The notes below the pieces were generated by a model. That model was not told the origin of the DNA. It did not search any database and worked only from the letters and a program-made list of their open reading frames with translations. A stretch of DNA of 64,000 nt, taken from assembly GCA_003336485.1 (NCBI GenBank), contig QENH01000201.1, positions 10,704 to 74,703 of the forward strand, written 5' to 3'. The DNA is from Candidatus Methanophagales archaeon (GTDB lineage Archaea; Halobacteriota; Syntropharchaeia; Alkanophagales; Methanospirareceae). Shown here piece after piece: positions 1 to 64,000 of the stretch (the first letter of the stretch is position 1; each line of letters opens with the position of its first letter). Both the position numbers and the translations under genes were made by a program.

Positions 1-26
1 TATCGCTGCTATTGTTCTTCTTTTCT

Positions 27-785
27 TCACTTCAGCTTCTTTGTATGGATGCCGCATTCACCGCCACACTTATTCGTCCCTTTCCATCTACCATCGCGCT
101 CATCTTGCCAATCGTATATGGGCACGGTGCATGGTTCACAACCGAGCGACCTTATCTTTCTACCGTCCGAGAAAACGCGGTTATACCAGGGATGCAGCTC
201 TACACCCTTCGCTTCAAGATAGCCCAAGACCTCTTCTTCTGTCCAGGTCAGTATAGGGTTCACCTTCACCAACCCCCGGTATTCTACCTCTTTGTAATCC
301 TTCCTCGTCCTTCCTTCGGTATTCCGCAACCCACAAACCCACGCATCGTAGTTCTTAACTGCTTCCTTCGCTGGCTCTACCTTCAATAATTCGCAACATC
401 GGTCTGGAGCAGCCGCGTAAATCTTCTTTCCATATACCATTTCCAGCTCGGCTGATTCCGCTTCAAATCTGGCTGCGGGCAGCAGCTTCACCGCTATGCC
501 TGCATCTTTCAGTATCGGCGGAACCTCCCTCGCCACCATATAAACAGTCACATTTAGCTTTAACTGCTCGTTCATCTTCGTCAGATATTCAAAGGTCGCC
601 TGTGGCTTGAAAACCGTCAGTATCGAAAACACCGGTATCTTTGGATTAACTTCACGCGCAAGGAGTACCGTAGCCATGCTGTCCTTCCCGAAAGAGCAAG
701 CAACCGCTATCCGCTGGTAGTTTTTCACTGCATCCTTTATGATTTCCGCCGAATGCGTTATCTTATCCTGCATAAATTTATACAT
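27..785 (-). CDS. PAPS reductase family protein (PP-loop ATP pyrophosphatase, CysH-like)
   Basis: 252-aa ORF; N-terminal PP-loop motif SFGKDS; C-terminal Cys cluster (CEPC...CGGECG) typical of the PAPS/APS reductase family; overlapping + strand ORFs are low-complexity antisense. Confidence 0.6.
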   Translation of the reverse strand: MYKFMQDKITHSAEIIKDAVKNYQRIAVACSFGKDSMATVLLAREVNPKIPVFSILTVFKPQATFEYLTKMNEQLKLNVTVYMVAREVPPILKDAGIAVKLLPAARFEAESAELEMVYGKKIYAAAPDRCCELLKVEPAKEAVKNYDAWVCGLRNTEGRTRKDYKEVEYRGLVKVNPILTWTEEEVLGYLEAKGVELHPWYNRVFSDGRKIRSLGCEPCTVPIYDWQDERDGRWKGTNKCGGECGIHTKKLK

Positions 786-1005
786 AGTAGTAGTTTTAGC
801 TTTGTAGTATTTAAGTTTTTCTATTTTTGTCTAATTAATTGTCTTATTGGGTAATAAAAGCACAAAAATGATTGGGGTACCGAGAGTCATTATACTATAA
901 GGCATTGAGGGGACGTGTTTATATAGCAGAGGATTCAACGTAATTGCTCAATATCTTGTGGATTTTGAGGTTTAAGAAAGACTACACCAACTATTAATTA
1001 GGACC

Positions 1006-1347
1006 CTACCAAGAATTTTGCTGTGCCTTCCTGACACGGGACATGAATGCTTTGATATCGCTCTGTTCTTTGATAACAATAACATCATAGACTTCAAGAT
1101 ATGGAACTGTAAACTCCACATACTCTTCGTCAATGATTGGTTCAAGTAGAGTTTCCCCCTCAAAATCAGTCTCCACGGTTATTACATCATCGGTATACGT
1201 CGTAACAATGTTTTCAACATCTTGTCGTAAGTCATCATTATAGGTATGGTAAGGGTTATATTTCATATAGAAGTATGACACATTTATCTGTGATGAAAGT
1301 GTCTGAAATGGCGAAAGAAGTATTAATTTGGAATAGTAAGAAAGCAA
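1006..1347 (-). CDS. hypothetical acidic small protein
   Basis: 113-aa ORF in an AT-rich, apparently degraded region; no recognisable motif. Confidence 0.2.
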   Translation of the reverse strand: MLSYYSKLILLSPFQTLSSQINVSYFYMKYNPYHTYNDDLRQDVENIVTTYTDDVITVETDFEGETLLEPIIDEEYVEFTVPYLEVYDVIVIKEQSDIKAFMSRVRKAQQNSW

Positions 1348-1828
1348 AATAACTGCACGATAAAGGTTGGAATAACCGCAATATAGCTCGCTACCTGGTT
1401 GAGTTTGGAATAAGTGTAGGGCCGTTAAACAGGTCTATAAACTCAACACCCACTGCTATGTTGTTCATAAAGGTATATCGGTCGTTCCGCTTTACTGCAA
1501 GCGACCGATAGACTATGACTAATTGGCTTATGTTGTTACATGCTATCAAAATCAAATTTTGTGATAAAAATGTTATATACGATTATGCATAATTAGATAA
1601 ATGAGACAGGTCCAAGTGTCCTACCTTTATTTGAAAATCAACCCTTTCTTGCAAGTGAACACGAACATCCTTCCTTATCAATACCCACTTTTTTGATAGC
1701 ATCTTCAAAGATCCTTTGCACTGTTCTTGTTGTAATTAATATGCATACCATCTTTTTGTCCTGGCATCTAAATTACTACTTTTCTCAGCGTCAACACATT
1801 CTTTCCATCCCTAAACTCATACTTAACC

Positions 1829-2173
1829 TCATCCACCAACGTCTTCGTAAAGTACACACCAAGACCACCTATCTCTCGCTCTCTTATCCAATTTGAAATG
1901 ATGTATGTCGCCTATCAGTCCCGCACCCAAGCAGATTACAGACCCACCAATTAATCCTGCTATCATCGGACCAAGGTCTCGGACGTTTGTAACAGCGCCG
2001 AATATAGAGACCGCGCCGAAGATCGAAATAAGAATAACGCGATTTTTTAACGTGAATCTTTTGTCCAGAATCTCTCTGAAATATTTAGTGCGGGTGATCA
2101 GATAGGCGATTACCAAGATTACGCATATCTTCTCGACCAGCACAAATAAAAGCTCTATTATGGAATATGCCAC
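1829..2173 (-). pseudogene. remnant of a 5TMR-LYT (LytS-type) membrane sensor domain
   Basis: N-terminal ~90 aa match the LytS/YpdA 5TM receptor pattern (TNVRDLGPMIAGLIGGSVICLGAGLIGDIHHF); the ORF then runs into nonsense and stops, with no downstream continuation in any frame. Confidence 0.4.
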
Positions 2174-2245
2174 TTAATTCACCGCATATGATGTAATATA
2201 AATGACCCATATCACATTTATTCTACAATTGTATTACTAAAATTA

Positions 2246-3259
2246 ATGTCTTTTGCAGCAAAAGAGCTACGGGATATATCGGTTGAAGAGGGAGATGATG
2301 CAGAGTACCAGCGGCAGCTTGCGCTCTTTACTCGTTCTTCGACCGAGAAAGGGATTGAACTGGAGAAGCTAGGCGAGATTATTGCGGGACTTCCCCACCG
2401 ACGCTATTTTTTAGACATTGGTGCAGGAGGGGGGGACTTGACTATACCCATCTCGCAATCATTCAAACTGTAACTTTAACCTCTTTTCGTAATAGGTTCT
2501 TCAGGTAGTTTGTGTTCTAGCTTTTCCAGGGGGGTTTTTGATTTTTGGAGTTTTTCTGCGAGTTTTGTTTTTTGCTTTTCCTAGCTCCCATATTACTAAA
2601 CTTAGTAATAGCTATAGGAACAAAAGAAAGTAAGAAAAAACAATGAATACACAAAAGGAGACATCTTAAGCGCTCATACTAAAACCTATTCCTAAAAATG
2701 GTTAAAGTTACAGTTCAAAGAAACAACGGTGGTCGAGCCCAATGCGAAGCTGGCAAGTTATATCAAGCGAAGTTGCCCCCATTTCACGACCTATAACGAT
2801 ATTTTTGGAAAGGTTAATCTTGGCTCAAAACGTTATGACTTCATCCTTTGCTCCCATGTCCTCTATTATATCGAGGAAGATCACTGGCTAACTACGATTG
2901 AGAAGATGCATAGACATCTCATAGCAGGGGGGCGTATTGCCATCGTTTTGCAGTCACCGATCGGAGAGGTGGCGAACTTCTTCAATTGGTTCACACATTA
3001 CGATGTCAATATCCTCAAGCTGTGGCATGATTTGATCCGGCGATATGGCGATGATGCTATCGAAGTACGGTATTTCTTGAATGAGATAATGACAGAAAGT
3101 TTGGATGATATGGTTACAATAGGGCTATTTCTACTGATAGATCGTCGGTTCTGGAAATGCCGGGATAAGATTCGACAGTACTTTGAATTACATCACAAAA
3201 AGGATGACTGCTATCGCATGACTCAGGATGAAAACCTTCTGGTGATCAAGAAGAGTTAA
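2246..3259 (+). pseudogene. class I SAM-dependent methyltransferase split by a MITE-like insertion
   Basis: Fragment 1 (2246-2473) carries motif I LDIGAGGGDLT. Fragment 2 (2729-3259, GTG start in the ORF track) carries motif II region YDFILCSHVLYYI. Both are in the same frame. Deleting 252 bp (element plus one CA) joins them into one continuous ORF (...ISQSFKETTVVEPNAKLASY...). Confidence 0.7.
2466..2715. mobile_element. MITE-like non-autonomous element (250 bp, 16-bp terminal inverted repeats, 2-bp CA target-site duplication)
   Basis: AACTGTAACTTTAACC at 2466-2481 is the exact reverse complement of GGTTAAAGTTACAGTT at 2700-2715. CA flanks both ends (2464-2465 and 2716-2717). The interior is AT-rich and non-coding with an internal palindrome ATTACTAAacTTAGTAAT. 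Excision restores the methyltransferase frame. Confidence 0.65.
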
Positions 3260-3584
3260 GCGTGATTTCAATTATCGCCACATTACCAACCCTTTTCCCT
3301 TCTAATCGGTACATTAATCGGCAACGCCATTTTCATGCACCCGCTCTGCCGAACTTCATGCCTTCGCCACCCCTTTTTCTCCCGCTTTTTCTGCTATCTC
3401 CCGGCTTTCTTTTGGCATAAATTTGAGTTGATAACGACCACACATAAATGACACCTACTTTTTCTTTTCGTGTTCGTTTTAGGCATAGCACCTATGTGCA
3501 TGTTGTAGTGAGTTGTATATGGCGTGGGTTTCCGATCTACCCTAAAGTTTTGGGATAAAGCAGGTTTGAAAACAAAAACGATGG

Positions 3585-3592
3585 GCTTTTAT
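3585..3592 (+). promoter_or_regulatory. TATA-box-like element (TTTTATAT) ~40 nt upstream of the mtd start codon
   Basis: AT-rich octamer at archaeal-promoter-like spacing before the ATG at 3633. Confidence 0.35.
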
Positions 3593-3632
3593 ATCTTTAA
3601 CTACATAAGCATAATATTGAGTGTGATTAAAC

Positions 3633-4466
3633 ATGCAAGTAGTAAAAATAGGATTTGTAAAACTAGGAAACATAGGCGCTTCAAGGATAGTCGATCTGTT
3701 GCTGGACGAGAGGGCCGATAGAGAAGATATAGATGCACGGGTGATGGGGACAGGTGCGAAGATGACGCCAGAGCATGCGGCAGACACTTCTCGGTTGTTA
3801 GATTGGGACCCCGATTTAGTAGTGATAACCAGTCCCAATGCCGCACTTCCAGGGCCTAAGCGAGCACGTGAGATGGTGAAAGAGAAGGGTAAACCCTGCA
3901 TCGTTATCTCAGATGCACCGGCAAAAAAAGCGGTGAATGATTTGAAGGAGAATGGGTACGGATACATTATAATACCTGGCGATCCGATGATAGGAGCGAG
4001 AAGAGAGTTCTTAGACCCCGTAGAGATGAGCCTGTTCAATGCTGATGTACTCTCAGTTCTGACGATAGCGGGAGTAGTAAACTTACTGCAGGAAGAGCTT
4101 GATGCTGTTATAGATGCGATAAAGAAAGGTGGCGATGTGAAACTACCTCAGCTTATAGCCACAGCGGAGAAATCGGTAGAAAGGGCCCAGTTCTCAAATC
4201 CTTATGCAAAATCAAAAGCCATCGCCGCTTATAGCATGGTCGAGAAAGTAGCAGAGCTGGATGTGAAAGGGTGCTTTATGATGAAGGATCCCAAAGAATA
4301 CGTACCTATCGTGGCGGCTGCGCATGAACTATTAAGAGAAGCGGCAAAGCTTGCTTATGAAGCACGGGAGATGGAAAAGCAAACGGACAGCTTAGTTCGT
4401 ATGCCACATGCCAGGACAGGGGAGATATTGAAGAAGGTGAAGCTACAGGATAAGCCAAGTGCGTGA
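3633..4466 (+). CDS. mtd: F420-dependent methylenetetrahydromethanopterin dehydrogenase
   Basis: 277 aa; MQVVKIGFVKLGNIGAS N-terminus, RADREDID, GARREFLDPVEM, NPYA, YVPIVAAAHE and PHA..G blocks match the methanogen Mtd family along its full length. Confidence 0.85.
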   Translation: MQVVKIGFVKLGNIGASRIVDLLLDERADREDIDARVMGTGAKMTPEHAADTSRLLDWDPDLVVITSPNAALPGPKRAREMVKEKGKPCIVISDAPAKKAVNDLKENGYGYIIIPGDPMIGARREFLDPVEMSLFNADVLSVLTIAGVVNLLQEELDAVIDAIKKGGDVKLPQLIATAEKSVERAQFSNPYAKSKAIAAYSMVEKVAELDVKGCFMMKDPKEYVPIVAAAHELLREAAKLAYEAREMEKQTDSLVRMPHARTGEILKKVKLQDKPSA

Positions 4467-4640
4467 CTGATTTACCTTTTTTTTCTTTTTTTATTTTTTG
4501 AATGTGTGCAATAAAGCGTAGACGATGTTAGTTCCATATATAAGGTAATATAATCAGAGATAGGGCTAAAACATTTTTAAAACTTATCAATTTGCTAATA
4601 AATAATGGAACGCTGACCTTTATCCCATTTGTAATTCACA

Positions 4641-4663
4641 CTAATTTGACATTGTCAAATTAG
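4641..4663. promoter_or_regulatory. perfect 23-bp palindrome CTAATTTGACAtTGTCAAATTAG (candidate operator)
   Basis: 11-bp arms around a single central base, in the AT-rich intergenic region upstream of ORF 4798. Confidence 0.3.
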
Positions 4664-4797
4664 TAGCAGAGGAAAGGTAAAAGTTAGAAACTCTTGAAAA
4701 AACAATCGAAAAAATTCCAGAACTGAAAAAGACAGAAATAATAGGGGATCAGGATTTAGGAGACGATCTCCGCGAAAAATCAGACAAGTTTTCAAAT

Positions 4798-5163
4798 TTG
4801 GAAGCTGTGATTAATCGGAAAACAGATTATATCTTTACAAAAGGGATGATTAAGAATTTAATAGAACTTTTGAATGAAATTGAAACACTACCCACGCCAT
4901 TAATTATAAATTCAGAGCAAGGATTAGGAGATGTTAAGGAAGCTGTGGAATATGTGGAAGAATTCATGGATGCCGTCCATGACGTTTATCCTGAAAAGGT
5001 AAAAGAAGCGAATCAGAAATTAAATCTGTTTTTGCATTCCGACTTAAAAGAGCAAATGATTGAAGAAATTGGAAGAAATTTAGTGGATTGTATTTATGTC
5101 AGTCATTCTTTATTTATCCTTTCTAAAATAATGACTCCTCATGCTATTAATATAAAAATTTAA
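4798..5163 (+). CDS. hypothetical protein
   Basis: 121-aa ORF (TTG start in the ORF track), acidic/helical, no recognisable motif. Confidence 0.3.
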   Translation: MEAVINRKTDYIFTKGMIKNLIELLNEIETLPTPLIINSEQGLGDVKEAVEYVEEFMDAVHDVYPEKVKEANQKLNLFLHSDLKEQMIEEIGRNLVDCIYVSHSLFILSKIMTPHAINIKI

Positions 5164-5340
5164 CTTCTTTTTTGATTTAGATCGCTATACCCCTTTATTT
5201 TTCGGCCAATTTTGGATTGGTGGACGACTTCTAAAATCTTTAAAAAATGATAATAATCTTCCTTTTTGAAATTTTTTCTCTTTCACTAGATAATCGTTTT
5301 TAAAATCTACGCTTATTGCACTTCTCTAATCCTATGATAA

Positions 5341-5390
5341 GGTAAGGTAAGGTAAGGTAAGGTAAGGTAAGGTAAGGTAAGGTAAGGTAA
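5341..5390. repeat. (GGTAA)x10 pentanucleotide microsatellite
   Basis: Ten perfect tandem GGTAA units read directly from the sequence. Confidence 0.95.
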
Positions 5391-5562
5391 GCGCGTTAAA
5401 AATCAATATTAAAGCGGGAATCGAATGCAAAGGGTGTAAGTATATCAGAGTATGTATCACCGAAGGTTTATCGCTTATTCAATCAATTGGTGGGTTTATA
5501 TCAAAAGATCAAAGTGTTAATGCCTTGAATGAGACACGGGTAGCTTTAAAGGGTGAATTATA

Positions 5563-5636
5563 TGGGCCCGATGCGATTCGAACGCATGACCTTCGCCTCG
5601 TAAAGGCGACGTCATAACCAACTAGACCACGGGCCC
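5563..5636 (-). tRNA. tRNA-Val (anticodon TAC)
   Basis: Reverse complement folds as a cloverleaf: acceptor GGGCCCG/CGGGCCC, anticodon stem UCGCC/GGCGA with loop UUUACGA (anticodon UAC), T-arm GGUC-AUGCGUUCGAAUCGCAU, discriminator A; no encoded CCA. Confidence 0.85.
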
Positions 5637-5717
5637 ACTATAAAGATAATTTATATCTTTAGATACAATAAGTTATTAGACTAAAAAGGTACATTGCGTC
5701 AGAGGAAGTAAAGAAAA

Positions 5718-6083
5718 ATGCGAGGAGGATTTAGAAAAGGAATGGGCTTGAGTCCAAAGAAATTGAACCAGATGATGAAACAAATGGGCATAAGTGTAGA
5801 AGAGATGAGCGATGTAGAGGAAGTAGTGATAAAGACCGCAGATGCAGAACTCGTATTTGCAGAGCCCGAAGTTTCTGTTACGGATGCTCAGGGATCGAAG
5901 GTGTATCAAATAACAGGTACACCCGTAGAACGCCCCAAGGCAGAATCTGAACTTGAAGTTTCGCAAGAGGATGTGGAAATTGTAATGGAAAAGGCTGGGT
6001 GCAGTGAAACAGAAGCGAAAGCGGCATTAGCCGAAACAAAAGGTGATTTGGCAGAGGCAATATCCAAGCTTTATGTGGAATGA
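5718..6083 (+). CDS. nac: nascent polypeptide-associated complex protein (archaeal NAC alpha, C-terminal UBA)
   Basis: 121 aa; MKQMGI...VEEV.IK NAC domain and C-terminal UBA-like AISKL; typical archaeal NAC size. Confidence 0.8.
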   Translation: MRGGFRKGMGLSPKKLNQMMKQMGISVEEMSDVEEVVIKTADAELVFAEPEVSVTDAQGSKVYQITGTPVERPKAESELEVSQEDVEIVMEKAGCSETEAKAALAETKGDLAEAISKLYVE

Positions 6084-6916
6084 ACTTAATTCAACCGAAA
6101 CGCATTGGAATGGCATGTCGGGGCGAACCCAAAACGGTATCCGTATTAAAAGAGTTGATAGAGTGCGTTGAAGACAGTGTAGAAGTCATACTTGACGAAG
6201 AGATAGCGTATAAGCTCAAAAGGCAGGGTATGAGAATAGAAGATATGGATGTGGATTTCTTAATCAGTGTTGGTGGTGACGGTACAATATTAAGGGCACT
6301 GCATTCTTTGAAAAGCCCCATACCTGTGCTGGGTATAAATATGGGTGCTATCGGATTTTTAGCCGCGGTGCAACCAGAAGACTGTATTTCGGTAGTTACA
6401 GAGCTATTAGACGGGTTTGAGGTCGAGCGTAGGGAACGGCTTTCGGTGGAACTAAAAGGTAAGAAGGAGAGGATACCGTATGCAATGAATGAAGCAGTGG
6501 TGATCACATCAAAACCGGGGAAGATGCTACATTTTGCTATCTTTTTGGATGATGATGAGTTAGAGCAGTTAAGAGCAGACGGTGTCATTTTTGCAACTCC
6601 CACAGGGAGCACTGCGTATGCAATGTCAGCCGGCGGACCCATTGTCGATCCAAAGGTAAATGCAACCTTAATAGTGCCAATAGCACCTTTCAAACTTTCC
6701 GCAAGGCCTACGGTCGTCGATATACAGAGAAAGATCGGCTTAGACCTTTTTGGTGTGAAAGATGCGAAATTAGTCATTGATGGACAGTTCTACATGGGAA
6801 TAGAGAAAGAAGACGGGATTAGCATTACGCGCGGTGAACCCGCATTCTTTGTTAAAGTGGCAGATACTCATTTCTTAAAATTCGGTGATAAATTACGAAG
6901 CGAGGGCGGGAAATGA
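6080..6916 (+). CDS. nadK: NAD kinase
   Basis: 278 aa; GGDGT motif, NEAVV, DGVIFATPTGSTAYAMSAGGPIVDP; start overlaps the nac stop (ATGA). Confidence 0.85.
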   Translation: MNLIQPKRIGMACRGEPKTVSVLKELIECVEDSVEVILDEEIAYKLKRQGMRIEDMDVDFLISVGGDGTILRALHSLKSPIPVLGINMGAIGFLAAVQPEDCISVVTELLDGFEVERRERLSVELKGKKERIPYAMNEAVVITSKPGKMLHFAIFLDDDELEQLRADGVIFATPTGSTAYAMSAGGPIVDPKVNATLIVPIAPFKLSARPTVVDIQRKIGLDLFGVKDAKLVIDGQFYMGIEKEDGISITRGEPAFFVKVADTHFLKFGDKLRSEGGK

Positions 6917-6975
6917 AAAGATTAATATGCCTGGAAATTGAAGTTTTTTTGTGGGTGTAAAGAGGAGGACTGAAA

Positions 6976-7266
6976 ATGATGAAAATGTCATCGCTGATGT
7001 TGAGCAATAAGAAAGTTGTGGACACGGAAGGTGGGGAAGTGGGAGTGTTACATGACATAGTAGCAGATGCTGGAACTGGAATACTAACAGAACTCGTAGT
7101 TAAACCGGCTGCTGAGCTCGACACAAGCAAGTTCAAAACGGATGACGGTTATCTCTTTATACCTTTTGATACAGTTACAGCAATAAAAGATATCATAGTA
7201 GTGGATATTAAGCAGATACGAGAACATGTACGGGCTGCAACAGCTCAAAAATCAGTGGCTTTTTGA
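6976..7266 (+). CDS. PRC-barrel domain protein
   Basis: 96 aa; pattern of small archaeal PRC-barrel proteins (VVDTEGGEVGVLHDIV...VVD). Confidence 0.5.
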   Translation: MMKMSSLMLSNKKVVDTEGGEVGVLHDIVADAGTGILTELVVKPAAELDTSKFKTDDGYLFIPFDTVTAIKDIIVVDIKQIREHVRAATAQKSVAF

Positions 7267-7285
7267 GCTTGAGCTTTTGCTACTA

Positions 7286-7402
7286 CGGGCGTGACGGGAT
7301 TTGAACCCGTGATTTGCAGCTTTCTCCCCTTTTTGATCGAACTTAATTATGCGACAAATTTGTTAGGAGGCTGCCGCCATATCCTAGCTAGGCCACACGC
7401 CC
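7286..7402 (-). tRNA. tRNA-Arg (anticodon CCT inferred) with ~41-nt intron at the canonical 37/38 position
   Basis: Reverse complement has acceptor GGGCGUG/CACGCCC plus discriminator G. Anticodon stem is GCAGC/GCUGC around loop CUCCUA + intron + A. T-arm is ACGGG-UUCAAAU-CCCGU. Mature length ~76 nt. Confidence 0.7.
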
Positions 7403-7525
7403 AACGGAAATTTTCAGTCTTAGAAGAAAGAAAAGTTTATTAAAGAAAAACCTTTTCTCTTTTTGTTGATGTCTTTCACTCAAAGTATGAATGAATGTGA
7501 TCAGCATTTCTTACTATATATAGAT

Positions 7526-8908
7526 ATGACGAAGTTGCAAAAAAACCTGGAAAAGGCAGCGGAGATAATAAAAAGGCATGAATATGCAAGAGTGATTTCA
7601 CATTACGATGCCGATGGGATAACCTCTGTGGCGATTATTTGTACGGCCCTGCTTCGAAGTGGGATACAGTTCCATGCGACTATCGTAAATAAGGTAGAAC
7701 GGAGACTCATAGAAGACTTAAGTGAGGGGCTCGTTATATTCTGTGATATGGGCACTGCGCACATGGATTTGATATTAGAGTGTCTTAAAGAGAAGGATGT
7801 GGTAATTATAGACCATCATGTACCATTAATATCAGTCCCAATTCCGACATCGCCGACATCTTCCCTTGTCCTCGTAAATCCGTATTGCACTAGCGAGGAG
7901 AAAGAGGAAATAGGCGGGGATATTTGCGCCGCAGGTATCTCTTATCTTGTGGCAAGGTGCTTATCGACAGACGGAAATAATAACATAGATCTTGCAGGAC
8001 TCGCGGTAGCGGGCTCATTAGGCGATAAGGTAGCGCTAGATAGCGGAATAAACAAATTGATTTTGGACGAGGGTATAAATGAGGGCGTTATCTCTGTTAA
8101 AAACGGGCTGAAGCTCGGCGACGGTAAGATACGTGATTTGATCATTTTCGCGACCGACCCCTATACCCCACTCGCAGGAAGGGATGAGTGGGTGGATGCC
8201 TTTTTGGATAAGATGAGTATAGACGGCGATAAGGACATAAACGATTTAGATGCAGGCGTGGAAAGTCAATTAGCCGATGCTTTGTTAGCGATATCGAAAG
8301 AATCGGCAACAGGCATCAGTGAGGACGCTCTGGTGGGAGACACGTACATTTTAAATTCCGAGGTGGTGAAAAACAGCCTGGATTTTATGCGATTGGTGGA
8401 TGCTTGTGGTCGATTTGGAAAATCGGGCATTGGGATAGGGTTGTGCCTACGAGAGGCGAAACAGATAGAAGATGCGACTTCGTTACACATGCAGTTTCAA
8501 AGCAAGCTTGTTTCCGAGTTGGGAAGAATAGAAAGTGAGGCAGATGTACTAAAAGAGCTACAGAATATGTTCTTTTTCTACGTGCATGAGACGGGCGTAA
8601 CAGGCGTTTCATCTGGAATTCTTGCGGAATATCTATACACTGAGAAGCCGGTAATTGCGTTAAACAAGAAAGACGGGGCAGAAGACGGTAAAAAGTCGGA
8701 CACGAAAATATCCGCACGATGCAATAAGAAACATGTTACAAAAGAGGGCAGGATAGACCTGTCTAAGGCGATGGAGCAAGCATCAAAAGAAGTAGGTGGC
8801 TTTGGTGGTGGACATCCGGTTGCTGCTGGTGCGTCCATACCAAACGGGACCGAGGAGGAGTTCATCGCTGCTCTCGATCGTATTTTAGGCGAGCAAAACG
8901 CTAGCTGA
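7526..8908 (+). CDS. DHH-family phosphoesterase, archaeal RecJ/GAN-like
   Basis: DHH motifs ISHYDADGITS and IIDHH; DHHA1-like C-terminus with GGGH. ORF track starts at 7463, but the conserved N-terminus begins at the ATG at 7526. Confidence 0.7.
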   Translation: MTKLQKNLEKAAEIIKRHEYARVISHYDADGITSVAIICTALLRSGIQFHATIVNKVERRLIEDLSEGLVIFCDMGTAHMDLILECLKEKDVVIIDHHVPLISVPIPTSPTSSLVLVNPYCTSEEKEEIGGDICAAGISYLVARCLSTDGNNNIDLAGLAVAGSLGDKVALDSGINKLILDEGINEGVISVKNGLKLGDGKIRDLIIFATDPYTPLAGRDEWVDAFLDKMSIDGDKDINDLDAGVESQLADALLAISKESATGISEDALVGDTYILNSEVVKNSLDFMRLVDACGRFGKSGIGIGLCLREAKQIEDATSLHMQFQSKLVSELGRIESEADVLKELQNMFFFYVHETGVTGVSSGILAEYLYTEKPVIALNKKDGAEDGKKSDTKISARCNKKHVTKEGRIDLSKAMEQASKEVGGFGGGHPVAAGASIPNGTEEEFIAALDRILGEQNAS

Positions 8909-9108
8909 TTTTAGATGCTTTGTAATTTCCATTGTATATATAAAGTATAGTTTCTGCCACAGAGTTTTATACACCGATAGCACCGAGTATTTTCCCTCCG
9001 TGTCCTCTGTGGTCCCGGTGGCTAATTAATCATTTTTGACTTATTCTTGGCTCGCACACGTTCTTCATTTTGCAATCAAAAGTCCGAAATCCATAAGAAT
9101 TTTGGCTA

Positions 9109-9366
9109 TTACACTCTTATCAGATACTTCGCCTTCACGATGCGGTATGCGATGAATAATGTGAGAAAGAAACCGAGGAATGTGAAAAAAGTAGAAAGGA
9201 CAAAGCCTAATGTAGTTCCCCCTAACATATTACCAAGCACAAAACCACCGAATAAACCGAGTATAGTAAAACAGGAAATAAAAATAGCGTATGGAAGGGC
9301 ATGAAAAATAACATCGCCCTTTTGCCCCTCTTTCATCTTTACACTATTTTGCATGTGCCTTAGCAA
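9109..9366 (-). CDS. small 2-TM membrane protein (hypothetical)
   Basis: 85 aa with two hydrophobic helices; co-oriented and adjacent to the proteolipid gene. The overlapping + ORF 9047-9304 is basic and low-complexity. Confidence 0.3.
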   Translation of the reverse strand: MLRHMQNSVKMKEGQKGDVIFHALPYAIFISCFTILGLFGGFVLGNMLGGTTLGFVLSTFFTFLGFFLTLFIAYRIVKAKYLIRV

Positions 9367-9386
9367 GCACTATACGCCATAAAATA

Positions 9387-9716
9387 TTATATCTTCGTCC
9401 AGAGCATGAAAGCAATCAAAAGCCCATATATAGCAATCGCTTCTGCAAGAGCAACGAAAATCAGAACACGCCCGAACGATTCAGGCTTCTCCGCCGTAGC
9501 TCCAGCCGCTGCTACACCCGTAGACGATATTGCGATACCTGCGGCAAGTGCTGATCCCGCCATTGCAATACCCGCCGCTATTGCTATCCATCCGCTATCT
9601 GTAACTCCTGACACTACTTCTTGTTGCGCAGACGCAACACCTACTCCTGTGAGTAGCAAGAGCAAGCAAAGCGTAAATGCAAATCCGTATTTCGAGTTCA
9701 TATCTTTCCTTTTCAC
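9387..9716 (-). CDS. c-ring proteolipid family protein (A/V-type ATPase subunit K/c-like)
   Basis: 109 aa; Gly/Ala-rich helical hairpin GIAMAGSALAAGIAISSTGVAAAGA and a second helix with a conserved carboxylate (ALAEAIAIYGLL). It stands alone, not in an ATPase operon. Confidence 0.5.
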   Translation of the reverse strand: MKRKDMNSKYGFAFTLCLLLLLTGVGVASAQQEVVSGVTDSGWIAIAAGIAMAGSALAAGIAISSTGVAAAGATAEKPESFGRVLIFVALAEAIAIYGLLIAFMLWTKI

Positions 9717-10029
9717 CTTTTTCTTTTTACTTATTTATTTATTTCTATTGAAAGGTGATACGATTTCTAATATATAAAAGTTTCTGGTTTTAGCACGAAG
9801 AATAATCGAACTTCTTGTATATTTCACGGTTAAAATAAAAAATGGGGTGGAAACCATTCGCAGGGGCGTTTATTTCTGCCATTGTTGCGTAAACATAGCG
9901 GTGGCGATAGATCTTAAAGCGGAGTTTGCAGAAGGATTACCCAGGGTATAGTAATCGAGATCTTCATCTGTGGAGGGATGATAATTGAGTGCAGTTGCCG
10001 TCCAACAGACCAAGATCGTAAGAAAAATC

Positions 10030-11511
10030 TTAGAGGGGTGAATAGAGCTCCGAACCCAAAAAGAAGTGAAAATTGAGGACACAAACATCCGCGTGTAAAG
10101 GCGTTCCATATGCTGCGGTTGCGATGAAGCAAGGTGAAGGTTCATACAAGGGGAATTTATAGATATAGTAACAGTCATTAACACTCTCTTTGTATTGATT
10201 TATCCGCTTATTCTGGTCAAAAGAGCAATCATCTATGTTATTTCGGTTATCCCGTGACGTGGTGAAGACCGCCCAATCTGATTCGCCAATCAGGTATTTT
10301 GTGCCACCCTTGTCAATATTAAAGTAGCAGGCCATTTTTATTTTTGGGTATTTCTTGATCGTATTGTACGTTTCTGCTAGCCATGCACCTTTTTTGGTGT
10401 TGTTGCTTATCCCTTCCTCAACACAAACGTCATTTATGCCGGTGCTGCTTTCGTACCTTATATCATCGAGATAGATCGTGCAGCCGAGAGGATTATTAGC
10501 TACACTTGTGCCCCAATAGAACCCACAAACGACATGACACATATTCTTGTCTGTTACATTAAGGGTATACTTTTGCCATGTACTTGTTAAAATTATATCA
10601 CCGGTCGAAACGTCAATATTACCTGCTGTAAATTTCGCCTTTTCTCCACCTTTTTCGCCTCTTGCCCAGAAGGTTAGAATATCTGCACCTGTCAAATTAT
10701 AGCCACCCTCCTGCCAGCGAATGCCAGCCCAGCCATTGCCTTGCGAACTGTTTGCCGAATAATGTATCTTTATAGACGAATTCCCGCATGCGATTCCCAA
10801 ATGAGGGTTTGTCGTGCAGCTATCGTCGAACGTTATATCACCCCAATCGCCTATCCAGCCGGAGGGGCTAAAATGGTTAGTTGGTGAATCCTTGTTGGTG
10901 TAAACGTTGAATTCCTTTATAGGTTTACTATCAACGACACTGGAAGATGCAAATTCAGTTATCGCATACGGCTTTTGTGATATGTTTGCATGTATGTCAA
11001 ATCGGTCCAGCATGGTCTTGAAAATATCGTTAAAGTTTCGCCAATTGTCCCAATCCGCACACGGAACTGACTGCCCAACGTTATAGCCGTCAATAGCCAC
11101 CCAATCCACATACTCATCGCCCGGATAATATTCTTCTGCTTTATATCCCTCAAATGGCACGTCATAATTGTTCACACACCACACCCACTGCAAGACATCG
11201 GAAGTTAAATTTTTTGATTTGAATATGTTATGAACATGTATCCAAGCAGCCGTATACGATGCCGGCGTTTTGTTGCTCCAGGGATATGCTTCGTCATGCA
11301 GATTCATCTCGTGTGCGAACCTGATAAAGAGCTGTTTCCTTGTTCCTGTTTCACCATTTACCGTCCAGTTTTCCTGCGTCCAATTATATAATTCTTGCGC
11401 ATAGCCCTCGAAATATGTGTCCAATGACCCGTTATTTATTACGTCAAGAATATCGCCCGCGCTCCAGGGCTCCCATGTTAGAAGCGGTGTGTTGCCATTA
11501 TGCTTGGTCAT
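10030..11511 (-). CDS. secreted glycoside hydrolase family 26-like protein with C-terminal lectin-like domain
   Basis: 493 aa; GH26-like blocks WEPW, IRFAHEMN and YAITEF (candidate acid/base and nucleophile Glu); Trp/Tyr-rich beta-rich C-terminal half; ends with CFIATAAYGTPL. Confidence 0.55.
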   Translation of the reverse strand: MTKHNGNTPLLTWEPWSAGDILDVINNGSLDTYFEGYAQELYNWTQENWTVNGETGTRKQLFIRFAHEMNLHDEAYPWSNKTPASYTAAWIHVHNIFKSKNLTSDVLQWVWCVNNYDVPFEGYKAEEYYPGDEYVDWVAIDGYNVGQSVPCADWDNWRNFNDIFKTMLDRFDIHANISQKPYAITEFASSSVVDSKPIKEFNVYTNKDSPTNHFSPSGWIGDWGDITFDDSCTTNPHLGIACGNSSIKIHYSANSSQGNGWAGIRWQEGGYNLTGADILTFWARGEKGGEKAKFTAGNIDVSTGDIILTSTWQKYTLNVTDKNMCHVVCGFYWGTSVANNPLGCTIYLDDIRYESSTGINDVCVEEGISNNTKKGAWLAETYNTIKKYPKIKMACYFNIDKGGTKYLIGESDWAVFTTSRDNRNNIDDCSFDQNKRINQYKESVNDCYYIYKFPLYEPSPCFIATAAYGTPLHADVCVLNFHFFLGSELYSPL

Positions 11512-11536
11512 GTGCCTGTGCCAACGCTTTTATCTC

Positions 11537-12655
11537 CTAAAATTCAAGTGTAATACTTTGAGCACATTTGGGATACGTTGACATATAGTCCCATTTTACG
11601 GGGACATCATATGCTACCGTCACACTTCCAAGCTCGCTTACGAGGAATGTTAAAGTTTCACTATATTCTGTACCTCCACCATTTGTTTCAAGCCATAACA
11701 TAACCTCCTTTGGCTCATCCACCAAAATAGAGAAATTATAGGATTGTCCTTGATTCAAGTCTTCCCAATCGCCATGAAAAGCGATACGGGAATCTGGAAG
11801 GAACTTACCTCCGTCAAATTCAGGTGGGCAAGAATAAATGATAAAATCCCCCCAAATATTTAGTCCAACTGAAACAGAAGGTTTTCTTGGTATAATCGAG
11901 ACATTTAACAGGGTGTAGCCATCCTCATCCATTGTGTTCACAACCATATCAGCCCATGGCTTATCCTGGACGGTTTTATCAGGTAGATCAAAACCGATGC
12001 ATGAGGCAATCACGTTATCTAAATGTTTAACATCCCAAACCCCCACGTACCACTCTATATCAAAGTTATAGAGTTGGTTGTGGTCAATATAAGTCTCCGA
12101 TGTATATAACCGCTCTGTTTTATCAATCCATACACCTGTTTTCGGCACAGGAGGCGGTAATGGTGGCAACTCGCCGATTGGATCCTCAAATGGATAATGG
12201 TCTATGCCATTACTACCAATATAATAAGGTTGTGAGCCGTTGCTTGGATTGCCTACGCATTTGTGGTCGCCCCAGTAGTTCCCGCCGATAATTAGACCGT
12301 TATCCCATGTGTTATTGTTACTATCAGCATATGGTTGTTCATCATTGTATATCAAATTGTTGTTATAAATTTTGTTATTGGATGAATTCTTCAATTTTAT
12401 TCCGCTCTCTGTGTTCAAGCAGACAGTGTTGTTAATGAGCGTGTTGTTGAAGGAGTGCTCTATGTCCATCCCATCATCAGAGTTGTTAAACACATTATTG
12501 TTCGCAATAGTGTTGTACTCGGAATCATCTAAGTCTATGCCATCATCCACATACCATGTTGCAGCCGACACAGCTCCAATAAGCAGCGGCACCAGCACCA
12601 ACATCAGCCCCACACATCTCAACACTCGCAGCCGATTATCGTTTTGATTTGACAT
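11537..12655 (-). CDS. secreted parallel beta-helix (PbH1) repeat protein
   Basis: 372 aa; signal peptide (LMLVLVPLLIGAVSAA), then Asn-rich beta-helix rungs (NNTLINNTVCLNTESGIKLKNSSNNKIYNNN). 25 bp downstream of the GH26-like gene on the same strand. Confidence 0.6.
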   Translation of the reverse strand: MSNQNDNRLRVLRCVGLMLVLVPLLIGAVSAATWYVDDGIDLDDSEYNTIANNNVFNNSDDGMDIEHSFNNTLINNTVCLNTESGIKLKNSSNNKIYNNNLIYNDEQPYADSNNNTWDNGLIIGGNYWGDHKCVGNPSNGSQPYYIGSNGIDHYPFEDPIGELPPLPPPVPKTGVWIDKTERLYTSETYIDHNQLYNFDIEWYVGVWDVKHLDNVIASCIGFDLPDKTVQDKPWADMVVNTMDEDGYTLLNVSIIPRKPSVSVGLNIWGDFIIYSCPPEFDGGKFLPDSRIAFHGDWEDLNQGQSYNFSILVDEPKEVMLWLETNGGGTEYSETLTFLVSELGSVTVAYDVPVKWDYMSTYPKCAQSITLEF

Positions 12656-12979
12656 TTTCTTTTGCTTCTACATCACCTTCTATATAGAGTCTTTCTTTTG
12701 AAAAAAAAACTTTTCTTGCTAAGAAAAGGTTTTTTAATGGCTTTCCGACTTCCAACCAAATAAGCTACCACCTGCCAAGAACCCAGCAAAGCAATTGCAG
12801 ACAATGCTTCAAATGCGGCCATTTTCTTCTTCTTATCCTCGCAATTGCACCTTTTTAGGCATCCGTATCACCCCAAAAAGCAACAAATCATTTGTTTTGT
12901 TTATAGCTTATAACGTTTTCGATTTGTTTTCTTTGCTAAATATAAGGCCAAGATTTTTTGTATATGCTATTGTATCCTA

Positions 12980-13468
12980 TTAGGATAAAGTCACAATCCC
13001 TACTTCTATCTTATCCGCAATAGTTATAATACCATAGGTTTTATACTTCGCCGGGAAGGCACCAGTTGCACTGCCGGGATTGAAGAATATCGTATCGTCT
13101 TTTCTTTTAAGTTCCTGTTTATGCGAATGCCCGTATATGATCAAGTCCAAATCGTCGCCCAATTTAGTCTTTACCCGTTCTGCTAACCCAAATGGGCTCC
13201 CGCCCTCTGCAGGGTGTGTAACACCAATTCTAAACCCTTCGACTACAAATATAGCTTCTGCCGGGAGTTTCACCCTTATTTCTTCCGGGTCCATATTACC
13301 ATGAACACCTTTAAAATCGCTCAGTGCCAGCAATTGGTCAAGAAAACTTATGCTTGTATAGTCACCCGCATGAATTATCAGATCAACACTATTCAGATCG
13401 TCCAAAATACGTTCGTGCAAATCCGTCAGATCTTTTGCATGTGTATCTGAGAGCACCACTATTTTCAT
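12980..13468 (-). CDS. metallophosphoesterase, YfcE/MJ0936 family
   Basis: 162 aa; MKIVVLSDTHA, GD, GNMD, GHSH metal-binding motifs. Confidence 0.85.
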   Translation of the reverse strand: MKIVVLSDTHAKDLTDLHERILDDLNSVDLIIHAGDYTSISFLDQLLALSDFKGVHGNMDPEEIRVKLPAEAIFVVEGFRIGVTHPAEGGSPFGLAERVKTKLGDDLDLIIYGHSHKQELKRKDDTIFFNPGSATGAFPAKYKTYGIITIADKIEVGIVTLS

Positions 13469-13557
13469 TTCTCTATTAATCTTATTTTAGTATGATCTTA
13501 AAAGTTATTTACGCTATTCCAATGGCTCCACCGCATCACAACTCAATGAGAATACCA

Positions 13558-13645
13558 CCTTAAGCGGATAACCACACATGCCGGATTAGTTGGACGTGCC
13601 TTCGGAGCGAAAGGCATGCTACTCGCATCCCGAAATAATGGCATA
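13558..13645 (+). repeat. orphan ~88-bp copy of an internal 5' segment of aTrm56 (direct repeat of 14600-14690)
   Basis: taagcggataaccacacatgccggattagttggacgtgcc...ggcatagaga is ~93% identical to codons ~15-43 of the aTrm56 gene 1 kb downstream. The 40 bp upstream of it looks like a diverged aTrm56 5' end (ATG at 13522). Confidence 0.8.
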
Positions 13646-14452
13646 GAGAGCAATCATATGATGTCCCTGGTAAATAGGCAACACCTTTTTATCTGTTTCA
13701 AAAAATGAGTAAACCGCCGTTTGTGCGCATCTAACAGAATACTCTACCGTAAACACACAATCATTTGCTACTTCGGCAAATTGCCCTAAAAATGCAAAAT
13801 TGGTTGATCCTTCCGGTATAACATCGGGACGGTCTCCTAATTCTCTTGGCATGAATAGACTATCAACAAATGGCATCATAACCGGAATGCAATTTGCTTT
13901 GCCTGCATCCAGTATTGGCTGCATCTTATCTGTGATTTTTAGATGATAGAATAGCTCCTCTAATATCTCTTCTCCGGAACATTCAGACATCTTTTTCTTA
14001 ACATGATTTCCTACTCTATCAGGATAGAGCCCGTAACGCCAGGGTTGCCAAAGGCCGGATCTTTCTTTGCAATTTTTTCCCAAAGAGTCCATGAGCCTGA
14101 TGAAGCCTTGTCTTTTAGTTTCGGTGGTGCGGTCATCGAGCCGAGGTCAGAGCTTTCCACGATAGAGCCGTTTGTAATGAATACGTAATTCTCTCAAAAT
14201 CAATATCAAGTACCTGAGTGTCCATATCAAAATGCACACCTCGCTTTGTTAACCAATTTTCAATAGGGATCACCTCGGAATCGTATTGATTGTATTTTTT
14301 AGCAACCTAGCCTGGGCATTTGAGACGAACTTCTTGTTAAATGCGAAACTTTCTTCTGTTATCGATACATTAGGGTCATCTAAGGAAGGTATGTTAGATA
14401 ATAAATCCCAGTAGCATACGTAATGCATTTCATGCATTCTGCCGCCACGTAC
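13619..14452 (-). pseudogene. C-terminal remnant of an oleate hydratase / MCRA-family gene (frameshifted, N-terminal FAD domain missing)
   Basis: ORF 13619-14092 contains STNFAFLGQFAEVANDCVFTVEYSVRCAQTAVY, recalled from memory as the conserved C-terminal block of oleate hydratases. Upstream homologous pieces (EVIPIENWLTKRGVHFDMDTQVLDIDFERI; ITEESFAFNKKFVSNAQ) lie in other frames. Confidence 0.5.
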
Positions 14453-14556
14453 GACATAACATTTCTTTCAAAAAGTTTTAAAAGCTTTACCAAAGAAATA
14501 TTAAACCAAAAGGCATATATTTTTTCAGGGAATGGGAGATACAGAATTTTAACCTC

Positions 14557-15105
14557 ATGGAGATCGTAATACTGAGATTGGGACACCGCCTGGAGCGGGA
14601 TAAGCGGATAACCACACATGTCGGATTAGTTGGACGTGCATTAGGAGCGAAAGGCATGCTACTCGCATCCAGAGATAAGGGCATAGAGACCAGTATAAAT
14701 GAAGTCACGCAGAGGTGGGGTGGTGATTTCTTTGTACAAACAGGAGTGAAATGGAGCGACGAGCTAAAGAGATGGAAGCAAGAAGGCGGGAAAGTGTGTC
14801 ATCTGACGATGTACGGTGAGAACATTCTTGACGTGATCGATGAACTAAGGGCAGAAGCGAATAATGATAAAGCACGTATCATGGTCGTTGTGGGCGCGGA
14901 AAAAGTACCATATATTGTTTACGATGCTGCAGATTGGAACATAGCGGTATCAAATCAGCCGCATTCAGAAGTAGCTGCTTTGGCGCTCTTTCTCGATTAT
15001 TTACAGCATGGCAAAGAGCTAAAAACTAAATTCGAGCATGCCGAGATGGAAATAGTACCGAAGAGGCGAGGCAAAGAGGTAATCAAGAAGAATAATGGTA
15101 CATGA
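14557..15105 (+). CDS. tRNA (cytidine56-2'-O)-methyltransferase aTrm56 (SPOUT)
   Basis: 182 aa; MEIVILRLGHRLERDKRITTHVGLVGRALGAKGMLL N-terminus is characteristic of archaeal aTrm56. Confidence 0.8.
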   Translation: MEIVILRLGHRLERDKRITTHVGLVGRALGAKGMLLASRDKGIETSINEVTQRWGGDFFVQTGVKWSDELKRWKQEGGKVCHLTMYGENILDVIDELRAEANNDKARIMVVVGAEKVPYIVYDAADWNIAVSNQPHSEVAALALFLDYLQHGKELKTKFEHAEMEIVPKRRGKEVIKKNNGT

Positions 15106-15111
15106 AAAGAT

Positions 15112-15408
15112 CTAACCCACTTCCACGCCTTCGCCCGCTTTACCCGGCTTCCTCGCTTCCGGCAACCGCTTCATCTCCGGTAGCACCTTCACCCTCAGTA
15201 TGTTCGTGGAACGGACATGATAGACCGGATCACCGGTCATCGGATCGTAGTCCTCCGTGCGAATAATACTGCTCACTACCGTTTTAAACTTCAATACCGT
15301 GCCGTCTTCCAACGTATATTCATTCCAATCCTCCTTTATCGTCTCAAAGTCTACGTCCATAGCCCCTAACTCCCGCCCATTTGGTAAACGAACTTTCAAT
15401 TTATCCAC
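15112..15408 (-). CDS. hypothetical small protein
   Basis: 98-aa ORF, no motif recognised. Confidence 0.3.
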   Translation of the reverse strand: MDKLKVRLPNGRELGAMDVDFETIKEDWNEYTLEDGTVLKFKTVVSSIIRTEDYDPMTGDPVYHVRSTNILRVKVLPEMKRLPEARKPGKAGEGVEVG

Positions 15409-15504
15409 CTTTTCTCTCCCTTTTGTAAATGCCTGATTATATATATTTGCTCTTTATGAATATAAGCGTCCCATCAATCTTTTTTAGTTTAGTTTAGTTG
15501 GATA

Positions 15505-16536
15505 TTATACTTTCTTGAGTACCGTGATGTACCGGTTTAAACTTTTATGTACACGGTACACGTACGTTTCAAGGACACGAAAAGAATGTCTGAGAGAACG
15601 CGAATAAGGGAAATTCGATACGACAACCGCTTTCCCGCCTGGTTTAAGCAAACGATGTATTTCCGCTAATGCATCCGGGAATAAGCGTTCTAATGACGGT
15701 CTAAAGCCCGCCTGGGCTATTAAAGAGGATCGCCCATAAGGCATGTCTGTTGCAATCGCATCAATGCAATTATCCCTTAATGCGATCTTAGCAGCATCGC
15801 CTACAATTAGAGCTCCCGTAAGTCCATAAAAGTTCAAATTTTCCGCTGTTCCTCGCACCATCTGCTCCTGCACATCTAGTCCCACTACCAGCGCCCCTAT
15901 CATGCCCGCTTCTAATAATAGCCCACCGGTGCCGCAGAACGGGTCAAGAAAAAGCTCGTTCTCGTTTATGCCACTGAGATTAACCAGAGCACGCGCAACT
16001 TTTGGTAGTATGACACCGGGCGAGAAGAAAGGTCTGAACTGAGGTTTCCTTGCACCATATCGCTTCTTATCCGTTGAATGTAATAGCAAACAGAAAAAGC
16101 ATGTTTGTTCTGTTAACAGCAGCACAAAGGTGTTCGATGGATCAGATAGATTTACGTTATAACCCTTTCCTTTTATGAGTGCTCCCACTTGCGCTATTAG
16201 TGCTTGCTTCTCCGGATAAGAGCTGTTTTTCGGCACACGAACAGCGAATGTGCTACCTTTTTCCATGCACTTGTATACATCTGTGTTTTTCACCATCGCC
16301 AATATCGCGTCCTCTTTCGGCTCACTCATGCCGTTCACTTCGTATATCCGGTGCGTCATCCCTAACCGATTAGCTAGAACCGCGAGTGTTTCCGGTCTGA
16401 TTTGTGCATCAATCACCAGTATACCTTTTAGGAACATTATCGTATCGTAAACGATACATAACGCATTTAAACACGCTAAAACCTCGGCTTTCGGCAGTGT
16501 GTCATGTTCGCCTGTGAGTTCAAAAGCAAGTAGCAT
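15505..16536 (-). CDS. tRNA (guanine10-N2)-dimethyltransferase, THUMP + methyltransferase (archaeal Trm11/Trm-G10)
   Basis: 343 aa; N-terminal THUMP-like region, motif I DPFCGTGG, catalytic motif DMPYG. Confidence 0.75.
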   Translation of the reverse strand: MLLAFELTGEHDTLPKAEVLACLNALCIVYDTIMFLKGILVIDAQIRPETLAVLANRLGMTHRIYEVNGMSEPKEDAILAMVKNTDVYKCMEKGSTFAVRVPKNSSYPEKQALIAQVGALIKGKGYNVNLSDPSNTFVLLLTEQTCFFCLLLHSTDKKRYGARKPQFRPFFSPGVILPKVARALVNLSGINENELFLDPFCGTGGLLLEAGMIGALVVGLDVQEQMVRGTAENLNFYGLTGALIVGDAAKIALRDNCIDAIATDMPYGRSSLIAQAGFRPSLERLFPDALAEIHRLLKPGGKAVVVSNFPYSRSLRHSFRVLETYVYRVHKSLNRYITVLKKV

Positions 16537-16859
16537 TTTCAGTCTTTTCGTATTTATATATATATGTAGTGAAACTCACAAATATTAAGTTACCCGAACT
16601 GTATCCTTTTTGGGTACACTATTTACGGAGAGTTCCCTAGCAAAGCTAAAAACCCACGAGATTTTACAAGATTTTGAGGGTTTATAATGGATAAAAGAGC
16701 CAATAAAGCACTTAAGCCTGATCCATATTACTATTTTCTCGTGTAAATCTGTGTAATCTTGTGGTCTATTTACCAAAAGAAAACTATCTTGGAATATACG
16801 TATAGATATATAAACAAAATTTTAGGTCATATAGGGATAGATAGAGAGGGGAAGGAAAA

Positions 16860-17759
16860 ATGGTGATAGAAATCGAAGATCTTAGACATGGGACAGAGCT
16901 TTTGAAGAATGGTTTCGCATCCTTACAAAAGGGGGGTGTGATAATGGACGTAACAAATGCAGATCAGGCTAAAATCGCAGAGGAGGCAGGCGCTATTGCA
17001 GTTATGGCGTTGCATGCTGTCCCGGCAGATATAAGAAAGGCAGGCGGTGTAGCGCGAATGGCTGACCCTGTAGTTATCTCCGAAATCGTTGATACCGTTA
17101 CGATACCGGTGATGGCGAAATGCCGTATAGGTCATTTTGTAGAGGCGGAGATACTAGAAGCGTTGGGCGTTGATATGATTGATGAATCCGAAGTCCTAAC
17201 ACCGGTGGACACGCATCACGTGGACAAGAGAAGGTTTACCGTGCCTTTCGTTTGCGGAGCTCGCAGTTTAGGTGAAGCATTGAGGCGGATAGAGGAAGGG
17301 GCGGCGATGGTGAGGACAAAAGGCGAAGCAGGTACGGGAGATGTCAAGGAAGCTGTTCGACACATGAAATTGATTATGGGCGAGATAAGATCGCTAAAAG
17401 GTAAAGATGACGAGGAGTTAAAAGATGTCGCGAAGGAGTTGCAAGTATCTATAGAGACAGTGCAAGAGACAGCGAAATTGCAGCGGTTACCGGTGGTTAA
17501 TTTCGCCGCGGGCGGTGTAGCAACACCTGCAGATGCCGCACTTATGATGCAACTCGGAGCAGACGGTGTTTTTGTCGGCTCGGGCATATTCAAATCGAGC
17601 GTTCCGGAAAAGATGGCTTCGGCAGTTGTGGATGCTGTTAACAGCTATGATGATCCAAAACGACTGGCGGCAATTTCTAAGGGGTTGGGATCACCAATGA
17701 AAGGTATAGAAGTGAGTACGTTGGCAGAAGAGGAGATGCTGCAAGTGCGTGGCTGGTAA
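16860..17759 (+). CDS. pdxS: pyridoxal 5'-phosphate synthase subunit PdxS
   Basis: 299 aa; [47 protein letters not shown] and other PdxS blocks. Confidence 0.9.
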
Positions 17760-17833
17760 CACGTCTACCCAAAACAAAATTAAAATAATTGCAAAAGTCA
17801 AAATAAACTTGTACAATTACTCTTAGTTAGGGC

Positions 17834-18304
<471 letters not shown>

Positions 18305-18321
18305 TTAATACTATTTATTTG

Positions 18322-18708
18322 TCAGTCCACACAAGCCAAAGCCCTAAATGGGCATACGTTCACGCACACTTCACACCGTATACATTTATCCTCTTCCAAC
18401 TCTATCTGCCACGATGGATTGAACTTAAACACTCCGGTAGGACAGATAGAAATGCAAGCACCGCAATGGATACATCTCTCTTCATCCCACGCAATTAGTT
18501 TCATTAATTTCCGTACTTCAACGCCCTTTTCCCTGAAATGTTCTGCAACACTATTCACTTTATCGCTCGGTACGTCAACAATGAGCTCACCACTCACCGC
18601 ATCCACGTTCGCCTTATCTATGTTTATTTTCGCTCCTGTCTCGAGTATTACTTCCGCAGTACGCGGCGTTTTGTGTCCGGGTCGGGGGAACCGTAATAAT
18701 AGCTTCAT
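18322..18708 (-). CDS. 2x[4Fe-4S] ferredoxin-domain protein
   Basis: 128 aa; two CxxCxxCxxxCP motifs (CIHCGACISICP, CIRCEVCVNVCP) after an N-terminal alpha/beta domain. Confidence 0.65.
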   Translation of the reverse strand: MKLLLRFPRPGHKTPRTAEVILETGAKINIDKANVDAVSGELIVDVPSDKVNSVAEHFREKGVEVRKLMKLIAWDEERCIHCGACISICPTGVFKFNPSWQIELEEDKCIRCEVCVNVCPFRALACVD

Positions 18709-18812
18709 TTTCGTCTCGATATATCGATCTATCTATTCATTTATTTTCTTTCTAAGAAAAGGTTTTACATAAAGGTATATTATTTCTTTAATTGTAGAAC
18801 AGCGAGTAGAGC

Positions 18813-19745
18813 ATGATAGTACGGATTCGAGATTTTGTGATAACGAAGCAAAATTGGATCTTCTCTGTTGTCTGTTATGACTTAGGCGAAGAGGAAGTGA
18901 AATGCCTCTTACGATATGTTCCAGACGACAGAGGCGAAAGAGTCGCGGAGCGTGGCAGATACCGGAAATTAGACTTTGAGGAAGCATATGCGTTCTTGGA
19001 CAGACATTGCCCAGAATATGTAAAAGGTGGCATGCAAGTGGTTCCAAAAGCGGATATACTAGAAATCCTGCGGCCCGAGGATGAGCTCCCGTTAATCGCC
19101 GAGCGAGAAGAGCAGGCCCAAACTATTTTTCAGCTTCTTGGAATGCGTATCCCGAGAGACCGGATCGGGATTACCGGCTCCTACTTATGTGGTCTTAACA
19201 GCGCTAATTCAGACCTCGATTTCGTCCTTTATGGTCTGCCGAACTTCAACCGAGCGAGAGAGGTAATAGCAGCAGCAGAGGAAGAAGGCATACTCGTAGA
19301 GATAAATGATGCCGTGTGGCGACGGATATACAATAAAAGGCAGCCGGAATTGAGTTACAATTGTTTTGTCGCACAGGAACAGAGGAAGAAGAATAGGGGT
19401 GCAATTGGGAACACATACCTGGATATTTTATACACGCGAGACCGAGAAGAGATAATGCAGTTGGATATGACGAATTATGAACTAGGCGAAAGGGAAGGTT
19501 ATGCAACGATAACAGCGGAAGTAAAAGACGCCTCTTTCTCTTTTGATAATCCCGCGATATACGTGATTGAACATCCAGAGATAAGCAAGGTTCTTTCTTT
19601 TACGCATACGTATGCCGGGCAAGCGTTAGCAGGCGAAACGATAGAAGCTTGTGGCGTAATAGAGCGCACAAAGCATGAGTTGAGATTGGTCGTGGGTACG
19701 ACAAGAGATGCGAAGGGCGAGTGGATAAGGTCGCTCTCGCTTTGA
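18813..19745 (+). CDS. Pol-beta superfamily nucleotidyltransferase-domain protein
   Basis: 310 aa; minimal NTase motif GSYLCGLNSANSDLDFVLYG (GS-x10-DhDh); C-terminal domain unassigned. Confidence 0.55.
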   Translation: MIVRIRDFVITKQNWIFSVVCYDLGEEEVKCLLRYVPDDRGERVAERGRYRKLDFEEAYAFLDRHCPEYVKGGMQVVPKADILEILRPEDELPLIAEREEQAQTIFQLLGMRIPRDRIGITGSYLCGLNSANSDLDFVLYGLPNFNRAREVIAAAEEEGILVEINDAVWRRIYNKRQPELSYNCFVAQEQRKKNRGAIGNTYLDILYTRDREEIMQLDMTNYELGEREGYATITAEVKDASFSFDNPAIYVIEHPEISKVLSFTHTYAGQALAGETIEACGVIERTKHELRLVVGTTRDAKGEWIRSLSL

Positions 19746-19872
19746 AATGATCTTTGGAAAGGTTGCAGGATGCAAGATGCAGGTTTGACTTGCAGCGTTG
19801 CAATTTCTCGTGAATTTGTGTTCTAATTAAATAAGTACAAAAAAAGTTTTTGGAAAGGAAAGGAAAAGGGTC

Positions 19873-20091
19873 ATGGAACTTAAAGTGAAGATACTTGCAG
19901 ATAAAGAGGAAGAGAGAATATTGGAAGTCTCGAATGATGATACATACGAGGATGTATTAGAGAAACTGGGAATAAATCCGGTGGAGGTAGTTGTGCTTCG
20001 TAATAGTAAGCCCGTGCCGGAAGATGAAAAACCTCTTGAGGATATAAATAATGGTGCGGTAACGATTATCAGAATTGTCTCCGGGGGGTGA
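19873..20091 (+). CDS. ubiquitin-like small archaeal modifier protein (MoaD/ThiS beta-grasp, C-terminal Gly-Gly)
   Basis: 72 aa ending ...IIRIVSGG. Confidence 0.7.
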   Translation: MELKVKILADKEEERILEVSNDDTYEDVLEKLGINPVEVVVLRNSKPVPEDEKPLEDINNGAVTIIRIVSGG

Positions 20092-20165
20092 TGTAAAGCT
20101 ATATCTTTAGTTAAACTAACAAACAAACTAACTAACTAACTAATCTTGAAAGACGGCCAAAAAAA

Positions 20166-22151
20166 ATGGATGATAACAAATATATAGGGCATTTTACGGA
20201 ACTCGTGGGATTGGAACGCGAGGAGCAGATGCGGCGGCATGAAGAGGAGATGCAGCGGCTGAGTGCTCGGGAACGGGAAGATAGAGGTAGAGCCTTTCTA
20301 AAGATGAGAGGGAAATCTCAGGACCTGGGACTGGGCGGAAAGCATATGGTGAAGTTTAGAAAACAAACTCAGGGTTCCTCATTACCGGAAAGCGAAATAG
20401 AAGTTGGAGATCTCGTACTGATAAGTAAAACAAGCCTGTGGGATGAGGACAACCCGCTGGGTACGGTAGCAGAGAAGACTTCGTATGCAATCACAATTGC
20501 ATTTGATAATGTGCCACCCAGTTTTGTATATCGAAAAGACCTCAGAATCGACCTTTTTGTTAATGACATTACCTTTCAAAGGATGCTCGAAGCGTTAAAG
20601 CAATTTAAAAGATTACCGCGTTGGCGTAAGGACAAACTACTCGGTAATACGACTCCTGAGTTCACTCATGCAGATGAACTAGAATTCTTTAATACGAAAT
20701 TGAACAAAAGCCAACAGGAAGCGGTTGTGAGAAGTTTAGCGGCACGTGACTTCTTCCTCATTCATGGACCGCCGGGAACGGGAAAGACGATAACCTGCGT
20801 TGAGGTCATAGCACAGCTTATTAAGCGTGGTAATAGGATAATAACTGCAGCGGACTCCAACGTGGCTGTGGATAACTTAGTGGAACGATTGGACAGGATA
20901 GGTGTGAACGTGGTACGAATCGGGCATCCGGCACGAATAATACCAGCATTGCGAAGAAGAAGCCTCGATTATCTCGTTCAAGACGAACCGGACTATCGAA
21001 AAGCGCAGGAGTTTCGGAAACGAGCATATGAGCTAAAAGAGCACATGAAACAGCATATCATGCCGGAAATGCGATGGAGACGCGGGTTAAGTGATGACGA
21101 GATAATGCTGCTTGCAAGTGAAGGGGCGACAACAAGGGGAATACCACAGAAGAAAATAGAGGGCATGAAGAAATGGCTTGATTTGAAACATGAACTAGAC
21201 AAGTTATTTGGTGATGCACGAGAACTGGAAGAGCGAGCAATAAGGCGAATTATAAAGGCTGCGACAGTAATTTGCGCAACTAACAGTACTGCGGGCTCAG
21301 AGATACTAAAAGCGGAAAAGTTCGATTTTGCCGTTATTGACGAGGCTACTCAGTCCACCGAACCTTCGGCGTTGATTGCCGTGCTAAAGGCGAAGCGGTT
21401 TATCATGGCTGGGGATCACAAGCAGCTACCACCTACTGTTTTGAACGAGGAGGCGGCATGCAGGAGTTTCACCAAGAGTCTTTTCGAGCGACTTCTGGCG
21501 CTACATGGTGATCGGATACGGGTTATGCTGGATGTGCAGTATAGAATGAACGAAGAGATAGCGGAATTCCCGAATCGAGAGTTCTATGATGGTAAGCTGA
21601 AAACAGAGGAACATATAAAACGGCGTACTCTTAGCGATATACTCCCGGAATCAGTAGATGAAGATAGTGAAGATGTAAAACCATTCTTGTTTATTGATAC
21701 GGGCGATGAGCTTGAGGAACGTGTACGAAGAGGTTCTACATCGAGAGAGAACCCAGGAGAGGCGCAATTGGTTAAGGATATTGCCGAACGACTGTTAAAC
21801 CAGGGTATAAGACCGGAAGATATAGCCGTTATCTCGCCTTATGATGACCAGGTAGCACAGATAAAAAGGATGCTCCGGGTGGAGGGCTTGGAGATAAAGA
21901 CGGTTGATGGGTTCCAGGGCCGGGAGAAGGAAGTAGTTATTGTGTCATTTGTGAGGAGTAACAAATCCGGCACTATTGGGTTCCTTAAGGATTTGAGGAG
22001 GCTTAATGTCTCCATAACGAGAGCGAAACGGAAGTTGGTTTTAATTGGTGATTCCAATACGCTGGAAAGCGAAGGGTGTTATAGACGGCTTGTTGCGTTG
22101 GCGAAGGAGACGGGAGCATATAAGAGTGCAGTCGCAACTAATACTGGGTAA
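20166..22151 (+). CDS. superfamily-1 helicase, Upf1/DNA2-like (AAA_11/AAA_12)
   Basis: 661 aa; Walker A GPPGTGKT, ICATNSTAGS, Walker B AVIDEATQ, motif V VDGFQGREKEVVIVSFVRSN, motif VI ITRAKRKLVLIGD. Confidence 0.85.
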   Translation: MDDNKYIGHFTELVGLEREEQMRRHEEEMQRLSAREREDRGRAFLKMRGKSQDLGLGGKHMVKFRKQTQGSSLPESEIEVGDLVLISKTSLWDEDNPLGTVAEKTSYAITIAFDNVPPSFVYRKDLRIDLFVNDITFQRMLEALKQFKRLPRWRKDKLLGNTTPEFTHADELEFFNTKLNKSQQEAVVRSLAARDFFLIHGPPGTGKTITCVEVIAQLIKRGNRIITAADSNVAVDNLVERLDRIGVNVVRIGHPARIIPALRRRSLDYLVQDEPDYRKAQEFRKRAYELKEHMKQHIMPEMRWRRGLSDDEIMLLASEGATTRGIPQKKIEGMKKWLDLKHELDKLFGDARELEERAIRRIIKAATVICATNSTAGSEILKAEKFDFAVIDEATQSTEPSALIAVLKAKRFIMAGDHKQLPPTVLNEEAACRSFTKSLFERLLALHGDRIRVMLDVQYRMNEEIAEFPNREFYDGKLKTEEHIKRRTLSDILPESVDEDSEDVKPFLFIDTGDELEERVRRGSTSRENPGEAQLVKDIAERLLNQGIRPEDIAVISPYDDQVAQIKRMLRVEGLEIKTVDGFQGREKEVVIVSFVRSNKSGTIGFLKDLRRLNVSITRAKRKLVLIGDSNTLESEGCYRRLVALAKETGAYKSAVATNTG

Positions 22152-22947
22152 GGCTCCCATCCACTTTTGCTCGCCTAACGGCGAACTTAAACGCCATAAT
22201 ACTTAGCGGTAGCATCACTATTGAAAACAATAGTAGAGCAATTATGTCTGGAGCTAAGGCTTCTAAAGAGTATCCTTGCAATAGCGCATGCCGCATAGCA
22301 TTTAATGCATATGTTATGGGCAAGAAGTAAGAGAAGTATTGAAGCCATTGTGGCAGAACAGATATTGGGTATAAGACACCACCGAGTAGGCCGGACAGAG
22401 CGCTAAAAGCCCAGTTTATCGGATCGCCTCGTTTGAGTACCATGATAAAAGATGCCGATATTATCCCTAGACTGCTGAAGCAAATAATAGTCAGAATAAG
22501 AACGAGTATAGCAGCAAAAATATTCGCATTGCCCATATCTACGGCGAACAGAAACACGCCTATCAACAGATAGGCAAGAACCTGAATAGAAGCAAAAATG
22601 AAGTCCCAGAGCGAAGAGAACAAGATTAATACTGAGGCCTTCGTTGGAGTCGCGAGCATTGCTTCCAAAGTGCCCATCATCTGCTCATTCCTGATGCTGC
22701 CTGAGAAGCTTCTCAGTCCGGTCGTCAGATAAGTTGAAAATGCTATGCCAATAAGAACGAAGGAGAAATAATCGCCGCCATAGGGTTCAAGATACGGTAC
22801 GGCTGCGGTTCCAAACATCTTATCAAGGAAATAGAAGGTCAATACCGAGAAAAAAATGCCGAATAGTTGTAATAGAAACGCAAAGCGATAGCTTGTTGCG
22901 ATTATAAAATCCCTTTTGATGAATGTCAGTGCCTTTTTCGTTATCAT
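22138..22947 (-). CDS. ABC-2 type transporter permease
   Basis: Six predicted TM segments, co-oriented just downstream of the ABC ATPase. ORF track starts at 23022, but the likely start is MITKKALTFIKRDF. Confidence 0.7.
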   Translation of the reverse strand: MITKKALTFIKRDFIIATSYRFAFLLQLFGIFFSVLTFYFLDKMFGTAAVPYLEPYGGDYFSFVLIGIAFSTYLTTGLRSFSGSIRNEQMMGTLEAMLATPTKASVLILFSSLWDFIFASIQVLAYLLIGVFLFAVDMGNANIFAAILVLILTIICFSSLGIISASFIMVLKRGDPINWAFSALSGLLGGVLYPISVLPQWLQYFSYFLPITYALNAMRHALLQGYSLEALAPDIIALLLFSIVMLPLSIMAFKFAVRRAKVDGSLTQY

Positions 22948-22990
22948 GCATCTCCTCCAGTTTCCTTTACTCATCCACTCATTCACCCAT

Positions 22991-23986
22991 TCACTCATAA
23001 ATAAGTTGAGAGAAAATATCATTGATAACTATTTCTTTAGTGCTACAAGCATGTATTTGACCGCCGGTATTAACAATCATTGCAATTATTCGTGGTAGGA
23101 CGGATTCTGTATTAGAAAGCTGAATATCTAAGGTGACTGCATCAGAAGATGCATGCGTTGAGAACTCAATAACGCCATTTAAATCACGCAATTGGTCAAG
23201 CACGCTATTAGAAAGGTTTTTCACTTTAATAGCGTATATCTCGCGCTTCTCTATCATATCTCTTAGTTCGTTTAGCGTTCCATAGGCTTTAAATGTACCT
23301 CTGTTGATTATTGCAATTCTATCGCATATTTGTTCCGCTTCCTCCAAGTGATGAGTGGAAAGAAAAACCGTCTTTCCTTGTTCCTTTACCAATCGCTCTT
23401 TGATAAACGCCCTTAAATTCTGTGCTGCACTTGGGTCCAAGCTTTTGGTTGGCTCGTCCATAAGCAGAATTTCAGGCTCGTTAAGCAAGCCCCTTGCGAT
23501 TGCCATTTTTTGTTTCATGCCTGTAGAATAGCTATAGAATTTATCATCCGCCTTGTCTTCCAAGCCAACGAAATTCAATACATCGTTTACCCGCTTTTGT
23601 GCTACGGAAGCGGAGGAGAAATTATGGAGTGAAGCGAAGAAGATCATATTTTGGCGGCCAGTAAGTCGCCAGTAAAAGCTTCGCTCTTCGCTTGCCACAA
23701 GACCTATGGATGCCTTTACCCCCTCTTCTTCTTTTGTGACTTCATAACCATTTACATATGCTGTGCCGCTGGTGGGTAAAACCAACGTGCATAATACCTT
23801 TATTAAGGTGGTCTTGCCTGCGCCGTTGGGGCCAAGGATACCGAACAAATCACCTCTTCTGATTTTCAGGTTTACATTATCTAATGCAATTACCTCTTTC
23901 TTCTTGAGCGGATGCAATAACCCACTGAATCCCCCTGGCGGTATGAACTTCTTTGTTAGATTAAATGTCTCAATGGCGTATTCCAT
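22991..23986 (-). CDS. ABC transporter ATP-binding protein
   Basis: 331 aa; Walker A GPNGAGKTT, signature YSTGMKQK, Walker B LLMDEPT, H-loop LSTHH. Confidence 0.9.
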   Translation of the reverse strand: MEYAIETFNLTKKFIPPGGFSGLLHPLKKKEVIALDNVNLKIRRGDLFGILGPNGAGKTTLIKVLCTLVLPTSGTAYVNGYEVTKEEEGVKASIGLVASEERSFYWRLTGRQNMIFFASLHNFSSASVAQKRVNDVLNFVGLEDKADDKFYSYSTGMKQKMAIARGLLNEPEILLMDEPTKSLDPSAAQNLRAFIKERLVKEQGKTVFLSTHHLEEAEQICDRIAIINRGTFKAYGTLNELRDMIEKREIYAIKVKNLSNSVLDQLRDLNGVIEFSTHASSDAVTLDIQLSNTESVLPRIIAMIVNTGGQIHACSTKEIVINDIFSQLIYE

Positions 23987-24044
23987 CTTCCCTCATCACG
24001 CTAATCCACGTAATTATTTAAGGACATATCCACATATAAAACTG

Positions 24045-25232
24045 ATGCTAAACTTGTCGCCAGAAGATACCGTTCTGTTATGCTGCACGAGAACGAGCAT
24101 GAATAAAACCACCATATATAAACTCAAAGAGGCTTTAAGTAGACGATTGAACTGGAATCATATCTTAGAAAATGCTCTGCAACATGGTATTGCACCCTTA
24201 TTATATCACAATTTAAGTGAGATGGCTGATGTGCCAGAAGAGGTTATGGAACATCTGCGAATGCAGTATAATGCGAATCTTGCTCGGAACATGTTAGTTT
24301 ACAATGAGCTGAGCAATGTTTTAAATGCGTTTGAACACGCAGGGATAGAGGTGGTTGTTCTAAAGGGTGCTGCGCTTGCAGAGACGGTTTATCAAGATAT
24401 AGGTTTGAGACCTTTTAGTGACGTTGACCTTTTGGTTAGAAAGAAGGATTTGCAGAGGGCAAAAAAGAAGCTGGTTGAGCTGGGCTATATATTGGATGAG
24501 GATGTCTCGCCGGAGAGGTATAACGAGGATTTCGGTTGTGATTTGTATTATGCCGGCAAAGTAAATGTCCTGGAGATTCACTGGGATATAATGCGGAAGA
24601 CTAAAAGTGACAGATATGCGAGGATCAAAATAGAACATATCTGGGAAAGAGCAGTACCAGCGAAGATAGCAGGTGCTGATACACGCATGATGTCGCCGGA
24701 AGATATGCTGTTACACTTTTGTGTGCACCTACCAAAGCATCGCTATAATCGGTTAATCTGGCTATGTGACGTTTTAGAAGTTATAGAGCATACAGATATT
24801 GATTGGGGATATGTGCTAGAGAGCGCCAAAAAATACCGGACAATGGCGTATATGTACTATGGTCTACATTTTACGGATGTGCTATTAGGTTGTGATATAC
24901 CCGAAAAGGTACTAAACGCGCTGAAGCCGCATCGGCCCGAGATAATGGTGCTGAGCACGGTATTAAAAGATGTCTTGTCGCGCGAGCGGAAGATAATGCC
25001 GATTCTCAATTTGATGAAGTTATTGCTGATAGATAGATTTCAGGATAGAGTGAGATATTTATGTGAATATGTATTCCCACCAGTGGACTCGTTAGCACGT
25101 ATGTATTCGGTTTCGGGAAAAAAGGTGTATCTTTATTATTTCGTGCATCCCGTCTACGTGTGGCTTGAGACAGGCAAGCGCCTTATGGCAATCGTCAGTT
25201 CGAGAGCAAAGAAGCGTTACCGGTGGTTCTGA
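24045..25232 (+). CDS. putative nucleotidyltransferase (NTP_transf_5-like, family often found in RiPP/lasso clusters)
   Basis: ~396 aa from the ATG at 24045. The ORF-track extension from 23763 overlaps the ABC gene and reads as nonsense. GAALAETVYQDIGLRPFSDVDLLV matches the G...R.xxDxDLLV nucleotidyltransferase signature; helical C-terminal domain. Confidence 0.5.
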   Translation: MLNLSPEDTVLLCCTRTSMNKTTIYKLKEALSRRLNWNHILENALQHGIAPLLYHNLSEMADVPEEVMEHLRMQYNANLARNMLVYNELSNVLNAFEHAGIEVVVLKGAALAETVYQDIGLRPFSDVDLLVRKKDLQRAKKKLVELGYILDEDVSPERYNEDFGCDLYYAGKVNVLEIHWDIMRKTKSDRYARIKIEHIWERAVPAKIAGADTRMMSPEDMLLHFCVHLPKHRYNRLIWLCDVLEVIEHTDIDWGYVLESAKKYRTMAYMYYGLHFTDVLLGCDIPEKVLNALKPHRPEIMVLSTVLKDVLSRERKIMPILNLMKLLLIDRFQDRVRYLCEYVFPPVDSLARMYSVSGKKVYLYYFVHPVYVWLETGKRLMAIVSSRAKKRYRWF

Positions 25233-25253
25233 GTTGGTGTACGGAGACCAAAT

Positions 25254-25766
25254 TTATGTTTTATATACGACGGTAAAAAAGAGTTTCATAATTCTCCTCG
25301 CAATCCGATTCCCGTGCTTGAGATAATAAACCGAGCACGAAAAGAACGTTAGCATGAGATTGATAAACATCCCAAATCCGTTATTTAGTCTGATTATTCT
25401 GGTTCCTTTTCGTATTGCAATGACCTTGCCAATAACGTGTTCAGAACGGACGATCTCAGCAGTCGTTGTATTATCACCTTTTTGAAGAAAAGATAAACTA
25501 TCATATTTGCGAATGACCCTATGAACGATGAATTTATCGAGATTTTTGAACACGATAATGTCTCCAACCCGGATTTCAGCGGGTTTAACTGATTGAACCA
25601 GCACCTTATCACCGATTTGTATTAAAGGAATCATACTTCCGGAAAGAACAGTGAGCCACAACTTCTGCTTTTGGTTATACAGATCTTCCCAGAGGCCAAT
25701 GATTGCGTTTTGTGATAATTTCGGCTCTTGATCTAAATTCCCGTTGTTGTTGGTATAGCTTTGCAT
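25254..25766 (-). CDS. signal peptidase I, archaeal/eukaryal Sec11-SPC18 type (S26B)
   Basis: 170 aa; box B LSGSMIPLIQIGD, box C/D GDIIVFKNLDKFIVHRVI (His-type), box E KGDNTTT, C-terminal TM. Confidence 0.75.
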   Translation of the reverse strand: MQSYTNNNGNLDQEPKLSQNAIIGLWEDLYNQKQKLWLTVLSGSMIPLIQIGDKVLVQSVKPAEIRVGDIIVFKNLDKFIVHRVIRKYDSLSFLQKGDNTTTAEIVRSEHVIGKVIAIRKGTRIIRLNNGFGMFINLMLTFFSCSVYYLKHGNRIARRIMKLFFTVVYKT

Positions 25767-25856
25767 ATTTTGTATTTTCCCTGTTATTCCAATTGTTAGA
25801 AAGAATTGAGAAAATGCATAAGTAAGTAAGTAATTGTATATAATTTCTGTAATTGT

Positions 25857-25893
25857 AAAAAAATACCGCAGGGGCGAGCATAAACACGCCCCA
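25857..25893 (-). terminator. hairpin + oligo-T terminator-like element downstream of surface-protein gene A
   Basis: On the - strand: GGGGCG-tgtttatgc-TCGCCCC then tgcGGTATTTTTTT; one of three similar elements (see 35553 and 37501). Confidence 0.5.
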
Positions 25894-25930
25894 ACTCTTT
25901 CTTTTCTGTTATTTGTTTTACTATTTCACT

Positions 25931-28882
25931 TCATGGGTTTTTACGTATTTTTAATGGCCTACCTGATTGTGGAACACCAGTTACTACATGATGGTTGCCC
26001 ACAGCATCATCGTATTCCACTGTCCATTCTATCCCTTCGTTTGGATCCTGTGGATTGGTCATAGCCACCTCAAGCTCGAAGAAGTCATGACTCCAGGCAC
26101 CGCTACCTGCAGATATATCTCCCAATTCCACTTCACCATCAACGATGTTCACATTCGCAGGCGCATAGCTGATACTAGCAACTACGTTGTATGCGTCGCC
26201 GGGTCCGCAGTTCACAAAGTGAACGTCCATCCAGCTCCTGAAGAGGTCTGGTGACGGGTCCCATTCATAGCCTGGTATGTGGTATGCAGACCAGCGGTAT
26301 TTATCCGGACTAAGTTCTGGTTGTTGCACTTCGCGTACAATGATGTAATCCACCTTCGACTCCGTATCGCTGTCGCCATCCGCATCTGTTACCGTTAACG
26401 TTACCGTATAAGTCCCTTCTGTCGTGTACTCGTTCGTTGGGTTCTGATCCGTGCTTGTATCACCATCGCCAAAGTCCCAGTTCCAAGAGACTATGCAATC
26501 ATAGGAACGCGATAGATCAGTAAATTCAACGGTTAGAGGTGCGGATCCTGAAGTTGGTTCTGCATTGAAATCAGCAGTTGGCTCTGTATCTGTTACTGTC
26601 GCTGTCGTAGTATCAGGCTCTGAATCCTGATTACCGTCATTAACTACCAAAGTAACTGTATATGTCCCATCTTGTGTGTAATTATGACTTGGATTCACTC
26701 CTGTTCCGGTGTTCTCATCGCCGAAGTCCCAGTAGTAAGTTAGTGGCATGCCTTCCGGGTCATAAGAGCCAGAGCCACCAAATGCTATTGGAACGCCCTC
26801 AACGCCTGTGTAATTGCCATTTGCATCAGCTACTGGCGGTTGGTCTACGGATATCCCTTCATCTGTCGAATCTATAACATAGGGATGGTCAGAGATATCG
26901 CTAATAGGGACGTTATCTGCTAGAACAATGGTAGTATCTCTTGTTGAGACTCTAAGAACGAATGTAGCCGAGGGTTCCGGATCGGGTCCTGATTCTGGTA
27001 TCACAGTTATTCGATAAAACCCTATCTTTTTTTCTGTTAGTAATATTCTATCATCCAAATCGCCATCACCATCTATATCGGGTTCTATGTACATAGCACC
27101 TGGAATTTCATTTCCTTCTTTGTTTATGGTTAAATTATCGGGGTCCGTCAGAATTAACTCAATTGGATTGCAAATGCCGTCTATTTGCATCTGCCATTCA
27201 AAGGGTTCAATAGTAGCCGTGGTTGTGTTTACATCGTATGCTCCTTCATCGTCTGTTACGTTCAGTGAGACATTGTAAGTCCCATTTTTCAGGTATGTAT
27301 TCTCTGGGCTCTCGCCTGTTCCTGTGTTTCCATCGCCGAAGTCCCAGGCGAAGGAGGCAATGCTGCCGTCTAGGTCATAGGACCCGCTTCCGTTAAACAC
27401 TATCGGGTCTCCTTCCGTTCCGGTGTATGGTCCATTCGGGTCAGATACTGGCGGTATGTTCTCGCTCGTCACTGTTATATAATCCACCTTCGTCTCCGTA
27501 TCGCTGTCGCCATCCGCATCTGTTACCGTTAACGTTACCGTATAAGTCCCTTCTGTTGTGTACTCGTTCGTTGGGTTCTGATCCGTGCTCGTATTTCCAT
27601 CGCCAAAGTCCCAGTTCCATGTTGTAATACTATCGTATGATGTTGATTCATCTGTGAAGATAACTGTTAATGGCTTTAAGCCACTTGTCGGTGTAGCGGA
27701 GAAGTTTGCCGTTGGTTCGCTATCGTCAATCGTAGCCGTTGTTGTTTTCTCGTCGTATGCGCCTTCATCGTCTGTTACGTTCAGTGAGACAGTATAAATG
27801 CCGTCATCTACGTATATATTCATAGGATTCTCGCCTGTTCCTGTGTTTCCATCGCCGAAGTCCCAGGCATAGGTGGCAATGCTGCCGTCTAGGTCATAGG
27901 ACCCGCTTCCGTTAAACACTATCGGGTCTCCTTCCGTTCCGCTGTAAGGCCCATTCGGATCAGATACTGGCGGTATGTTCTGAGGTAGAGCGATAGTAAC
28001 AGCTCTAATTCTCTCGCTATTTGACCAGTCATCATCTATTGGAATACTTGCATTCACGATGATATTATACTCGCCAGGAGTAAGTGCACTTGTATTCCAG
28101 GAATCGCCGCCGCTCGGATAGAGATAATGACCCATCTTTATGGTCCATCTATGCGTAACTACTGTCTGAGTCCATGTTGAATTTGCAACTTTTACTGTTA
28201 CATCCACAGATTCATTATAATCCCCTTCATTCACAATTTTGTAGTAAATGCGATACGTGTTACCAATGGTCAAGTTCTCGCTTGCTGATATATCCGTTCC
28301 ATTATACTTGATTTTTATACCGTTCGTATCTGGCGCGTAATCCGTTGAGACGTTTATGTCATGAATCGGTACTGCATCACAGGAGAATATGCCGTCTATC
28401 GCAATACATGTATCGGGCGTTCCGGTTTGATCTGTACATGCAAGTCCTGTAAAGTTCAGATTCGAAACACCTACCGTAACAGGACTGAACGTCAACTTTG
28501 CGAGACAATATGTGCCTGCGGGTACACCACCACCCGAATACTGCAAGTCTACAAACGCTATCCTGTAGGTGTTAGGTGCACCTCCGGGTTTGTAGTTCCA
28601 GCTTTCAAGAGTAAATGCAGGACCTGTACCGGGTCCGGTGGTGTCACCACTGGTGATATTAACAATGGTTGAGTCAATAGTCAAGTCGGCGTTACAACTT
28701 TTAAATCCCGCATCAGTTGTGAAATTCAAGTTTACAATCACATCAGTACCAAGTGCCGAACTTCCGTGCTGTGGATCTAAGTAAAAGGTACCCGTCGCTG
28801 AGACCGCGTTAATGCAAACTGCTACTAGCAGTATACTTAATATCACTAAAATTTTATTGTTCATTTTTTTCTCTTTCACCAC
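25931..28882 (-). CDS. giant secreted scaffoldin-like protein: cohesin-like N-terminal domain, tandem PKD domains, conserved C-terminal module
   Basis: 983 aa; signal peptide. N-terminal ~140 aa align to the cohesin pattern of the pseudogene at 48131. At least five PKD domains (WDFGDGNT motifs). Last ~130 aa (YRWSAYHIPGYEWDP...VHFVN.GPG) are shared with gene 35631-37376. Likely ATG start at 28863. Confidence 0.7.
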   Translation of the reverse strand: MVKEKKMNNKILVILSILLVAVCINAVSATGTFYLDPQHGSSALGTDVIVNLNFTTDAGFKSCNADLTIDSTIVNITSGDTTGPGTGPAFTLESWNYKPGGAPNTYRIAFVDLQYSGGGVPAGTYCLAKLTFSPVTVGVSNLNFTGLACTDQTGTPDTCIAIDGIFSCDAVPIHDINVSTDYAPDTNGIKIKYNGTDISASENLTIGNTYRIYYKIVNEGDYNESVDVTVKVANSTWTQTVVTHRWTIKMGHYLYPSGGDSWNTSALTPGEYNIIVNASIPIDDDWSNSERIRAVTIALPQNIPPVSDPNGPYSGTEGDPIVFNGSGSYDLDGSIATYAWDFGDGNTGTGENPMNIYVDDGIYTVSLNVTDDEGAYDEKTTTATIDDSEPTANFSATPTSGLKPLTVIFTDESTSYDSITTWNWDFGDGNTSTDQNPTNEYTTEGTYTVTLTVTDADGDSDTETKVDYITVTSENIPPVSDPNGPYTGTEGDPIVFNGSGSYDLDGSIASFAWDFGDGNTGTGESPENTYLKNGTYNVSLNVTDDEGAYDVNTTTATIEPFEWQMQIDGICNPIELILTDPDNLTINKEGNEIPGAMYIEPDIDGDGDLDDRILLTEKKIGFYRITVIPESGPDPEPSATFVLRVSTRDTTIVLADNVPISDISDHPYVIDSTDEGISVDQPPVADANGNYTGVEGVPIAFGGSGSYDPEGMPLTYYWDFGDENTGTGVNPSHNYTQDGTYTVTLVVNDGNQDSEPDTTTATVTDTEPTADFNAEPTSGSAPLTVEFTDLSRSYDCIVSWNWDFGDGDTSTDQNPTNEYTTEGTYTVTLTVTDADGDSDTESKVDYIIVREVQQPELSPDKYRWSAYHIPGYEWDPSPDLFRSWMDVHFVNCGPGDAYNVVASISYAPANVNIVDGEVELGDISAGSGAWSHDFFELEVAMTNPQDPNEGIEWTVEYDDAVGNHHVVTGVPQSGRPLKIRKNP
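26335..26581. repeat. near-identical PKD-domain DNA repeat (partner 27460-27709)
   Basis: Encodes TADFNAEPTSG...WNWDFGDGDTSTDQNPTNEYTTEGTYTVTLTVTDADGDSDTE vs TANFSATPTSG..., with long identical nucleotide runs. Confidence 0.7.
27172..27451. repeat. near-identical PKD-domain DNA repeat (partner 27712-27985)
   Basis: Encodes PPVSDPNGPYTGTEGDPIVFNGSGSYDLDGSIASFAWDFGDGNTGTGE vs ...YSGTEG...SIATYAWDFGDGNTGTGE. Confidence 0.65.
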
Positions 28883-29400
28883 CTATTTTTATCTTTTGAT
28901 CCGTTGTTGCCACATCATGCGTACAATATCCTGCTTTAACAGCAACAACTTCATTCCAGCTTTTTTTCATAAATACCATGCTTTTTTCCTCCTTTTTTTC
29001 TTTGACTTTAACTTGAACATGAACAATTCAGAACAGAACCACTTACATAGTTATTCCAAATTGCTATAACGTCATTTGTATCTATAATGCCATTATCAAG
29101 TGCCGTGTCTGCTGCCCATTTGTTCTTTAAAGATATACCTGCAGTGTAACAATCCCAAACGGCTATAACATCCGTTGTGTCAACGCTACCATCTTCATTC
29201 GGATCTCCGCATATCCACTTCTTGGTCCTGAAGTTATTGCCCTCATTACTCTCACTCACCGTATTATTGCAATCTGCACATACTGTTATGTTATCCTCTA
29301 AAGGTGTATATACCCACATATAATCGAAACATCCAATATAACTCTCGTTATGTGATAACGCCTCAGTTACGCAATCGTATGCCACTTCAGTACCATCGAC
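28883..29400. repeat. cassette repeat: 5' leader of gene A plus the 3' CARDB-like/dockerin module of gene B (partner 32617-33150)
   Basis: Intergenic 28883-29007 vs 32617-32760 and coding 3' ends 29008-~29330 vs 32761-~33085 are >90% identical (the last ~110 aa of B and C are near-identical); identity decays further into the beta-helix region. Confidence 0.85.
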
Positions 29401-32400
29401 AAGCAGGGAAGTGTTATGCCCTGCCTGAGCGGTTCCAGTCCCTACGTTCGTTACGTTATAGCATATTGTGCAGTTTTCTGGCCAGCAGACCCATATACCC
29501 GTTATCTTCAGGTCCGGCAGCGATGTTGCTACTTCTACCAACGGATGCCAATCACCACCTTGCTTTATATTCCCAGAAGAATTATAAGGCCGCATTGTAT
29601 CTCCAAGTCCATCTTCATTGTTGTCAACGCCTATGTAATCGCCCCAATAGTTACCACCCAACCAAGAACCGCCGATTATGTTCTCGCCGGAAGTCGACGT
29701 GGTGTTCCATTCGTTGGTTCCATCATCATATGCGTTATTCGTATTGTCAAAGTAGTTGTTGTAGATGCTGTTATCGTCTGAAGATGTTAGATTGACGCCG
29801 ATGCCATTATTAGTTACGATGTTACCCGCGATCATAACGTTGTCAGAAACGTTCACCCAGATACCATCAGCATTATCGGTAATCATGTTCTCGCTGACAT
29901 TGACACCAGTAGGGAAACCCGCACCAACCGGTCTACTCCTCGGAGGTAGCATTGCCGAGCTATAATCTCCGTCCGGAAGTGCAAGAGCAGTTGGCTGCGC
30001 TGCTGCAACTCCCTCATTTTCGATCACCGGCATATCGTCATCGTCTGCCTCTATGCCACTTGCAAGACCAGCCATCGTACCAGAGCCAGAGACAGAATCG
30101 AGCATAAAACCGTAGTCACAGTTGTTAACTATGGTATTGCCATGAATTGCGACATTTGTGAAGGAAAACACTTTGATGCCATGAGCCTGATTTGATGCAG
30201 TGTTTTCTGCAATGTAGTTATCTGAGATAATGGCACCTGATCCCGCACCCATATAAATTCCGCATCCAAGAGTGTCGCTAACACCATTATTTATCATTGT
30301 ATTTCCCATAATCTTCAAGTTCGAGGGTCCATACGCAGCGAATATACCATGATAGAAGTTATTGGATGCCGTGTTATTGCAAATCGTAATGTTACTGGTT
30401 GGCGAGTGGTAAACAAAAATGCCATGATAGCCGTTGTTATTCGCATCGTTATCACAAATCGTGGCGTTGCTACTTTGGTATACTAGGATTCCATGTGCCT
30501 CACACTCCGAAGCAATGTTATTGATAACGGTGTTGTTAGAAGATGCGCTATAAAGATATATACCATACGCATTCTGCCTTGCAATGTTATCAGTCATTAT
30601 CGCATTATTGGATGCCCATGATAGAAGTCCTGTCCCGACATCGGTAAGATTGTTGTAATTAACATTGTTCCCCGAGACTACACTATTATCGGAATGATAC
30701 AGACGTATACCCTCCCAACCATTATGATTTGCTGTGTTGCCGACCAGATAGTTGTAATCGGAATAGGTGATACATATACCCATATATATCTCATTGAATC
30801 TTGCTGAATTGTTGATCACATGATTGTTATCGGATTTATATAAATAAATACCATACCAACAGTTCGAATCCGCGGTATTGTCAATAATGGTGTTGCTATC
30901 TGCGAAATATAAAGAAATACCCCTATGGTTCTGTGTGCAGTTGTTATTCGAAATGCGGCAGTGGCTCACGCCTTTATTAAGATAAATCCCTGCCTTACCC
31001 TCCGTAGCGCCTCCCCGTATGGTAAACCCACTGATATTGACATGACCCATATAGATATCAAAGACATGGTCAGCTATATCTGCTGCACTCACAATACAGT
31101 TTGCAGACCCATTTGCCGACCGGATTGTTAACTGTTCGAGGACATCTACATTCTCAGTGTAAGTCCCATCATGCACGATTATCGTATCGCCTGCATTTGC
31201 ATTACTTACCGCAGATTGTATCGGCGTTGCACTCGGATTAACAGGGTCGGGCTCAATCCACCAGCCAATTTCATTGACATAAATAGTACGCGGTGGAACT
31301 TCTGGTTTCGTAAGCGGCAGAAGATCTATGTTATTTGTCGTTAAAATATAAGGGTCATCACAGATCCCATCGCCATCTGTATCGGTGCACATCTCCGAGA
31401 ATCCGGTGCCGGACGGTGTTGCCCAATAGTTCCCTCCCAGATATGAACCGCCAACAATGTTTGTTTCCAATGTTTTGGGAATGTTCCAGTCGTTCGCATA
31501 GACAGTTGTACCAGCAAAATTGATGTTCTTCGCATTGCAGAAATAGTTGTTATGAATTAGATTTGCACCTGCAGCTTTTATGTTTATTCCCCCGTCAACA
31601 TTGTTTCTTATGTACGAGTTATTGATTATTGTAGATGAACTGCTGTCGACATAGACCCCCGCAAAACTGTTAGTGCCAGACGCAATGTGTGTTAACTTGT
31701 TGGATGGGCTATGAAAAAGATAGATGCCGCATTGAGAGTTAGAATTCGTTTCTGTACTTTCCAGTGTGTTGAAGGAACAGTAGCAAACATAAATGCCTTG
31801 GTGATGGTTGTTGTTGCATTTAATATTCTGCAACTTGTTTGTGTCGGCATTGTCGAGGAGGACGCCACAGAAATTATTGGATGATACAATATCCGTTAGA
31901 TTTGTGTTGTCTGTATAAAATAGACGCAAACCGTTGTTCTTCAAGCTGTCCGAGCCTCGGATTGTAATGTTATTCAGTACAGAGTTATCGGCATTGCAGA
32001 GGTACAGAGCAGAAAACACCTGATCTTGTAGATTTACCGATTGATTGTAAAACGCAATTGGTCTGCCTCCGGAACCAGTTACATTTATCAGACGGTTGTT
32101 GCACTCAGACAGTGAATTTGGTCGAAAATAGAAGTCATAATGTGAATTCTCCTGCAGAATACAATCGCGTATTGTGTTTGCAGTGCTATAAAAAATCGTG
32201 ATTCCAGCATCGCGATTGGAATATGCCGTTATATTTTGTATTGTGTTATTGGACGCTTTAAATAGTTCGATACCATAGCGGAAACCAGTAATTTCGCAGT
32301 TCTTTAACGTATTATCGTCTGAGTCGCTTGATAGATAGATTCCAAAACCGGAGAAGTCGCCATCTCCAGAGATTATATGACCTCCGCCGTTAAAAGTTAT

Positions 32401-32616
32401 GCCATCCTTGCCATTGAACTCGATGCAGGTGCCGTCATGACCGATTATGTCTGCAGTGAGCATAACCTCGTCACCATAGCTTGCACTCTGTATCTTCGTG
32501 TTGCAGTCTGAGCAGTTGACGCAGGTCGTCAACGCATTTACTGAGGGTACCAATACCAGCATAAAAATGACGAGTGCCAATGCCATTCCCAATTTTATCC
32601 GTTCTTCTCTTCCCAT
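29008..32616 (-). CDS. giant secreted parallel beta-helix protein with CARDB-like domain and C-terminal type-I dockerin
   Basis: 1202 aa; signal peptide; dozens of PbH1-like rungs; C-terminus [19 protein letters not shown]...[17 protein letters not shown] is two dockerin-type Ca-binding repeats; ends NCSCSS. Confidence 0.75.
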   Translation of the reverse strand: MGREERIKLGMALALVIFMLVLVPSVNALTTCVNCSDCNTKIQSASYGDEVMLTADIIGHDGTCIEFNGKDGITFNGGGHIISGDGDFSGFGIYLSSDSDDNTLKNCEITGFRYGIELFKASNNTIQNITAYSNRDAGITIFYSTANTIRDCILQENSHYDFYFRPNSLSECNNRLINVTGSGGRPIAFYNQSVNLQDQVFSALYLCNADNSVLNNITIRGSDSLKNNGLRLFYTDNTNLTDIVSSNNFCGVLLDNADTNKLQNIKCNNNHHQGIYVCYCSFNTLESTETNSNSQCGIYLFHSPSNKLTHIASGTNSFAGVYVDSSSSTIINNSYIRNNVDGGINIKAAGANLIHNNYFCNAKNINFAGTTVYANDWNIPKTLETNIVGGSYLGGNYWATPSGTGFSEMCTDTDGDGICDDPYILTTNNIDLLPLTKPEVPPRTIYVNEIGWWIEPDPVNPSATPIQSAVSNANAGDTIIVHDGTYTENVDVLEQLTIRSANGSANCIVSAADIADHVFDIYMGHVNISGFTIRGGATEGKAGIYLNKGVSHCRISNNNCTQNHRGISLYFADSNTIIDNTADSNCWYGIYLYKSDNNHVINNSARFNEIYMGICITYSDYNYLVGNTANHNGWEGIRLYHSDNSVVSGNNVNYNNLTDVGTGLLSWASNNAIMTDNIARQNAYGIYLYSASSNNTVINNIASECEAHGILVYQSSNATICDNDANNNGYHGIFVYHSPTSNITICNNTASNNFYHGIFAAYGPSNLKIMGNTMINNGVSDTLGCGIYMGAGSGAIISDNYIAENTASNQAHGIKVFSFTNVAIHGNTIVNNCDYGFMLDSVSGSGTMAGLASGIEADDDDMPVIENEGVAAAQPTALALPDGDYSSAMLPPRSRPVGAGFPTGVNVSENMITDNADGIWVNVSDNVMIAGNIVTNNGIGVNLTSSDDNSIYNNYFDNTNNAYDDGTNEWNTTSTSGENIIGGSWLGGNYWGDYIGVDNNEDGLGDTMRPYNSSGNIKQGGDWHPLVEVATSLPDLKITGIWVCWPENCTICYNVTNVGTGTAQAGHNTSLLVDGTEVAYDCVTEALSHNESYIGCFDYMWVYTPLEDNITVCADCNNTVSESNEGNNFRTKKWICGDPNEDGSVDTTDVIAVWDCYTAGISLKNKWAADTALDNGIIDTNDVIAIWNNYVSGSVLNCSCSS

Positions 32617-32760
32617 TTTCTTTTCTTCCTTTTTACCACCTATATTTTTATCTTCTGATGTGCTGTTGCCGCATCATGCGTGCAATATCCTACTCTAACA
32701 GCAACAACTTCATTACTGCTTTTTTCATGAATACATTGTTTATTCCCCGCCTCTTTTTCT

Positions 32761-35472
32761 TTAACCTGAACATGAGCAATTCAGAACAGAACCACTTACA
32801 TAGTTATTCCAAATTGCTATAACGTCATTTGTATCTATCACGCCATTATCAAGTGCCGTGTCTGCAGCCCATTTGTTCTTTAAAGGGACGCCTGCAATGA
32901 AATAATCCCAAACGGCTATAACATCCGTTGTGTCAACGCTACCATCTTCATTCGGATCTCCGCATATCCACTTCTTGGTCCTGAAGTTATTGCCCTCATT
33001 ACTCTCACTCACAGTATTATTACAATCTGCGCATACGGTTATGTTATCCTCTAAAGGTGTGTACACCCACATATAATCGAAATATGCGATGTAGCTCTGG
33101 TTATGCTCAAGTGCTACAACTACACAATCGTATGCCCGCATAGTACCGTCAACAGATAGCGAAGTGTCATGCCCAGCCAGAGCGGTTCCAGTTCCTATGT
33201 TCGTTACGTTATAGCATATGGTGCAGTTATCGGGCCAGCAGACCCTTATGTCTGTTACCTTCAAGTCAGGCAGTAATACCGCTTCTTCCGTCAACGGATG
33301 CCTATCCCCTCCCGTTGTTATATTGCCCGACGAGTTATAAGGAAGCAGTGTATTTCCTAAGCCATCGCCATCGTTATCTACGCCCGCATAATCGGACCAA
33401 TAATTCCCGCCAAGATAATGACCGCCGATTATGTTCGTTCCCTCTCTTTTCGTAATGTTCCATGCGTTGTTGCCGTTATCATTAGCATTATTCGTGTTCT
33501 CGAAGTAGTTATTGTAAATCAGGTTATTGCCGCTCGAATCGTACAGGTAGATGCCAAATCCGTTGTTCGAGTTCGCAGTGTTGTCCGAGATGTTGTTGTA
33601 GTGCGACTCGGACAAGCCGATGCCAGCCCAGTTGCCCGATGCGGTAATATCGGAAACGTTGCTGTAATCAGCATAGCTGAGATAAATCCCTGCCTTAGCG
33701 TCTTCTGTTGCGCCCGTTACATGGAACCCGGATATATCCACATAATCCGCAGTCACCTCAAAGACATGATCATCAGAATCAGCAGCCTGAACAATTGTAT
33801 CCGCGTGATTACCTGATGTTGATCTTACGGTCAAAGACTTGTAAACAGCCACATTCTCTGTATAAGTCCCCGGATCTACAATAATTGTATGCCCATCCAA
33901 GGTATTGGGGTCATCTATTGCCGCTTGGATAGTTACGAAACTTTCGCTTGTGTTTATATTGTAAATCGGAGGTACTCTAGCCACTATTCTAGTACGTAGA
34001 CAAGCGTTCCAACCTTCGTCTGCCAGATCCGTCCACGAACCGCTATCAGTGTGCCTGATAAAGCTCACATTCGTCTGTATAGGAGGATCAACCACCCCTG
34101 AAAATTCACACTCAATAGGTATAGGGTGACCATAGCCCGGTGTGGTCATCTTAACGCCAACAGTAAATTGCTGACCAGCGTATATTGAAATCGAGTCGCT
34201 CAGTGGTATCGAGTAATAGCCAAACTCTTGACAGTTACCGATTTGATGCGCAAGCTCAGTACCAAAAAAGCCGTCCCAAATATATATTTCATACTGCGCA
34301 TTGTTGCTCGTGGTCCAGAAATCAACATGGGTTAAATCACCAAACTGAATTGCTGTATAGACACTTGCCATCCAAGCACTGTTGTCCCCATAGCCCACAG
34401 AAGCTACGAAGCCTGCCTCATCCCAGTAACGAAGTTCTTCATTCGGGTTGTCATCCGTATATTTAAGATATGCTATTTCATTGACACAACTTGAGTCATA
34501 AGCAAGATAGAAGAAACCATTATTCCCCCAACCTGTTCCCCAACTGTTTTTGGCTATCCAGGCTCCTATTCCTGCATGGCTGGGGTTGGGATGTGGAACA
34601 GCATCGTCCCAACCGATAATAGATACTAAGTGGTTAATGTTTCCAGAGCATGGATAGTTGTCGTAAATATACCCATAAGTCGAATTCCAGTATAGATAAC
34701 TTGGATCGTGCTGGTAAGCCACTATAACGGGTTCCTGATTATATACCGCATTTTTTATCGCGTCTATTTGTGACCCGTCATTCGTTACAAGTCTATATCC
34801 GTTAACTTTCTTAATTGGAGGGCAATCATCACATACACACGAGCCATCACAGTTCAATGCGTAGCCGCCGTAAGGATTGCATGTTTCCGAAACAGAACCT
34901 TTCCTGATAAAAACCTCGCTTGCAAGCCAACTCCAGCCACCTGCATTACAGGGGTCATCCGAGTCGTCATACATATAAACCCATGAACGGTCAACGCACA
35001 AGGCTACGCTCTGCTCAGAAAAATTGTATGCTGCTCCTTCATCCATTAGAACCGCCGATTCTAATACCGAGGTAGTGCCAAAAACCCAACAAGTCTCACA
35101 AGGGTCCTGGTCCTTGACCGTTGTCACCTTACCGTAATCGCGCCAGTCGAAGCTGCTGGGGAGTGCGTATGGCGCCGGCAACCCTTTAACTGGAAGCTGA
35201 TCCAGGTGACTTAAATCCACGGGTGGTGGAATATAGCCATAAAATGTCTCGGTTGGATTATCCCGATGTGCTTCAAAATCGGGATTTAGTGGAGCCAATT
35301 GAGGTTTTTCCGCTGCTCCGCCTCCATCTCGGCTATCGTCAGTAGCCGCGCTAATTCCAGCAGACAATGTTAGTGCACTTGTAACTACGGTCAGTATCAA
35401 TATTGCCGCTGTCAATATGGCTATTGGTTTTTTCATCGCATTCATATTCTCTACTATAAAACAATTGTGCAA
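32761..35472 (-). CDS. secreted papain-like (C1) cysteine peptidase fused to beta-helix, CARDB-like domain and C-terminal dockerin
   Basis: 903 aa; signal peptide/TM anchor; C1 active-site blocks [11 protein letters not shown] (Cys), [10 protein letters not shown] (His), [16 protein letters not shown] (Asn); C-terminal ~110 aa near-identical to gene B including the dockerin repeats. Confidence 0.75.
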
Positions 35473-35552
35473 ATCACCATATATTCTTTTGTTTTTTTTT
35501 CAGCAACTTCATGGATTTGCACCATGCAAGTGACATCGTTTTTCTTTTTTTT

Positions 35553-35590
35553 CTAAAAAATAACGCCGGGGCGAATGAACTCACCCCAAC
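35553..35590 (-). terminator. hairpin + oligo-T terminator-like element downstream of gene D
   Basis: On the - strand: GGGGTGAGTTCATTCGCCCC then GGCGTTATTTTTT; homologous to the element at 37501-37541. Confidence 0.5.
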
Positions 35591-35630
35591 TCTTTTTGCA
35601 CTTTGTTTTATATTTCACTTCATTGGCTGT

Positions 35631-37376
35631 TTACGAGGGCGCACAGAATTCCGGAACATTCTCTATCACATGATACACACCATCCGCATCGTAGTATTCC
35701 ACCATCCATAGTATTCCTTCCTCAGGAGGCGGTAGTGGCACGTAGGTCATATCCACCGCAAGCACGAAGAAGTCCGAACTCCAAGCGCTTCCGGAAGCTG
35801 GTATATCTCCCAACGTCACTTCTCCGTCCACGATGCCCACATTCGCCGGGGAATCGGTGATGGTTGCAGTTACGCCGTAAGCGTTACCGGGTCCCCAGTT
35901 CACGAAGTGAACATCCGTCCAGCTCCTGAATAGTGCCGGGAACGGGTCCCATTCATAGCTTGGGACATGGTATGCAGACCAGCGATATTCATCCGGGCAG
36001 AGATTCGCCTCGCCAACAATGACTTTCCATTCCTTAGTCACTTGGTTCGAGGTTATGGTGACCTCTTGGCTATTCACAAAACTCGCTTCGATAACATCCG
36101 TGCCAGGCAAGGTCCCTGTGTAGGTAAACGTTGCTTCTCCATTGACGTCAGTTGTATCTGTGTCTGTCTGCCCATCATGTGGACCTGAAACGATAGTGAA
36201 GGTCACTTCACGGTCCACGATCGGGTTCCCTAAGTCATCCTGCACCGTTGCGGTAACTGTATGCTCGCTGCCTACCGGATTGGTTGCAGAGGTTGGAGTT
36301 AACAGAATACCTTCTCCCACGACTGCTGTTGTAGACGCAAGGAACAGCGATGCAAAGAAGATGTTGTCGTCGTTCGATGGATTTATGGTATCAACGAATA
36401 TATTGGTATCTCCATCCGATACGAATGGTATGAGATTGTACAATTCGTCGTCATAACGGGGACTGGTACTATCACCATTTGCGTAAGGATCGGGTGGGTT
36501 GGCATTGCTATCTCCCACGCCTCCGACCGTCAGAAGTGCACCGTTGTTCGCTGATCCATCATCTTGACCACCGGCTGATGATGTCAAACGCACGCCATTA
36601 ACATCCACTTCGCTGTGTTGGCCATAATACGAGGAAGATTGGTAGCCAAATGATATCCCTAGAGACATATCGAGCACTAGGTTCGGGTCGCTCGTATCGA
36701 TCGGTTCAGCTAATCCAATTGCGAAAGTATCGCCCGCAACATCCTGCGCTCCGAAAAGAAGCACAATTGTGTTTTCGGTCGCCTGGTTCGGATCATCGAA
36801 GATTACCGCTAGGATTGAACCGTCAAGATTGATCGTTTCGATGATCTCAAGATCCACAATTCCCGCTGGTGCCGCATCAACGATGGGCGCTACGATTGCA
36901 GTCACATCAGACCATGCACTGTTTGCATTCACGGGATCATGGCTATCCCAGTTGACGTTGTTGCCGTTGATCTTTACGGCTCCGTCCGGCAATGGCCCGC
37001 CACAACTGCCCCAGACATCGGCTGCCGCCATATAGGCTGACCTAACCGTTGCTCCGGCTGGCTTTTCCACCTGGATAGTTCCAGCAGAGGTAAATGTGCC
37101 GAGGCCATCTATCGAGAGACTGATCAGTCCGGTTTCTGTAATCTCCGGATCGATTGAGCGCGTCGGTGTCGATAGTTTACTTGTAGCCATATCAGTTCCT
37201 GGTACATTTGGGTCCGCAGATGGTTTAGTGTCCTCCAATGACGAAGGTATCTTGCCAATAATATTCGATTTACTTGGGACCGCATATACCGGTGTAGCAA
37301 ATGCTGATAAAATCAACACAATTACTAAACAAATGCACGCACCTGTTACATAGCTTTTTCTTTCCATTTTTTTCAT
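35631..37376 (-). CDS. secreted Ig-like (Big) domain protein with the C-terminal module shared with gene A
   Basis: 581 aa; signal peptide; Big-like domain (VTATVQDDLGNPIVDREVTFTIVSGPHDG); C-terminal ~130 aa ~60% identical to the C-terminus of 25931-28882. Confidence 0.65.
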   Translation of the reverse strand: MKKMERKSYVTGACICLVIVLILSAFATPVYAVPSKSNIIGKIPSSLEDTKPSADPNVPGTDMATSKLSTPTRSIDPEITETGLISLSIDGLGTFTSAGTIQVEKPAGATVRSAYMAAADVWGSCGGPLPDGAVKINGNNVNWDSHDPVNANSAWSDVTAIVAPIVDAAPAGIVDLEIIETINLDGSILAVIFDDPNQATENTIVLLFGAQDVAGDTFAIGLAEPIDTSDPNLVLDMSLGISFGYQSSSYYGQHSEVDVNGVRLTSSAGGQDDGSANNGALLTVGGVGDSNANPPDPYANGDSTSPRYDDELYNLIPFVSDGDTNIFVDTINPSNDDNIFFASLFLASTTAVVGEGILLTPTSATNPVGSEHTVTATVQDDLGNPIVDREVTFTIVSGPHDGQTDTDTTDVNGEATFTYTGTLPGTDVIEASFVNSQEVTITSNQVTKEWKVIVGEANLCPDEYRWSAYHVPSYEWDPFPALFRSWTDVHFVNWGPGNAYGVTATITDSPANVGIVDGEVTLGDIPASGSAWSSDFFVLAVDMTYVPLPPPEEGILWMVEYYDADGVYHVIENVPEFCAPS

Positions 37377-37500
37377 TTCACCTCCTAATTTTTTGGGGTA
37401 TTTATATAGCGCCCCTCCTCGGCGCCCTCTCCCTATTTCTCAGCCATCTAATGGATTCGCACCATACAGATGACATCTTTTTCATTGCTTTTCGTTCTGG

Positions 37501-37541
37501 CAAAAAAAAATAACGCCAAGGCGAGTGAACTCACGCCTCCT
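37501..37541 (-). terminator. hairpin + T9 terminator-like element immediately after the 46-aa ORF
   Basis: On the - strand: GGCGTGAGTTCACTCGCC then TTGGCGTTATTTTTTTTT, ~35 nt after the peptide stop codon. Confidence 0.5.
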
Positions 37542-37564
37542 CGACGCTCTTATTTGGTCACCAT

Positions 37565-37705
37565 TCATCCTTCATTTCCTCCGCCTCCACAGCATAGATT
37601 AAAAAATGGGTCCATCTGCGGAATAGGCCCTTCATATTGACCATAAGCTCCGATTTCGATCGTTTCTGACTTGACCTCAGGCTTATTGTATTCTTCTCGT
37701 TTCAT
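37565..37705 (-). CDS. 46-aa candidate RiPP precursor peptide (MKREEYNKPEVKSETIEIGAYGQYEGPIPQMDPFFNLCCGGGGNEG)
   Basis: Unannotated short ORF. Its ATG overlaps the last 23 nt of the rSAM/SPASM gene. A canonical Shine-Dalgarno AAGGAGGTGA sits 12 nt upstream. Stop is followed by a hairpin + T-run. C-terminal Cys-Cys-Gly4 core-like segment. Confidence 0.45.
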   Translation of the reverse strand: MKREEYNKPEVKSETIEIGAYGQYEGPIPQMDPFFNLCCGGGGNEG

Positions 37706-38822
37706 CTTCTTTTTTTATCACCTCCTTTTGGTTTTTTGTAATACCGCCCGGCTCAAAGCCGGGACTCTGCATTACCGTGACTTGCGAAGATCCCCGCCAT
37801 TGTGCGTACCTACATGCGCTCGGCGATGCCCCCACTATATCGCCTGTTTCAAGATAAACCACACCGGGACATCTAATGCAGTACTGTGCCAAATCACACT
37901 TGGAACACACGGGTAAATCAGCGGAAGTTAAATTCCGCAATCGTTTCAACTCTTCGCTTGGCTGCATATGCCATATCTCTTTAAAACTCCTTTCTCTCAA
38001 ATTACCTACCGCCATAGGCATCATCACGCATGGACACACAATCCCGCTTGGTGATACGCTGCAAGCTGCGTTCCCAGCTTTGCATTTGAATCTATGCGCA
38101 GGATCTTTTTCGCCTATTTCTATTAGATAACTGAGATCAAAATCGTGTCTCGGCAGATATCTCTCCATGTCCTCAAAGGATAGGTCGTACTGTTGAGGTT
38201 CTAACGAGCCGTTCTTCATCGGCGCGATTCCTGCACTTATCCTGTGACGGACACCTAACTGTTCACACATAGCTTTGAGATCGTCGGATTCATGGATATT
38301 CAAATTCATAAGTGATGTTTTTACGGTAACTTCTATTCCCGCCTTGACCAGATCCTTGATAGCAGCAACGGTGCGTTCAAAAGAGCCCGCTACCCGAGTA
38401 ATGTGATCATGCGTTTTTGCTGTTGCGCCATAGAGACTGAGTTCAAACTTAATCAGCTTCAGCGTCCTTATTTCGTCCATCATTTCAGCGGTAATCAACG
38501 CGCCATTGGTCATAAACGTAAGGAAAAAGCCTTTTCTACTGGCATATCTCGCAATCTCAAACAAGTCATCACGAGTGAAAATCTCGCCACCTGTAAAGGA
38601 AAGGTAAAAGGTACCCATATCCACTAGTTGGTCTATTATGTCTTTAATCTCCTCTGACGACAATTCAACGTCATTATCATTTACCATATAACAATGCCTG
38701 CATTTTAGATTGCATTTACTTGTAAGTTCCATTTGAACAGCATAAGGTATATTTTCCCGAATGCAGGTCGCAACCAACTTTTTACCCAAACCCGTAGAGT
38801 ATTCAACGGTCATCGCCACCAC
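37683..38822 (-). CDS. radical SAM / SPASM-domain peptide-maturase-like enzyme
   Basis: 379 aa; CNLKCRHCY (CxxxCxxC) rSAM cluster near the N-terminus; C-terminal SPASM Cys constellation (CKAGNAACSVSPSGIVCPC...CSKCDLAQYCIRCPG). Confidence 0.85.
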   Translation of the reverse strand: MVAMTVEYSTGLGKKLVATCIRENIPYAVQMELTSKCNLKCRHCYMVNDNDVELSSEEIKDIIDQLVDMGTFYLSFTGGEIFTRDDLFEIARYASRKGFFLTFMTNGALITAEMMDEIRTLKLIKFELSLYGATAKTHDHITRVAGSFERTVAAIKDLVKAGIEVTVKTSLMNLNIHESDDLKAMCEQLGVRHRISAGIAPMKNGSLEPQQYDLSFEDMERYLPRHDFDLSYLIEIGEKDPAHRFKCKAGNAACSVSPSGIVCPCVMMPMAVGNLRERSFKEIWHMQPSEELKRLRNLTSADLPVCSKCDLAQYCIRCPGVVYLETGDIVGASPSACRYAQWRGSSQVTVMQSPGFEPGGITKNQKEVIKKEDETRRIQ

Positions 38823-39129
38823 CTTCTGCTTCTGTTTCTGCTTCGGCGTTTCTAATCTGCAAAATCTTTTTCGCTACCAGTTGCTCTGCAAATTCCTGTA
38901 CATCTGCCTGTGCTACTTCAAGACTTACATCAAAACGCTCACAAGTCAGCGATATTATTTCTTTTATCCTTCTTGTACCATCGGCTAATTCCCAGATAGC
39001 ACTTCCTACCTTGTTAAGCGTGTGAATCGCACGCCCATCTGCAGTTAGAATAACGACTCCATCGCCTATCTCTCGCCATACTAATTCATCCGACCTACGT
39101 AGGTAGCTATCTAACGGAAACATATTCAC
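38803..39129 (-). CDS. PqqD-family protein (RiPP recognition element)
   Basis: 108 aa; PqqD pattern (VILTADGRAIHTLNKVGSAIWELADGTRRIKEIISLTCERFDVSLEVAQADVQEFAEQL); overlaps the upstream kinase (ATGA) and the downstream rSAM gene by 20 nt. Confidence 0.7.
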   Translation of the reverse strand: MNMFPLDSYLRRSDELVWREIGDGVVILTADGRAIHTLNKVGSAIWELADGTRRIKEIISLTCERFDVSLEVAQADVQEFAEQLVAKKILQIRNAEAETEAEGGGDDR

Positions 39130-40004
39130 ACCCCCATTTCCAGGTTATCAATAGAATCCCAGAAACTTTTATCCGGCAAAAACAGCAGTTCGTAAAATGG
39201 CACCTCGCTTGCTACATCGACACAGAATCCCATCATCTCCCGAAACGTTTCTTTCCTATTCGTCGAAAGCAAAGTATCTGAATACACAACTTCTCTCACG
39301 AATCTTGCTACAAAATCTCTTTCACTGATTTTTTTTATGATATTCGCCTCCCCATGTCGGATTAAAAATATTGCATGCAACGGCACAGATCCATTGCTAA
39401 TATCTAAAAAGTCACCACGAATCGGAGTGCTACCAACCGTATAATGCCCATTTACTTTGTTGACAATCACCGATTCGTCATTCAAAATCGTGTAATCCAA
39501 ATCAGAGGATAATTTAGCTATCGTTGACTTTCCGCTTTCCGAAGGTCCGGAGAATAGGTAGCCAATTCCTTCTCTTGAAACTGCGCAGCCATGTATCAAG
39601 AAGTTATTTCTGCTATCATTTTTTTCTTTCAATAGTGTATAATATACCTGAAACAGAAACTGCTCAAAAATACGTACGCTCCGTTCAGAGAAAAGTGCAT
39701 TTTTTGCATTTATTCGGCATTGCTTTTTTCCCGGATCCAGAGTCCCGGTTATCAAGCCAGAATGGAAATCGAAATTATTCCCGTCAACGGTCTTGGACAT
39801 AAGGAGAGAATTAGGTAGGTTAATCTCTTCTTTATGCATAACGATGTTTACATCTATGGTGAGGTCAGGCGCATTTTCAGATAGGAAGCCCTTATAATAC
39901 GCACGTACCGATGCGCAATAGTCAGGGTCTTTAAACCTTAACGAGCAACATACATCGCCTATTTGCAATCGGCATTCCGTATATTCTATATCGGAATTGG
40001 CCAT
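39126..40004 (-). CDS. HPr kinase/phosphorylase C-terminal-domain-like kinase (RiPP-associated kinase family)
   Basis: 292 aa; HGCAVSREGIGYLFSGPSESGKSTIAKL matches the HprK P-loop region (HG..V...G.G.L..G.SG.GKS); first gene of an overlapping three-gene operon. Confidence 0.65.
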   Translation of the reverse strand: MANSDIEYTECRLQIGDVCCSLRFKDPDYCASVRAYYKGFLSENAPDLTIDVNIVMHKEEINLPNSLLMSKTVDGNNFDFHSGLITGTLDPGKKQCRINAKNALFSERSVRIFEQFLFQVYYTLLKEKNDSRNNFLIHGCAVSREGIGYLFSGPSESGKSTIAKLSSDLDYTILNDESVIVNKVNGHYTVGSTPIRGDFLDISNGSVPLHAIFLIRHGEANIIKKISERDFVARFVREVVYSDTLLSTNRKETFREMMGFCVDVASEVPFYELLFLPDKSFWDSIDNLEMGV

Positions 40005-40065
40005 CTTCCGCTTTTCACCCCCTCGCCCTCAACATTTTTTTTTGTATGTGCTATCCATAGCAGAG

Positions 40066-40073
40066 GTTTTATA
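40066..40073 (-). promoter_or_regulatory. palindromic TATA-like element TTTATAAA ~60 nt upstream of the kinase start
   Basis: Only strong AT box in the 213-bp gap between eno and the kinase gene. Confidence 0.3.
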
Positions 40074-40217
40074 AATAGTTGTAAGTAGATCTAACACGCC
40101 TTTGAAACATATAGAACCATAATAAGAGTTAGAAAATAAATATCCGTATCGACTATGAAAAGATTTTCGCGTCTTCTGGTCCTCACCACTTGTTTGTATA
40201 CTCGAATCAATAAATCA

Positions 40218-41501
40218 TCAAATAATCTTCCTACTCCTCGCCTTCGCACCCATTTCATCCTCGATCCGCACCAATTGATTGTACTTGCATGTGCGTTCGC
40301 TTCGTGCAGGAGCGCCAGTCTTTATTATCTCTGCGTTTATCGCAACAGAGAAATCCGCAATTATCGTATCCTCCGTTTCACCAGACCTGTGGCTGACTAC
40401 TTTCTTGTAGCCGTTTTCGTTCGCTAACTTAACAGTATCTAAAGTTTCCGAAATACTACCTATCTGGTTCAACTTAAGCAGAACGGCATTTGCCGCTTTC
40501 TTCTTTATCCCAGCCGCCAATCGCTTGATATTCGTCACGAAGAGGTCATCGCCCACAATTATCTTCTGCGGCATCTTTGCGGTAATGTCTGCAAACAAGT
40601 CAAATGAATCCTCTTCAAACGGGTCTTCGATCAAAAGTATCGGATACGTATCCACAAGAGCTTGGTAGTAATCAATCATCTCCGAACCTTCTACTGCCTT
40701 ACCATCGATCATGTATTTCCGATTCGCAAGGTCGAAGAAAGAAGAAGCTGCTGCATCCATGCCCAACCGTATTTCAGTCTCAGAATAGCCTGCTTCGTTT
40801 AGCGCTTCTGTAATCGCATCCAATGCCTGAGCAGTCTCTTGCATTGGCGGTGCATACCCGCCTTCATCGCCCACATTCGTGGCGATTTTACCGTATTTCT
40901 TCGCTAACATACCTTTCAATGCGTGATACGTCTCAACACCAGCCCTCAAATTATCGCTGAACCGGTCAAAGCCAATAGGCAAAATAAGAAACTCCTGTAT
41001 GCTCAATTCATTTCCGGCATGCTGACCTCCGTTTATCACGTTCATCATCGGTACTGGCAGCTCATAGTGTAGCTCCATTTCTGCGACATCCTCGCAGATA
41101 TATTCGTATAGCGGTTTCTTTAACGAATTCGCAGCCGCCTTGCAAACCGCCATCGAGGTCCCGAGAATAGCATTTGCACCAAGTTCCGATTTGTTTTCCG
41201 TGCCATCCAGCGCTATTAACCGCGCATCTATTTCACGCTGATTGCGCGCGTCCATACCGGTTATTTCTTTCTTTATTATCGTATTAACAGCCTCAACCGC
41301 TTTGAGAACACCTTTGCCACTATACCTTTTTTTATCGTCATCCCGCTTCTCGCATGCCTCTTTAGTCCCTGTAGATGCCCCAGAAGGTACGCTCGCTCTA
41401 CCAAACCCGCCCTCTATCTGCACTTCTACTTCCACCGTGGGATTGCCACGAGAATCTAAAATCTCCCGCCCTCTTATTTCCTTTATTGTTGTAAGTGTCA
41501 T
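40218..41501 (-). CDS. eno: enolase
   Basis: 427 aa; ILDSRGNPTVEVEV, SHRSGETED and full-length enolase conservation. Confidence 0.95.
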   Translation of the reverse strand: MTLTTIKEIRGREILDSRGNPTVEVEVQIEGGFGRASVPSGASTGTKEACEKRDDDKKRYSGKGVLKAVEAVNTIIKKEITGMDARNQREIDARLIALDGTENKSELGANAILGTSMAVCKAAANSLKKPLYEYICEDVAEMELHYELPVPMMNVINGGQHAGNELSIQEFLILPIGFDRFSDNLRAGVETYHALKGMLAKKYGKIATNVGDEGGYAPPMQETAQALDAITEALNEAGYSETEIRLGMDAAASSFFDLANRKYMIDGKAVEGSEMIDYYQALVDTYPILLIEDPFEEDSFDLFADITAKMPQKIIVGDDLFVTNIKRLAAGIKKKAANAVLLKLNQIGSISETLDTVKLANENGYKKVVSHRSGETEDTIIADFSVAINAEIIKTGAPARSERTCKYNQLVRIEDEMGAKARSRKII

Positions 41502-41616
41502 TTTCCCTCACCGACTAACTAACTACTAACTAATTTATGATTTTATTTATTTATATTTACTTATATCTATCATCTATTCATATCATTACGTTTAGAGTGG
41601 GAGTAGGTAATCCTAG

Positions 41617-43245
41617 ATGAGTGAGAACATGGAAAAAGGAACAACAAGTAAAGTGCTTGTAACCGACAATATCTCAGAAGAGGGGATAAAGAAGCTGCGA
41701 GAGTTTGGGGACGTTGACGTCGAACTGGACTTAAGCAAGGACGATTTAGCGGCACGCATTGCAGACTATGATGCACTGGTGATAAGAAGCGGCACAACAG
41801 TGACGAAGGAGATAATCGATGCCGGCAAACGTTTAAAGGTGATAGGTAGGGCAGGTGTCGGTGTGGACAACATAGATGTGGAAAGCGCGACGGAAAAGGG
41901 GATTATGGTTGTTAATTCGCCCGAGGCAAATACCATCTCTGCTGCGGAGCATACCTTTGCGATGCTACTCAGCATTTCGAGGCAAATACCGGCTGCAAAC
42001 GTATCATTGAAATCAGGCAAATGGGAAAGAAAGAAGCACAAGGGTGTGGAAGTGAACGGCAAGGTATTGGGCACAATCGGTCTGGGAAGAGTAGGGAGCG
42101 AAGTAGCGAAGCGTGCAAAAGGGTTTGGAATGCGAGTTGTTGCATACGACCCGTTTATATCACAGGATAAAGCGAAAGAACTGGGAATTACGCTTTTGGG
42201 CTTTAAGGAGGTACTAGCTACCGCTGATTTTATTACTCTGCATACGCCACTCACAAAGGACACACGCCATATGATCGGTAAGGGCGAGTTCGAGTTGATG
42301 AAGGATGGCGTTCGTGTAATAAATTGCGCTCGTGGCGGCATATTAGATGAGGATGCGCTAAAAGAAGCGATAAAGGGCGGCAAAGTGGCAGGCGCGGCCC
42401 TTGACGTCTTCGAGCAAGAACCACCAAACAATGGCGATTTGCTGGCGCTGGAACAAGTGATCGTTACGCCCCATTTAGGTGCTTCAACAACCGAAGCGCA
42501 GAGAGCTGCTGCTGTTGTCATTGCCGATGAGGTGATAGGTGCGTTAAGGAACAAGCCGGTAAAAAATGCGCTTAATATGTTATATCTCGAAGAGGAGTTA
42601 ATGTATACAGTAAAACCGTATTTAGTGTTAGCCGAGAAACTGGGATTGCTATGCGCACAACTTATCCCGAAATCGCGTCGAATTGAGCAGTTTAACGTTT
42701 CTTATGAAGGTGAATTAGGCGCGGTAGAAGCAGGCATAGGTAAAAACACGAGAATGATAACCGTAGCGCTATTGAAGAACTTTCTTGCTTGGTTCACAGA
42801 TGGAGTGAACTATGTGAATGCCGAGACAATAGCGAAGAAATTCGGGCTTAAAGTTACTGAGAGTAAGACGGAGGGCGTTGAAAATTTCGCTTCCTTGATT
42901 AGCATTACCTTGCGTACAGAGGGCGAGTTTGAAACGACCGTTTCTGGTACGCTATTCGGCAAAGACGATCCGAGAATAGTGCGGATAGATGGGTTTTGGA
43001 TGGATGCGTCTCCGTTGGGCCACATGCTCATATGCGCATTTATAGATAAACCGCGGGTGATAGGGCCGGTTTGCACGATTCTTGGTGACCACAGCATAAA
43101 TATAACCGGGATGCGTGTGGGACGAGAGAAGATAGAGGATGAAGCGGTCATGGTGCTTAATGTTGACAATCCGGTTGCTGGCGATATTATAGAAGATATA
43201 ATGAAGGTAGAGAATGTAATAGATGTAAAGTTGGTGAAACTGTAG
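41617..43245 (+). CDS. serA: D-3-phosphoglycerate dehydrogenase (with ASB and ACT domains)
   Basis: 542 aa; NAD-binding GLGRVGSEVA, catalytic region CARGGILDE, C-terminal ACT domain. Confidence 0.9.
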   Translation: MSENMEKGTTSKVLVTDNISEEGIKKLREFGDVDVELDLSKDDLAARIADYDALVIRSGTTVTKEIIDAGKRLKVIGRAGVGVDNIDVESATEKGIMVVNSPEANTISAAEHTFAMLLSISRQIPAANVSLKSGKWERKKHKGVEVNGKVLGTIGLGRVGSEVAKRAKGFGMRVVAYDPFISQDKAKELGITLLGFKEVLATADFITLHTPLTKDTRHMIGKGEFELMKDGVRVINCARGGILDEDALKEAIKGGKVAGAALDVFEQEPPNNGDLLALEQVIVTPHLGASTTEAQRAAAVVIADEVIGALRNKPVKNALNMLYLEEELMYTVKPYLVLAEKLGLLCAQLIPKSRRIEQFNVSYEGELGAVEAGIGKNTRMITVALLKNFLAWFTDGVNYVNAETIAKKFGLKVTESKTEGVENFASLISITLRTEGEFETTVSGTLFGKDDPRIVRIDGFWMDASPLGHMLICAFIDKPRVIGPVCTILGDHSINITGMRVGREKIEDEAVMVLNVDNPVAGDIIEDIMKVENVIDVKLVKL

Positions 43246-43247
43246 AA

Positions 43248-43619
43248 ATGAAAAAGAGAAGAAGGGTAAAATTTGCACGATATGGCTGGTGGAAGAAGAA
43301 GAAGCTGAGCAAGAGTTGGAGAAGGCCTCGTGGCCATGATAACAAGGTGCGAGAGCATAGAGGAGGAAAACCGGCATGGGTGCAAGTAGGGTATAGAAGG
43401 AAGAAGGAAGATCGTGGGTTGCATCCGTCAGGAATGCACGAAGTGCTTATATTCAATCCAAATGACCTCGCTAAGGCGGATCCAATAGATGAAGTAGCTG
43501 TTCGGATTGCAGCAACAGTAGGGCGACGGAAACGGGAAGTGATAGAAGAGAAAGCTGCTGCGCTTGGTATTAAAGTGCTTAATCCTATGCGACATGTCGG
43601 GTTCGCGACATCCGAATAA
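43248..43619 (+). CDS. rpl32e: 50S ribosomal protein L32e
   Basis: 123 aa; WRRPRGHDNK...VGYR...RGLHPSG...EVL pattern of archaeal L32e; starts 3 nt after the serA stop. Confidence 0.8.
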   Translation: MKKRRRVKFARYGWWKKKKLSKSWRRPRGHDNKVREHRGGKPAWVQVGYRRKKEDRGLHPSGMHEVLIFNPNDLAKADPIDEVAVRIAATVGRRKREVIEEKAAALGIKVLNPMRHVGFATSE

Positions 43620-43637
43620 CGGGAAGTCTGTAGCTAT

Positions 43638-44297
43638 TCACGTGATTACAGTGCCATGATGATCACCGTGAACGGCACCGGTAATATTACGTGGAGTGCG
43701 GCCATCAATAACGATAGTCTCTATTCCGCTCCGTTCTATTATCTTCGCGGCAACGGGATCTATAACAATTCGCGACCCTGCTTTTAACACCTCTTTCATT
43801 GTCAGCGCTACGAGTTCCTTTGCCGTGAGTCGGTCGTATTTCTTCGCGTCCTGATAAATATGCGGGTCAGCATCGTATACGCCGTCTACTGAGGTTACAA
43901 CTATGAGACGGTCTGCACCCACGTATTCAGCGAGAATCGCAGCTACTGCATCTGTTGTGTGTCCTGGGCTCACACCGCCCATTACTGCTATCTTCTTGTC
44001 TTCTTGCACCGCAGCAGCGTCTTTATAATCGTGAAACGGTTCCGGATAGGCGTCTTTTAACGCAGTTATGAGCAATTTCGCATTTATTCGCGTTACCGCT
44101 ATGCCGATATAATCGCAACAGGCTTCGTTCGCACCTAAATCGCGTGCTATCGTTATACTGTCACGTGCTATCACGCCGCCGCCAGTGACTACATATATGG
44201 TGCATGATTTTGCAAGCTCATCTAAGACTGCAGCAAGTGCATTTATGCGTGCTGCATCTGCGAAATATATGCCGCCTATAGAAAATACAACTTTCAT
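43638..44297 (-). CDS. pyrH: UMP kinase (archaeal type)
   Basis: 219 aa; amino-acid-kinase fold with VVTGGG and the UMP-kinase GHTTDAVAAILAE motif. Confidence 0.8.
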   Translation of the reverse strand: MKVVFSIGGIYFADAARINALAAVLDELAKSCTIYVVTGGGVIARDSITIARDLGANEACCDYIGIAVTRINAKLLITALKDAYPEPFHDYKDAAAVQEDKKIAVMGGVSPGHTTDAVAAILAEYVGADRLIVVTSVDGVYDADPHIYQDAKKYDRLTAKELVALTMKEVLKAGSRIVIDPVAAKIIERSGIETIVIDGRTPRNITGAVHGDHHGTVIT

Positions 44298-44412
44298 GGT
44301 CGCTCTTTAATAATAAGCATTACAAGCATTTATTTAAAAAAGAAACAGAAAAGCTTTTAAACTCTGAGTGAGAATAATACATATAAGTTCTTTGAAACTA
44401 AACTTTTAGGGA

Positions 44413-47400
44413 GTGGACGCTATGAAGTCAAATAAGAAATTCACATTTTTAGAGATATTGGTCATAACTTTTTTGGTTATGTGTGTGGTTCCGGTTTGCG
44501 GGTTAAATGATTCTTCAGCTGATATTTCCGCTTATCCAAGTATTGTTAACCCGGGCGATGAAATCAGAGTGACGTTTTCTGGTGTGCCTGGCTTTGAATT
44601 GGACTGGATTGCCATGTATAAGGTTGGTGACCCGAATGAAGGGGAATATGAAGGTGCAGGGTTTTACTTAGAAGGAGAAAAAAGCGGTACGCTAAGCTTC
44701 ACTGCGCCCGATGAGCCAGGCGATTATGACTTTCGGCTCTTTGAAGACGATGGCTATACCGATATTGCCCGAAGTAATATTGTTACGGTGCAAGGGGGGA
44801 CACTGCAAACTTCCGAAGAGGCAACAATTCTTTTTGATGAGAATTTCGATGATGGCTATGCTCCGGGGTTTGGCAATGAAGTTGGAAATTGGGAAGTACA
44901 TCTTTTATACCCGTACACTGGCAAATATACCGCTACGACAGATACCTATAGGTTTTCTATGGCCGGCGACACGAACTGGCAAGATTACGTCATAGAGGCG
45001 GACTTCTTCAATGCGCAGGATGGTGGCTTGCTCGTGCGGGCACAGGATCAAGACAACTGTATCGCTTTGATTGTTCGCCCAAGCTACAACGACATATACT
45101 GGTATGTTAGAAAGGGCGGTATGTGGGCCGATTATAAGGGGCAAGTGACCTTAGGTCATGAGCCTGGAGAAGAGCTACAGGTGAAAGTCAAAGTAGCAGG
45201 CAGCGAGTTTAAAGCTTACGTAAATGATGTACTGAAAACTACATTGGAAAACGCAGAGTTCCCCAAGGGAAAGATAGGTCTCTATCTTTACTACCAACCA
45301 GACCAATACTGGGATAATGTAGTTGTATACAGCAGCGGTGCAACAGGTCCAGCACCCACGCCAACTACACCCACAGAAGGAGGTCTTGTTGGATACTGGA
45401 ATTTCAACGAAGGCAGCGGGAATATAGCTTATGATAGTTCCGGAAGTGGAAATGATGGAACTATTCATGGTGCTACTTTTGTCTCAGGGATCAGTGGTCA
45501 TGCATTGAGTTTTGATGGAAAGGGCAATTATGTTTCTGTGCCGGTGGATATAAATCCAACGGTGATGCCGCAGATGACCATAACCGCCTGGGTTCGAGCC
45601 GATAATGATTCAGGTACCATTGTTTCCCATGACGATGGGGGATTTGATCGCACCATAGATATAGATACACGTGGAGGAGGTAAAGGCTGGTCCGCCTTTA
45701 GTGGTTCAGGGGTTGTAGGATACTCTCCTGTCACAATAGGGGAATGGTTTTTTTTAGCAGCAGTTTACGACCAGAGCGCGGAGACAGTAAAACTATATGT
45801 AAATGGTGCCTTGATAAGCGAAGAAAAAGGCAAGCTCGGATCTGGCTGGGATTATATTAATATTGGGAAGAATCCATCCTTCGGTGATTATTTTTCGGGC
45901 ACGGTTGACGAGGTCATGATCTACAATTATGACCTTACGGAAAGTGAAGTTAAATCCATTTATGTGGGCGGTGAAGCTCCAGAAGAGGAAGAGAGCGGGT
46001 ACGGCGACATAAAGGTCACATATATATCCTGGGAAGAAGTTCAAGAAAAGTACACAGTATCCTATGATGAAACGTTTAAATATGACGACGATGGAGATGG
46101 AGCCAATGAGGCGACATTATATTATAAAGGGGAAAATAATTTGGTCATGTCATCTGATGACACAGATAAAGATGGAAAAGTGGATTTGATATTTCACTAT
46201 GACGATGAGGGATACTTAACTCGTGCAATCCGGGATACAGACGGTGACGGCGAATTTGATCAAATCCTTCATTTCAATAGAGATGAAGAAATTATCAAGG
46301 TGGAAAAAATAAGGTCAGATGATACAAGGAATTCTATTTTATTTATAATTCTCAGCAGTATAATATTTTTCCTTGTAATGTGTTTTTGGCTTTATGTTAC
46401 AAAGAAGCAATCTTGTAATTCAAAAATGAATGATTTGAATTATATGGGAAGAATAAACCACCAACTAGGAAGGAGATTAATTTTAATTTTAATTTCATTT
46501 CTGATTATTTTTGCTTTATTTGTACCTCCTGTTAGCTCGCTGGAAGATGTTATAGATGACGACTGCAATATAATTCAGGATGTTTTTGATAGGGACTGGA
46601 AAAAATACTCTAACTTAGAGAACACGCCGCCGTACACCTTTGAAGAATATCCACTCACGGCGAGAAGCTGGGAAACGCAACAATACTACGCCGCACAATC
46701 AAAAATAGTTGATGCCGAAGTTCAGATATTTTTCCTGAAAAGAGATATGGAAATTGATCGCCATATACGTCTTGAATTGAAAGAATATGAAGAAGCACTT
46801 AAGGATGGGCACAGGAAAAATTTATTGAAGAGTTTCGCTAGATTGTCATTCCTTACAGTTCAGACGGTGTATGAGGCATACGGGGCGGGTAAATCCGTTG
46901 GCAAGTCCTATGTTAATCTGTTCACCACTCCGAGTTCTGTTTCGGCGGCAGGATCAGTGCTCAAAATCACAGATACTTACAACTCTATGGCTCCGCCGGA
47001 TTCATCCGCGCTTGCTAAGAATACACAAAGCATAACCAAATCGGTTGATGCTGTAAGTAAGAATGTAGCTCATGAAGCGTTGGAAAGTCTTGGAGATCCA
47101 ACGAAAGTTGGCACTGAATTGGTTAAGCAGGTGATTGACGCAGTACCAGTACCCCACAAGGCCAAAGACTGGAAGTTGACTGACGACGACTTTAACATTC
47201 TAAGGGAAGAGCATCTCGAGATGAAGGGAATTGGTAAGATAATAGCGAAGAGTTATGAAGTGAACTTAGAAAGGAAAGATAAAGTCAGGGAATTGGAAGC
47301 CCAGATTAAAGAATTGGAAAAAGAACTCGCTGAATGGGAGACAAAGGAGAAGAACAGGGTAAAGGCCTTATTAGTGTATCGTTGCAAGAACGAGAAAAAG

Positions 47401-47832
47401 GAAAAATGCGATTCCGAGCATCTAAGTTTGTGCGATAATGAAAATGATTGTGAAGATGCTGGCGGTTACTGGTATAATAATAATTGTAATGATGAACCTG
47501 AAGAAATAAAAAAAGGAAAAATTGCAATTACCGCTTGCACGACCAGTTGTATTGTGCTTCAGACAGTAAAACTCACTGTAATGGGTATACCAGACGATCA
47601 AATAAGGGTTTGCGCTTCACCTTTAAGTTCACATGTAAAATTCCAAGCGGGTGTAGATGACACACCATACGATGTAACGGATTGTATCATTGACGTGATT
47701 GATGAAGACGGTATCAGGAGGTATGAAGTTAAATTTGACGATTCCGGAACCTTTACAATAAGGGTAACTGTCATAAGTGGTCCTCGTGCATATGACTCGG
47801 ACTCCGTGGAAATATCGGTTTCAAGAGAATAG
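44413..47832 (+). CDS. giant surface protein: DUF1080/LamG-like lectin domains + internal TM hairpin + Cys-rich coiled-coil C-terminal half (possible in-frame fusion of two genes)
   Basis: 1139-aa uninterrupted ORF. N-terminal signal/TM, ConA-like/LamG jelly-roll (GLVGYWNFNEGSG...GTVDEVMIYNYDLTESEV). A TM segment followed by KKQSCNSK, then a second signal-peptide-like segment (MNDLNYMGRINHQLGRRLILILISFLIIFALFVPPVSS) at ~46425. Coding GC drops after ~46300. Confidence 0.55.
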   Translation: MDAMKSNKKFTFLEILVITFLVMCVVPVCGLNDSSADISAYPSIVNPGDEIRVTFSGVPGFELDWIAMYKVGDPNEGEYEGAGFYLEGEKSGTLSFTAPDEPGDYDFRLFEDDGYTDIARSNIVTVQGGTLQTSEEATILFDENFDDGYAPGFGNEVGNWEVHLLYPYTGKYTATTDTYRFSMAGDTNWQDYVIEADFFNAQDGGLLVRAQDQDNCIALIVRPSYNDIYWYVRKGGMWADYKGQVTLGHEPGEELQVKVKVAGSEFKAYVNDVLKTTLENAEFPKGKIGLYLYYQPDQYWDNVVVYSSGATGPAPTPTTPTEGGLVGYWNFNEGSGNIAYDSSGSGNDGTIHGATFVSGISGHALSFDGKGNYVSVPVDINPTVMPQMTITAWVRADNDSGTIVSHDDGGFDRTIDIDTRGGGKGWSAFSGSGVVGYSPVTIGEWFFLAAVYDQSAETVKLYVNGALISEEKGKLGSGWDYINIGKNPSFGDYFSGTVDEVMIYNYDLTESEVKSIYVGGEAPEEEESGYGDIKVTYISWEEVQEKYTVSYDETFKYDDDGDGANEATLYYKGENNLVMSSDDTDKDGKVDLIFHYDDEGYLTRAIRDTDGDGEFDQILHFNRDEEIIKVEKIRSDDTRNSILFIILSSIIFFLVMCFWLYVTKKQSCNSKMNDLNYMGRINHQLGRRLILILISFLIIFALFVPPVSSLEDVIDDDCNIIQDVFDRDWKKYSNLENTPPYTFEEYPLTARSWETQQYYAAQSKIVDAEVQIFFLKRDMEIDRHIRLELKEYEEALKDGHRKNLLKSFARLSFLTVQTVYEAYGAGKSVGKSYVNLFTTPSSVSAAGSVLKITDTYNSMAPPDSSALAKNTQSITKSVDAVSKNVAHEALESLGDPTKVGTELVKQVIDAVPVPHKAKDWKLTDDDFNILREEHLEMKGIGKIIAKSYEVNLERKDKVRELEAQIKELEKELAEWETKEKNRVKALLVYRCKNEKKEKCDSEHLSLCDNENDCEDAGGYWYNNNCNDEPEEIKKGKIAITACTTSCIVLQTVKLTVMGIPDDQIRVCASPLSSHVKFQAGVDDTPYDVTDCIIDVIDEDGIRRYEVKFDDSGTFTIRVTVISGPRAYDSDSVEISVSRE

Positions 47833-47843
47833 GAAGAGGTCTT

Positions 47844-47875
47844 TCCAGACTGCCCACCTTGTTGTGGGGTCTGGA
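47844..47875 (+). terminator. perfect nested hairpin TCCAGACTGCCCAC-cttgtt-GTGGGGTCTGGA just after the giant ORF stop
   Basis: 12+ bp GC-rich stem starting 12 nt after the stop at 47832. No immediate T-run; the nearest (T8) is ~45 nt downstream. Confidence 0.3.
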
Positions 47876-48130
47876 CTTAAACTTGATGAAGGGGGTCGTT
47901 CTTGGATAGATGGCAGGGATTTTTTTTAGTTTGTACATATTCCGGCCGCATCATGATTATTTAGCACACGAAAATTGGACAGATAAAGGTTCGAATTCGC
48001 TCAACGGTGAGAATAGACGCAAGTGGTGATAACGTAAAAGTTTACAACATCGAGAGGCGGTCCAACAATCCAAAATTGCAAGAAAAAGAAAGGCAAATAG
48101 GGCTTTAAATCCAAAAAAGTAAAATTTTTA

Positions 48131-49018
48131 GTGCCAAACGCAATTACGGGACAGCCTCTCGAAGGCTCACCCGATATAAAAAAGGTGAAAGGAGAAGAGG
48201 TAACATTGGCGAGAGATGGTTACCATATCAGAGAACGGTTCTCTCAGCAAAGTTCAGTCTTTCGATCCAGAAAAAGTTTTAAATGAGTTCTTTGATACGA
48301 TTCCCAGCACTACGGATGTTACCAGGCTTAACCTTCGAATGTTTTAGAAGCAACAGAAGTTACAAAAGGCGATTTGACAACTGATTCACTATTTGAGTAC
48401 AATATAATGGCTGGAACGATAATGATAAGCCTGGCAGATGCGGAAGAATTTAGTGGCAATGGCTCTATTGCTTACGTCACATTCAATGTGATTGGTGCTG
48501 CAGATTCAACCTCACCTCTTCAGATTGTTGCACTTGCAGCGAACCGAGCTGAAGATTACGAAGTTCTGACGATTCCTACCAATGATGGTGTGTTTAGAGT
48601 TATATTTATAAGCACGGAGGAAAGTGGAAGTTTGACCGTCCGCATGAGCAACACAACAGGAGCAAACGGAAGTACAGTAGAAGTGCCGATCAACCTTGAA
48701 GGCACCACAGAAATCGGAAGTAGGGACATCGTTTTGAATTATGATGCCGATGTCTTAAGTGCAGTGGATGTCAACGCCGGCGCACTTGGTAAAAACGCGC
48801 TAATCGAAGCGAATACCGCGCGAGAAGGAGAAGTTATAATCGCTCTGGCGGACTCGTCAGGAATAAATGGCGATGGTGCAGTTGCAAGTGTCGCCTTGGA
48901 GGTGATAGGCGATGCCGGCACAACGAGCTATCTAACGTTGGATGAGGTTTTGGTGCATAACCTCGATCTGGGAGAGATAATACCAACTACAGTGAACGGA
49001 ACGTTTGAGGTTATTTGA
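48131..49018 (+). pseudogene. frameshifted tandem-cohesin gene remnant
   Basis: ORF 48374-49018 holds one complete cohesin-like module (VEVPINLEGTTEIGSRDIVLNYDADVLSAV...) and the C-terminal half of another. The missing N-terminal half is recognisable upstream in two other frames (VPNAITGQPLEGSPDI; QSFDPEKVLNEF) with an in-frame TAA at 48327. Confidence 0.55.
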
Positions 49019-49196
49019 GGGGGATTCACTAATAGTGGATGCAATACGGCGTCATTAGTGATAGCAGCAATAATCATCGTTGTAGATAAGGTATATTATT
49101 TCTTTGGTAAAGCTTTCTTTATAACATAAAGTAGAATGAGACACGGTGGTAGATTTTAGCAACCTAAAAATCCAACATCATTTTGGTCCCATAGAT

Positions 49197-49685
49197 TTAA
49201 TTGCGTGATTCTATAAAATTCTTGATTTGTTCTCCCTCTTTCTCCACATCAAACGCATTTATTCCAATGCTTCTGGCAACTTTTGCCAGTTTCCTGTCCG
49301 CAGTCAGAAATAGCACACAATTGCGGTCTTTACTTGAAACCATTTGAATAGCATCCGCTTCATACACATGGTATTCCAAGATTAATTTTATTGCATCCGC
49401 TATAATGTTTGTATACAGAGGCACTACATCCAAATATCGAAGCGTGGCAAGTTTCGTAAATTCATTTGTGTATTTACCTACTGCCCCTTTTAACTCACCC
49501 TCGCTCATCAATTTCCTTCGTTTATACCTATCAAATATACCCAAAACCTCTCCTACGTTCCAGATAGAAAAGAATAGTTTTATACGACCCGTTTCTGCAT
49601 CTTCAAACACTAAATCCATTATCTCTGTCCCTGCTTCCTTTATATACCGCTTAACTATTGCACTGCTATCAAGATAGACCAACAC
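49197..49685 (-). CDS. PIN-domain toxin (VapC-like)
   Basis: 162 aa; acidic PIN residues in YLDSSAIV, EAD and FLTADRKL. Confidence 0.7.
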   Translation of the reverse strand: MLVYLDSSAIVKRYIKEAGTEIMDLVFEDAETGRIKLFFSIWNVGEVLGIFDRYKRRKLMSEGELKGAVGKYTNEFTKLATLRYLDVVPLYTNIIADAIKLILEYHVYEADAIQMVSSKDRNCVLFLTADRKLAKVARSIGINAFDVEKEGEQIKNFIESRN

Positions 49686-49947
49686 GATTATCCCTCATTT
49701 CTCTAAGAACTTTGCCTGCAGAACTTTTTGATTCCGGTCTCTCTTTTTTTACATCTTCTAATGAAATAACGCCATAGGTTTCCAAAAGATATTCCAAACA
49801 CTCTATCACAGCATCATTAGCCAAATAAGAAGCTATAAGAAGTTCTATTTCCTTGTTTAGCCTTTTGGTCGTACCATACTTCTTTAATATCTCCCCCTCA
49901 AAACTCTTCCATATCCTCTCATCTATATCCACAACCACTTCGCCCAT
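49669..49947 (-). CDS. putative antitoxin partner of the PIN toxin
   Basis: 92-aa ORF immediately upstream, overlapping the PIN gene start by 17 nt (typical TA arrangement); fold not assignable. Confidence 0.45.
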   Translation of the reverse strand: MGEVVVDIDERIWKSFEGEILKKYGTTKRLNKEIELLIASYLANDAVIECLEYLLETYGVISLEDVKKERPESKSSAGKVLREMRDNRVGLS

Positions 49948-50076
49948 TTCTTCACCTCATTTAATTAATATTCTGTACTATAAGTTTTTATTTTTTCTCA
50001 ATTTATATTTTTTAGATATTTGTCCAATCGCTTGCGGTATGTATGCTTATCTCAAAACTCACAAACTCTCTAACTC

Positions 50077-51000
50077 TCAAACTCTCAACCCCCGCTCAAA
50101 CATGCGCCCAATTATCCTTTCCGTAACGTCAATCCCGCACGTGACTTTTATACCTTTTCCTGATGGTGTTGCATTGACCTCAAGCACAAACAATCCTTCG
50201 TCGCCTTCTATCAAGTCAACGCCCGCGAAATCCGCACCTACTGTCTTTGTCGCATTTACTGCCAGTGCTCGCATCTCCTCTGTTAGGTCACACATAAGTG
50301 GTGTACCGCCCTGACTCAAGTTACTAATAAACGACCCAGCCTGCGAAATCCGGTAGATGGCACCTAATGCCTCTTCGCCAACTACAAATACTCTTATGTC
50401 GCGTCCATGATTAGGCACAAACTGCTGCAAATAAAGCACACCCCGTTCTTTCAGTAGCGTTGCGAGTTTCTGCTTCAGGTCAGGCTGAGAAGCTTCCAGT
50501 TTGAAGATCCCTTTGCCCTGACTGCCGAAGATAGGTTTTGCGACTACAATTTCGAATTCTTCGATTGCTTTCATAGCAACCCCTAAATCAGAAGTGACTA
50601 CCGTGCGTGGAATGGGCAGGTGTGCCTGTTTGAAAAGGTAAAAGGAGAAGAACTTGTTTGCTGCATTCTGGATTGCGTTGGGCGAGTTCATAACCGGTAT
50701 ATTCGCTGTTTCAAACAGCCGGAGCAGGTCGAACTTAAAAGAAATCTGTTCCAGAGAGGAGCTGATGCCAACGTCTCTGACAATGATAGCATCGAGTTCC
50801 AATAAATCGTTTAAATCTGTACTGAAGATAGAAAAATCGGAAGTTGAGACGGAAACGCTTAATGTAGAGAGGTTAATTGGTAAGGCGTTCGCGCCTCTTT
50901 TGCGAATGCTCGTCAAGAAGGCGTTCGCAGTCCAGTCGTCCGGGTCGGTTAGGACAACAGCTATTTTTGCGGCTTTAGTGTTTTGGTTTTGGTTGTGCAT
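50077..51000 (-). CDS. RimK-family ATP-grasp alpha-L-glutamate ligase (MptN/CofF-like)
   Basis: 307 aa; ATP-grasp motifs (VVAKPIFGSQGKGI, LYLQQFV, FAGVDLIEGDEGLFVLEVNATPS). Confidence 0.7.
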   Translation of the reverse strand: MHNQNQNTKAAKIAVVLTDPDDWTANAFLTSIRKRGANALPINLSTLSVSVSTSDFSIFSTDLNDLLELDAIIVRDVGISSSLEQISFKFDLLRLFETANIPVMNSPNAIQNAANKFFSFYLFKQAHLPIPRTVVTSDLGVAMKAIEEFEIVVAKPIFGSQGKGIFKLEASQPDLKQKLATLLKERGVLYLQQFVPNHGRDIRVFVVGEEALGAIYRISQAGSFISNLSQGGTPLMCDLTEEMRALAVNATKTVGADFAGVDLIEGDEGLFVLEVNATPSGKGIKVTCGIDVTERIIGRMFERGLRV

Positions 51001-51089
51001 TTTGAGTTTTAGGATTCGTTTTTTAAAATCTCAATCCTCGCCATGCCTGTGATAAATTGCAACATATCCGTTGGTGTGTGCATTATGGT

Positions 51090-53855
51090 TTATTTTTCCA
51101 TTTCTAAGCCATTTAACCAACTAAGCATATTCTCGATAAGCTGCTTAGATTTGCTATTCTTTATTTCAGATTTTTTAAGGCAATCAATGACCTCTTTAAA
51201 ATTCAAATGAGAATTAATGAATGAGATTGTATTTTCTTCATCGATTGCTTTAAAACCTTTTAAAGCCAAGGCAACTTTAAAGGGTTCTGGTTTATGAGGG
51301 TTAATATTTTTTTTAAACCACTCTTCTATTTCAGGTATTGAAATTTTAATTCCAGAAATTTTTTCACCATTCGCGTCTAAAAGAGAACAATTAGCATATT
51401 CATAAATTCCGATAAGGCATAACTTTTCTCCAATATTTTCCTCAATGTAAATGTTTAGCTTTCCATCCTCCTTCCTGACAAGATAAGTACTTTTCTTTTT
51501 TTTAATACCCTCGGATTTAAATTTCTTCTTCAATTTGAACAGATTAAACCAACCCGAAGTGGTATCTACACTAAATAGACGCTTATCATTTAAACAATTT
51601 ACTATTACATTTCTCACCTTAGTATCTGTGAAAGTTTTTGGAACACTCGAACTTGTTTGAAATAAATTCCAAAGAAAACGATTGATGGTATTTAAATCAG
51701 ACATTTCTATCTTTTCCACCAAATCATGATCCTCAATTATCTTATTGTATTTAACAGATAATGATTGATCCGCTGAAATGTTCCATACAAAATAATTTAA
51801 TTTGATTAGAGGGGATTCCTCTACCTTACCTGCTAAGTCAAATCCTTCGATTAAATGTTCCGCATCATTTCTCTTGAGACCTACAATAAGAAGGCCTATA
51901 TAATCCAGTGTGCTCTCCTCCATTTTTTTAATTAAATCAAATGGTGGACTGAGTTTGTCTATTATAAATTTTGGATCGCCACCAACTTCATTTATGTTCT
52001 GTATCAGAAGGGATATATTTTTTAATGTTGCCTCCCCTAATTTTTGAGGCAGATTATCAACTTCTTTTAATTTCTCAATAGCATCTAATGCTAACTCAGC
52101 TCCCTTTAATACATTTTTTTTGAATTTTACTTGCCTAATTCCATAAATAAATACTCCAATTTCACCTAAAGTAGCATCATTCATTTTTCTAAGTAGAAAA
52201 GATTCTCTAGAGAATCTTTGATATACATTTTGAACATTTATTGAATAATAGCCTTTCGATAGAAAAGAACCAAGTTGATTTATTTTTGAATTATTCAAAA
52301 ACTCAAGAAGGTCTTCCTCACTAAAATATTCTAAGAATTCTTTTGAGAATGTTCTATTTGAAACATAGCTACGGGTATCTTTCAGTCTCTTTACATTTTT
52401 AACCTCCATCGATTCAACAATATTTTCAAAAATAGCTTTTTTTGTATCATCATCTTTCAATAGTTCGCTAACGATATCTTCCTTGGTAATACTTTCTTTA
52501 TACTCATTTGCCAATCGAGACAACAAACCAACACAGACTTTCGGCTTTGATCGAAAATAGAGATGAAAAAGTCCAATGTACCAATCACCGAACTTTTTCT
52601 GAATAGTCTCTTTAACGTTTTCACCCAGTTCTTTATACTCTTTAAACGTCTCAAGATAGAGTTTCGCTCGTGAAGAATGATGCAGCGAGAGCTTCCAATT
52701 CTTTTCTCGGATTTCTCCAAAATGTATCAATTCTCTAATGTTTTCTTCCTTTAGTCCAAGAGTTTTGGTGAGTGTCCTCATCGCAACCGGGGCTTCGTAA
52801 CAATAGAATGCAGATATTGGTAAAATTATATCATCTGCGTGTATCCACTTATAATCGTCCACCGTAAGAAGTTCTTTAATCTTTTTAATAAGTTCTTTTT
52901 CAGTAGGAATGCTACATTCTGGGTCATAGAGACTCAAAGCTAAAGATAGCACCCATAAATCGTGTCCATATTGCTCTCGCAACTCCCTTCTATTTTCTTC
53001 CTCAATTTTTATATTGCTTTTATTCTCAAAATTTATAAGAATATCTTCAACTGCATCAATTGCATTGATTTTGGTGCAAGTCTTTTTATCTTGCATCAGG
53101 AATGCTAATGGAGTTGTAGTGAGTGGTTCAATTTTTTCTTCGATTATATCACGGCCAGAAAGTAAAATCTTTATTTTTGGCTTGCCTATTCCCCCTAGCA
53201 ACTCATTACATTTTAGTTTATTGTATTCAGTAAGACCTAGATGAATATCATCAATGATTAATAATGTCTTCTTTTTCTTCATTTTTGAAATTTTTTCAAT
53301 AATGTCATTTATATCCAATTCCTCAGTTTTTAATTCTTTGACAAAGACTTCGTATTTTTTCTTCCGTAGCTCGTAACCTATATTTTTGATGATAAGACTT
53401 TTTCCCGATGAAGGAGACCCAATAATCAAATGTACTCTGTTCTTTTCCAGTTTGGCTACCACCTCATCAACTTCTCTTCTTTTTGTGATATATCCCTTTT
53501 CGAAATCAATCCAGTAAGGATCTTTTCTTTCTTTTAAAAACTTATCAAAAGGAGTGTCTTTTATCTCATCTCTTTTTAGGACCCAATCAATCGTTGGCAA
53601 ATTTATTTTTTCACGTTTTATATGTGAATATATCCATTTAATTATCGGGATTATTATTTTAATAATTGCAAGTAGTACTCCAAGGATTGCAATTGCTGCC
53701 AGCAGTGATGGTCGTTCAGCAATCTCATTTAAAATAATGCTAATTCTCGGTAATTGCACCAAAAAATGGCGAAAATATACAAATATCCAAATTCCAACGA
53801 GCGATATAGCCAAGAAAAGTAGTCCGTATTTTAAAATTTTTCGCATCTTTACCAT
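51090..53855 (-). CDS. membrane-anchored STAND-like P-loop NTPase with large C-terminal helical domain
   Basis: 921 aa; two N-terminal TM helices, Walker A LIIGSPSSGKSL, Walker B LLIIDDIH, ILLSGRD, then ~650 aa Lys/Ile/Asn-rich helical region. Coding GC ~30%, far below neighbours. Confidence 0.6.
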   Translation of the reverse strand: MVKMRKILKYGLLFLAISLVGIWIFVYFRHFLVQLPRISIILNEIAERPSLLAAIAILGVLLAIIKIIIPIIKWIYSHIKREKINLPTIDWVLKRDEIKDTPFDKFLKERKDPYWIDFEKGYITKRREVDEVVAKLEKNRVHLIIGSPSSGKSLIIKNIGYELRKKKYEVFVKELKTEELDINDIIEKISKMKKKKTLLIIDDIHLGLTEYNKLKCNELLGGIGKPKIKILLSGRDIIEEKIEPLTTTPLAFLMQDKKTCTKINAIDAVEDILINFENKSNIKIEEENRRELREQYGHDLWVLSLALSLYDPECSIPTEKELIKKIKELLTVDDYKWIHADDIILPISAFYCYEAPVAMRTLTKTLGLKEENIRELIHFGEIREKNWKLSLHHSSRAKLYLETFKEYKELGENVKETIQKKFGDWYIGLFHLYFRSKPKVCVGLLSRLANEYKESITKEDIVSELLKDDDTKKAIFENIVESMEVKNVKRLKDTRSYVSNRTFSKEFLEYFSEEDLLEFLNNSKINQLGSFLSKGYYSINVQNVYQRFSRESFLLRKMNDATLGEIGVFIYGIRQVKFKKNVLKGAELALDAIEKLKEVDNLPQKLGEATLKNISLLIQNINEVGGDPKFIIDKLSPPFDLIKKMEESTLDYIGLLIVGLKRNDAEHLIEGFDLAGKVEESPLIKLNYFVWNISADQSLSVKYNKIIEDHDLVEKIEMSDLNTINRFLWNLFQTSSSVPKTFTDTKVRNVIVNCLNDKRLFSVDTTSGWFNLFKLKKKFKSEGIKKKKSTYLVRKEDGKLNIYIEENIGEKLCLIGIYEYANCSLLDANGEKISGIKISIPEIEEWFKKNINPHKPEPFKVALALKGFKAIDEENTISFINSHLNFKEVIDCLKKSEIKNSKSKQLIENMLSWLNGLEMEK

Positions 53856-54148
53856 ATCCTCCTTCTATTCAAATAGAATTTAATCGGTGATAGGTAAGTC
53901 GTTAGATATAAAGTCACATCCCCCACATTTAAGCCAAAACCCTTCAAGATTTCGCTTTTCTTGCTCATGTTCGCTATTATAAAAGATGCAATGAAGACTT
54001 ATAAATATTTGCACTCATATAAACATTTTTATTCTTTCCCATCCGCGCTTGATGCAAGCGCTACATTTCTCATAAAGCTACAAATAATGAGCAAAAAGAG
54101 TGTCCCCTCCATTTTTTACTTCAAAATACATTTAAAGCATTAACTTAA

Positions 54149-55057
54149 TTATTGCAATTGACTCTGTGCTTCTTCTAAATTTGATTTAACGATTTGATAC
54201 TGTATCTGATATTTCTCCTCGGTATGAATTTTTAAAGCTTCTTGGTAGGCTTTGATAGCTTTTTCAAGATTTGTTTCCTTATCCCTCACCTCTGCCAAAT
54301 CTCCGTATGCGAGTCCAAGGTTATTCTGGGTCTTTGCATAGTCTATTGGATAACGTTCAACAGTGCGAGTATTCAGGGCTTCTTGGTAGGCTTTGATAGC
54401 TTTCTCAAGATTTGTTTCCTTATCTCTCACCTCTGCCAAATCTCCGTATGCGAGTCCAAGGTTATTCTGGGTCTTTGCATAGTCTATTGGGTAACTTTCA
54501 ATAGTACTGATCTTCAGGGCTTCCTGGAAGGTATAGATAGCTTTCTCAAGATTTGTTTCCTTATCTCTCACCTTTGCCAAACCCATGTATGCGAGTCCAA
54601 GGTTATTTTGGGTCATTGCATAGTCTAGTGGATAACGTTCAATAGTACGGATCTTCAGGGCTTCCTGGTAGGCTTTGATAGCTTTTTCAAGATTTGTTTC
54701 CTTATCTCTCACCTCTGCCAAAATTGTGTATGCACACCCAAGGTTATTCTGGGTTCTTGCGTATTCATCGGAGAATTTTTTGGATGAAACTATCTTGAGA
54801 ATGCCTCCGTATTCTTTAATTGCTTCTTCAAACGAACCCGCTTTTTGTAAAGAATCTGCTTTCCGAAGGGATGAATCTATTTGACTCTTTAAGCTTTCCC
54901 TCTCACCATAGTCCTGGTATGCCATATACCCCAAAGCAAGAATTGCAGCAATCGCTCCGACAATGGTAACAATTTTTATAACTTTAGCAACGAAACCACC
55001 CTCGGAATCTTGCTTTCTTCTGCTTCGAACTGTCCTCGTCTTCTTTCTCACTTTCAA
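54149..55057 (-). CDS. membrane-anchored TPR-repeat protein
   Basis: 302 aa; N-terminal basic segment + TM helix, then five ~47-aa near-identical units (NLEKAIKAYQEALKI.T.ERYP.DYA.TQNNLGLAY.LAEVRDKET). Confidence 0.7.
   Translation of the reverse strand: MKVRKKTRTVRSRRKQDSEGGFVAKVIKIVTIVGAIAAILALGYMAYQDYGERESLKSQIDSSLRKADSLQKAGSFEEAIKEYGGILKIVSSKKFSDEYARTQNNLGCAYTILAEVRDKETNLEKAIKAYQEALKIRTIERYPLDYAMTQNNLGLAYMGLAKVRDKETNLEKAIYTFQEALKISTIESYPIDYAKTQNNLGLAYGDLAEVRDKETNLEKAIKAYQEALNTRTVERYPIDYAKTQNNLGLAYGDLAEVRDKETNLEKAIKAYQEALKIHTEEKYQIQYQIVKSNLEEAQSQLQ
54230..54800. repeat. ~141-bp near-perfect tandem repeats (x4-5) inside the TPR gene
   Basis: Recurring cttggtaggctttgatagctttttcaagatttgtttccttatc...gagtccaaggttattctgggtctttgcatagtctattgg units with a few substitutions. 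Confidence 0.8.
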
Positions 55058-55187
55058 TCCCCTCTTGATATAATTATTGGGATATAATCAAACCGTCTTA
55101 TCTTTGCGAAAGTGTTGAGAATATCTGTGTCAAAAGCTAAACCCATCACTTCTGCTACTATATATTTTTGCAAGCAAAAAGGTTTAA

Positions 55188-55330
55188 GACATTTTGTTTA
55201 CAAAATACTTGGAGGCGCCGGTAACAACATTTGCTGTAAAAGATCGCGTTCTCGCTCATAACCCGCTTAGCGCGATAGATATATTCCGCGTATCCTCTGA
55301 ACAAATTGGTGGTCAAAAAGCAAGAAAATA
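55188..55330 (+). repeat. orphan ~135-bp copy of the 3' end of the DUF1847-like gene (partner 56212-56346), with a 4-nt insertion
   Basis: tttgtttacaaaatacttggaggcgccggtaacaacatttgctgtaaaagatcgcgttctcgctcataacccgctt... is ~92% identical to the last 45 codons of gene 55759-56346. Confidence 0.8.
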
Positions 55331-55393
55331 AATTATTGACACAGATTAACGCAGATTAACGCAGAAGAAATTAAATCAGTGTAAAAGAGAGTT

Positions 55394-55750
55394 TTGATGG
55401 ACGACAGGGCACTAAGAGCCACAGTGGGGCTATCCGCATCAGAATTTAATCAACTGGCGCAGGGTTTTGGTCCAGAAATAGAAAAAAATATACTCATCAT
55501 CGATATAAATAGATGGATTGGTTATTTGAGCCCTCCAGAAGAAGGTAAAAAGCACGATTGTGGTATGTTCAAAGGCCTATTTCCGCCGGAGATATTCCCA
55601 AAAGGCATAACGCTATGGCTAGAGCATGCTATCGGCGGAATTAAGCGAATGCGAATAACAACTGACAAGTTTCGCAACAAGTCTATTTATTACTACTATA
55701 ATTATAATTGCAGATGTTGTAGCAACAAAATTATCATGAGGGATATATAA
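55394..55750 (+). CDS. hypothetical protein
   Basis: 118-aa ORF between the orphan repeat and the DUF1847-like gene; no motif recognised. Confidence 0.3.
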   Translation: MMDDRALRATVGLSASEFNQLAQGFGPEIEKNILIIDINRWIGYLSPPEEGKKHDCGMFKGLFPPEIFPKGITLWLEHAIGGIKRMRITTDKFRNKSIYYYYNYNCRCCSNKIIMRDI

Positions 55751-55758
55751 GATATATT

Positions 55759-56346
55759 ATGAATTGCGCAAGTTGCAAAGAGAAAACGTGCTATAAAGGC
55801 AAGGACTGCACTAAAATTGCAGAAGATGTCAAAAAGGCATACAAAGGCGATGCCCTCAACTCGCTTAGAGTCGCTACACGTATAGAATCACGGTATTACA
55901 TGAAGAAAAACCGTATAGAGGAGTTGATTTTATATGCGAAAGAGATGGGCTACAAGAGATTAGGCGTTGCCTTCTGCATAGGCATGCAAAAAGAGGCGGA
56001 AATATTATGTGATCTTCTATTGCAATACTTCGATGTGTCTTCGGTCTGTTGCAAGGTATGTGGGATTGATAAATCCTACTTCGAGCTGGACCGTCTTCAC
56101 AAGGATGCAGAAGAAGAGGCGATATGCAATCCAATAGGGCAAGCAATGATTTTAAACAATGAAAAGACTGACTTGAACATCATTCTGGGATTGTGTATCG
56201 GACACGACACTTTGTTTACAAAATACTCGGAGGCGCCGGTAACAACACTTGCTGTAAAAGATCGCGTTCTCGCTCATAACCCGCTTGGCGCGATATATTC
56301 CGCGTATCATCTGAACAAATTGACGGTCAAAACGGAAAAACTTTAA
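55759..56346 (+). CDS. Cys-rich metal-binding protein, DUF1847-like
   Basis: 195 aa; N-terminal CASCKEKTCYKGKDC cluster; resembles a methanogen/clostridial DUF1847 family by recollection only. Confidence 0.4.
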   Translation: MNCASCKEKTCYKGKDCTKIAEDVKKAYKGDALNSLRVATRIESRYYMKKNRIEELILYAKEMGYKRLGVAFCIGMQKEAEILCDLLLQYFDVSSVCCKVCGIDKSYFELDRLHKDAEEEAICNPIGQAMILNNEKTDLNIILGLCIGHDTLFTKYSEAPVTTLAVKDRVLAHNPLGAIYSAYHLNKLTVKTEKL

Positions 56347-56383
56347 TGGCTCCAATGCTTTTTAAACGATATGAGGTGATAAA

Positions 56384-56713
56384 ATGGAAGAGATAATAGA
56401 CATAAACGAGTTCGCAAAGCTCGACCTGCGAATAGGAAAGATAGAGAATGCCGAGAGAGTAGAGGGTAGCAAGAAGCTAATCAAGCTCGAAGTAGATGTA
56501 GGGGATGAAACGAGACAGCTTGTTGCCGGAATTGCAGAAGAATATAATCCTGAGAATTTGATTGGTAAACTCGTACCGATTTTAGCGAATTTGAAGCCTG
56601 TAAAGCTCATGGGTGTTGAGAGTCAAGGGATGATCTTAGCAGTAGACGTAAACGGAAAACCGATTCTGCTGCATCCTGATGTAGAAGTGCCCGCAGGCAG
56701 CAGAATACGCTGA
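56384..56713 (+). CDS. tRNA-binding domain protein (CsaA/Trbp111/MetRS-C-terminal-like, OB fold)
   Basis: 109 aa; FAKLDLRIGKI...VEVDVGDE.RQLV.GIA.EY..E.LIGK.V.ILANLKP.KLMGVESQGM.L pattern. Confidence 0.75.
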   Translation: MEEIIDINEFAKLDLRIGKIENAERVEGSKKLIKLEVDVGDETRQLVAGIAEEYNPENLIGKLVPILANLKPVKLMGVESQGMILAVDVNGKPILLHPDVEVPAGSRIR

Positions 56714-56720
56714 ATGAATA

Positions 56721-57932
56721 ATGACACAGGAAAAAGAAGATTTATTGTTGTATGGACATCGCATGACTGAGTGGCAGCGAGTAAGACCTTTAGCGCAAGG
56801 GATAGCTTATTTCGAGCCGAAGACAAAAATGGCATATTCGCATATAGATTATCTCGCTGAGGATGTCCGGAGAATGCTGTTACAGAAGCGGGCATTTGAA
56901 TCCCACAGCCAACGGGCATATTTCATCGTTGAGCACAACGAACTCAACGAATATAAGGGGCTTACATTGCCATATAGTGATGAGATAGTGGCTGCAAGTG
57001 GTCAACCCAGGGGATTGCTTTTGATACAGCACGGCGAACGAGAGGCGAGAGCGTTAAACGATATTGCCGAAAAGGGAGGTAACGTCAAAGCAGAATATCA
57101 CGATGTTGGATTAGCGTCACTTAAACGAGAAGGGTCGAAGATAAATGTGCGACCTATGACTGCAGAAGACGGTGAAAATATTCGTTACGGTGTTCTGAGA
57201 AGATGGGGTGAGGATTATATCCCTTTTATTCGGCTTGACCTCTTCCAAATAGTACGTCAGTTCGCCATAATGAAGGGGATTGACCATATTGTGCTGCTGT
57301 CCAATGCCCTGGCACGATTTGGTAGGGTATTGCGAACAGCCCATGAGCTCGGGATTTACCATTGCTTTACTCATCCCGGGAATATAGACGCTCATGGTAA
57401 CTTGATAGACTATGAACATGCGATATATAGTGATGAGATTCCGGTGATAAAAGAGAAGATAAAAATGAGGTCAGAAGATGCAGCGCTGTTTAGTGAAGAG
57501 AGCTTGCGATTCCGAGATATAGACCTCTTCTTTGGTGGTACTCGTGACGTCATCATAAAATACCAGGAGATCTATAAACTCAATCGTGAGGGGTTGATGA
57601 TGCAGATACGGTTATTACGGGAGAACATCGCCTTGTCGACCGGAATTCCGGTCTTAGAGTCTCTGGCTCATGTGAATATCGGATTTTATGAGGATACGTT
57701 GAAGAAACTACCTACCATAGATCAGAAGCGGATAATCGGAGCATTTATTGATAAATATTCTCCAGCAAGTGATCAGATCAAGGACAGGGTCTTTTATGCG
57801 CTTGCACAAGCGGGAGAATGGACAGAGGCAGTCACCGGATTCATTTGCGATCCGGAAAATCCGAAGTCACTGAGGCAGATTTCCGGCGAGTTTATATTGG
57901 GCTTGTGGGATATGCCACCACTGAAACAATAA
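56721..57932 (+). CDS. hypothetical protein with degenerate kinase-like motif
   Basis: 403 aa; CFTHPGNIDAHGNLIDYE resembles the APH/choline-kinase catalytic loop (HGDLHPGNI), but the catalytic Asp is replaced. Confidence 0.3.
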   Translation: MTQEKEDLLLYGHRMTEWQRVRPLAQGIAYFEPKTKMAYSHIDYLAEDVRRMLLQKRAFESHSQRAYFIVEHNELNEYKGLTLPYSDEIVAASGQPRGLLLIQHGEREARALNDIAEKGGNVKAEYHDVGLASLKREGSKINVRPMTAEDGENIRYGVLRRWGEDYIPFIRLDLFQIVRQFAIMKGIDHIVLLSNALARFGRVLRTAHELGIYHCFTHPGNIDAHGNLIDYEHAIYSDEIPVIKEKIKMRSEDAALFSEESLRFRDIDLFFGGTRDVIIKYQEIYKLNREGLMMQIRLLRENIALSTGIPVLESLAHVNIGFYEDTLKKLPTIDQKRIIGAFIDKYSPASDQIKDRVFYALAQAGEWTEAVTGFICDPENPKSLRQISGEFILGLWDMPPLKQ

Positions 57933-57983
57933 AAATAATGTATTTTTATTTATCAAGCCACCATTATAAGTTGTGTAAATACT

Positions 57984-58955
57984 ATGGGTAAGAGAAGAGA
58001 ACTTTTAATACGGCTAGTACTAATAGTAGTTGTTATCGGTTGTTTGACTCATACTTCCTGGGGACAGGAGAATTACCCAGTCAATGTTTCCCATCCATCG
58101 CCAGCAAAGAGTGATTTTAGTCAAGAAGATATCCTAAACCAAGCGCAGAGAAGTTTTGATAGGTCCATAGACCTATTCAATACAGTTGCTACCGTGATGG
58201 GGCTGCTGGTGGCATTAATAACCCTAATAGTTGCAATAGGAGGCATTTTGGGATATTTCAAAAGTCGTCAATTGGAAAAATATACAGAGCAAGCTAAGAA
58301 AAGTGCCGATCAATTAAAAGGATATGAAGACGATGCAGAGAAAATTGTCGACAAATTAGAGGAATTTGAAAGCAAAATTGATGAAATCAACGAAAAGGTG
58401 CTAGTTGTCGGTGAAGATAAGTTACCCGAGATTGAAGAAGAGCTAGACGGATTAAGAGAGACAGCCAGGGATTTCCCACCCCTTTCAGAACCCTTCTCAG
58501 AATACCAAAAAAGGATATCAAATGAATATGGGAAGAAAATAGAATTCCTTGAGGCTTTTGGAGTTCCATTGAAGCCTGAGGATTACCTTAGTCGTGGCAG
58601 TGACTTTTATCGGAGCAAAGAATATGGAGAAGCACTAAAAGCCTATAATAAGGCAATAGAGTTAAAGCATGATTATGATGCTGCATGGAACAACAGAGGA
58701 TTAGCGCTTGCCAAACTCTATCAGTACGATGAAGCACTAAAAGCCTATGATAAGGCAATAGAGTTAAAGCATGATTATGCTACTGCATGGTACAACAAGG
58801 CTTGTGCGTATTCCCGAAAAGACGATAAAGAAAACGCTCTTAAAATTTTGTCTGAAGCAATAGATTTAGATGCAAAATATAAAGAAAAAGCAAAAAGAGA
58901 CAAGGCTTTTATAAATTACTGGAATGATGATGATTTCAAAAGGGTTGTGAGTTAA
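57984..58955 (+). CDS. membrane-anchored coiled-coil + TPR-repeat protein
   Basis: 323 aa; N-terminal TM, internal TM, coiled-coil, then TPR units (AYNKAIELKHDYDAAWNNRGLALAKLYQYDEALKAYDKAIELKHDYATAWYNKA). Confidence 0.65.
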   Translation: MGKRRELLIRLVLIVVVIGCLTHTSWGQENYPVNVSHPSPAKSDFSQEDILNQAQRSFDRSIDLFNTVATVMGLLVALITLIVAIGGILGYFKSRQLEKYTEQAKKSADQLKGYEDDAEKIVDKLEEFESKIDEINEKVLVVGEDKLPEIEEELDGLRETARDFPPLSEPFSEYQKRISNEYGKKIEFLEAFGVPLKPEDYLSRGSDFYRSKEYGEALKAYNKAIELKHDYDAAWNNRGLALAKLYQYDEALKAYDKAIELKHDYATAWYNKACAYSRKDDKENALKILSEAIDLDAKYKEKAKRDKAFINYWNDDDFKRVVS

Positions 58956-59046
58956 AAGCATGAAATTTGGGGAAAAAGCAATATGAGGATGCACAATCTA
59001 GTACTTATTTGGAATACCGCAGAGATATTAAAATCGCGAGGCTAAA

Positions 59047-59595
59047 ATGCAAAGTGATAAATTGAAAGAAGACGCAGAGGGCAAGATAGAACGAGCTGCA
59101 ATATTGACGCGCTGGAAAGTAGAAGATAAGACCGTGCTGGATATAGGTGCAGGACCGCTTGCGGTTATTGCAGCCCGAGATTTCCATTGCACTGTAACGA
59201 ATATAGATATATCCGCGGATGCGTTGCGGGATGCGGAGAGAGAGGCAGAAGAGGAATCAGAACGAATCACATTTGAGATATGCGATGCAACTTCACTCTC
59301 TTATCCCAACAGGAGTTTTGACGTGGTAATCAGTTACGGTGTTTTGCATCACATAGAACTAGACAAAAGAAGGAAGTTCATTCAAGAGGCGTATCGAGTA
59401 GCAAAGGAGAAGTGTATTATAGCTGAATTTACGTCAGAAGGGTTCGATAAAATTCACGCAGCTAGCGATTTCAAGGCGGTTGACCTCGAGTGGCTGGAAA
59501 GGGAATTGAATTCGCTCGGTGAAGTGGATAAGTATTCGGGGACAGTTATGAGGGTTTATACACTTTCTCTTTTTACAAAAGAAAACCGGTACTAA
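59047..59595 (+). CDS. class I SAM-dependent methyltransferase
   Basis: 182 aa; motif I VLDIGAGPL, acidic residue NIDIS, motif II FDVVISYGVLHHI. Confidence 0.8.
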   Translation: MQSDKLKEDAEGKIERAAILTRWKVEDKTVLDIGAGPLAVIAARDFHCTVTNIDISADALRDAEREAEEESERITFEICDATSLSYPNRSFDVVISYGVLHHIELDKRRKFIQEAYRVAKEKCIIAEFTSEGFDKIHAASDFKAVDLEWLERELNSLGEVDKYSGTVMRVYTLSLFTKENRY

Positions 59596-59616
59596 AAGAA
59601 AATCCTATTTCTTTAG

Positions 59617-60522
59617 TCAAGTTTTCTTTTCTAAAGAAAAGTTGTAAGGCAGGCCTTTCCGACAGCCGTATTCACGAATGCAAAAAGAAGCCACCAAATT
59701 ACCTATCTTACCACTTTCGTATATCCCTTTTTCGTGTAGCAACCCATACAAAAACCCTGCTGCGAACGCATCACCTGCACCTGTCGTATCCACCACATCC
59801 GTTGGATACGCATCTATCAGATACGATTCACCGGTGCTATTAGCGACATAACTGCCGCTTTCGCCCAGAGTCACACATACATTCTTAGCACCGAAATTCA
59901 AAAGTTTCGTGGCACCTTTTTCATAGTCATCACTCAACATCAACGATTTTAATTCACTAGCACTGATAAAAAGCACTTCACTGCGTGCTATTAGCTCTGC
60001 CAAGTCATCAAGCCCGTATTTGAAACAGAGCATCCCTGGGCTGAAACTGAGTTTCGATTCTATTCTACGTGCCAACTCGCATTGCAGCTCCAATTGCTTC
60101 GTGTTTACGAATGAGCTAGTATGCAGGAATTGCGCATTGTTTATCAATTCCATATCTATGTGCTCCATGCCGAGCCGATCATTCACACCGGGATAGATAT
60201 AAAGTGCTCTTTCGCCTTCTGCATCAACAAACCCTATTGCAGCACCCGTATAACCCGCTTCCTTTCTTATCGCAGTCACAAAACCTTCTTTCACGAACTC
60301 TTCCAGAATCAGTTCGCCTTCTTCGTCTGTGCCTACAAGACCCACGAAACTTGTGTCAATGCCCAATCGCGATAATGCAAAGATAGTATTAGCCGCAGAG
60401 CCACCTGGTGCCTTCTTCACATCTAGAATACCCACCTCTTCACCGCCCCTTGCTATTCGCTCCACGACATACAAAACATCATAATTCAAGGCGCCCAAGC
60501 CGACCACTTCTTTTTTGTTCAT
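59617..60522 (-). CDS. PfkB-family carbohydrate/nucleoside kinase
   Basis: 301 aa; N-terminal GG motif (VVGLGALNYD), C-terminal PfkB signature DTTGAGDAFAAGFLYG. Confidence 0.85.
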   Translation of the reverse strand: MNKKEVVGLGALNYDVLYVVERIARGGEEVGILDVKKAPGGSAANTIFALSRLGIDTSFVGLVGTDEEGELILEEFVKEGFVTAIRKEAGYTGAAIGFVDAEGERALYIYPGVNDRLGMEHIDMELINNAQFLHTSSFVNTKQLELQCELARRIESKLSFSPGMLCFKYGLDDLAELIARSEVLFISASELKSLMLSDDYEKGATKLLNFGAKNVCVTLGESGSYVANSTGESYLIDAYPTDVVDTTGAGDAFAAGFLYGLLHEKGIYESGKIGNLVASFCIREYGCRKGLPYNFSLEKKT

Positions 60523-60526
60523 TTTA

Positions 60527-61072
60527 TTATGGTGTCAGTGAATTCCGAGATAGGTTAAAATCCAGCAGATCTCCATAATAGGACTTGAATCTTTCAACAA
60601 TTTCAATATATTTGTTTAAATCGTTTTCATTCCGCTTACCTATATCTTTCTCACTCCTCAATTTAGATATTTCTGTAGGGGCTTTCACCACAAAGTAAGG
60701 TTTAATTTCTTTATAATATTTTGAAAATATCTCTTGCAATGTCTCTCCAGAAAAGCTCTTCATTTCGTCCTGAACTTTATCCCTAAAATATATTGAAAGG
60801 TAGTCTAATAAGTTATAAGCCGCTCTGTAAAGATGTCTATAAGCGGGTATAAGGTTTTCAATTGCATATTTAGCGTCTGCCTGCTTAAAACCTAATTTGA
60901 ATGCGAATACCCACATAAGATGATCAAAAGCATGCCTGAGTTCTTCTGTTGCCGGACTGAAACTTTCACCTCCTACATCCTCAGCATAAATCATTATGTC
61001 TTTGCTTATGCTATACTGCGTAATAATATCCTTAAAAAGCTTCTCTTCTTCTTCATCAAATTCTATTTGCAT
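60527..61072 (-). CDS. hypothetical protein with HEPN-like R-x4-H motif
   Basis: 181 aa; all-helical prediction; EELRHAFDHL contains R-x4-H; last gene of an overlapping AT-rich three-gene module. Confidence 0.3.
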   Translation of the reverse strand: MQIEFDEEEEKLFKDIITQYSISKDIMIYAEDVGGESFSPATEELRHAFDHLMWVFAFKLGFKQADAKYAIENLIPAYRHLYRAAYNLLDYLSIYFRDKVQDEMKSFSGETLQEIFSKYYKEIKPYFVVKAPTEISKLRSEKDIGKRNENDLNKYIEIVERFKSYYGDLLDFNLSRNSLTP

Positions 61073-61074
61073 TT

Positions 61075-61341
61075 TTATCGTTTTTCACTCCCTTCAGAAG
61101 CTGACCCATAATTGCTTTTGGCACCTAAAGATTCGACCATCATGTTAAAAAATATTGCAATGAAAAACGTGAGTAGAACAAGTAAAAAAGAAAAATTTGT
61201 ATAATGCGGGATTGTCCCGGTTATTGGTCCAATTATAAAAACACCAATTGCCATGATGATCTTAAGTGCCCAATTAGCTGGACGACGTTTAATAATATCA
61301 CCCAAAACCTCAATTAGCTTAGGTATATAATCCTCTTTCAT
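61075..61341 (-). CDS. small 2-TM membrane protein
   Basis: 88 aa, two hydrophobic helices; 4-nt overlap with the upstream gene. Confidence 0.35.
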   Translation of the reverse strand: MKEDYIPKLIEVLGDIIKRRPANWALKIIMAIGVFIIGPITGTIPHYTNFSFLLVLLTFFIAIFFNMMVESLGAKSNYGSASEGSEKR

Positions 61342-61631
61342 GCTTCTTGTTTTTCATGCAATGATACTTTCCACAAATCTATGAAGATAATCGCTAACAG
61401 ACATAGACTACACCAGACAACTACCCAATTTTGGTATAAAAAACCGTAATAAAGGCTAAATAACGACACAATAGTGCCAACCGATGCCGTCGCTATAAGC
61501 GCGGTCCCAATTCTACAATGATTCTTGTGGTCTAATCTCTTGACTCCTTTTTCATCCTTCACTATACACCTAAAGCGATAATCCCAGATATCCTCACCTT
61601 TTATAAAGTGCCCCTCGCTCCTTCCAGCCAT
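61338..61631 (-). CDS. small 2-TM membrane protein with basic N-terminal region
   Basis: 97 aa; cytoplasmic N-terminus then two TM helices. Confidence 0.35.
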   Translation of the reverse strand: MAGRSEGHFIKGEDIWDYRFRCIVKDEKGVKRLDHKNHCRIGTALIATASVGTIVSLFSLYYGFLYQNWVVVWCSLCLLAIIFIDLWKVSLHEKQEA

Positions 61632-61731
61632 CTTATACTTTCCACTCTCTCATGATATTATAGCTTAACATAATATTAAAATCTTACTGCAATACAGTAA
61701 TGTTACCTATTAGAGGAGTTGTTAAAGCGCA

Positions 61732-62313
61732 ATGAAAAAGGAACTTGTTTTCATCACCACGAACAAGCACAAAGTAAAAGAGATACGAGCGCAGGCTAAC
61801 TCAGAATCAAAAGACATAACCATCGTGCATCTCGATTATGACTATCCCGAATTTCAGCTCGATGAGATAGACACGGTAGCGGAAGAAAGTGTGAATTATA
61901 TACGGCGGTATAAGCCGCTAAAAGAGGAAAAGCCGTTCTTCATCGAAGACTCGGGCTTGACCTTACCAGCTTTAAACGGCTTCCCTGGCCCGTTCTCCGC
62001 ATTTGTATTTGATAAAATCGGCAATGCTGGGATTCTGAAATTGATGGTAGATAAGAATGGCGAAGAGCGAAGAGCCACATTTAAAACTGTTGTTGCATTC
62101 TGCGAATCTCCGGAAAAGGCACCTGTGCTCTTTGTCGGCACCTCCAAAGGCAAAATAGCAAAGGCGGCTAGGGGTGAGGGCGGCTTTGGCTATGACCCGA
62201 TATTTGAATTGGAAAGTGTGAACAAGACATTTGCAGAGATGAGTACAAAAGAGAAGAATGTCGTATCGCACAGAGGCCGTGCATTCAGGAAATTATTGGA
62301 TTATATCGCATAG
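61732..62313 (+). CDS. non-canonical purine NTP pyrophosphatase (Ham1/RdgB/ITPase)
   Basis: 193 aa; ITTNKHKVKE, FPGPFSAF, GFGYDPIF, TFAEM...EKN..SHRG. Confidence 0.9.
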   Translation: MKKELVFITTNKHKVKEIRAQANSESKDITIVHLDYDYPEFQLDEIDTVAEESVNYIRRYKPLKEEKPFFIEDSGLTLPALNGFPGPFSAFVFDKIGNAGILKLMVDKNGEERRATFKTVVAFCESPEKAPVLFVGTSKGKIAKAARGEGGFGYDPIFELESVNKTFAEMSTKEKNVVSHRGRAFRKLLDYIA

Positions 62314-62535
62314 ATCTCTTCCGCGTATCTATGTATATATAAACATTTCTATATCCGTTAATTTAGAAAAATTTAAATACTACTTTGCAGTTCTATATGC
62401 TATTGGTGGAAGAACATGAAAATGGGTAAGATGCCAAGCGGTTTTGCCGCTACCCTGAGGCGGGTAGAAGGAGAAACAAAGGTGCTGAGATTTTCCCTTA
62501 TAACTGCGATAATATTTAGTTCTGTCTTACATAAA

Positions 62536-63180
62536 ATGACAGTGTTTTTACCTCGAGAAAACAAATTCTTTGACCTCTTTGAGGAGCTTGCAGATAAGGC
62601 CGTGGAAGCAGCGGATCTATTGGCCGATTTGGGAACAAAATATTCTGTGCTTCCGCAAATAAGTGAGCAGCTTAGAATGCTGGAAGAGGATGCTGATTCG
62701 ATTGTTCATCAGATAATACAGGGGCTGTATTACGACCACACTCGTGTCACGGAAGAGAAGGGCGACATACGTTATTTCGCTCATAATCTCGACAATGTAA
62801 TAGACGGTATAGAGAAAGCGGTAGTGAGGTTGTCATTTGCGCAGAAGCAAGAGGCTCCGGAGTCGGTGACGGAGTTCTCGCCCATTATCAAGGAGGCTTC
62901 AGAGGAGATAAGAACGGCAGTTCATTGCCTGCGTGATCTAAAATGTGAAGAGAGCACTTTAGAAGCGTGTTGCATAAGGATAAATGAATTGGAAAACGAA
63001 GCAGACAAAGTAAACCGTAAAAGGCTGCGTGTATTGATGACTACACCCGTAGAAGATCCTAATGAGCTCCTTGATCGACTGCTGCTCAAAGAGATAGTGG
63101 AGATCTTAGAAGATACAATGGATCAGTGTGAAGATGTGGCGAATATCATGGAAACGTTTAGGTTAAAAGGCGGTATTTAA
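62536..63180 (+). CDS. DUF47/PhoU-like phosphate-transport regulator (PiT-associated)
   Basis: Conserved family N-terminus FLPRENKFFDLFEELA begins at the ATG at 62536 (ORF track starts earlier at 62416); paired with the downstream PiT gene. Confidence 0.7.
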   Translation: MTVFLPRENKFFDLFEELADKAVEAADLLADLGTKYSVLPQISEQLRMLEEDADSIVHQIIQGLYYDHTRVTEEKGDIRYFAHNLDNVIDGIEKAVVRLSFAQKQEAPESVTEFSPIIKEASEEIRTAVHCLRDLKCEESTLEACCIRINELENEADKVNRKRLRVLMTTPVEDPNELLDRLLLKEIVEILEDTMDQCEDVANIMETFRLKGGI

Positions 63181-63183
63181 TAG

Positions 63184-64000
63184 ATGTTATCGGTTTTTGG
63201 CTATGTAATCATAATAATAGCTCTCGCACTGCTCTATGACTTTTTTAATGGTGCAAATGACAGTGCGAATTCAATTGCGACTGTAATAGCGACCAAAGCG
63301 CTGACGCCGCTAAAGGCATTAGCGTTAGCGAGTCTATTTAACCTCACAGGCGCTTTTGCTATTACCGCAGTAGCGGCGACTATAGGAAAAGGGATTGTTT
63401 CACTACCAGCGCTGGAACAGGAGATTGCACTCATGGTTCTTATCGGTGGTTTACTTGGTGCGATAATATGGACATTCATCTGCACCGCGCTTGGAATCCC
63501 AATAAGTGTGACACATTCGTTGGTAGGTGGTTTACTTGGTTCGGGAATAGTTGCAGGTGGGATGGGGATAATACAATGGGAAGTGCTAACAAATAAGGTA
63601 TTTCTTGCTATTGCGCTCGGCCCGTTCATAGGATTTGCAGCAGGAGCAGTTATATTTATCGCCACTAATTGGGTGCTCCATATTTTCTTTAAAAAAACTC
63701 CTACTCCTGCGACCGAAAGAGTATTTAAGAAATTGCAGATTATTTCGTCCTCATTTATGGCGTTCAGCCACGGTATGAACGATACCCAAAATGCAATGGG
63801 CGTAATAACAGCAGCTTTGTGGATTGGAGGCTTTATCACCTATTTTTACGTGCCTTGGTGGGTGATGTTAATGTGCGGGTCTACGATGGCATTGGGCACT
63901 TTTTTACTGGGCTGGCGTGTGATAAAGACGGTGGGGTGGCGATTGGCGAAGTTAGAGCCGAAACATGGCTTCTCTGCCGAAACCGGTGCTGGTCTCGCAA
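63184..64000 (+). CDS. inorganic phosphate transporter, PiT family (3' end beyond window)
   Basis: ATG at 63184 gives MLSVFGYVIIIIALALLYDFFNGANDSANSIATVIATKAL..., the PiT GANDxAN motif, and continues open to the window end. The - ORF 63234-63839 is its antisense shadow. Confidence 0.8.
   Translation, partial: MLSVFGYVIIIIALALLYDFFNGANDSANSIATVIATKALTPLKALALASLFNLTGAFAITAVAATIGKGIVSLPALEQEIALMVLIGGLLGAIIWTFICTALGIPISVTHSLVGGLLGSGIVAGGMGIIQWEVLTNKVFLAIALGPFIGFAAGAVIFIATNWVLHIFFKKTPTPATERVFKKLQIISSSFMAFSHGMNDTQNAMGVITAALWIGGFITYFYVPWWVMLMCGSTMALGTFLLGWRVIKTVGWRLAKLEPKHGFSAETGAGLA

Follow-up and report, generated by a model that had tools for sequence, protein, structure and literature searches.

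A candidate non-cellulosomal cohesin-dockerin display set in a conserved peptide-maturation island of an ANME-1 archaeon

Four neighbouring genes (A, B, C and D) are interpreted here, with moderate confidence, as a non-cellulosomal cohesin-dockerin display set on the cell surface of a methane-oxidising ANME-1 (Methanophagales) archaeon, inserted into a conserved island for peptide maturation and secretion. Cohesin and dockerin surface proteins in ANME are already known; the newer point is their setting in a conserved and undescribed modified-peptide island. The window is the whole stretch of DNA that was analysed (64,000 nucleotides), and all positions refer to it (Table 1). In the ORF listing, the four ORFs lie on the minus strand between 25931 and 37376, and each begins with an N-terminal hydrophobic signal-like segment, in agreement with the four co-oriented secreted-protein genes described by the first-pass annotation. 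A-D are predicted to be Sec-type secreted modular surface proteins. The proposed ANME-type host was also confirmed: the flanking genes are syntenic with, and 71-80% identical to, those of the ANME-1 MAG G60ANME1, and one dockerin-tail homologue carries the name Methanophagales. The terms "cellulosome-like", "scaffoldin" and "multi-enzyme complex" were not retained. The Pfam scan of A-D identified no CBM or glycoside hydrolase family, and A contains a single cohesin, so that A could not scaffold several enzymes at once. An Rfam scan of 23000-41000 gave no match. A sigma-70 promoter scan returned fewer sites than shuffled sequences, and this model is uninformative for an archaeon.

Table 1. Positions of the genes, domains and other elements in the window.
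Feature	Position	Strand	Basis and remarks
ABC-2 permease	22138-23022	-	Pfam
ABC ATPase	22991-23986	-	Pfam
NTP_transf_5	23763-25232	+	Pfam; listed start over-extended into the ATPase gene
Signal peptidase I, archaeal-type (SipW-like)	25254-25766	-	TIGR02228, 72.8 bits (cut-off 51.85)
Hairpin element after A, similar to that after D	25857-25896		-16.4 kcal/mol
Gene A	25931-28882	-	983 aa; ORF; Pfam PKD_4, 323 bits in 5 stretches
A C-terminal Ig-like module	25955-26329	-	aa 852-976; unnamed family
A cohesin domain	28367-28798	-	aa 29-172; very divergent subfamily
Gene B	29008-32616	-	1202 aa; Pfam NosD 306.6 bits, Beta_helix 199.7, CARDB 41.7
B dockerin	29011-29223	-	aa 1132-1202; C-x-C at end; A4 family HMM, 81 bits
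Gene C	32761-35472	-	903 aa; Pfam domains; catalytic motifs in translation
C dockerin	32764-32976	-	aa 833-903; A4 family HMM, 87 bits
Hairpin and T-run after D	35555-35591	-	-17.1 kcal/mol
Gene D	35631-37376	-	581 aa; Pfam Big_1, 40.8 bits
D C-terminal module	35637-36017	-	aa 454-580
Hairpin element after peptide ORF, similar to that after D	37502-37542		-9.3 kcal/mol
46-aa ORF, unannotated, MKREEYNKPEVKSETIEIGAYGQYEGPIPQMDPFFNLCCGGGGNEG	37565-37705	-	Candidate RiPP precursor, directly after the radical SAM gene
Maturation cassette	37683-40004	-	Pfam Radical_SAM + SPASM, PqqD; PF27840 ScmC
Radical SAM/SPASM enzyme	37683-38822	-	Pfam Radical_SAM + SPASM
PqqD-family chaperone	38803-39129	-	Pfam PqqD
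ScmC-like P-loop protein (ScmC-like kinase)	39126-40004	-	PF27840 ScmC on identical protein
Cohesin remnant, separate from A-D	48332-49015	+	Pfam Cohesin, 64.4 bits; A5 HMM; frame translations

Domain organization of the secreted proteins

Protein A probably starts at the ATG at 28864, where the fragment P0037 also begins (MNNKILV). It consists of a signal peptide, a cohesin, a CARDB-like domain, three PKD repeats, an unassigned insert of about 120 aa, two further PKD repeats, and the C-terminal module. PKD repeats had been recognized before; five of them scored above the Pfam threshold. The earlier assignment of the N-terminus as a cohesin was upheld by phmmer links to Pfam-verified cohesins and by profile comparison. 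With the A head as query, a word-indexed homology search gave no match and phmmer against the PDB gave no cohesin; detection required a full HMMER scan and profiles. Phmmer identified P0044 and P0045 (E ~1e-5 in 1.84e9 proteins), with matches located on their Pfam Cohesin regions. The A-subfamily profile matched canonical cohesins in hhalign (97.8%, E 8e-13, 120 columns), and type II cohesins topped the list when it was searched against the PDB (E 0.0064). Pfam Cohesin (PF00963) gave 19.6 bits (E 0.0011; cut-off 24.1), a score obtained only when the A domain was scanned alone and not in the whole-protein scan; the gathering threshold is set for operational reasons and does not reflect a biological property. 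The predicted structure of the A head has the nine-stranded flattened β-sandwich (jelly-roll) of solved cohesins, and the underlying AF2 alignment contained canonical cohesins, which may have biased the model.

The residue-by-residue match to the cohesins at 48131 claimed at first pass was not reproduced: pairwise BLASTP gave E 0.4, and the A-subfamily HMM had no match on the cohesin at 48332-49015; the relationship between the two is visible at the profile level only. This remnant comprises about 0.7 + 1 canonical cohesin modules, lacks a signal peptide, and has upstream frame breaks. In a six-frame HMM scan of the window, one cohesin was located in A, and the only others were those of this remnant. 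Relatives of the A head are rare, only 9 among 1.84e9 representatives. P0038 has a cohesin 86% identical to that of A, fused to a PEP-CTERM-like anchor; P0039 has a related cohesin within a protein containing both cohesin and dockerin.

Protein B consists of a signal peptide, parallel β-helix repeats of the CASH/NosD type in three blocks, a CARDB domain, and a dockerin. Its repeats were recognized by Pfam as 6-7 NosD/Beta_helix stretches and by TIGR03804 in 10 stretches. Protein C contains a signal peptide, a peptidase C1 domain (aa 104-329), a Lectin_like domain (350-493), a NosD β-helix (~520-697), a CARDB domain (730-832), and a dockerin (833-903). The payloads are thus those proposed earlier, a papain-like peptidase and β-helix domains, all above the Pfam thresholds (Peptidase_C1, PF00112: 124.6 bits, cut-off 20.7). 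The catalytic Gln, Cys, His and Asn known from papain are all present, together with a KNSWG motif in the translation. By sequence, C is a catalytically intact member of the papain family.

The assignment of the C-terminal regions of B and C as dockerins was supported. With the C tail, 17 of the 19 phmmer matches in the PDB were to dockerin modules or to enzymes bearing one (best E 6e-4). Of the 33 PDB entries matched by the dockerin family profile, 30 are dockerins or carry one, and the other 3 are EF-hand proteins that bind Ca; the best match (E 3e-15) spans profile positions 2-63 of 73. Precomputed PF00404 matches are present in 13 of the 28 tail homologues; Pfam Dockerin_1 gave 12.6 bits on B and 15.6 bits on C (cut-off 22.9). 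A canonical dockerin has two tandem segments of ~22 residues, each with a 12-residue Ca loop (D1, N/D3, D5, D/N9, D12) and then a helix. Two canonical Ca-binding repeats had been claimed, and this stands for the first segment (a canonical 12-residue loop and VIAVW) but not for the second, which has an irregular 13-residue loop (a one-residue insertion, Ala at position 3) and VIAIW. In the homologues, loop 2 is DVNxDGxVTxxD. B and C end in near-identical CARDB + dockerin tails: their last 298 aa share 74% identity (82% over 769 nt), and the dockerins differ at 6 of 58 aligned positions. Both helix segments are identical between B and C, and therefore the same specificity would be expected for the two dockerins.

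Protein D consists of a signal peptide, an orphan N-terminal region (aa ~33-356), a Big_1 domain (371-442), and the C-terminal module (454-580). The D head has no PDB or Pfam match, and no homologue in 45 loci. The C-termini of A and D share 61% identity over 127 aa (E 2e-44) and 75% at the DNA level, which supports the earlier description of a distinct, shared module. Only generic fold matches were found for this module, so that an anchoring role is conjecture.

The conserved island and its maturation cassette

By comparison of loci, the A/D module is the signature of a conserved island. The island contains a ScmC-like kinase, a PqqD protein, a radical SAM (rSAM)/SPASM enzyme, a Cys-terminated precursor peptide of 40-46 aa, 1-3 module-tailed secreted proteins with variable heads, a signal peptidase I, an NTP_transf_5 protein, and an ABC-2 exporter. 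Cassette genes are present in 19 of the 32 module-bearing metagenome loci. The rSAM/peptide genes were found in 10 of the 13 loci having at least 1.5 kb of upstream flank; signal peptidase I, NTP_transf_5 or ABC genes were found in 12 of the 20 loci having at least 1.5 kb of downstream flank. No cohesin or dockerin was identified across the 32 module-bearing loci, and B, C and the cohesin head of A are therefore lineage-specific additions. D and the core of A are native island members; A-like cores without cohesin occur in L017-L019 and L029. The module had been regarded as a possible second anchoring module; the conserved rSAM/PqqD island with its module-tailed native members suggests a different frame for it. 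The Dehalococcoidales locus L005 lacks the rSAM/PqqD cassette, and the module and the ABC-2 exporter are the only shared parts. Its two radical SAM genes, judged from translations only, are of a different and much larger type (~650 aa) with a CxxxCxxC motif.

In 16 other loci, a homologue of the 46-aa ORF (51-74% identity) is encoded downstream of the rSAM gene, and a small ORF is found between the rSAM and module genes in every locus with this region present. In this conserved small ORF, the N-terminus is leader-like and the C-terminus carries a CC or CPPC motif. The signal peptidase I also matches NF046067 and is the final gene of the co-directional run; its location downstream of the module genes is conserved in other loci. 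The ABC-2 permease, ATPase and NTP_transf_5 genes (22138-25232) are syntenic and 75-80% identical in ANME-1 G60. Neither the island, nor the ~125-aa module, nor the 46-aa peptide is covered by a Pfam or NCBIfam model or mentioned in the literature searched. Searches for SynChlorMet, or for the combination of PqqD, radical SAM, signal peptidase and ANME-1, returned no relevant paper. The accessible text of the ANME surveys (PMC5244752, PMC9012536) and full-text literature searches gave no mention of the rSAM/peptide island.

The cassette resembles the SynChlorMet system (TIGR04248-04251) and the rSAM-SPASM + PqqD RiPP clusters (sactipeptides, ranthipeptides) in having consecutive ScmC-like, PqqD and rSAM/SPASM genes, a short Cys-containing peptide gene adjoining the maturase, and an ABC exporter nearby. 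However, the NCBIfam scores are far below the equivalog cut-offs (ScmC 43.3/125, ScmD 27.5/100, ScmE 114.8/400, ScmF 85.8/400), and there is one rSAM gene instead of two; SynChlorMet membership was rejected on these grounds. In addition, the peptide family is unnamed, and the island is always accompanied by module-tailed secreted proteins and signal peptidase I. The cassette appears to be a distant relative of SynChlorMet and not a member.

In the tapA-sipW-tasA operon of Bacillus subtilis, a dedicated ER/archaeal-type signal peptidase is encoded with its secreted matrix proteins. The SipW-like peptidase of the island is likewise located in a co-directional run with β-sandwich-rich secreted proteins, which it may process. 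The two systems differ in that no TasA/camelysin homology is found here, and the island adds rSAM/PqqD, the precursor peptide, NTP_transf_5, and the ABC-2 exporter.

Pairing of the cohesin and the dockerins

The cohesin/dockerin genes A, B and C are adjacent and co-directional, and from this adjacency we infer that A binds B or C; A probably docks them through one cohesin and two dockerins. Cohesin-dockerin specificity is not readable from sequence. In the proposed mechanism, A-D would be exported by Sec, and the SipW-like signal peptidase I encoded in the island would remove the signal peptides. A, like D, would be retained or assembled at the cell surface via the C-terminal module, with its cohesin at the tip of the CARDB-like/PKD stalk. 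B or C would be bound one molecule at a time by Ca-dependent cohesin-dockerin contact, which would make A a monovalent adaptor, not a scaffoldin. The related cohesins of P0038 and P0039, with their anchor and dockerin fusions, were counted in favour of the pairing. An independent locus, L012, has a β-helix-CARDB-dockerin gene and then a gene for a PKD protein whose head is cohesin-like. This head has no Pfam match and a hhalign probability of 47%, and it was therefore counted as suggestive only.

The cohesin and dockerins might also be genuine but have partners encoded elsewhere, in which case the adjacency would reflect a clustering of fast-evolving surface-protein genes. ANME-1 genomes have 77-80 cohesin and 112-149 dockerin domains according to Timmers 2017 (PMC5244752); with such numbers, the adjacency of A, B and C is only moderately informative. 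That cohesin-dockerin pairings in ANME are unknown is stressed in Chadwick 2022 (PMC9012536). The island relatives without cohesin and dockerin indicate no conserved functional need tying both to the island, and the unconfirmed head in L012 points the same way. However, the three cohesin/dockerin genes stand in unbroken succession, and the dockerin helices are identical in B and C though the remainder of both proteins has diverged. The 5' flanks of A and B are ~85% identical, suggesting co-regulated units. Partners encoded elsewhere are regarded as fairly unlikely. A broader reading, which we regard as unlikely, is that the module, the Cys-terminated peptide, the ScmC-like/PqqD/rSAM set, the SipW-like peptidase, NTP_transf_5 and the ABC-2 exporter together constitute a single undescribed RiPP-dependent surface-display system. 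The rSAM-modified peptide would then be a ligand or cross-linker fixing module-tailed proteins to the envelope or to each other, and the cohesin would extend the system in this lineage, so that dockerin proteins could ride on it.

The module-tailed D and A might themselves be substrates of rSAM/SPASM-PqqD, cross-linked before export, with the module as a recognition or modification domain instead of an anchor. Some rSAM/SPASM enzymes, such as anSME or QhpD, are established to act on whole proteins; moreover, the module gene comes next after the cassette in most loci, and in most modules a Cys is present close to each end (LCPDEYRW ... VPEFC). However, these two Cys are missing in A, P0002 and P0006, the module proteins have Sec signal peptides, and the conserved small ORF with its CC or CPPC motif is a far better candidate. 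The module protein as rSAM substrate was dropped once this ORF was found, and it is considered very unlikely. The locus might finally be a hypervariable array of surface antigens or adhesins, shaped by virus/mobile-element conflict or partner recognition, with heads swapped by recombination, a mobile element as the source of the A cohesin head, and no stable enzyme display implied. From locus to locus the tails are conserved and the heads unrelated, and that of D is an orphan. PKD units are duplicated within A (88-96% DNA identity), 5' flanks are duplicated as well, and P0038, the closest cohesin relative, has small ORFans, an MCM helicase and an HNH endonuclease as neighbours. However, the A-type cohesin has no match in IMG/VR viral contigs, and L046 is at most a putative mobile element. 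An antigen array is also compatible with cohesin-dockerin docking and explains the variability, not the biochemistry; its probability is judged to be very small.

Relation to known systems and biological meaning

The display set favoured here resembles the non-cellulosomal archaeal cohesin-dockerin proteins, such as that of Archaeoglobus fulgidus (cohesin, PDB 2xdh; Bayer 1999 and Haimovitz 2008, cited through PMC9012536), where single cohesins and dockerins are located on secreted archaeal proteins unrelated to cellulose. It differs in that the A head is sub-threshold in Pfam, has few relatives, and tops a PKD stalk ending in an unnamed module. Moreover, the dockerin always follows a Cys-rich CARDB domain and lies between W-x-C-G-D and C-x-C, with an irregular second loop. 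The cohesin/dockerin-rich proteomes of ANME-1 and ANME-2, as described in PMC5244752 and PMC9012536, share the organism group, the domain types, and the variable accessory domains, CARDB among them; a part in surface attachment or in contact between cells was proposed there. These surveys present genome-wide domain lists, whereas the present locus points to A and either B or C as concrete candidate partners. The clostridial cellulosome (C. thermocellum CipA, type I dockerin enzymes) also has C-terminal dockerins on enzymes. In contrast, the present set has one cohesin and lacks CBM, glycoside hydrolase, and SLH or sortase anchoring, and its payloads are a cysteine peptidase and β-helix proteins.

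The locus bears on the way in which ANME archaea, which are uncultured, assemble their extracellular space and make contact with sulfate-reducing partners. The published surveys report hundreds of cohesin and dockerin domains and no pairings. The present locus provides a small testable trio: one cohesin and two near-identical dockerins, which bear a protease and a β-helix protein. A functional link between the peptide and the module would mean a new mode of protein attachment to an archaeal surface; without such a link, the island would still be a new rSAM RiPP class in ANME-1.

Organization of the locus

Eight co-directional genes and one unannotated small ORF run along the minus strand from 40004 to 25254 (Table). 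The modular four-gene locus A-D of the first-pass annotation was recovered as ORFs with Pfam domains at the same coordinates; the run is wider, with a maturation cassette and a signal peptidase I outside these four genes. All four proteins contain a hydrophobic signal-like N-terminal segment. Above the Pfam thresholds, A has five PKD repeats, B has many NosD/parallel beta-helix repeats followed by CARDB, C has Peptidase_C1 (124.6 bits), Lectin_like, NosD and CARDB, and D has Big_1. The PKD repeats of A and the papain-like peptidase of C had been anticipated; the papain catalytic residues are readable in the translation of C. Translation of A probably begins at ATG 28864, in agreement with fragment P0037 and with a B-like ribosome-binding context. 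For the D head (aa 33-356, ~320 aa), Pfam, NCBIfam, PDB and the 45 loci compared gave no homologue, and on these searches it is an orphan domain atop a conserved tail.

Table. Features of the locus and its neighbours
Feature	Position	Strand	Remark
NTP_transf_5 gene and ABC-2 exporter	22138-25232		beyond the signal peptidase I side of the run
Signal peptidase I	25254-25766	minus	archaeal-type
A	25931-28882	minus
Insert in A (aa ~560-680)	26900-27200		~120 aa, EPFEWQMQIDG...DEGISVDQ, between PKD repeats 3 and 4; no family assigned
5' flank of A	28883-29007	minus	inverted repeat 28903-28949
B	29008-32616	minus
5' flank of B	32617-32760	minus	inverted repeat 32662-32708
C	32761-35472	minus
Flank of C	35473-35630	minus
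D	35631-37376	minus
Flank of D	37377-37682	minus
Small ORF	37565-37705	minus	46 aa, unannotated
Radical SAM/SPASM enzyme	37683-38822	minus
PqqD-family chaperone	38803-39129	minus
ScmC-like P-loop protein	39126-40004	minus
Neighbour	44413-47832		1139-aa secreted/membrane protein, Laminin_G_3 domain
Cohesin remnant	48332-49015	plus
Neighbour	51090-53855		921-aa nSTAND NTPase, low-GC (32%) stretch
Neighbour	54149-55057		302-aa protein rich in repeats

The A and B 5' flanks share ~85% identity across ~100 nt and hold the inverted repeat GTTGTTGC...GCAACAAC; C and D have another element in common in their flanks, which includes a hairpin and a T-run. Regulatory flanks are therefore part of the duplication units. 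Neither element matched Rfam. As listed, the NTP_transf_5 ORF (GTG 23763) shares ~220 nt with the convergent ABC ATPase gene (23763-23986), and its first ~70 residues have tblastn matches to the strand opposite ABC genes, so its true start lies further downstream.

The cohesin of A and the dockerins of B and C

A word-indexed homology search with the A head found no homologues, phmmer against PDB gave no cohesin match, and Pfam Cohesin scored 19.6 bits (cut-off 24.1). With HMMER run in full over 1.84 billion representatives, only nine matches emerged, two of which (P0044 and P0045, E ~1e-5) align on regions that are Pfam Cohesin at 131 and 75 bits. The A-subfamily profile alone placed type II cohesins at the top in PDB (E 0.0064); against canonical cohesins, including the remnant in the window, it reached 97.8% probability (E 8e-13). 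By profile the A head is thus a cohesin, as had been proposed, and a very divergent one; BLASTP gave no significant alignment between it and the other cohesin in the window.

The closest relative of the A cohesin is P0038 (86% identical), which is fused to a PEP-CTERM-like tail (locus L046 10001-11059, Logan SRR29278628). Its neighbours, successive small ORFans in one orientation together with an MCM helicase (phrog_10371) and an HNH endonuclease, give the region the look of a mobile element or provirus; IMG/VR contained no match to the A-type cohesin. The cohesin remnant in the window holds ~0.7 + 1 canonical modules (Pfam 64 bits), without a signal peptide and with stops and frame changes upstream, and is probably a decayed multi-cohesin gene.

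The isolated tails of B and C score below the Pfam Dockerin_1 cut-off (12.6 and 15.6 against 22.9 bits). By phmmer, nearly every PDB match of the C tail is a dockerin (best E 6e-4). The same CARDB-dockerin tail occurs in 28 metagenomic homologues, one bearing the name Methanophagales and 13 having a precomputed PF00404 match, and the tail-family profile matches solved dockerins over its full length (best E 3e-15). Together, these matches indicate that the B and C C-termini are dockerins. Their Ca-binding repeats had both been called canonical; this holds for loop 1, whereas loop 2 carries Ala at position 3 and one inserted residue. The tail family is flanked by invariant W-x-C-G-D and C-x-C. 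Aligned over 58 positions, the dockerins of B and C show 6 differences, all outside the two helix segments, so a common specificity should be expected. The two repeats within one tail are near-identical and those between proteins strongly different (P0009-P0028, alignments A3/A4); P0016 and P0028 have three. This pattern fits concerted evolution, and would agree with numerous specificities and with a dual mode of binding.

The shared module and its island

The separate C-terminal module proposed for A and D was confirmed (61% identity). No Pfam or NCBIfam family covers it, and only eight clusters were found among 5.8 billion proteins. All but two of the proteins seen have the module at their C-terminus, and it also occurs as stand-alone secreted copies; one relative (P0001) additionally has a transmembrane segment, a Pro/Thr linker and an RRRR tail.

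In the ANME-1 MAG G60ANME1 the same flanking genes are syntenic (71-80% identity), and the interval separating the rSAM and signal peptidase genes encodes just one protein, of 593 aa, which combines this module with an unrelated head. Scanning metagenomes added 32 module loci, 19 with cassette genes. Where the upstream sequence reaches 1.5 kb or more, 10 of 13 loci have the rSAM/peptide genes; where the downstream sequence does, 12 of 20 have signal peptidase I, NTP_transf_5 or ABC genes. Between these two sides stand one to three module-tailed genes in tandem. Profiles built here detected no cohesin or dockerin in these loci, and there are A-like cores (61-72% identical; CARDB-like domain, PKD repeats and module) that lack the cohesin head. 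Comparison of the module loci indicates that D and the A core are native island members, and that this lineage gained B, C and the cohesin head of A.

Directly behind the rSAM gene comes the small ORF (40-46 aa), which is kept in 16 other loci (for example, L003 8403-8525). Its consensus is EEYxKPEIRSEEIE-G-YGEY-PIPQMQPFFGLCC, or with an LCPPCK ending; EEYxKPEIRSEEIE is leader-like, and the C-terminus carries LCC or LCPPC. It has no family in Pfam or NCBIfam, and is the obvious candidate for a RiPP precursor. The SynChlorMet cassette is only a distant relative: every island score is far below the cut-offs, and it has two rSAM genes whereas the island has one.

Two module-tailed proteins are encoded in a bacterial MAG (Dehalococcoidales, CAYVOV010000007.1): a PKD-containing protein of 1068 aa with an unassigned repetitive N-terminal region (7157-10363), and one of 506 aa, vWA-like as read by eye from the translation (16072-17592). 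The ABC-2 exporter there is 50-61% identical to that of the window, and the ScmC/PqqD/rSAM cassette is absent. These genes reflect either cross-domain transfer or mis-binning.

Proposed pairing and significance

The cohesin-dockerin part of the earlier interpretation stands, but the cellulosome-like scaffold failed every cellulosome-defining test run. A contains a single cohesin and would therefore be an adaptor and not a scaffoldin. A scheme can be drawn on the observed domain identities, shared tails and island synteny: Sec would export A-D, and the SipW-like peptidase of the island would trim them; A might grip one B or C molecule via a cohesin-dockerin contact, and the module may retain or assemble A and D. 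Gene adjacency supports the A-B/C pairing moderately, and only so because ANME-1 genomes are described as having ~80 cohesin and 110-150 dockerin domains (Timmers 2017, PMC5244752). Another locus (L012) is a second example of the gene pair; its head is only suggestively cohesin-like.

Two papers (PMC5244752, PMC9012536) describe cohesin/dockerin proteins as abundant in ANME-1 and ANME-2 and state that their partners are unknown; in kind, the locus is thus nothing out of the ordinary within a phenomenon already known. It is unusual in its divergent cohesin, CARDB-dockerin-CxC tail and monovalent PKD stalk, and most of all in its insertion into an rSAM/peptide island with a module family, neither of which was found in Pfam, NCBIfam or the literature searched. 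The main value of the locus lies in a testable cohesin-dockerin pair and in the island.

Follow-up and report, generated by a model that had tools for sequence, protein, structure and literature searches.

The window analysed here, a stretch of 64 kb from a methane-oxidising ANME-1 (Methanophagales) archaeon, carries an ANME-1 cohesin-dockerin cluster of genes for secreted modular surface proteins, in which genes B and C are tandem paralogues. The cluster contains the following features.

25858..25895, reverse strand: terminator-like G+C hairpin with T-run, 3' of gene A (repeat family D7, terminator scan)
25931..28864, reverse strand: gene A, with a signal peptide, a putative divergent cohesin-like N-terminal domain, a CARDB-like domain, five PKD domains and a C-terminal module in common with gene D
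28865..29007, reverse strand: B-A spacer, 143 nt, with AGGAGG, a 41-codon ORF, an inverted repeat, an A/T-rich box and GGTGGTGA
29008..32616, reverse strand: gene B, secreted, 1202 aa, with two NosD/right-handed beta-helix blocks, CARDB and dockerin (Pfam, profile)
29015..29329, reverse strand: young high-identity tract, B copy, with the last two CARDB strands, linker and dockerin, 94.6% identical to the C copy (change-point, dS/dN)
29086..29278, reverse strand: patch in the B dockerin that is C-type in contig L022
29330..29772, reverse strand: older tier, B copy, spanning the final part of the NosD block and the greater part of CARDB; identity to C 33083-33525 is 73%, dS ~1.05
32617..32760, reverse strand: C-B spacer, 144 nt, with an imperfect inverted repeat, a degenerate AGGAGG and a broken ORF; A/T box and GGTGGT kept
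32761..35445, reverse strand: gene C, a secreted papain-family (C1) protease with lectin-like, NosD/beta-helix, CARDB and dockerin regions (Pfam)
32768..33082, reverse strand: young high-identity tract, C copy
33083..33525, reverse strand: older tier, C copy
35631..37376, reverse strand: gene D, a secreted protein with a Big_1 domain that has its C-terminal ~125 aa in common with gene A (Pfam, protein alignment)

Gene B matches the Pfam families NosD (1e-91), Beta_helix (3e-59) and CARDB (1e-10), its dockerin being found with a profile. The product of gene C, 894 aa long with the ATG at 35445 as its start (a TTG at 35472 opens the mechanical ORF), is 100% identical to P0032, "Cysteine protease [Methanophagales archaeon]" (RCV62722.1), from a contig of 87,744 bp. 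Gene A, which matches PKD_4 at 2e-98 and whose product is identical to P0160 (RCV62719.1), starts at the ATG at 28864; the GTG at 28882 chosen by the ORF finder falls within the Shine-Dalgarno-like GGTGGTGA.

Genes B and C have in common their last ~770 nt and a trailing spacer of ~143 nt, and the similarity stops at the ATG of the next gene. The whole repeat as joined by blastn pairs 28864-29774 with 32621-33527 at 81.6% identity over 916 columns; blastn finds no third copy in the 64-kb window. The direct repeat described in a sequence-only reading of this DNA is confirmed (28999-29298 against 32752-33051, 94% over 300 nt; 28884-28966 against 32643-32725, 88% over 83 nt), with spacers of about 143-144 nt once A is started at 28864. 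Identity does not decay gradually upstream, as had been described, and instead falls into discrete tiers by a change-point fit: 73.3% (29772-29330), 94.6% (29329-29015) and 74% beyond, with change points at 29329/29330 and 29014/29015 and a log-likelihood that rises from -480.6 with no breakpoint to -442.4 with two. The identity of more than 90% first ascribed to 3' ends and spacers alike holds for the coding tract; the spacers are 82% identical (25 mismatches in 137 aligned positions, plus 8 gap columns; K 0.209).

Synonymous divergence steps at about 29330 from a saturated dS of ~1.05 in the older tier to 0.185 in the young tract, where dN is 0.034 and dN/dS about 0.18. Third positions differ at 62/151 sites upstream against 11/107 in the young tract (Fisher p = 3e-8), four-fold sites at 24/47 against 5/37 (p = 4e-4), and 40 consecutive codons are unchanged at the third position (permutation p < 5e-5). 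The young tracts of B and C differ at 17 sites with both reading frames intact; the copies share one identical run of 109 nt (29259-29151 in B) and another of 62 nt. The step in dS and the third-position and four-fold tests bear out the proposal that recombination or gene conversion homogenised the 3' ends, while the words "recent" and "near-identical" in which it was put were too strong, a dS of about 0.19 being not very recent.

The module in the young tract is assigned by sequence and profile matches as the final part of CARDB followed by a type I dockerin. CARDB (PF07705) scores 41.7 bits in B and 39.9 bits in C against a cut-off of 22.7, and its model (pLDDT 89.8) yields Foldseek matches to 2l0d (E 1e-6), 2kl6 and 3idu, all of them CARDB domains. 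The 5' edge of the tract lies within this fold, at strand 5 of the model and not at a domain border; since the tract begins inside CARDB, it is not the clean 3' dockerin module that had been proposed as the unit. A single B tail reaches 12.9 bits (E 0.13) against PF00404, where the cut-off is 22.9; a profile of 16 family tails (A3) matches the PDB dockerins 8x39, 4fl4, 2mte, 1daq, 2ccl and 1ohz at E 7e-15 to 2e-7, and many homologues have precomputed PF00404 matches. The dockerin is built of two tandem segments, each a Ca loop plus a helix (modelled helices at residues 115-127 and 148-160, pLDDT about 90). Segment 1 is canonical, and segment 2 in B and C has a one-residue insertion and a non-canonical Ca loop (DTALDNG).

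Gene A, the next gene downstream, has in its cohesin-like N-terminal domain what would be the best candidate for the cohesin partner of both dockerins, picked by adjacency and weak homology. This domain scores 19.3 bits (E 0.0014) against Pfam cohesin (PF00963), below the gathering cut-off of 24.1, and phmmer aligns it with regions that Pfam assigns to cohesin in P0157 (E 1e-5) and P0156 (E 5e-6). It has no PDB sequence match, and its AlphaFold model (pLDDT 47) is too poor for fold comparison; as a cohesin it is weakly assigned.

We think it likely that the common 3' ends of B and C result from gene conversion between tandem paralogues of this cluster, an ordinary evolutionary route for paralogous genes. 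The two genes would have had an old homologous 3' region made up of the end of the NosD beta-helix, CARDB, the dockerin and the spacer to the next ATG, and a later non-reciprocal homologous recombination would have replaced about 460 nt in one copy by the corresponding sequence of its paralogue, from inside CARDB via the dockerin and stop codon into the spacer. Afterwards the coding part would have been held by purifying selection, as its dN/dS suggests, with neutral drift of the spacer, and the B and C dockerins would keep the same specificity and dock to the same cohesin partner. Neutral divergence in the tract lies below that of the adjacent homologous sequence (dS 0.185 against 1.05), and the paralogues within this genome are closer to each other than to the same module in relatives, at 94.4% against 72-76% for the same dockerin type in L027 and L028, whose genes may not be strict orthologues. 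Outgroup bases are B-type 13 times and C-type 16 times, a split that points to no one direction and no one number of conversion events.

Two other metagenome assemblies contain both junctions, C-spacer-B as well as B-spacer-A, so the repeat is not an artefact. The independent contig L022 matches the window at 99.4% identity along 3.8 kb; 14 of its 20 substitutions lie within the repeat, where they have the base of the C copy. Strain comparison, suggested earlier as a check for cassette variation, shows possible variation here: all 12 differences from the window between 29278 and 29086 in the B gene of L022 are the C-copy base, and sites 29284, 29260 and 29023 are B-type. L022, with this patch on a B backbone, would thus be a mosaic haplotype, as expected under gene conversion, or could reflect an assembly effect, since the copies share the identical 109- and 62-nt runs; B-type sites 6 and 9 nt from C-type sites speak against an assembly graph that simply switched path from one known haplotype to the other. 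The GenBank scaffold LGVF01291281.1 (L026 and L029) independently has both copies, both junctions and the window's B-type and C-type bases, and disagrees with L022 within the patch; the two share six SNPs against the window and so may derive from a single sample. The C-type patch in B, present in one assembly of the locus, makes it probable that exchange between the B and C dockerins still goes on in the population.

It is unlikely, in our view, that the tail of B, of C or of both came instead by recombination from another strain or from a paralogue elsewhere in the genome, a lateral cassette replacement in which one popular cassette would have reached both genes and made their tails alike. 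The CARDB-dockerin tail does occur on many unrelated N-terminal bodies in ANME-1 metagenomes, and L027 carries the same dockerin type on a cohesin-bearing protein. L025, the closest orthologue of the protease half of C (85% nt identity over 1.7 kb), ends in a tail without CARDB and with another dockerin type, and a virus-like contig has the N-terminal domain of A at 85.5% nt identity. Yet in both tiers B and C have no closer relative than each other, their adjacency favours intrachromosomal conversion, the L022 patch equals the neighbouring C copy at 12/12 sites, and a third copy is missing from the window.

The spacers invite a different explanation, that they are functional 5' leaders or intercistronic regulatory RNAs whose hairpin and upstream ORF control the translation or stability of the next gene, their similarity being kept by selection; we regard this as improbable. 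The inverted repeat GTTGTTGC/GCAACAAC of the B-A spacer (28949-28942 / 28910-28903) forms the perfect 8-bp stem that was claimed to be conserved, with a 31-nt loop, and its counterpart in the C-B spacer (32708-32701 / 32669-32662) has 7 pairs and one G-U. Of the short ORF said to be AGGAGG-preceded and frame-shifted between the copies, the frame shift stands, a 1-nt difference in an A-run breaking the frame, but the AGGAGG is in the B-A copy only (28993-28988; the C-B spacer reads GAGGCGGGG there). The ATG-led ORF thus has 41 codons in the B-A spacer (28979-28854, overlapping the start of A), and was called by the gene caller in L022, against 3 and 12 codons in the C-B spacer. Mononucleotide shuffling of the spacer gives a perfect 8-bp inverted repeat only 1.4% of the time, the sole stem difference in the second copy retains pairing (U-A to U-G), the AGGAGG-N8-ATG ORF of the B-A copy ends 8 nt past the ATG of A and could couple translation, and the similarity extends precisely to the next start codon. 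Against these points, the spacer K of 0.21 matches the neutral dS of the young tract (0.185), so that shared age alone explains the similarity. The hairpin has no excess stability over shuffled sequence (z -0.07, -0.27 and -0.39), the minimum-free-energy fold of the C-B spacer pairs differently, Rfam gives no match to the spacers at E <= 1, and the ORF with its AGGAGG is not conserved between copies. In L027, where the same dockerin type again lies directly upstream of an A-like gene, the equivalent spacer (68 nt) is without the hairpin-bearing core of ~75 nt, and no further spacer copy was found in the window, the fetched loci or the viral contigs. The excess stability, covariation and conservation in relatives expected of a structured leader or upstream-ORF attenuator were therefore not found, the stem covariation amounting to a single difference, a G-U, between two spacer copies that give low power to detect selection or covariation. 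Nothing suggests selection on the spacer or function of the hairpin, so the claimed conservation at the DNA/RNA level has no support as functional conservation, and hairpin and short ORF would be passengers. Only the last ~35 nt have the look of a working element, which would signal the start of translation and/or transcription of the following gene: the A/T-rich box GATAAAAATA (28893-28884) and GGTGGTGA (28883-28876) in the B-A spacer, the A/T box at 32652-32641 and GGTGGT at 32640-32635 in the C-B spacer.

A single old duplication with no later exchange, in which constraint on the dockerin reaches synonymous sites and mimics youth, is very improbable. The dN of the tract is very low and dockerins must fit their partner, but four-fold sites and third positions fall too, the non-coding spacer beside the tract is equally low in divergence, and the DNA of this dockerin type in L027 and L028 shows no more than 72-76% identity, so synonymous sites are free to change; synonymous divergence, named at the outset as the sign of an old duplication, is low in the tract. 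An assembly artefact (a collapsed or duplicated repeat, or a chimeric join) is scarcely credible with 17 differing sites in the tract, differences throughout the spacer, both frames intact and both junctions recurring elsewhere, even though the copies share the 109-nt run, the LGVF scaffold has an NN gap and a short duplicated stretch at 32966, within that run, and L022 and L026 both stop at 27858, in the PKD repeats of A.

Gene conversion between B and C, the reading we prefer, resembles the conversion and concerted evolution of other tandem prokaryotic surface-protein genes in its tract of a few hundred nt with synonymous divergence far below the flanks, in edges that ignore domain borders, in the non-coding DNA carried along and in the mosaic haplotype, possibly an assembly effect, of a related population (L022). 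Unlike dedicated variation systems, the locus shows no silent cassette archive, recombinase or repeated switch signals and has only two partners, and at a dS of about 0.19 conversion events would be infrequent.

The dockerins resemble the type I dockerins of bacterial cellulosomes (PF00404; 1ohz, 2ccl, 1daq, 4fl4) in occupying the C-terminal ~70 residues with two tandem Ca-loop-plus-helix segments. They differ in that the host is archaeal (ANME-1) and not cellulolytic, in being always fused behind CARDB with a conserved Cys-x-Cys tail at the end, and in the atypical second Ca loop with its extra residue, single sequences falling below the Pfam cut-off. Across the family, identity of the two segments is 81% inside one protein and 37% between proteins; such internal symmetry is classically linked to dual binding.

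ANME-1 genomes are rich in secreted proteins in which a dockerin or cohesin is joined to partners of highly variable domain type (Chadwick et al. 2022, PMC9012536), and the present cluster is an example of these repertoires. The passages of that paper on domain inventories describe no conversion tracts between neighbouring dockerin genes and no strain-level mosaics. That the CARDB-dockerin tail with its trailing spacer is a recurrently exchanged cassette in ANME-1, and not the product of a one-off conversion, is a doubtful proposition. If true, frequent cassette conversion among surface-protein genes and between strains, in which viruses or mobile elements with a matching cohesin-like domain may take part, would re-wire the docking of enzymes to cell-surface scaffolds and provide a means of cell-surface remodelling in uncultured methane-oxidising consortia.

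Genes A and D are a second pair with common 3' ends in the same cluster (25858-26308 against 35555-35996, 72% over 461 columns). Repeat and terminator scans find no terminator-like hairpin of the A/D type 3' of B or C; related copies of the one that follows gene A lie 3' of gene D (35555-35592) and of a small peptide gene (37505-37542).

Four consecutive minus-strand genes of the window (D, C, B and A) encode secreted modular proteins, listed here with the genes immediately upstream of them.

38803-39129, minus strand: PqqD-like protein (Pfam, 1e-16), upstream of gene D
37683-38822, minus strand: radical SAM/SPASM enzyme, upstream of gene D
37565-37705, minus strand: unlisted 46-codon ORF, MKREEYNKPEVKSETIEIGAYGQYEGPIPQMDPFFNLCCGGGGNEG, upstream of gene D
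35631-37376, minus strand: gene D, secreted, with a Big_1 domain (Pfam)
32761-35445, minus strand: gene C, papain-family C1 protease, lectin-like region, NosD beta-helix and CARDB
29008-32616, minus strand: gene B, two NosD/beta-helix blocks and CARDB
25931-28864, minus strand: gene A, five PKD domains

The G+C content of the window is 42%. GenBank has a protein 100% identical to C (RCV62722.1, "Cysteine protease [Methanophagales archaeon]", from an 87.7-kb contig) and one identical to A (RCV62719.1), which places the window in an ANME-1 archaeon; exact sequence look-ups for B and for P0032, the homologue identical to C, returned no record. The true start of gene A is the ATG at 28864, and a GTG at 28882 sits within the Shine-Dalgarno-like GGTGGTGA. 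Downstream of A, D and a small peptide gene lie terminator-like hairpins with T-runs, and none follows B or C. Because they are absent at those two positions, C-B-A may be transcribed as one unit, in which case the "leaders" of the sequence-only reading are intercistronic spacers. A sigma-70 promoter scan gave matches at or below the chance count, the sigma-70 model not being relevant to an archaeon.

The duplicated 3' end and spacer reported between B and C are real. A repeat search of the window finds direct repeats at 28999-29298 versus 32752-33051 (94%, 300 nt) and at 28884-28966 versus 32643-32725 (88%, 83 nt), which blastn reports as one alignment (28864-29774 versus 32621-33527, 81.6% over 916 columns, E reported as 0). 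The gradual upstream decay of identity described in the sequence-only reading gives way, on a change-point fit to the pairwise alignment, to discrete tiers: 73.3% identity in an older tier (29772-29330), 94.6% over 315 nt in a young tier (29329-29015, with a 109-nt identical run at 29259-29151), and about 74% beyond the stop codon. Upstream of about 29775, similarity exists at the protein level only. With gene A beginning at the 28864 ATG, the spacers are 143-144 nt each, and similarity stops at the next gene's start codon. The B-A and C-B spacers had been put at more than 90% identity; the figure found is 82% (of 137 aligned positions 25 differ, and there are 8 further gap columns).

Divergence at neutral sites dates these tiers. 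Nei-Gojobori estimates are dS 1.05 and dN 0.22 in the older tier, versus dS 0.185 and dN 0.034 in the young one. Third positions differ at 62/151 versus 11/107 (Fisher p = 3e-8) and four-fold degenerate sites at 24/47 versus 5/37 (p = 4e-4), and a run of 40 codons lacking any third-position change was reached in none of 20,000 permutations. This roughly five-fold step in neutral divergence between two adjoining homologous segments means that some 460 nt, made up of 315 coding nt and the spacer, go back to a younger ancestor than the adjoining upstream sequence does, the mark of gene conversion or recombination. The non-coding spacer (Jukes-Cantor distance 0.209) has diverged to the same degree as the synonymous sites of the young tract, so that shared age fully accounts for its similarity and no selective conservation of a "leader" is required. 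The young tract starts partway through the CARDB fold, as homologous recombination would produce; shuffling of whole domains would place the break at a domain border. The neutral-divergence step supports the recombination originally suggested for the two 3' ends, and strain data probably add to it. This is best read as gene conversion acting on tandem paralogues, which is a known type of event, here in a poorly studied archaeal cohesin-dockerin cluster.

Searches with the N-terminus of A and with the tail recovered other assemblies of the locus. An ENA scaffold of 4007 bp (L022) is 99.4% identical to window positions 31636-27858, and GenBank scaffold LGVF01291281.1 matches in two pieces, L026 (30831-27858, 99.7%) and L029 (33137-30928, 99.1%); a further contig, L033, covers the 3' end of A only. 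Together, L022 and the LGVF scaffold show both junctions (C-spacer-B and B-spacer-A) and both copies again, so the duplication cannot be an artefact. As in the window, the LGVF scaffold has B-type bases in its B copy and C-type bases in its C copy. L022 differs from the window by 20 substitutions, 14 of them in the repeat with the base of the window's C copy; outside the repeat divergence is about 0.2%. L022 is C-type at 12/12 substitutions in 29278-29086 and B-type at 29311, 29308, 29284, 29260 and 29023. It would appear to carry a mosaic B gene whose dockerin has a C-type patch, reflecting a genuine conversion polymorphism or else an effect of assembly. A switch of assembly path sits poorly with B-type and C-type sites lying 6 and 9 nt apart (29284/29278 and 29269/29260), since a graph walk between two known haplotypes should, from the way we infer assemblers to behave, be unable to make such k-mers. 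Two observations nonetheless counsel caution. L022 and the LGVF scaffold disagree in the patch although they have in common six SNPs relative to the window, and so possibly derive from one sample. In addition, L029 shows, at the equivalent of window position 32966 and within the 109-nt run identical between the dockerin copies, a 15-nt duplicated stretch followed by an NN gap, so short-read assemblers struggle exactly there. Public assemblies conflict within this run, and variants called in it need caution.

The spacer had also been read as a leader conserved as functional RNA, with an 8-bp hairpin and a frame-shifted short ORF. The inverted repeat GTTGTTGC/GCAACAAC (28949-28942 / 28910-28903, 31-nt loop) does occur in both copies, but the C-B one has a G-U pair and only the B-A one is perfect. 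Neither the whole B-A spacer (z = -0.07) nor the hairpin regions (-0.27 and -0.39) have better folding energies than shuffled sequence, and the minimum-free-energy fold of the C-B spacer pairs differently from the hairpin. About 1.4% of shuffles contain a perfect 8-bp stem, so its presence is mildly unusual and not compelling. Rfam gave no match at E <= 1 over 25700-38000. The 41-codon ORF preceded by AGGAGG (28979-28854) is present in the B-A copy only; the frame shift stands, through an A-run 1 nt shorter in the C-B copy, and the AGGAGG there is degenerate. Differences between the two copies in the homologous frame are mostly non-synonymous (counted by eye). The strongest evidence comes from a related metagenome contig, L027, which has the same dockerin type, then a 68-nt spacer, then an A-like gene; its spacer retains the 5' AGGAGG region, the 3' A/T box and GGAGGTGA, without the ~75-nt hairpin-bearing core. 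The A/T box is centred about 24 nt before the ATG and is followed by a Shine-Dalgarno-like GGTGGT, a geometry that resembles the region upstream of gene D. From the hairpin and ORF results, together with the core-less L027 spacer, only the last ~35 nt look functional. Shared age, the Rfam result and the L027 spacer lend a conserved functional leader RNA no support, and the "hairpin" should not be catalogued as an RNA element. The core may have a MITE-like origin, given its sub-terminal inverted repeats and its absence in L027, but only two copies, which are linked, bear on this. The core has 0 matches in viral contigs and, in the window at <=3 mismatches, matches only the B-A copy itself.

The young tract encodes part of a CARDB-dockerin module. 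Homologues of the 170-residue tail at 50-56% identity come from ANME-1-type metagenomes (one named Methanophagales), most with precomputed CARDB and Dockerin_1 matches. An AlphaFold model of the tail (21 sequences, pLDDT 89.8) has a beta-sandwich that matches CARDB structures 2l0d, 2kl6 and 3idu by Foldseek. Foldseek on the whole module reported the CARDB part only, so the dockerin was tested by profile: the last ~70 residues match solved dockerins at E 7e-15 to 2e-7. Across homologues P0001-P0023, the two dockerin segments average 81% identity within a protein versus 37% between proteins, the typical internal symmetry together with variable specificity residues. The segments are 100% identical over 20 residues in some family members, and their number varies (P0010 has three, P0018 one extra). 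A C-terminal L-N-C-x-C motif and several cysteines are nearly invariant in the family. B, C, L027 and another contig, L028, have one common specificity type (… / …IDT[NS]DVIAIWNN…) with an atypical second Ca loop.

A candidate partner lies next door. The N-terminal domain of A matches Pfam Cohesin at E 0.0014, below the gathering score, and in an exhaustive phmmer search aligns to the Pfam-cohesin regions of homologues P0156 and P0157; its AlphaFold model (two sequences, pLDDT 47.5) is unusable. Plausibly, A is the one protein of the cluster that bears a cohesin and B and C are the two that bear dockerins, and homogenisation of the tails would hold B and C matched to one common partner. The N-terminal domain of A and the tails of B and C are nominated as a candidate cohesin-dockerin pair. 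P0161 and P0162 were rejected as cluster members, being unrelated short repeats. A virus-like or mobile-looking contig (L023 9985-11059 and L024 1375-2449; Logan SRR29278628 and SRR29278629), with an MCM helicase, a Gp3-like protein, MazE and many small ORFs, encodes a 352-aa protein, P0028. Over its first 511 nt the P0028 gene matches the 5' end of gene A at 85.5% identity (28880-28370; signal peptide plus cohesin-like domain; 83% aa over 165 residues); the remainder, which has a hydrophobic anchor at its end, bears no relation to A. Mobile element and host could thereby have a surface docking domain in common.

Modules are shuffled around the locus. The nearest orthologue of the protease half of C (contig L025, 85% nt over 1.7 kb) ends in another tail, which lacks CARDB and has a dockerin of a different type; L027 has the window's dockerin type on a cohesin-containing protein; and the protease plus lectin body occurs with dozens of different C-terminal architectures. 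A contig search with gene C turned up nothing but distant NosD pieces from other archaea, with no orthologous locus, and the module and spacer are absent from those NosD loci. Variable dockerin/cohesin proteins are described in ANME (PMC9012536), and module shuffling at this locus fits that variability. With tails homogenised between neighbors while bodies diverge or are swapped, the locus offers a concrete, dated example of the origin and coherence of the large, variable ANME-1 dockerin/cohesin repertoire. L027 itself (64-4043, Ga0190316_1005126) has three consecutive cohesin-type genes and then the A-like gene; of the three, one carries a PGF-CTERM anchor and another joins cohesin and CARDB to the window's dockerin type. 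The dockerin type is thus next to an A-like gene there too, though the body of the dockerin protein differs.

Homogenisation or recent duplication is also at work inside gene A, where PKD-repeat units are 95.8% (26343-26485 versus 27477-27619) and 88% (27207-27462 versus 27726-27981) identical in DNA; L022 and L026 both break or diverge at 27858, the onset of these repeats. A and D have in common a C-terminal module of ~125 aa with no Pfam match (…YRWSAYH.P.YEWDP.P.LFRSW.DVHFVN.GPG…; 25858-26308 versus 35555-35996), saturated at synonymous sites in its coding part; 82 aligned nt downstream differ by only 17%. The terminator-like hairpin and T-run downstream of A recur after D, with a third copy (37505-37542) after the small peptide gene. 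Just past these hairpins, a motif, GATGTCAYYTGYATGGTGCRAATCCAT, is conserved upstream of C and D (35496-35587 versus 37436-37537, minus strand), includes a short palindrome (upstream of C, CATGG-N7-CCATG), and may be a common operator or promoter element. The genes immediately upstream of D (37565-39129, minus strand) form a RiPP-like trio. The counterpart in L025 (116-1252) has the same radical SAM gene at 82% nt identity and a peptide of 47 aa that likewise ends in ...LCCGGGG, there lying directly upstream of the gene C orthologue. The other flank of the cluster (22138-25766) holds an NTP_transf_5 gene, an S24/S26 peptidase and an ABC transporter. Elsewhere the window encodes a 921-aa protein with novel-STAND NTPase domains (51090-53855, minus strand) and a 1139-aa protein with a Laminin_G_3 (concanavalin-like) domain (44413-47832, plus strand).

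What the first reader, a model, noticed from the sequence alone, without database searches (positions are those of the whole stretch)
37501..40073. Compact overlapping operon: HprK-like kinase, PqqD RRE, radical SAM/SPASM maturase, and a 46-aa ORF - a candidate archaeal RiPP-type peptide-modification system
Four consecutive - strand genes have overlapping or abutting boundaries: kinase/PqqD share ATGA, PqqD/rSAM overlap by 20 nt, and rSAM/short ORF overlap by 23 nt. A PqqD-like RRE beside an rSAM/SPASM enzyme is the canonical signature of RiPP maturation (PQQ, mycofactocin, sacti/ranthipeptides). HprK-like kinases are known RiPP tailoring enzymes in some bacterial lasso clusters. I know of no described archaeal system with this gene set. 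A TTTATAAA box precedes the operon and an oligo-T terminator ends it, so it reads as one transcription unit.
Basis: partly seen in the sequence, partly recalled or inferred. Interest (0 to 1): 0.85.

Follow-up and report, generated by a model that had tools for sequence, protein, structure and literature searches.

The report
Uncharacterised peptide-modification gene cluster in ANME-1
A methane-oxidising archaeon carries a conserved but undescribed gene cluster that very probably makes, chemically modifies, trims and exports a small ribosomal peptide, using a leader/chaperone/kinase logic known from bacterial lasso peptides coupled here to a radical SAM enzyme.

Summary
The four minus-strand genes exist as described, on a Methanophagales (ANME-1) contig. 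They are an ScmC-family P-loop protein with a PEPCK/HPr-kinase fold, a PqqD-type peptide-binding protein, a radical SAM/SPASM enzyme and a 46-aa ORF.

The short ORF is a real gene. The same peptide family lies next to ScmC-PqqD in every homologous locus with enough flanking DNA. It has a conserved leader, E-x-Y-x-K-P-x-[IVM]-[KR]-[ST]-E...G-x-[YF]-G, and most cores end in ...PFFGLCC.

- **The unit is larger.** An S26 signal-peptidase-like protease, an NTP_transf_5 nucleotidyltransferase and an ABC-2 exporter co-occur everywhere. In this window they lie 12 kb downstream (22138-25766).
- **The radical SAM enzyme is not the defining part.** Two archaeal loci lack it, and only their cores lack cysteine. 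One bacterial locus carries a B12-type rSAM instead.
- **The system is not only archaeal.** A distant bacterial clade exists, including a Dehalococcoidales genome.

The RRE's closest solved relative is the lasso B1 protein TbiB1, and the leader carries the lasso YxxPxL-type motif. No lasso cyclase or protease is present.

The cluster falls far below the NCBIfam cut-offs for the SynChlorMet cassette. I found no paper that describes it. The chemistry is inferred, not shown.

The parts
40068..40075 (-). TATA-box-like TTTATAAA (palindromic), 64-71 nt upstream of the ScmC-like start codon
   Evidence: It is 1 of 3 copies in the window (3.4 expected), so the motif is not enriched. Its position in the 213-nt intergenic gap is suggestive only.
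39126..40004 (-). ScmC-family P-loop protein (292 aa) with a two-domain PEPCK/HPr-kinase fold; putative ATP-dependent peptide phosphotransferase
38803..39129 (-). Discrete PqqD-type RiPP recognition element (106-108 aa; likely start ATG 39123)
   Evidence: PF05402 at 61 bits. The closest solved structure is the lasso B1 protein TbiB1, 5v1u, E 1.3e-7; PQQ PqqC/D scores only E 0.63. It is always adjacent to ScmC in homologous loci.
37683..38822 (-). Radical SAM/SPASM enzyme (376-379 aa; likely start ATG 38813)
   Evidence: PF04055 and PF13186. Invariant CX3CX2C (C34/38/41) plus invariant SPASM cysteines C244, C262, C303, C306, C312, C315 and C334. Below every NCBIfam cut-off. The closest solved relative is the thioether-forming SkfB, E 3e-15.
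37565..37705 (-). Precursor peptide (46 aa). Predicted leader is residues 1-22 (MKREEYNKPEVKSETIEIGAYG) and predicted core is residues 23-46 (QYEGPIPQMDPFFNLCCGGGGNEG).
   Evidence: The family is conserved in all adequately flanked loci. phmmer finds 17 further peptide clusters among 1.84 billion representatives. The SD sequence is visible. The leader/core boundary is inferred.
37502..37510 (-). T9 run, archaeal-type terminator candidate after the precursor gene
35631..37376 (-). 581-aa secreted protein with a Big_1 domain, ending in a conserved ~125-aa Cys-bracketed C-terminal domain (35634-36020). A facultative partner of the system.
   Evidence: Pfam Big_1. The C-terminal domain has no Pfam or NCBIfam hit. 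A protein with this domain follows the precursor gene in ANME-1 G60, ANME-2c and L007, and one lies about 3 kb downstream in L019.
25931..28882 (-). 983-aa PKD-repeat protein ending in the second copy of the same C-terminal domain (25955-26329)
   Evidence: The domain occurs exactly twice in the window, both times inside this cluster.
25254..25766 (-). S26 signal-peptidase-I-like protease (170 aa) without an N-terminal membrane anchor; candidate leader peptidase
   Evidence: TIGR02228 at 72.8 bits against a cut-off of 51.85. Peptidase_S24. SGSM, HR and GD motifs are conserved and no N-terminal hydrophobic segment is found. It co-occurs with ScmC in archaeal and bacterial loci.
24045..25232 (+). 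NTP_transf_5 family nucleotidyltransferase. The ORF is open from 23763; the likely start is ATG 24045.
   Evidence: PF14907 at 218 bits. An FSDVDLL (DxD) motif is visible. It co-occurs in the loci.
22991..23986 (-). ABC transporter ATPase (DrrA-like)
   Evidence: It is syntenic in L009, L014, L028, L033 and L035-L038.
22138..23022 (-). ABC-2 type permease (DrrB-like)
   Evidence: It is syntenic in the same loci.

Best explanation
This is a RiPP-type (ribosomally synthesised, post-translationally modified peptide) biosynthetic cluster of an uncharacterised family. The proposed pathway has five steps.

1. The 46-aa precursor is bound through its leader motif Y6-x-x-P9-x-V11 by the discrete PqqD-type RRE. 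This is the way lasso B1 proteins bind YxxPxL leaders.
2. The RRE presents the peptide to the ScmC-family P-loop enzyme. Together with the RRE, this enzyme is the constant, class-defining catalyst. It most likely phosphorylates the peptide using ATP. Tyr24 is the only hydroxyl in this window's predicted core.
3. The NTP_transf_5 enzyme may then decorate the phosphate, as PsmK and PsmN do in the lasso peptide pseudomycoidin.
4. The rSAM/SPASM enzyme modifies the C-terminal Cys-Cys motif. The most likely product is sacti- or ranthipeptide-like thioether cross-links.
5. The anchor-less S26-type peptidase removes the leader after G-A-Y-G22, and the ABC-2 transporter exports the product.

**Shown:** gene content, folds, family conservation, co-occurrence, and the Cys/rSAM covariation.

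**Inferred:** every chemical step, the cleavage site, and export.
For: **Precursor family**
- It is conserved next to ScmC-PqqD in ANME-1, ANME-2c, other Halobacteriota MAGs and a bacterial clade whose ScmC is only 26-30% identical.
- L005/L006 carry six tandem copies.
- 17 further peptide clusters turn up among 1.84 billion representatives.

**Co-occurrence**
- A tblastn table shows ScmC, PqqD, the peptide, the S26 peptidase, NTP_transf_5 and both ABC subunits together wherever contigs are long enough (Pfam tables).
- Gene order in the window matches that of ANME-1 G60 (L009).

**RRE and leader**
- The RRE is closest to lasso TbiB1 among solved structures (E 1.3e-7).
- YxxPx[IVLM] matches the lasso YxxPxL motif, which lies at -17 to -12 (PMC10368454).
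- Applying that spacing puts the cleavage site after G22. The signal-peptidase -3/-1 small-residue rule points to the same place (A20, G22).

**ScmC**
- It has the PEPCK/HprK fold with an intact P-loop and H...DE signature.
- HprK-type kinases phosphorylate lasso precursors, and PsmN then adds hexoses (PMC8498205; PMC6993621).

**rSAM and cysteine**
- All 17 distinct loci with an rSAM have Cys-containing cores. Both loci without one (L036, L037) have Cys-free cores (Fisher p = 0.006).
- The rSAM has a full SPASM cysteine set. Its nearest solved relative is the thioether synthase SkfB.
Against: - No chemistry is demonstrated.
- ScmC could be a phosphorylase, an ATPase or a scaffold rather than a peptide kinase.
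- Known HprK-type RiPP kinases act on Ser. This core has none, so a Tyr or leader-Ser13 target would be unprecedented.
- The Cys/rSAM covariation rests on two rSAM-less loci that may reflect a single loss.
- The strongly conserved core (PFFGLCC) is unusual for antimicrobial RiPPs. It fits a cofactor-like or signalling molecule better.
- The S26-like enzyme might instead process the neighbouring secreted proteins.
- In this window the accessory genes are separated from the operon by about 12 kb of large surface-protein genes.
- Co-expression is untested.
Confidence: 0.72

Rival explanations
1. The peptide is the precursor of a small cofactor-like or metal-binding molecule, in the manner of PQQ, mycofactocin or methanobactin. 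A discrete PqqD chaperone and an rSAM/SPASM enzyme act on a conserved C-terminal motif, and most of the peptide is then discarded. It would not be a bioactive secreted RiPP.
For: The core motif P-[IV]-x-Q-L-[QE]-P-F-F-G-L-C-C is nearly as conserved as the leader, as in PqqA and MftA. The architecture of a discrete PqqD plus an rSAM/SPASM enzyme with a short N-terminus resembles PqqD/PqqE and MftB/MftC. MftC (130 bits) and PqqE (94 bits) are among the full-length hits, and PqqE is a solved relative.
Against: Scores are far below the family cut-offs (265 and 381). The RRE is closer to lasso B1 than to PqqD. A dedicated ABC-2 exporter is conserved. The rSAM is missing or replaced in some loci while everything else is kept. 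Cores differ widely outside the main clade.
Confidence: 0.15
2. The rSAM/SPASM enzyme matures the neighbouring large secreted proteins, in the manner of an anaerobic sulfatase maturase or a protein cross-linking enzyme. Its target would be the Cys-bracketed C-terminal domain, and the short ORF would be incidental.
For: Proteins carrying the conserved C-terminal domain lie immediately beside the cluster in the window, ANME-1 G60, ANME-2c and L007, and within about 3 kb in L019.
Against: That domain is absent from many loci that keep the whole system (L005, L011, L020, L028, L033-L038). The peptide is always present and carries an RRE-type leader. No anSME family appears among the 25 best of 82 NCBIfam matches.
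Confidence: 0.04
3. It is a bona fide member of the SynChlorMet (SCM) cassette defined by NCBIfam/TIGRFAMs, or a degenerate lasso-peptide cluster.
For: The best NCBIfam hit of the kinase-like protein is ScmC (E 2.7e-11), and it belongs to the Pfam ScmC family. The leader, RRE, kinase, nucleotidyltransferase and ABC parts mirror kinase-type lasso clusters.
Against: All four SCM models score far below their cut-offs: 43/125, 27.5/100, 115/400 and 86/400. Only one rSAM is present, not two. No asparagine-synthetase-like cyclase or transglutaminase-like B2 protease occurs among the annotated genes from 20166 to 40004 or in the homologous loci.
Confidence: 0.06

Closest known systems
Kinase-type lasso peptide clusters (paeninodin PadeK, pseudomycoidin PsmK/PsmN, BsfK/BsfN)
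   Same: - The leader carries a YxxPx[L/I/V/M] motif (PMC10368454).
- The RRE is a discrete PqqD-type protein. The window's RRE is closest to lasso TbiB1 among solved structures.
- An HPr-kinase-fold P-loop enzyme is present.
- A nucleotidyltransferase is present. PMC6993621 calls PsmN an 'uncharacterised nucleotidyltransferase'; the window's protein is PF14907, and I did not test that the two are the same family.
- An ABC exporter is present.
   Different: - There is no lasso cyclase (C) and no B2 cysteine protease.
- An rSAM/SPASM enzyme and an S26-type peptidase are present instead.
- The core has no Ser for the kinase and no N-terminal Gly/Asp-Glu ring pair.
- ScmC scores only about 17 bits on the lasso-associated HprK_rel_A and HprK_rel_B models.
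SynChlorMet (SCM) cassette, NCBIfam TIGR04248-04251 (in-silico system; I recall no identified precursor, which is from memory)
   Same: It has an ScmC-like protein next to a PqqD-like protein and PqqE-like rSAM/SPASM enzymes. ScmC is the best-scoring NCBIfam family for the kinase-like protein, and the protein belongs to Pfam PF27840 ScmC.
   Different: All four equivalog cut-offs are missed by wide margins. This cluster has one rSAM, not two. Here a precursor family, a peptidase, a nucleotidyltransferase and an exporter are identified.
Sactipeptide and ranthipeptide maturation (SkfB, AlbA, StsB, PapB/CteB)
   Same: An rSAM enzyme with a SPASM domain acts on Cys-containing cores. SkfB is the nearest solved homologue. 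StsB and AlbA are full-length NCBIfam hits.
   Different: Here the RRE is a separate protein, not an N-terminal domain of the rSAM. Scores are far below the family cut-offs. The rSAM is dispensable for the system as a whole.
PQQ (PqqA/D/E) and mycofactocin (MftA/B/C)
   Same: A discrete PqqD-family chaperone works with an rSAM/SPASM enzyme on a short peptide that has a conserved C-terminal motif.
   Different: The leader motif differs. A kinase, a nucleotidyltransferase and an exporter are present. PqqE and MftC cut-offs are not met (94/381 and 130/265).

Membership tests
RiPP biosynthetic gene cluster (RRE-dependent) | A short precursor ORF, conserved as a family, next to the modifying enzymes | tested here: met
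RiPP biosynthetic gene cluster (RRE-dependent) | A PqqD-like RiPP recognition element | tested here: met
   PF05402 at 61 bits against a gathering score of 23.4. TbiB1 at E 1.3e-7.
RiPP biosynthetic gene cluster (RRE-dependent) | A conserved leader with a more variable core, plus a protease and an exporter | tested here: met
   Leader/core alignment. S26 peptidase and ABC-2 transporter co-occur.
RiPP biosynthetic gene cluster (RRE-dependent) | A demonstrated post-translational modification of the peptide | not testable with these tools
   Needs co-expression and mass spectrometry.
SynChlorMet cassette (NCBIfam) | ScmC equivalog, TIGR04249, at least 125 bits | tested here: not met
   43.3 bits. 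Bacterial-clade homologues score 30 bits or less.
SynChlorMet cassette (NCBIfam) | ScmD equivalog, TIGR04248, at least 100 bits | tested here: not met
   27.5 bits.
SynChlorMet cassette (NCBIfam) | Two rSAM/SPASM proteins, ScmE and ScmF, each at least 400 bits | tested here: not met
   A single rSAM scores 114.8 and 85.8 bits. tblastn finds no second copy of this rSAM in the window, and no rSAM domain occurs among the nine ORFs annotated between 20166 and 37376.
Pfam ScmC (PF27840) | A match to the Pfam model | tested here: met
   The precomputed annotation of P0001 (100% identical to the window protein) and of all but one of the listed homologues is PF27840, named ScmC. The model is not in the local Pfam copy, so I could not see a score.
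HPr kinase/phosphorylase | Sequence membership: TIGR00679 at least 240 bits, PF07475 at least 33.3 bits | tested here: not met
   16.9 bits and 16.3 bits.
HPr kinase/phosphorylase | P-loop domain of the PEPCK/HprK fold with the H...GxxGxGK[ST]...D[DE] signature | tested here: met
Lasso peptide cluster | A YxxPxL-type leader motif and a B1-type RRE | tested here: met
   YxxPx[IVLM] is invariant in the family. The motif is defined in PMC10368454. The RRE is closest to TbiB1.
Lasso peptide cluster | An asparagine-synthetase-like cyclase (C) and a transglutaminase-like protease (B2) | tested here: not met
   Neither is among the genes annotated from 20166 to 40004, nor in the homologous loci.
Sactipeptide / ranthipeptide | An rSAM with a full SPASM domain, and Cys in the core | tested here: met
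   Invariant CX3CX2C plus invariant SPASM cysteines. Cys-Cys in the core.
Sactipeptide / ranthipeptide | S-to-C-alpha/beta/gamma thioether links in the product, and membership of a known maturase family | not testable with these tools
   The chemistry needs MS/NMR. Known maturase models score below cut-off: StsB 110/625, AlbA 96/850, SkfB 64/300.
PQQ / mycofactocin | PqqE or MftC equivalog score | tested here: not met
   PqqE 93.8/381 and MftC 130/265. PqqD 42.9/46, just below.

The most novel reading that the evidence does not exclude
ScmC, a PqqD-type RRE, NTP_transf_5, an anchor-less S26 peptidase and an ABC-2 exporter, acting on YxxPx[IVM]-leader peptides, define a previously unrecognised RiPP class.

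- Its hallmark modification would be made by a PEPCK/HprK-fold phosphotransferase. In this window the target may be tyrosine, since no Ser or Thr exists in the core. The nucleotidyltransferase would then elaborate the phosphate.
- rSAM enzymes (SPASM or B12 type) would be interchangeable, Cys-directed add-ons.
- The class would be an evolutionary sibling of the leader/B1/kinase/NTase module of lasso peptides.
- In ANME archaea it would yield an exported peptide with a conserved PFFGLCC core. That peptide would work together with surface proteins carrying a new Cys-bracketed C-terminal domain, for example in signalling, adhesion or metal handling within the consortium.
Probability: 0.35. Interest if true: 0.8.

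Novelty: new variant of a known kind. Interest (0 to 1): 0.65.

Why it matters
In the literature I could search, I found no RiPP from anaerobic methane-oxidising archaea that has been characterised. These organisms are uncultured and control a major methane sink.

This cluster offers a defined set of genes that can be synthesised:
- a 46-aa precursor with a predicted cleavage site;
- an RRE;
- a kinase-fold enzyme;
- an rSAM/SPASM enzyme;
- a peptidase.

Together they make the question 'do ANME make modified peptides, and what do these do in consortia?' directly testable in E. coli.

For RiPP enzymology, the cluster links the lasso-peptide leader/B1/kinase/nucleotidyltransferase logic to radical SAM chemistry. 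It supplies a candidate precursor family for the orphan ScmC-type systems. It also offers a natural experiment: loci with and without the rSAM have cores with and without Cys, which helps assign enzyme to residue.

Tried and rejected
- **Word-indexed search with the 46-aa peptide.** It found only the peptide itself. The family became visible only after reading the homologous loci, and later with exhaustive phmmer.
- **Locus search with the 14-sequence ScmC alignment.** It had no sufficiently conserved stretch, so I used a narrower 8-sequence alignment.
- **Chance ORF.** Rejected.
- **P0133 (1721 aa, 13 matched repeats).** It looked like a possible poly-precursor. It is a repeat-rich surface protein ending in LPQTG plus a membrane anchor, so the match is spurious.
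- **Peptides and the C-terminal domain against NCBIfam and Pfam at E up to 10.** Nothing was found.
- **Literature searches.** 'SynChlorMet' and 'ScmC' with 'radical SAM' gave 0 papers. 'HPr kinase' with 'radical SAM' and 'RiPP' gave one paper, on lasso clusters only. The search on archaea, ranthipeptide and ANME gave only bulk antiSMASH counts.
- **Papers not held.** PMC6092944, PMC4919450 and PMC3133131 were unavailable. The paeninodin and TbiA leader sequences and the TIGRFAM description of SCM therefore rest on memory, and I do not use them as evidence.
- **Sigma-70 and intrinsic-terminator scan.** Uninformative for an archaeon.
- **afdb50 fold library.** Unavailable.
- **Two loci returned gene tables without DNA**.


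Full report
**1. Observation**

The window comes from a Methanophagales (ANME-1) contig. The kinase-like protein and the short ORF are 100% identical to GenBank proteins C5S53_17640 and C5S53_17625.

Four consecutive minus-strand ORFs are present as reported:

| ORF | Coordinates | Length |
|---|---|---|
| Kinase-like protein | 39126-40004 | 292 aa |
| PqqD | 38803-39129 | 108 aa |
| rSAM/SPASM | 37683-38822 | 379 aa |
| Short ORF | 37565-37705 | 46 aa |

The sequence corrects some details.
- The first junction is GTGTGAATATG. This is a GTGA overlap or a 2-nt gap before ATG 39123. It is not ATGA.
- The second overlap is 20 nt from GTG 38822, or 11 nt from ATG 38813. The ATG fits the homologues' N-termini.
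- The 23-nt overlap of the rSAM gene with the short ORF is correct. An AAGGAGGTGA Shine-Dalgarno sequence precedes the short ORF.
- TTTATAAA lies at 40068-40075. It is one of 3 copies in the window (3.4 expected), so only its position is suggestive.
- A T9 run lies at 37502-37510.

**2. Domain assignments**

- **PqqD.** PF05402 scores 61 bits, and Radical_SAM and SPASM are above their gathering scores.
- **rSAM.** It has an invariant CX3CX2C motif and seven invariant SPASM cysteines. It reaches no NCBIfam family cut-off. The best scores are partial hits of the rSAM core to AhbD and NirJ-type proteins. Full-length hits go to NirJ2, MftC, the GeoRSP rSAM, StsB, AlbA and PqqE. Its nearest solved relative is the thioether synthase SkfB (E 3e-15), followed by BlsE and PqqE.
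- **Kinase-like protein.** It is only weakly HprK-like by sequence (PF07475 E 0.007; TIGR00679 E 0.003). Its best NCBIfam hit is ScmC of the SynChlorMet cassette, at 43 bits against a cut-off of 125. The collection's precomputed annotation places it in Pfam PF27840 'ScmC'.
- **Catalytic signature.** H138, G153, G158-K159, T161, D176 and E177 are invariant, and S160 is nearly so. By my recollection of HprK/P, these correspond to the catalytic His, the Walker A Lys and the Asp-Asp pair.

**3. The short ORF is a gene**

Reading the DNA around ScmC homologues showed a peptide of the same family in every locus with enough flank. It usually lies just after the rSAM gene. In some loci it lies upstream, and in L007 it is on the other strand.

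An HMM of 20 such peptides finds one copy in the window (81 bits) and no other in 64 kb. Exhaustive phmmer against 1.84 billion representatives finds 17 more peptide clusters. All are unnamed.

The consensus has three features.
- **Leader:** x-[KR]-E-x-Y-x-K-P-x-[IVM]-[KR]-[ST]-E-x-[IV]-x-[IL]-G-x-[YF]-G.
- **Position 2 after the leader:** usually Tyr.
- **Core:** 15-35 residues. In the main clade it ends P-[IV]-x-Q-L-[QE]-P-F-F-G-L-C-C, plus 0-7 further residues.

L005/L006 carry six tandem paralogues. No Pfam or NCBIfam model matches these peptides at E up to 10.

**4. The unit is larger than reported**

A tblastn table and the Pfam tables of the loci show four further genes travelling with ScmC-PqqD-peptide in archaeal and bacterial loci alike:
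- an S24/S26 peptidase;
- an NTP_transf_5 (PF14907) protein;
- an ABC ATPase;
- an ABC-2 permease.

In the window they lie at 25254-25766 (-), 24045-25232 (+), 22991-23986 (-) and 22138-23022 (-). Order and orientation match ANME-1 G60 (L009). Here, however, four large surface-protein genes (25931-37376) lie between them and the operon.

The peptidase passes the archaeal-type signal peptidase I model (72.8 bits against 51.85). It keeps the SGSM, HR and GD motifs. No hydrophobic segment precedes the catalytic serine. My recollection is that canonical enzymes have an N-terminal membrane anchor there, which would imply a catalytic domain facing the cytoplasm (inference).

**5. The rSAM is an accessory that tracks cysteine**

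- L036 and L037 have ScmC proteins 65% and 60% identical to the window's. They carry ScmC, PqqD, the peptide, the peptidase, NTP_transf_5 and both ABC genes, but no rSAM.
- Their cores, LDYNNREYNGKGKHKGWDIFPGDK and FYYEDGDPVSHKKDKLKRNRKK, contain no Cys.
- L033 has a B12-binding rSAM instead of the SPASM type. L038 has a SPASM rSAM only 25% identical to the window's.
- Across distinct loci, 17 of 17 with an rSAM have Cys in the core, and 0 of 2 without one do (Fisher p = 0.006). The two rSAM-less loci may not be independent.

I infer that the rSAM acts on the Cys motif, and that ScmC with PqqD is the constant catalytic pair.

**6. Link to lasso peptides**

- Among solved structures, the window's RRE is closest to the lasso B1 protein TbiB1 (E 1.3e-7) and to other lasso PqqD chaperones. 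PQQ PqqC/D scores only E 0.63.
- The invariant YxxPx[IVLM] matches the lasso leader motif YxxPxL at positions -17 to -12 (PMC10368454).
- With that spacing, the leader would end at G22 (GAYG|QY). The -3/-1 small-residue rule of signal peptidases points to the same site (A20, G22). This is an inference from two independent rules.
- In lasso clusters, HprK-type kinases phosphorylate a Ser of the precursor. The PsmN nucleotidyltransferase then adds hexoses to that phosphate (PMC8498205; PMC6993621).
- No lasso cyclase or B2 protease occurs here.
- The window's predicted core has no Ser or Thr. Tyr24 is its only hydroxyl.

**7. Mechanism proposed**

The confidence for each step is my judgement.

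| Step | Confidence |
|---|---|
| The RRE binds the leader | high |
| ScmC phosphorylates the peptide, with Tyr24 or leader Ser13 as candidates | moderate to low |
| NTP_transf_5 elaborates the phosphate | low |
| The rSAM/SPASM cross-links or otherwise modifies the C-terminal Cys pair | moderate |
| The S26-like peptidase cleaves after G22 | low to moderate |
| The ABC-2 transporter exports the product | moderate |

Rival readings are a PQQ- or mycofactocin-like cofactor precursor, a maturase for the neighbouring secreted proteins, and canonical SCM or lasso membership. They are weighed in the rival explanations.

**8. Known or new**

The nearest described entity is the SynChlorMet cassette. 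It exists as NCBIfam/TIGRFAM models only, and all four cut-offs are missed. I found no paper on it. I also found none describing an HprK-fold protein with PqqD and an rSAM as a RiPP system, or any RiPP from ANME.

I therefore rate the cluster a new variant of a known kind. It is an RRE-dependent RiPP cluster with an undescribed precursor family and an unusual enzyme set.

Its distribution covers ANME-1, ANME-2c (Ca. Methanogaster), other Halobacteriota and Methanosarcinales MAGs, and a distant bacterial clade that includes a Dehalococcoidales genome.

Noticed in passing
window 35634-36020 and 25955-26329; also L002 7708-8067, L003 9723-10088, L007 5023-5406, L019 6341-6700: A conserved ~125-aa domain bracketed by Cys (LCPDEYRW...VHFVN.G.G.A...IVDGEV.LGDI..G...W...F.LEVDM...EGI.W.VEYDD..G..H.I..VP.FC) ends large secreted proteins. 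It has no Pfam or NCBIfam match. It occurs exactly twice in the window, both times inside the cluster. In several lineages a protein carrying it follows the precursor gene directly, but it is absent from many other loci of the system.
   Followed up: partly
window 25931-35472: Three very large secreted proteins lie between the two halves of the cluster: a 903-aa papain C1 protease with lectin, NosD, CARDB and a dockerin-like tail; a 1202-aa NosD/beta-helix protein with CARDB; and a 983-aa protein with five PKD domains. None of the three has a full-length homologue in the other loci; PKD983 matches them only through its PKD repeats or its C-terminal domain. They look like cargo or an insertion.
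   Followed up: partly
L005 6599-7172 and 8845-9150 (same in L006): Six tandem or nearby paralogous precursor genes share the leader and have very different cores. Two of them lack Cys or look degenerate.
   Followed up: partly
L036 10001-15145 and L037 4214-9561: These are rSAM-less versions of the system. Their cores are Cys-free and rich in Tyr, Lys and Asp. They are natural controls for assigning enzymes to residues.
   Followed up: yes
L033 8001-11259: In this bacterial locus a B12-binding rSAM (with DUF4070) replaces the SPASM enzyme. The peptide ends GGFWWWCK. NTP_transf_5 is split into two genes.
   Followed up: partly
locus of P0107 (no DNA returned): Two ScmC paralogues lie on one contig. 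One is in the usual ScmC-PqqD-rSAM-56-aa-ORF set. The other lies beside a second Radical_SAM gene, a 59-aa ORF, a GNAT acetyltransferase and NTP_transf_5.
   Followed up: no
window 25254-25766 and homologues: The system's signal-peptidase-I homologues lack the N-terminal membrane anchor. The bacterial ones have C-terminal hydrophobic segments instead. This suggests an inverted, cytoplasm-facing topology.
   Followed up: partly
window 23763-24044: The mechanical ORF for NTP_transf_5 starts at GTG 23763 and would overlap the divergent ABC ATPase gene by more than 200 nt. The real start is probably ATG 24045.
   Followed up: partly
L001 3598-4291 and 5530-6000; L003 12706-12876; L036 1-924: Transposase genes or fragments (IS66, HTH_Tnp_1, ISAzo13-type) flank the cluster in several genomes. 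The flanking genes differ between lineages, with enolase here and OMP decarboxylase/RraA in ANME-2c. This hints that the cluster is mobile.
   Followed up: no
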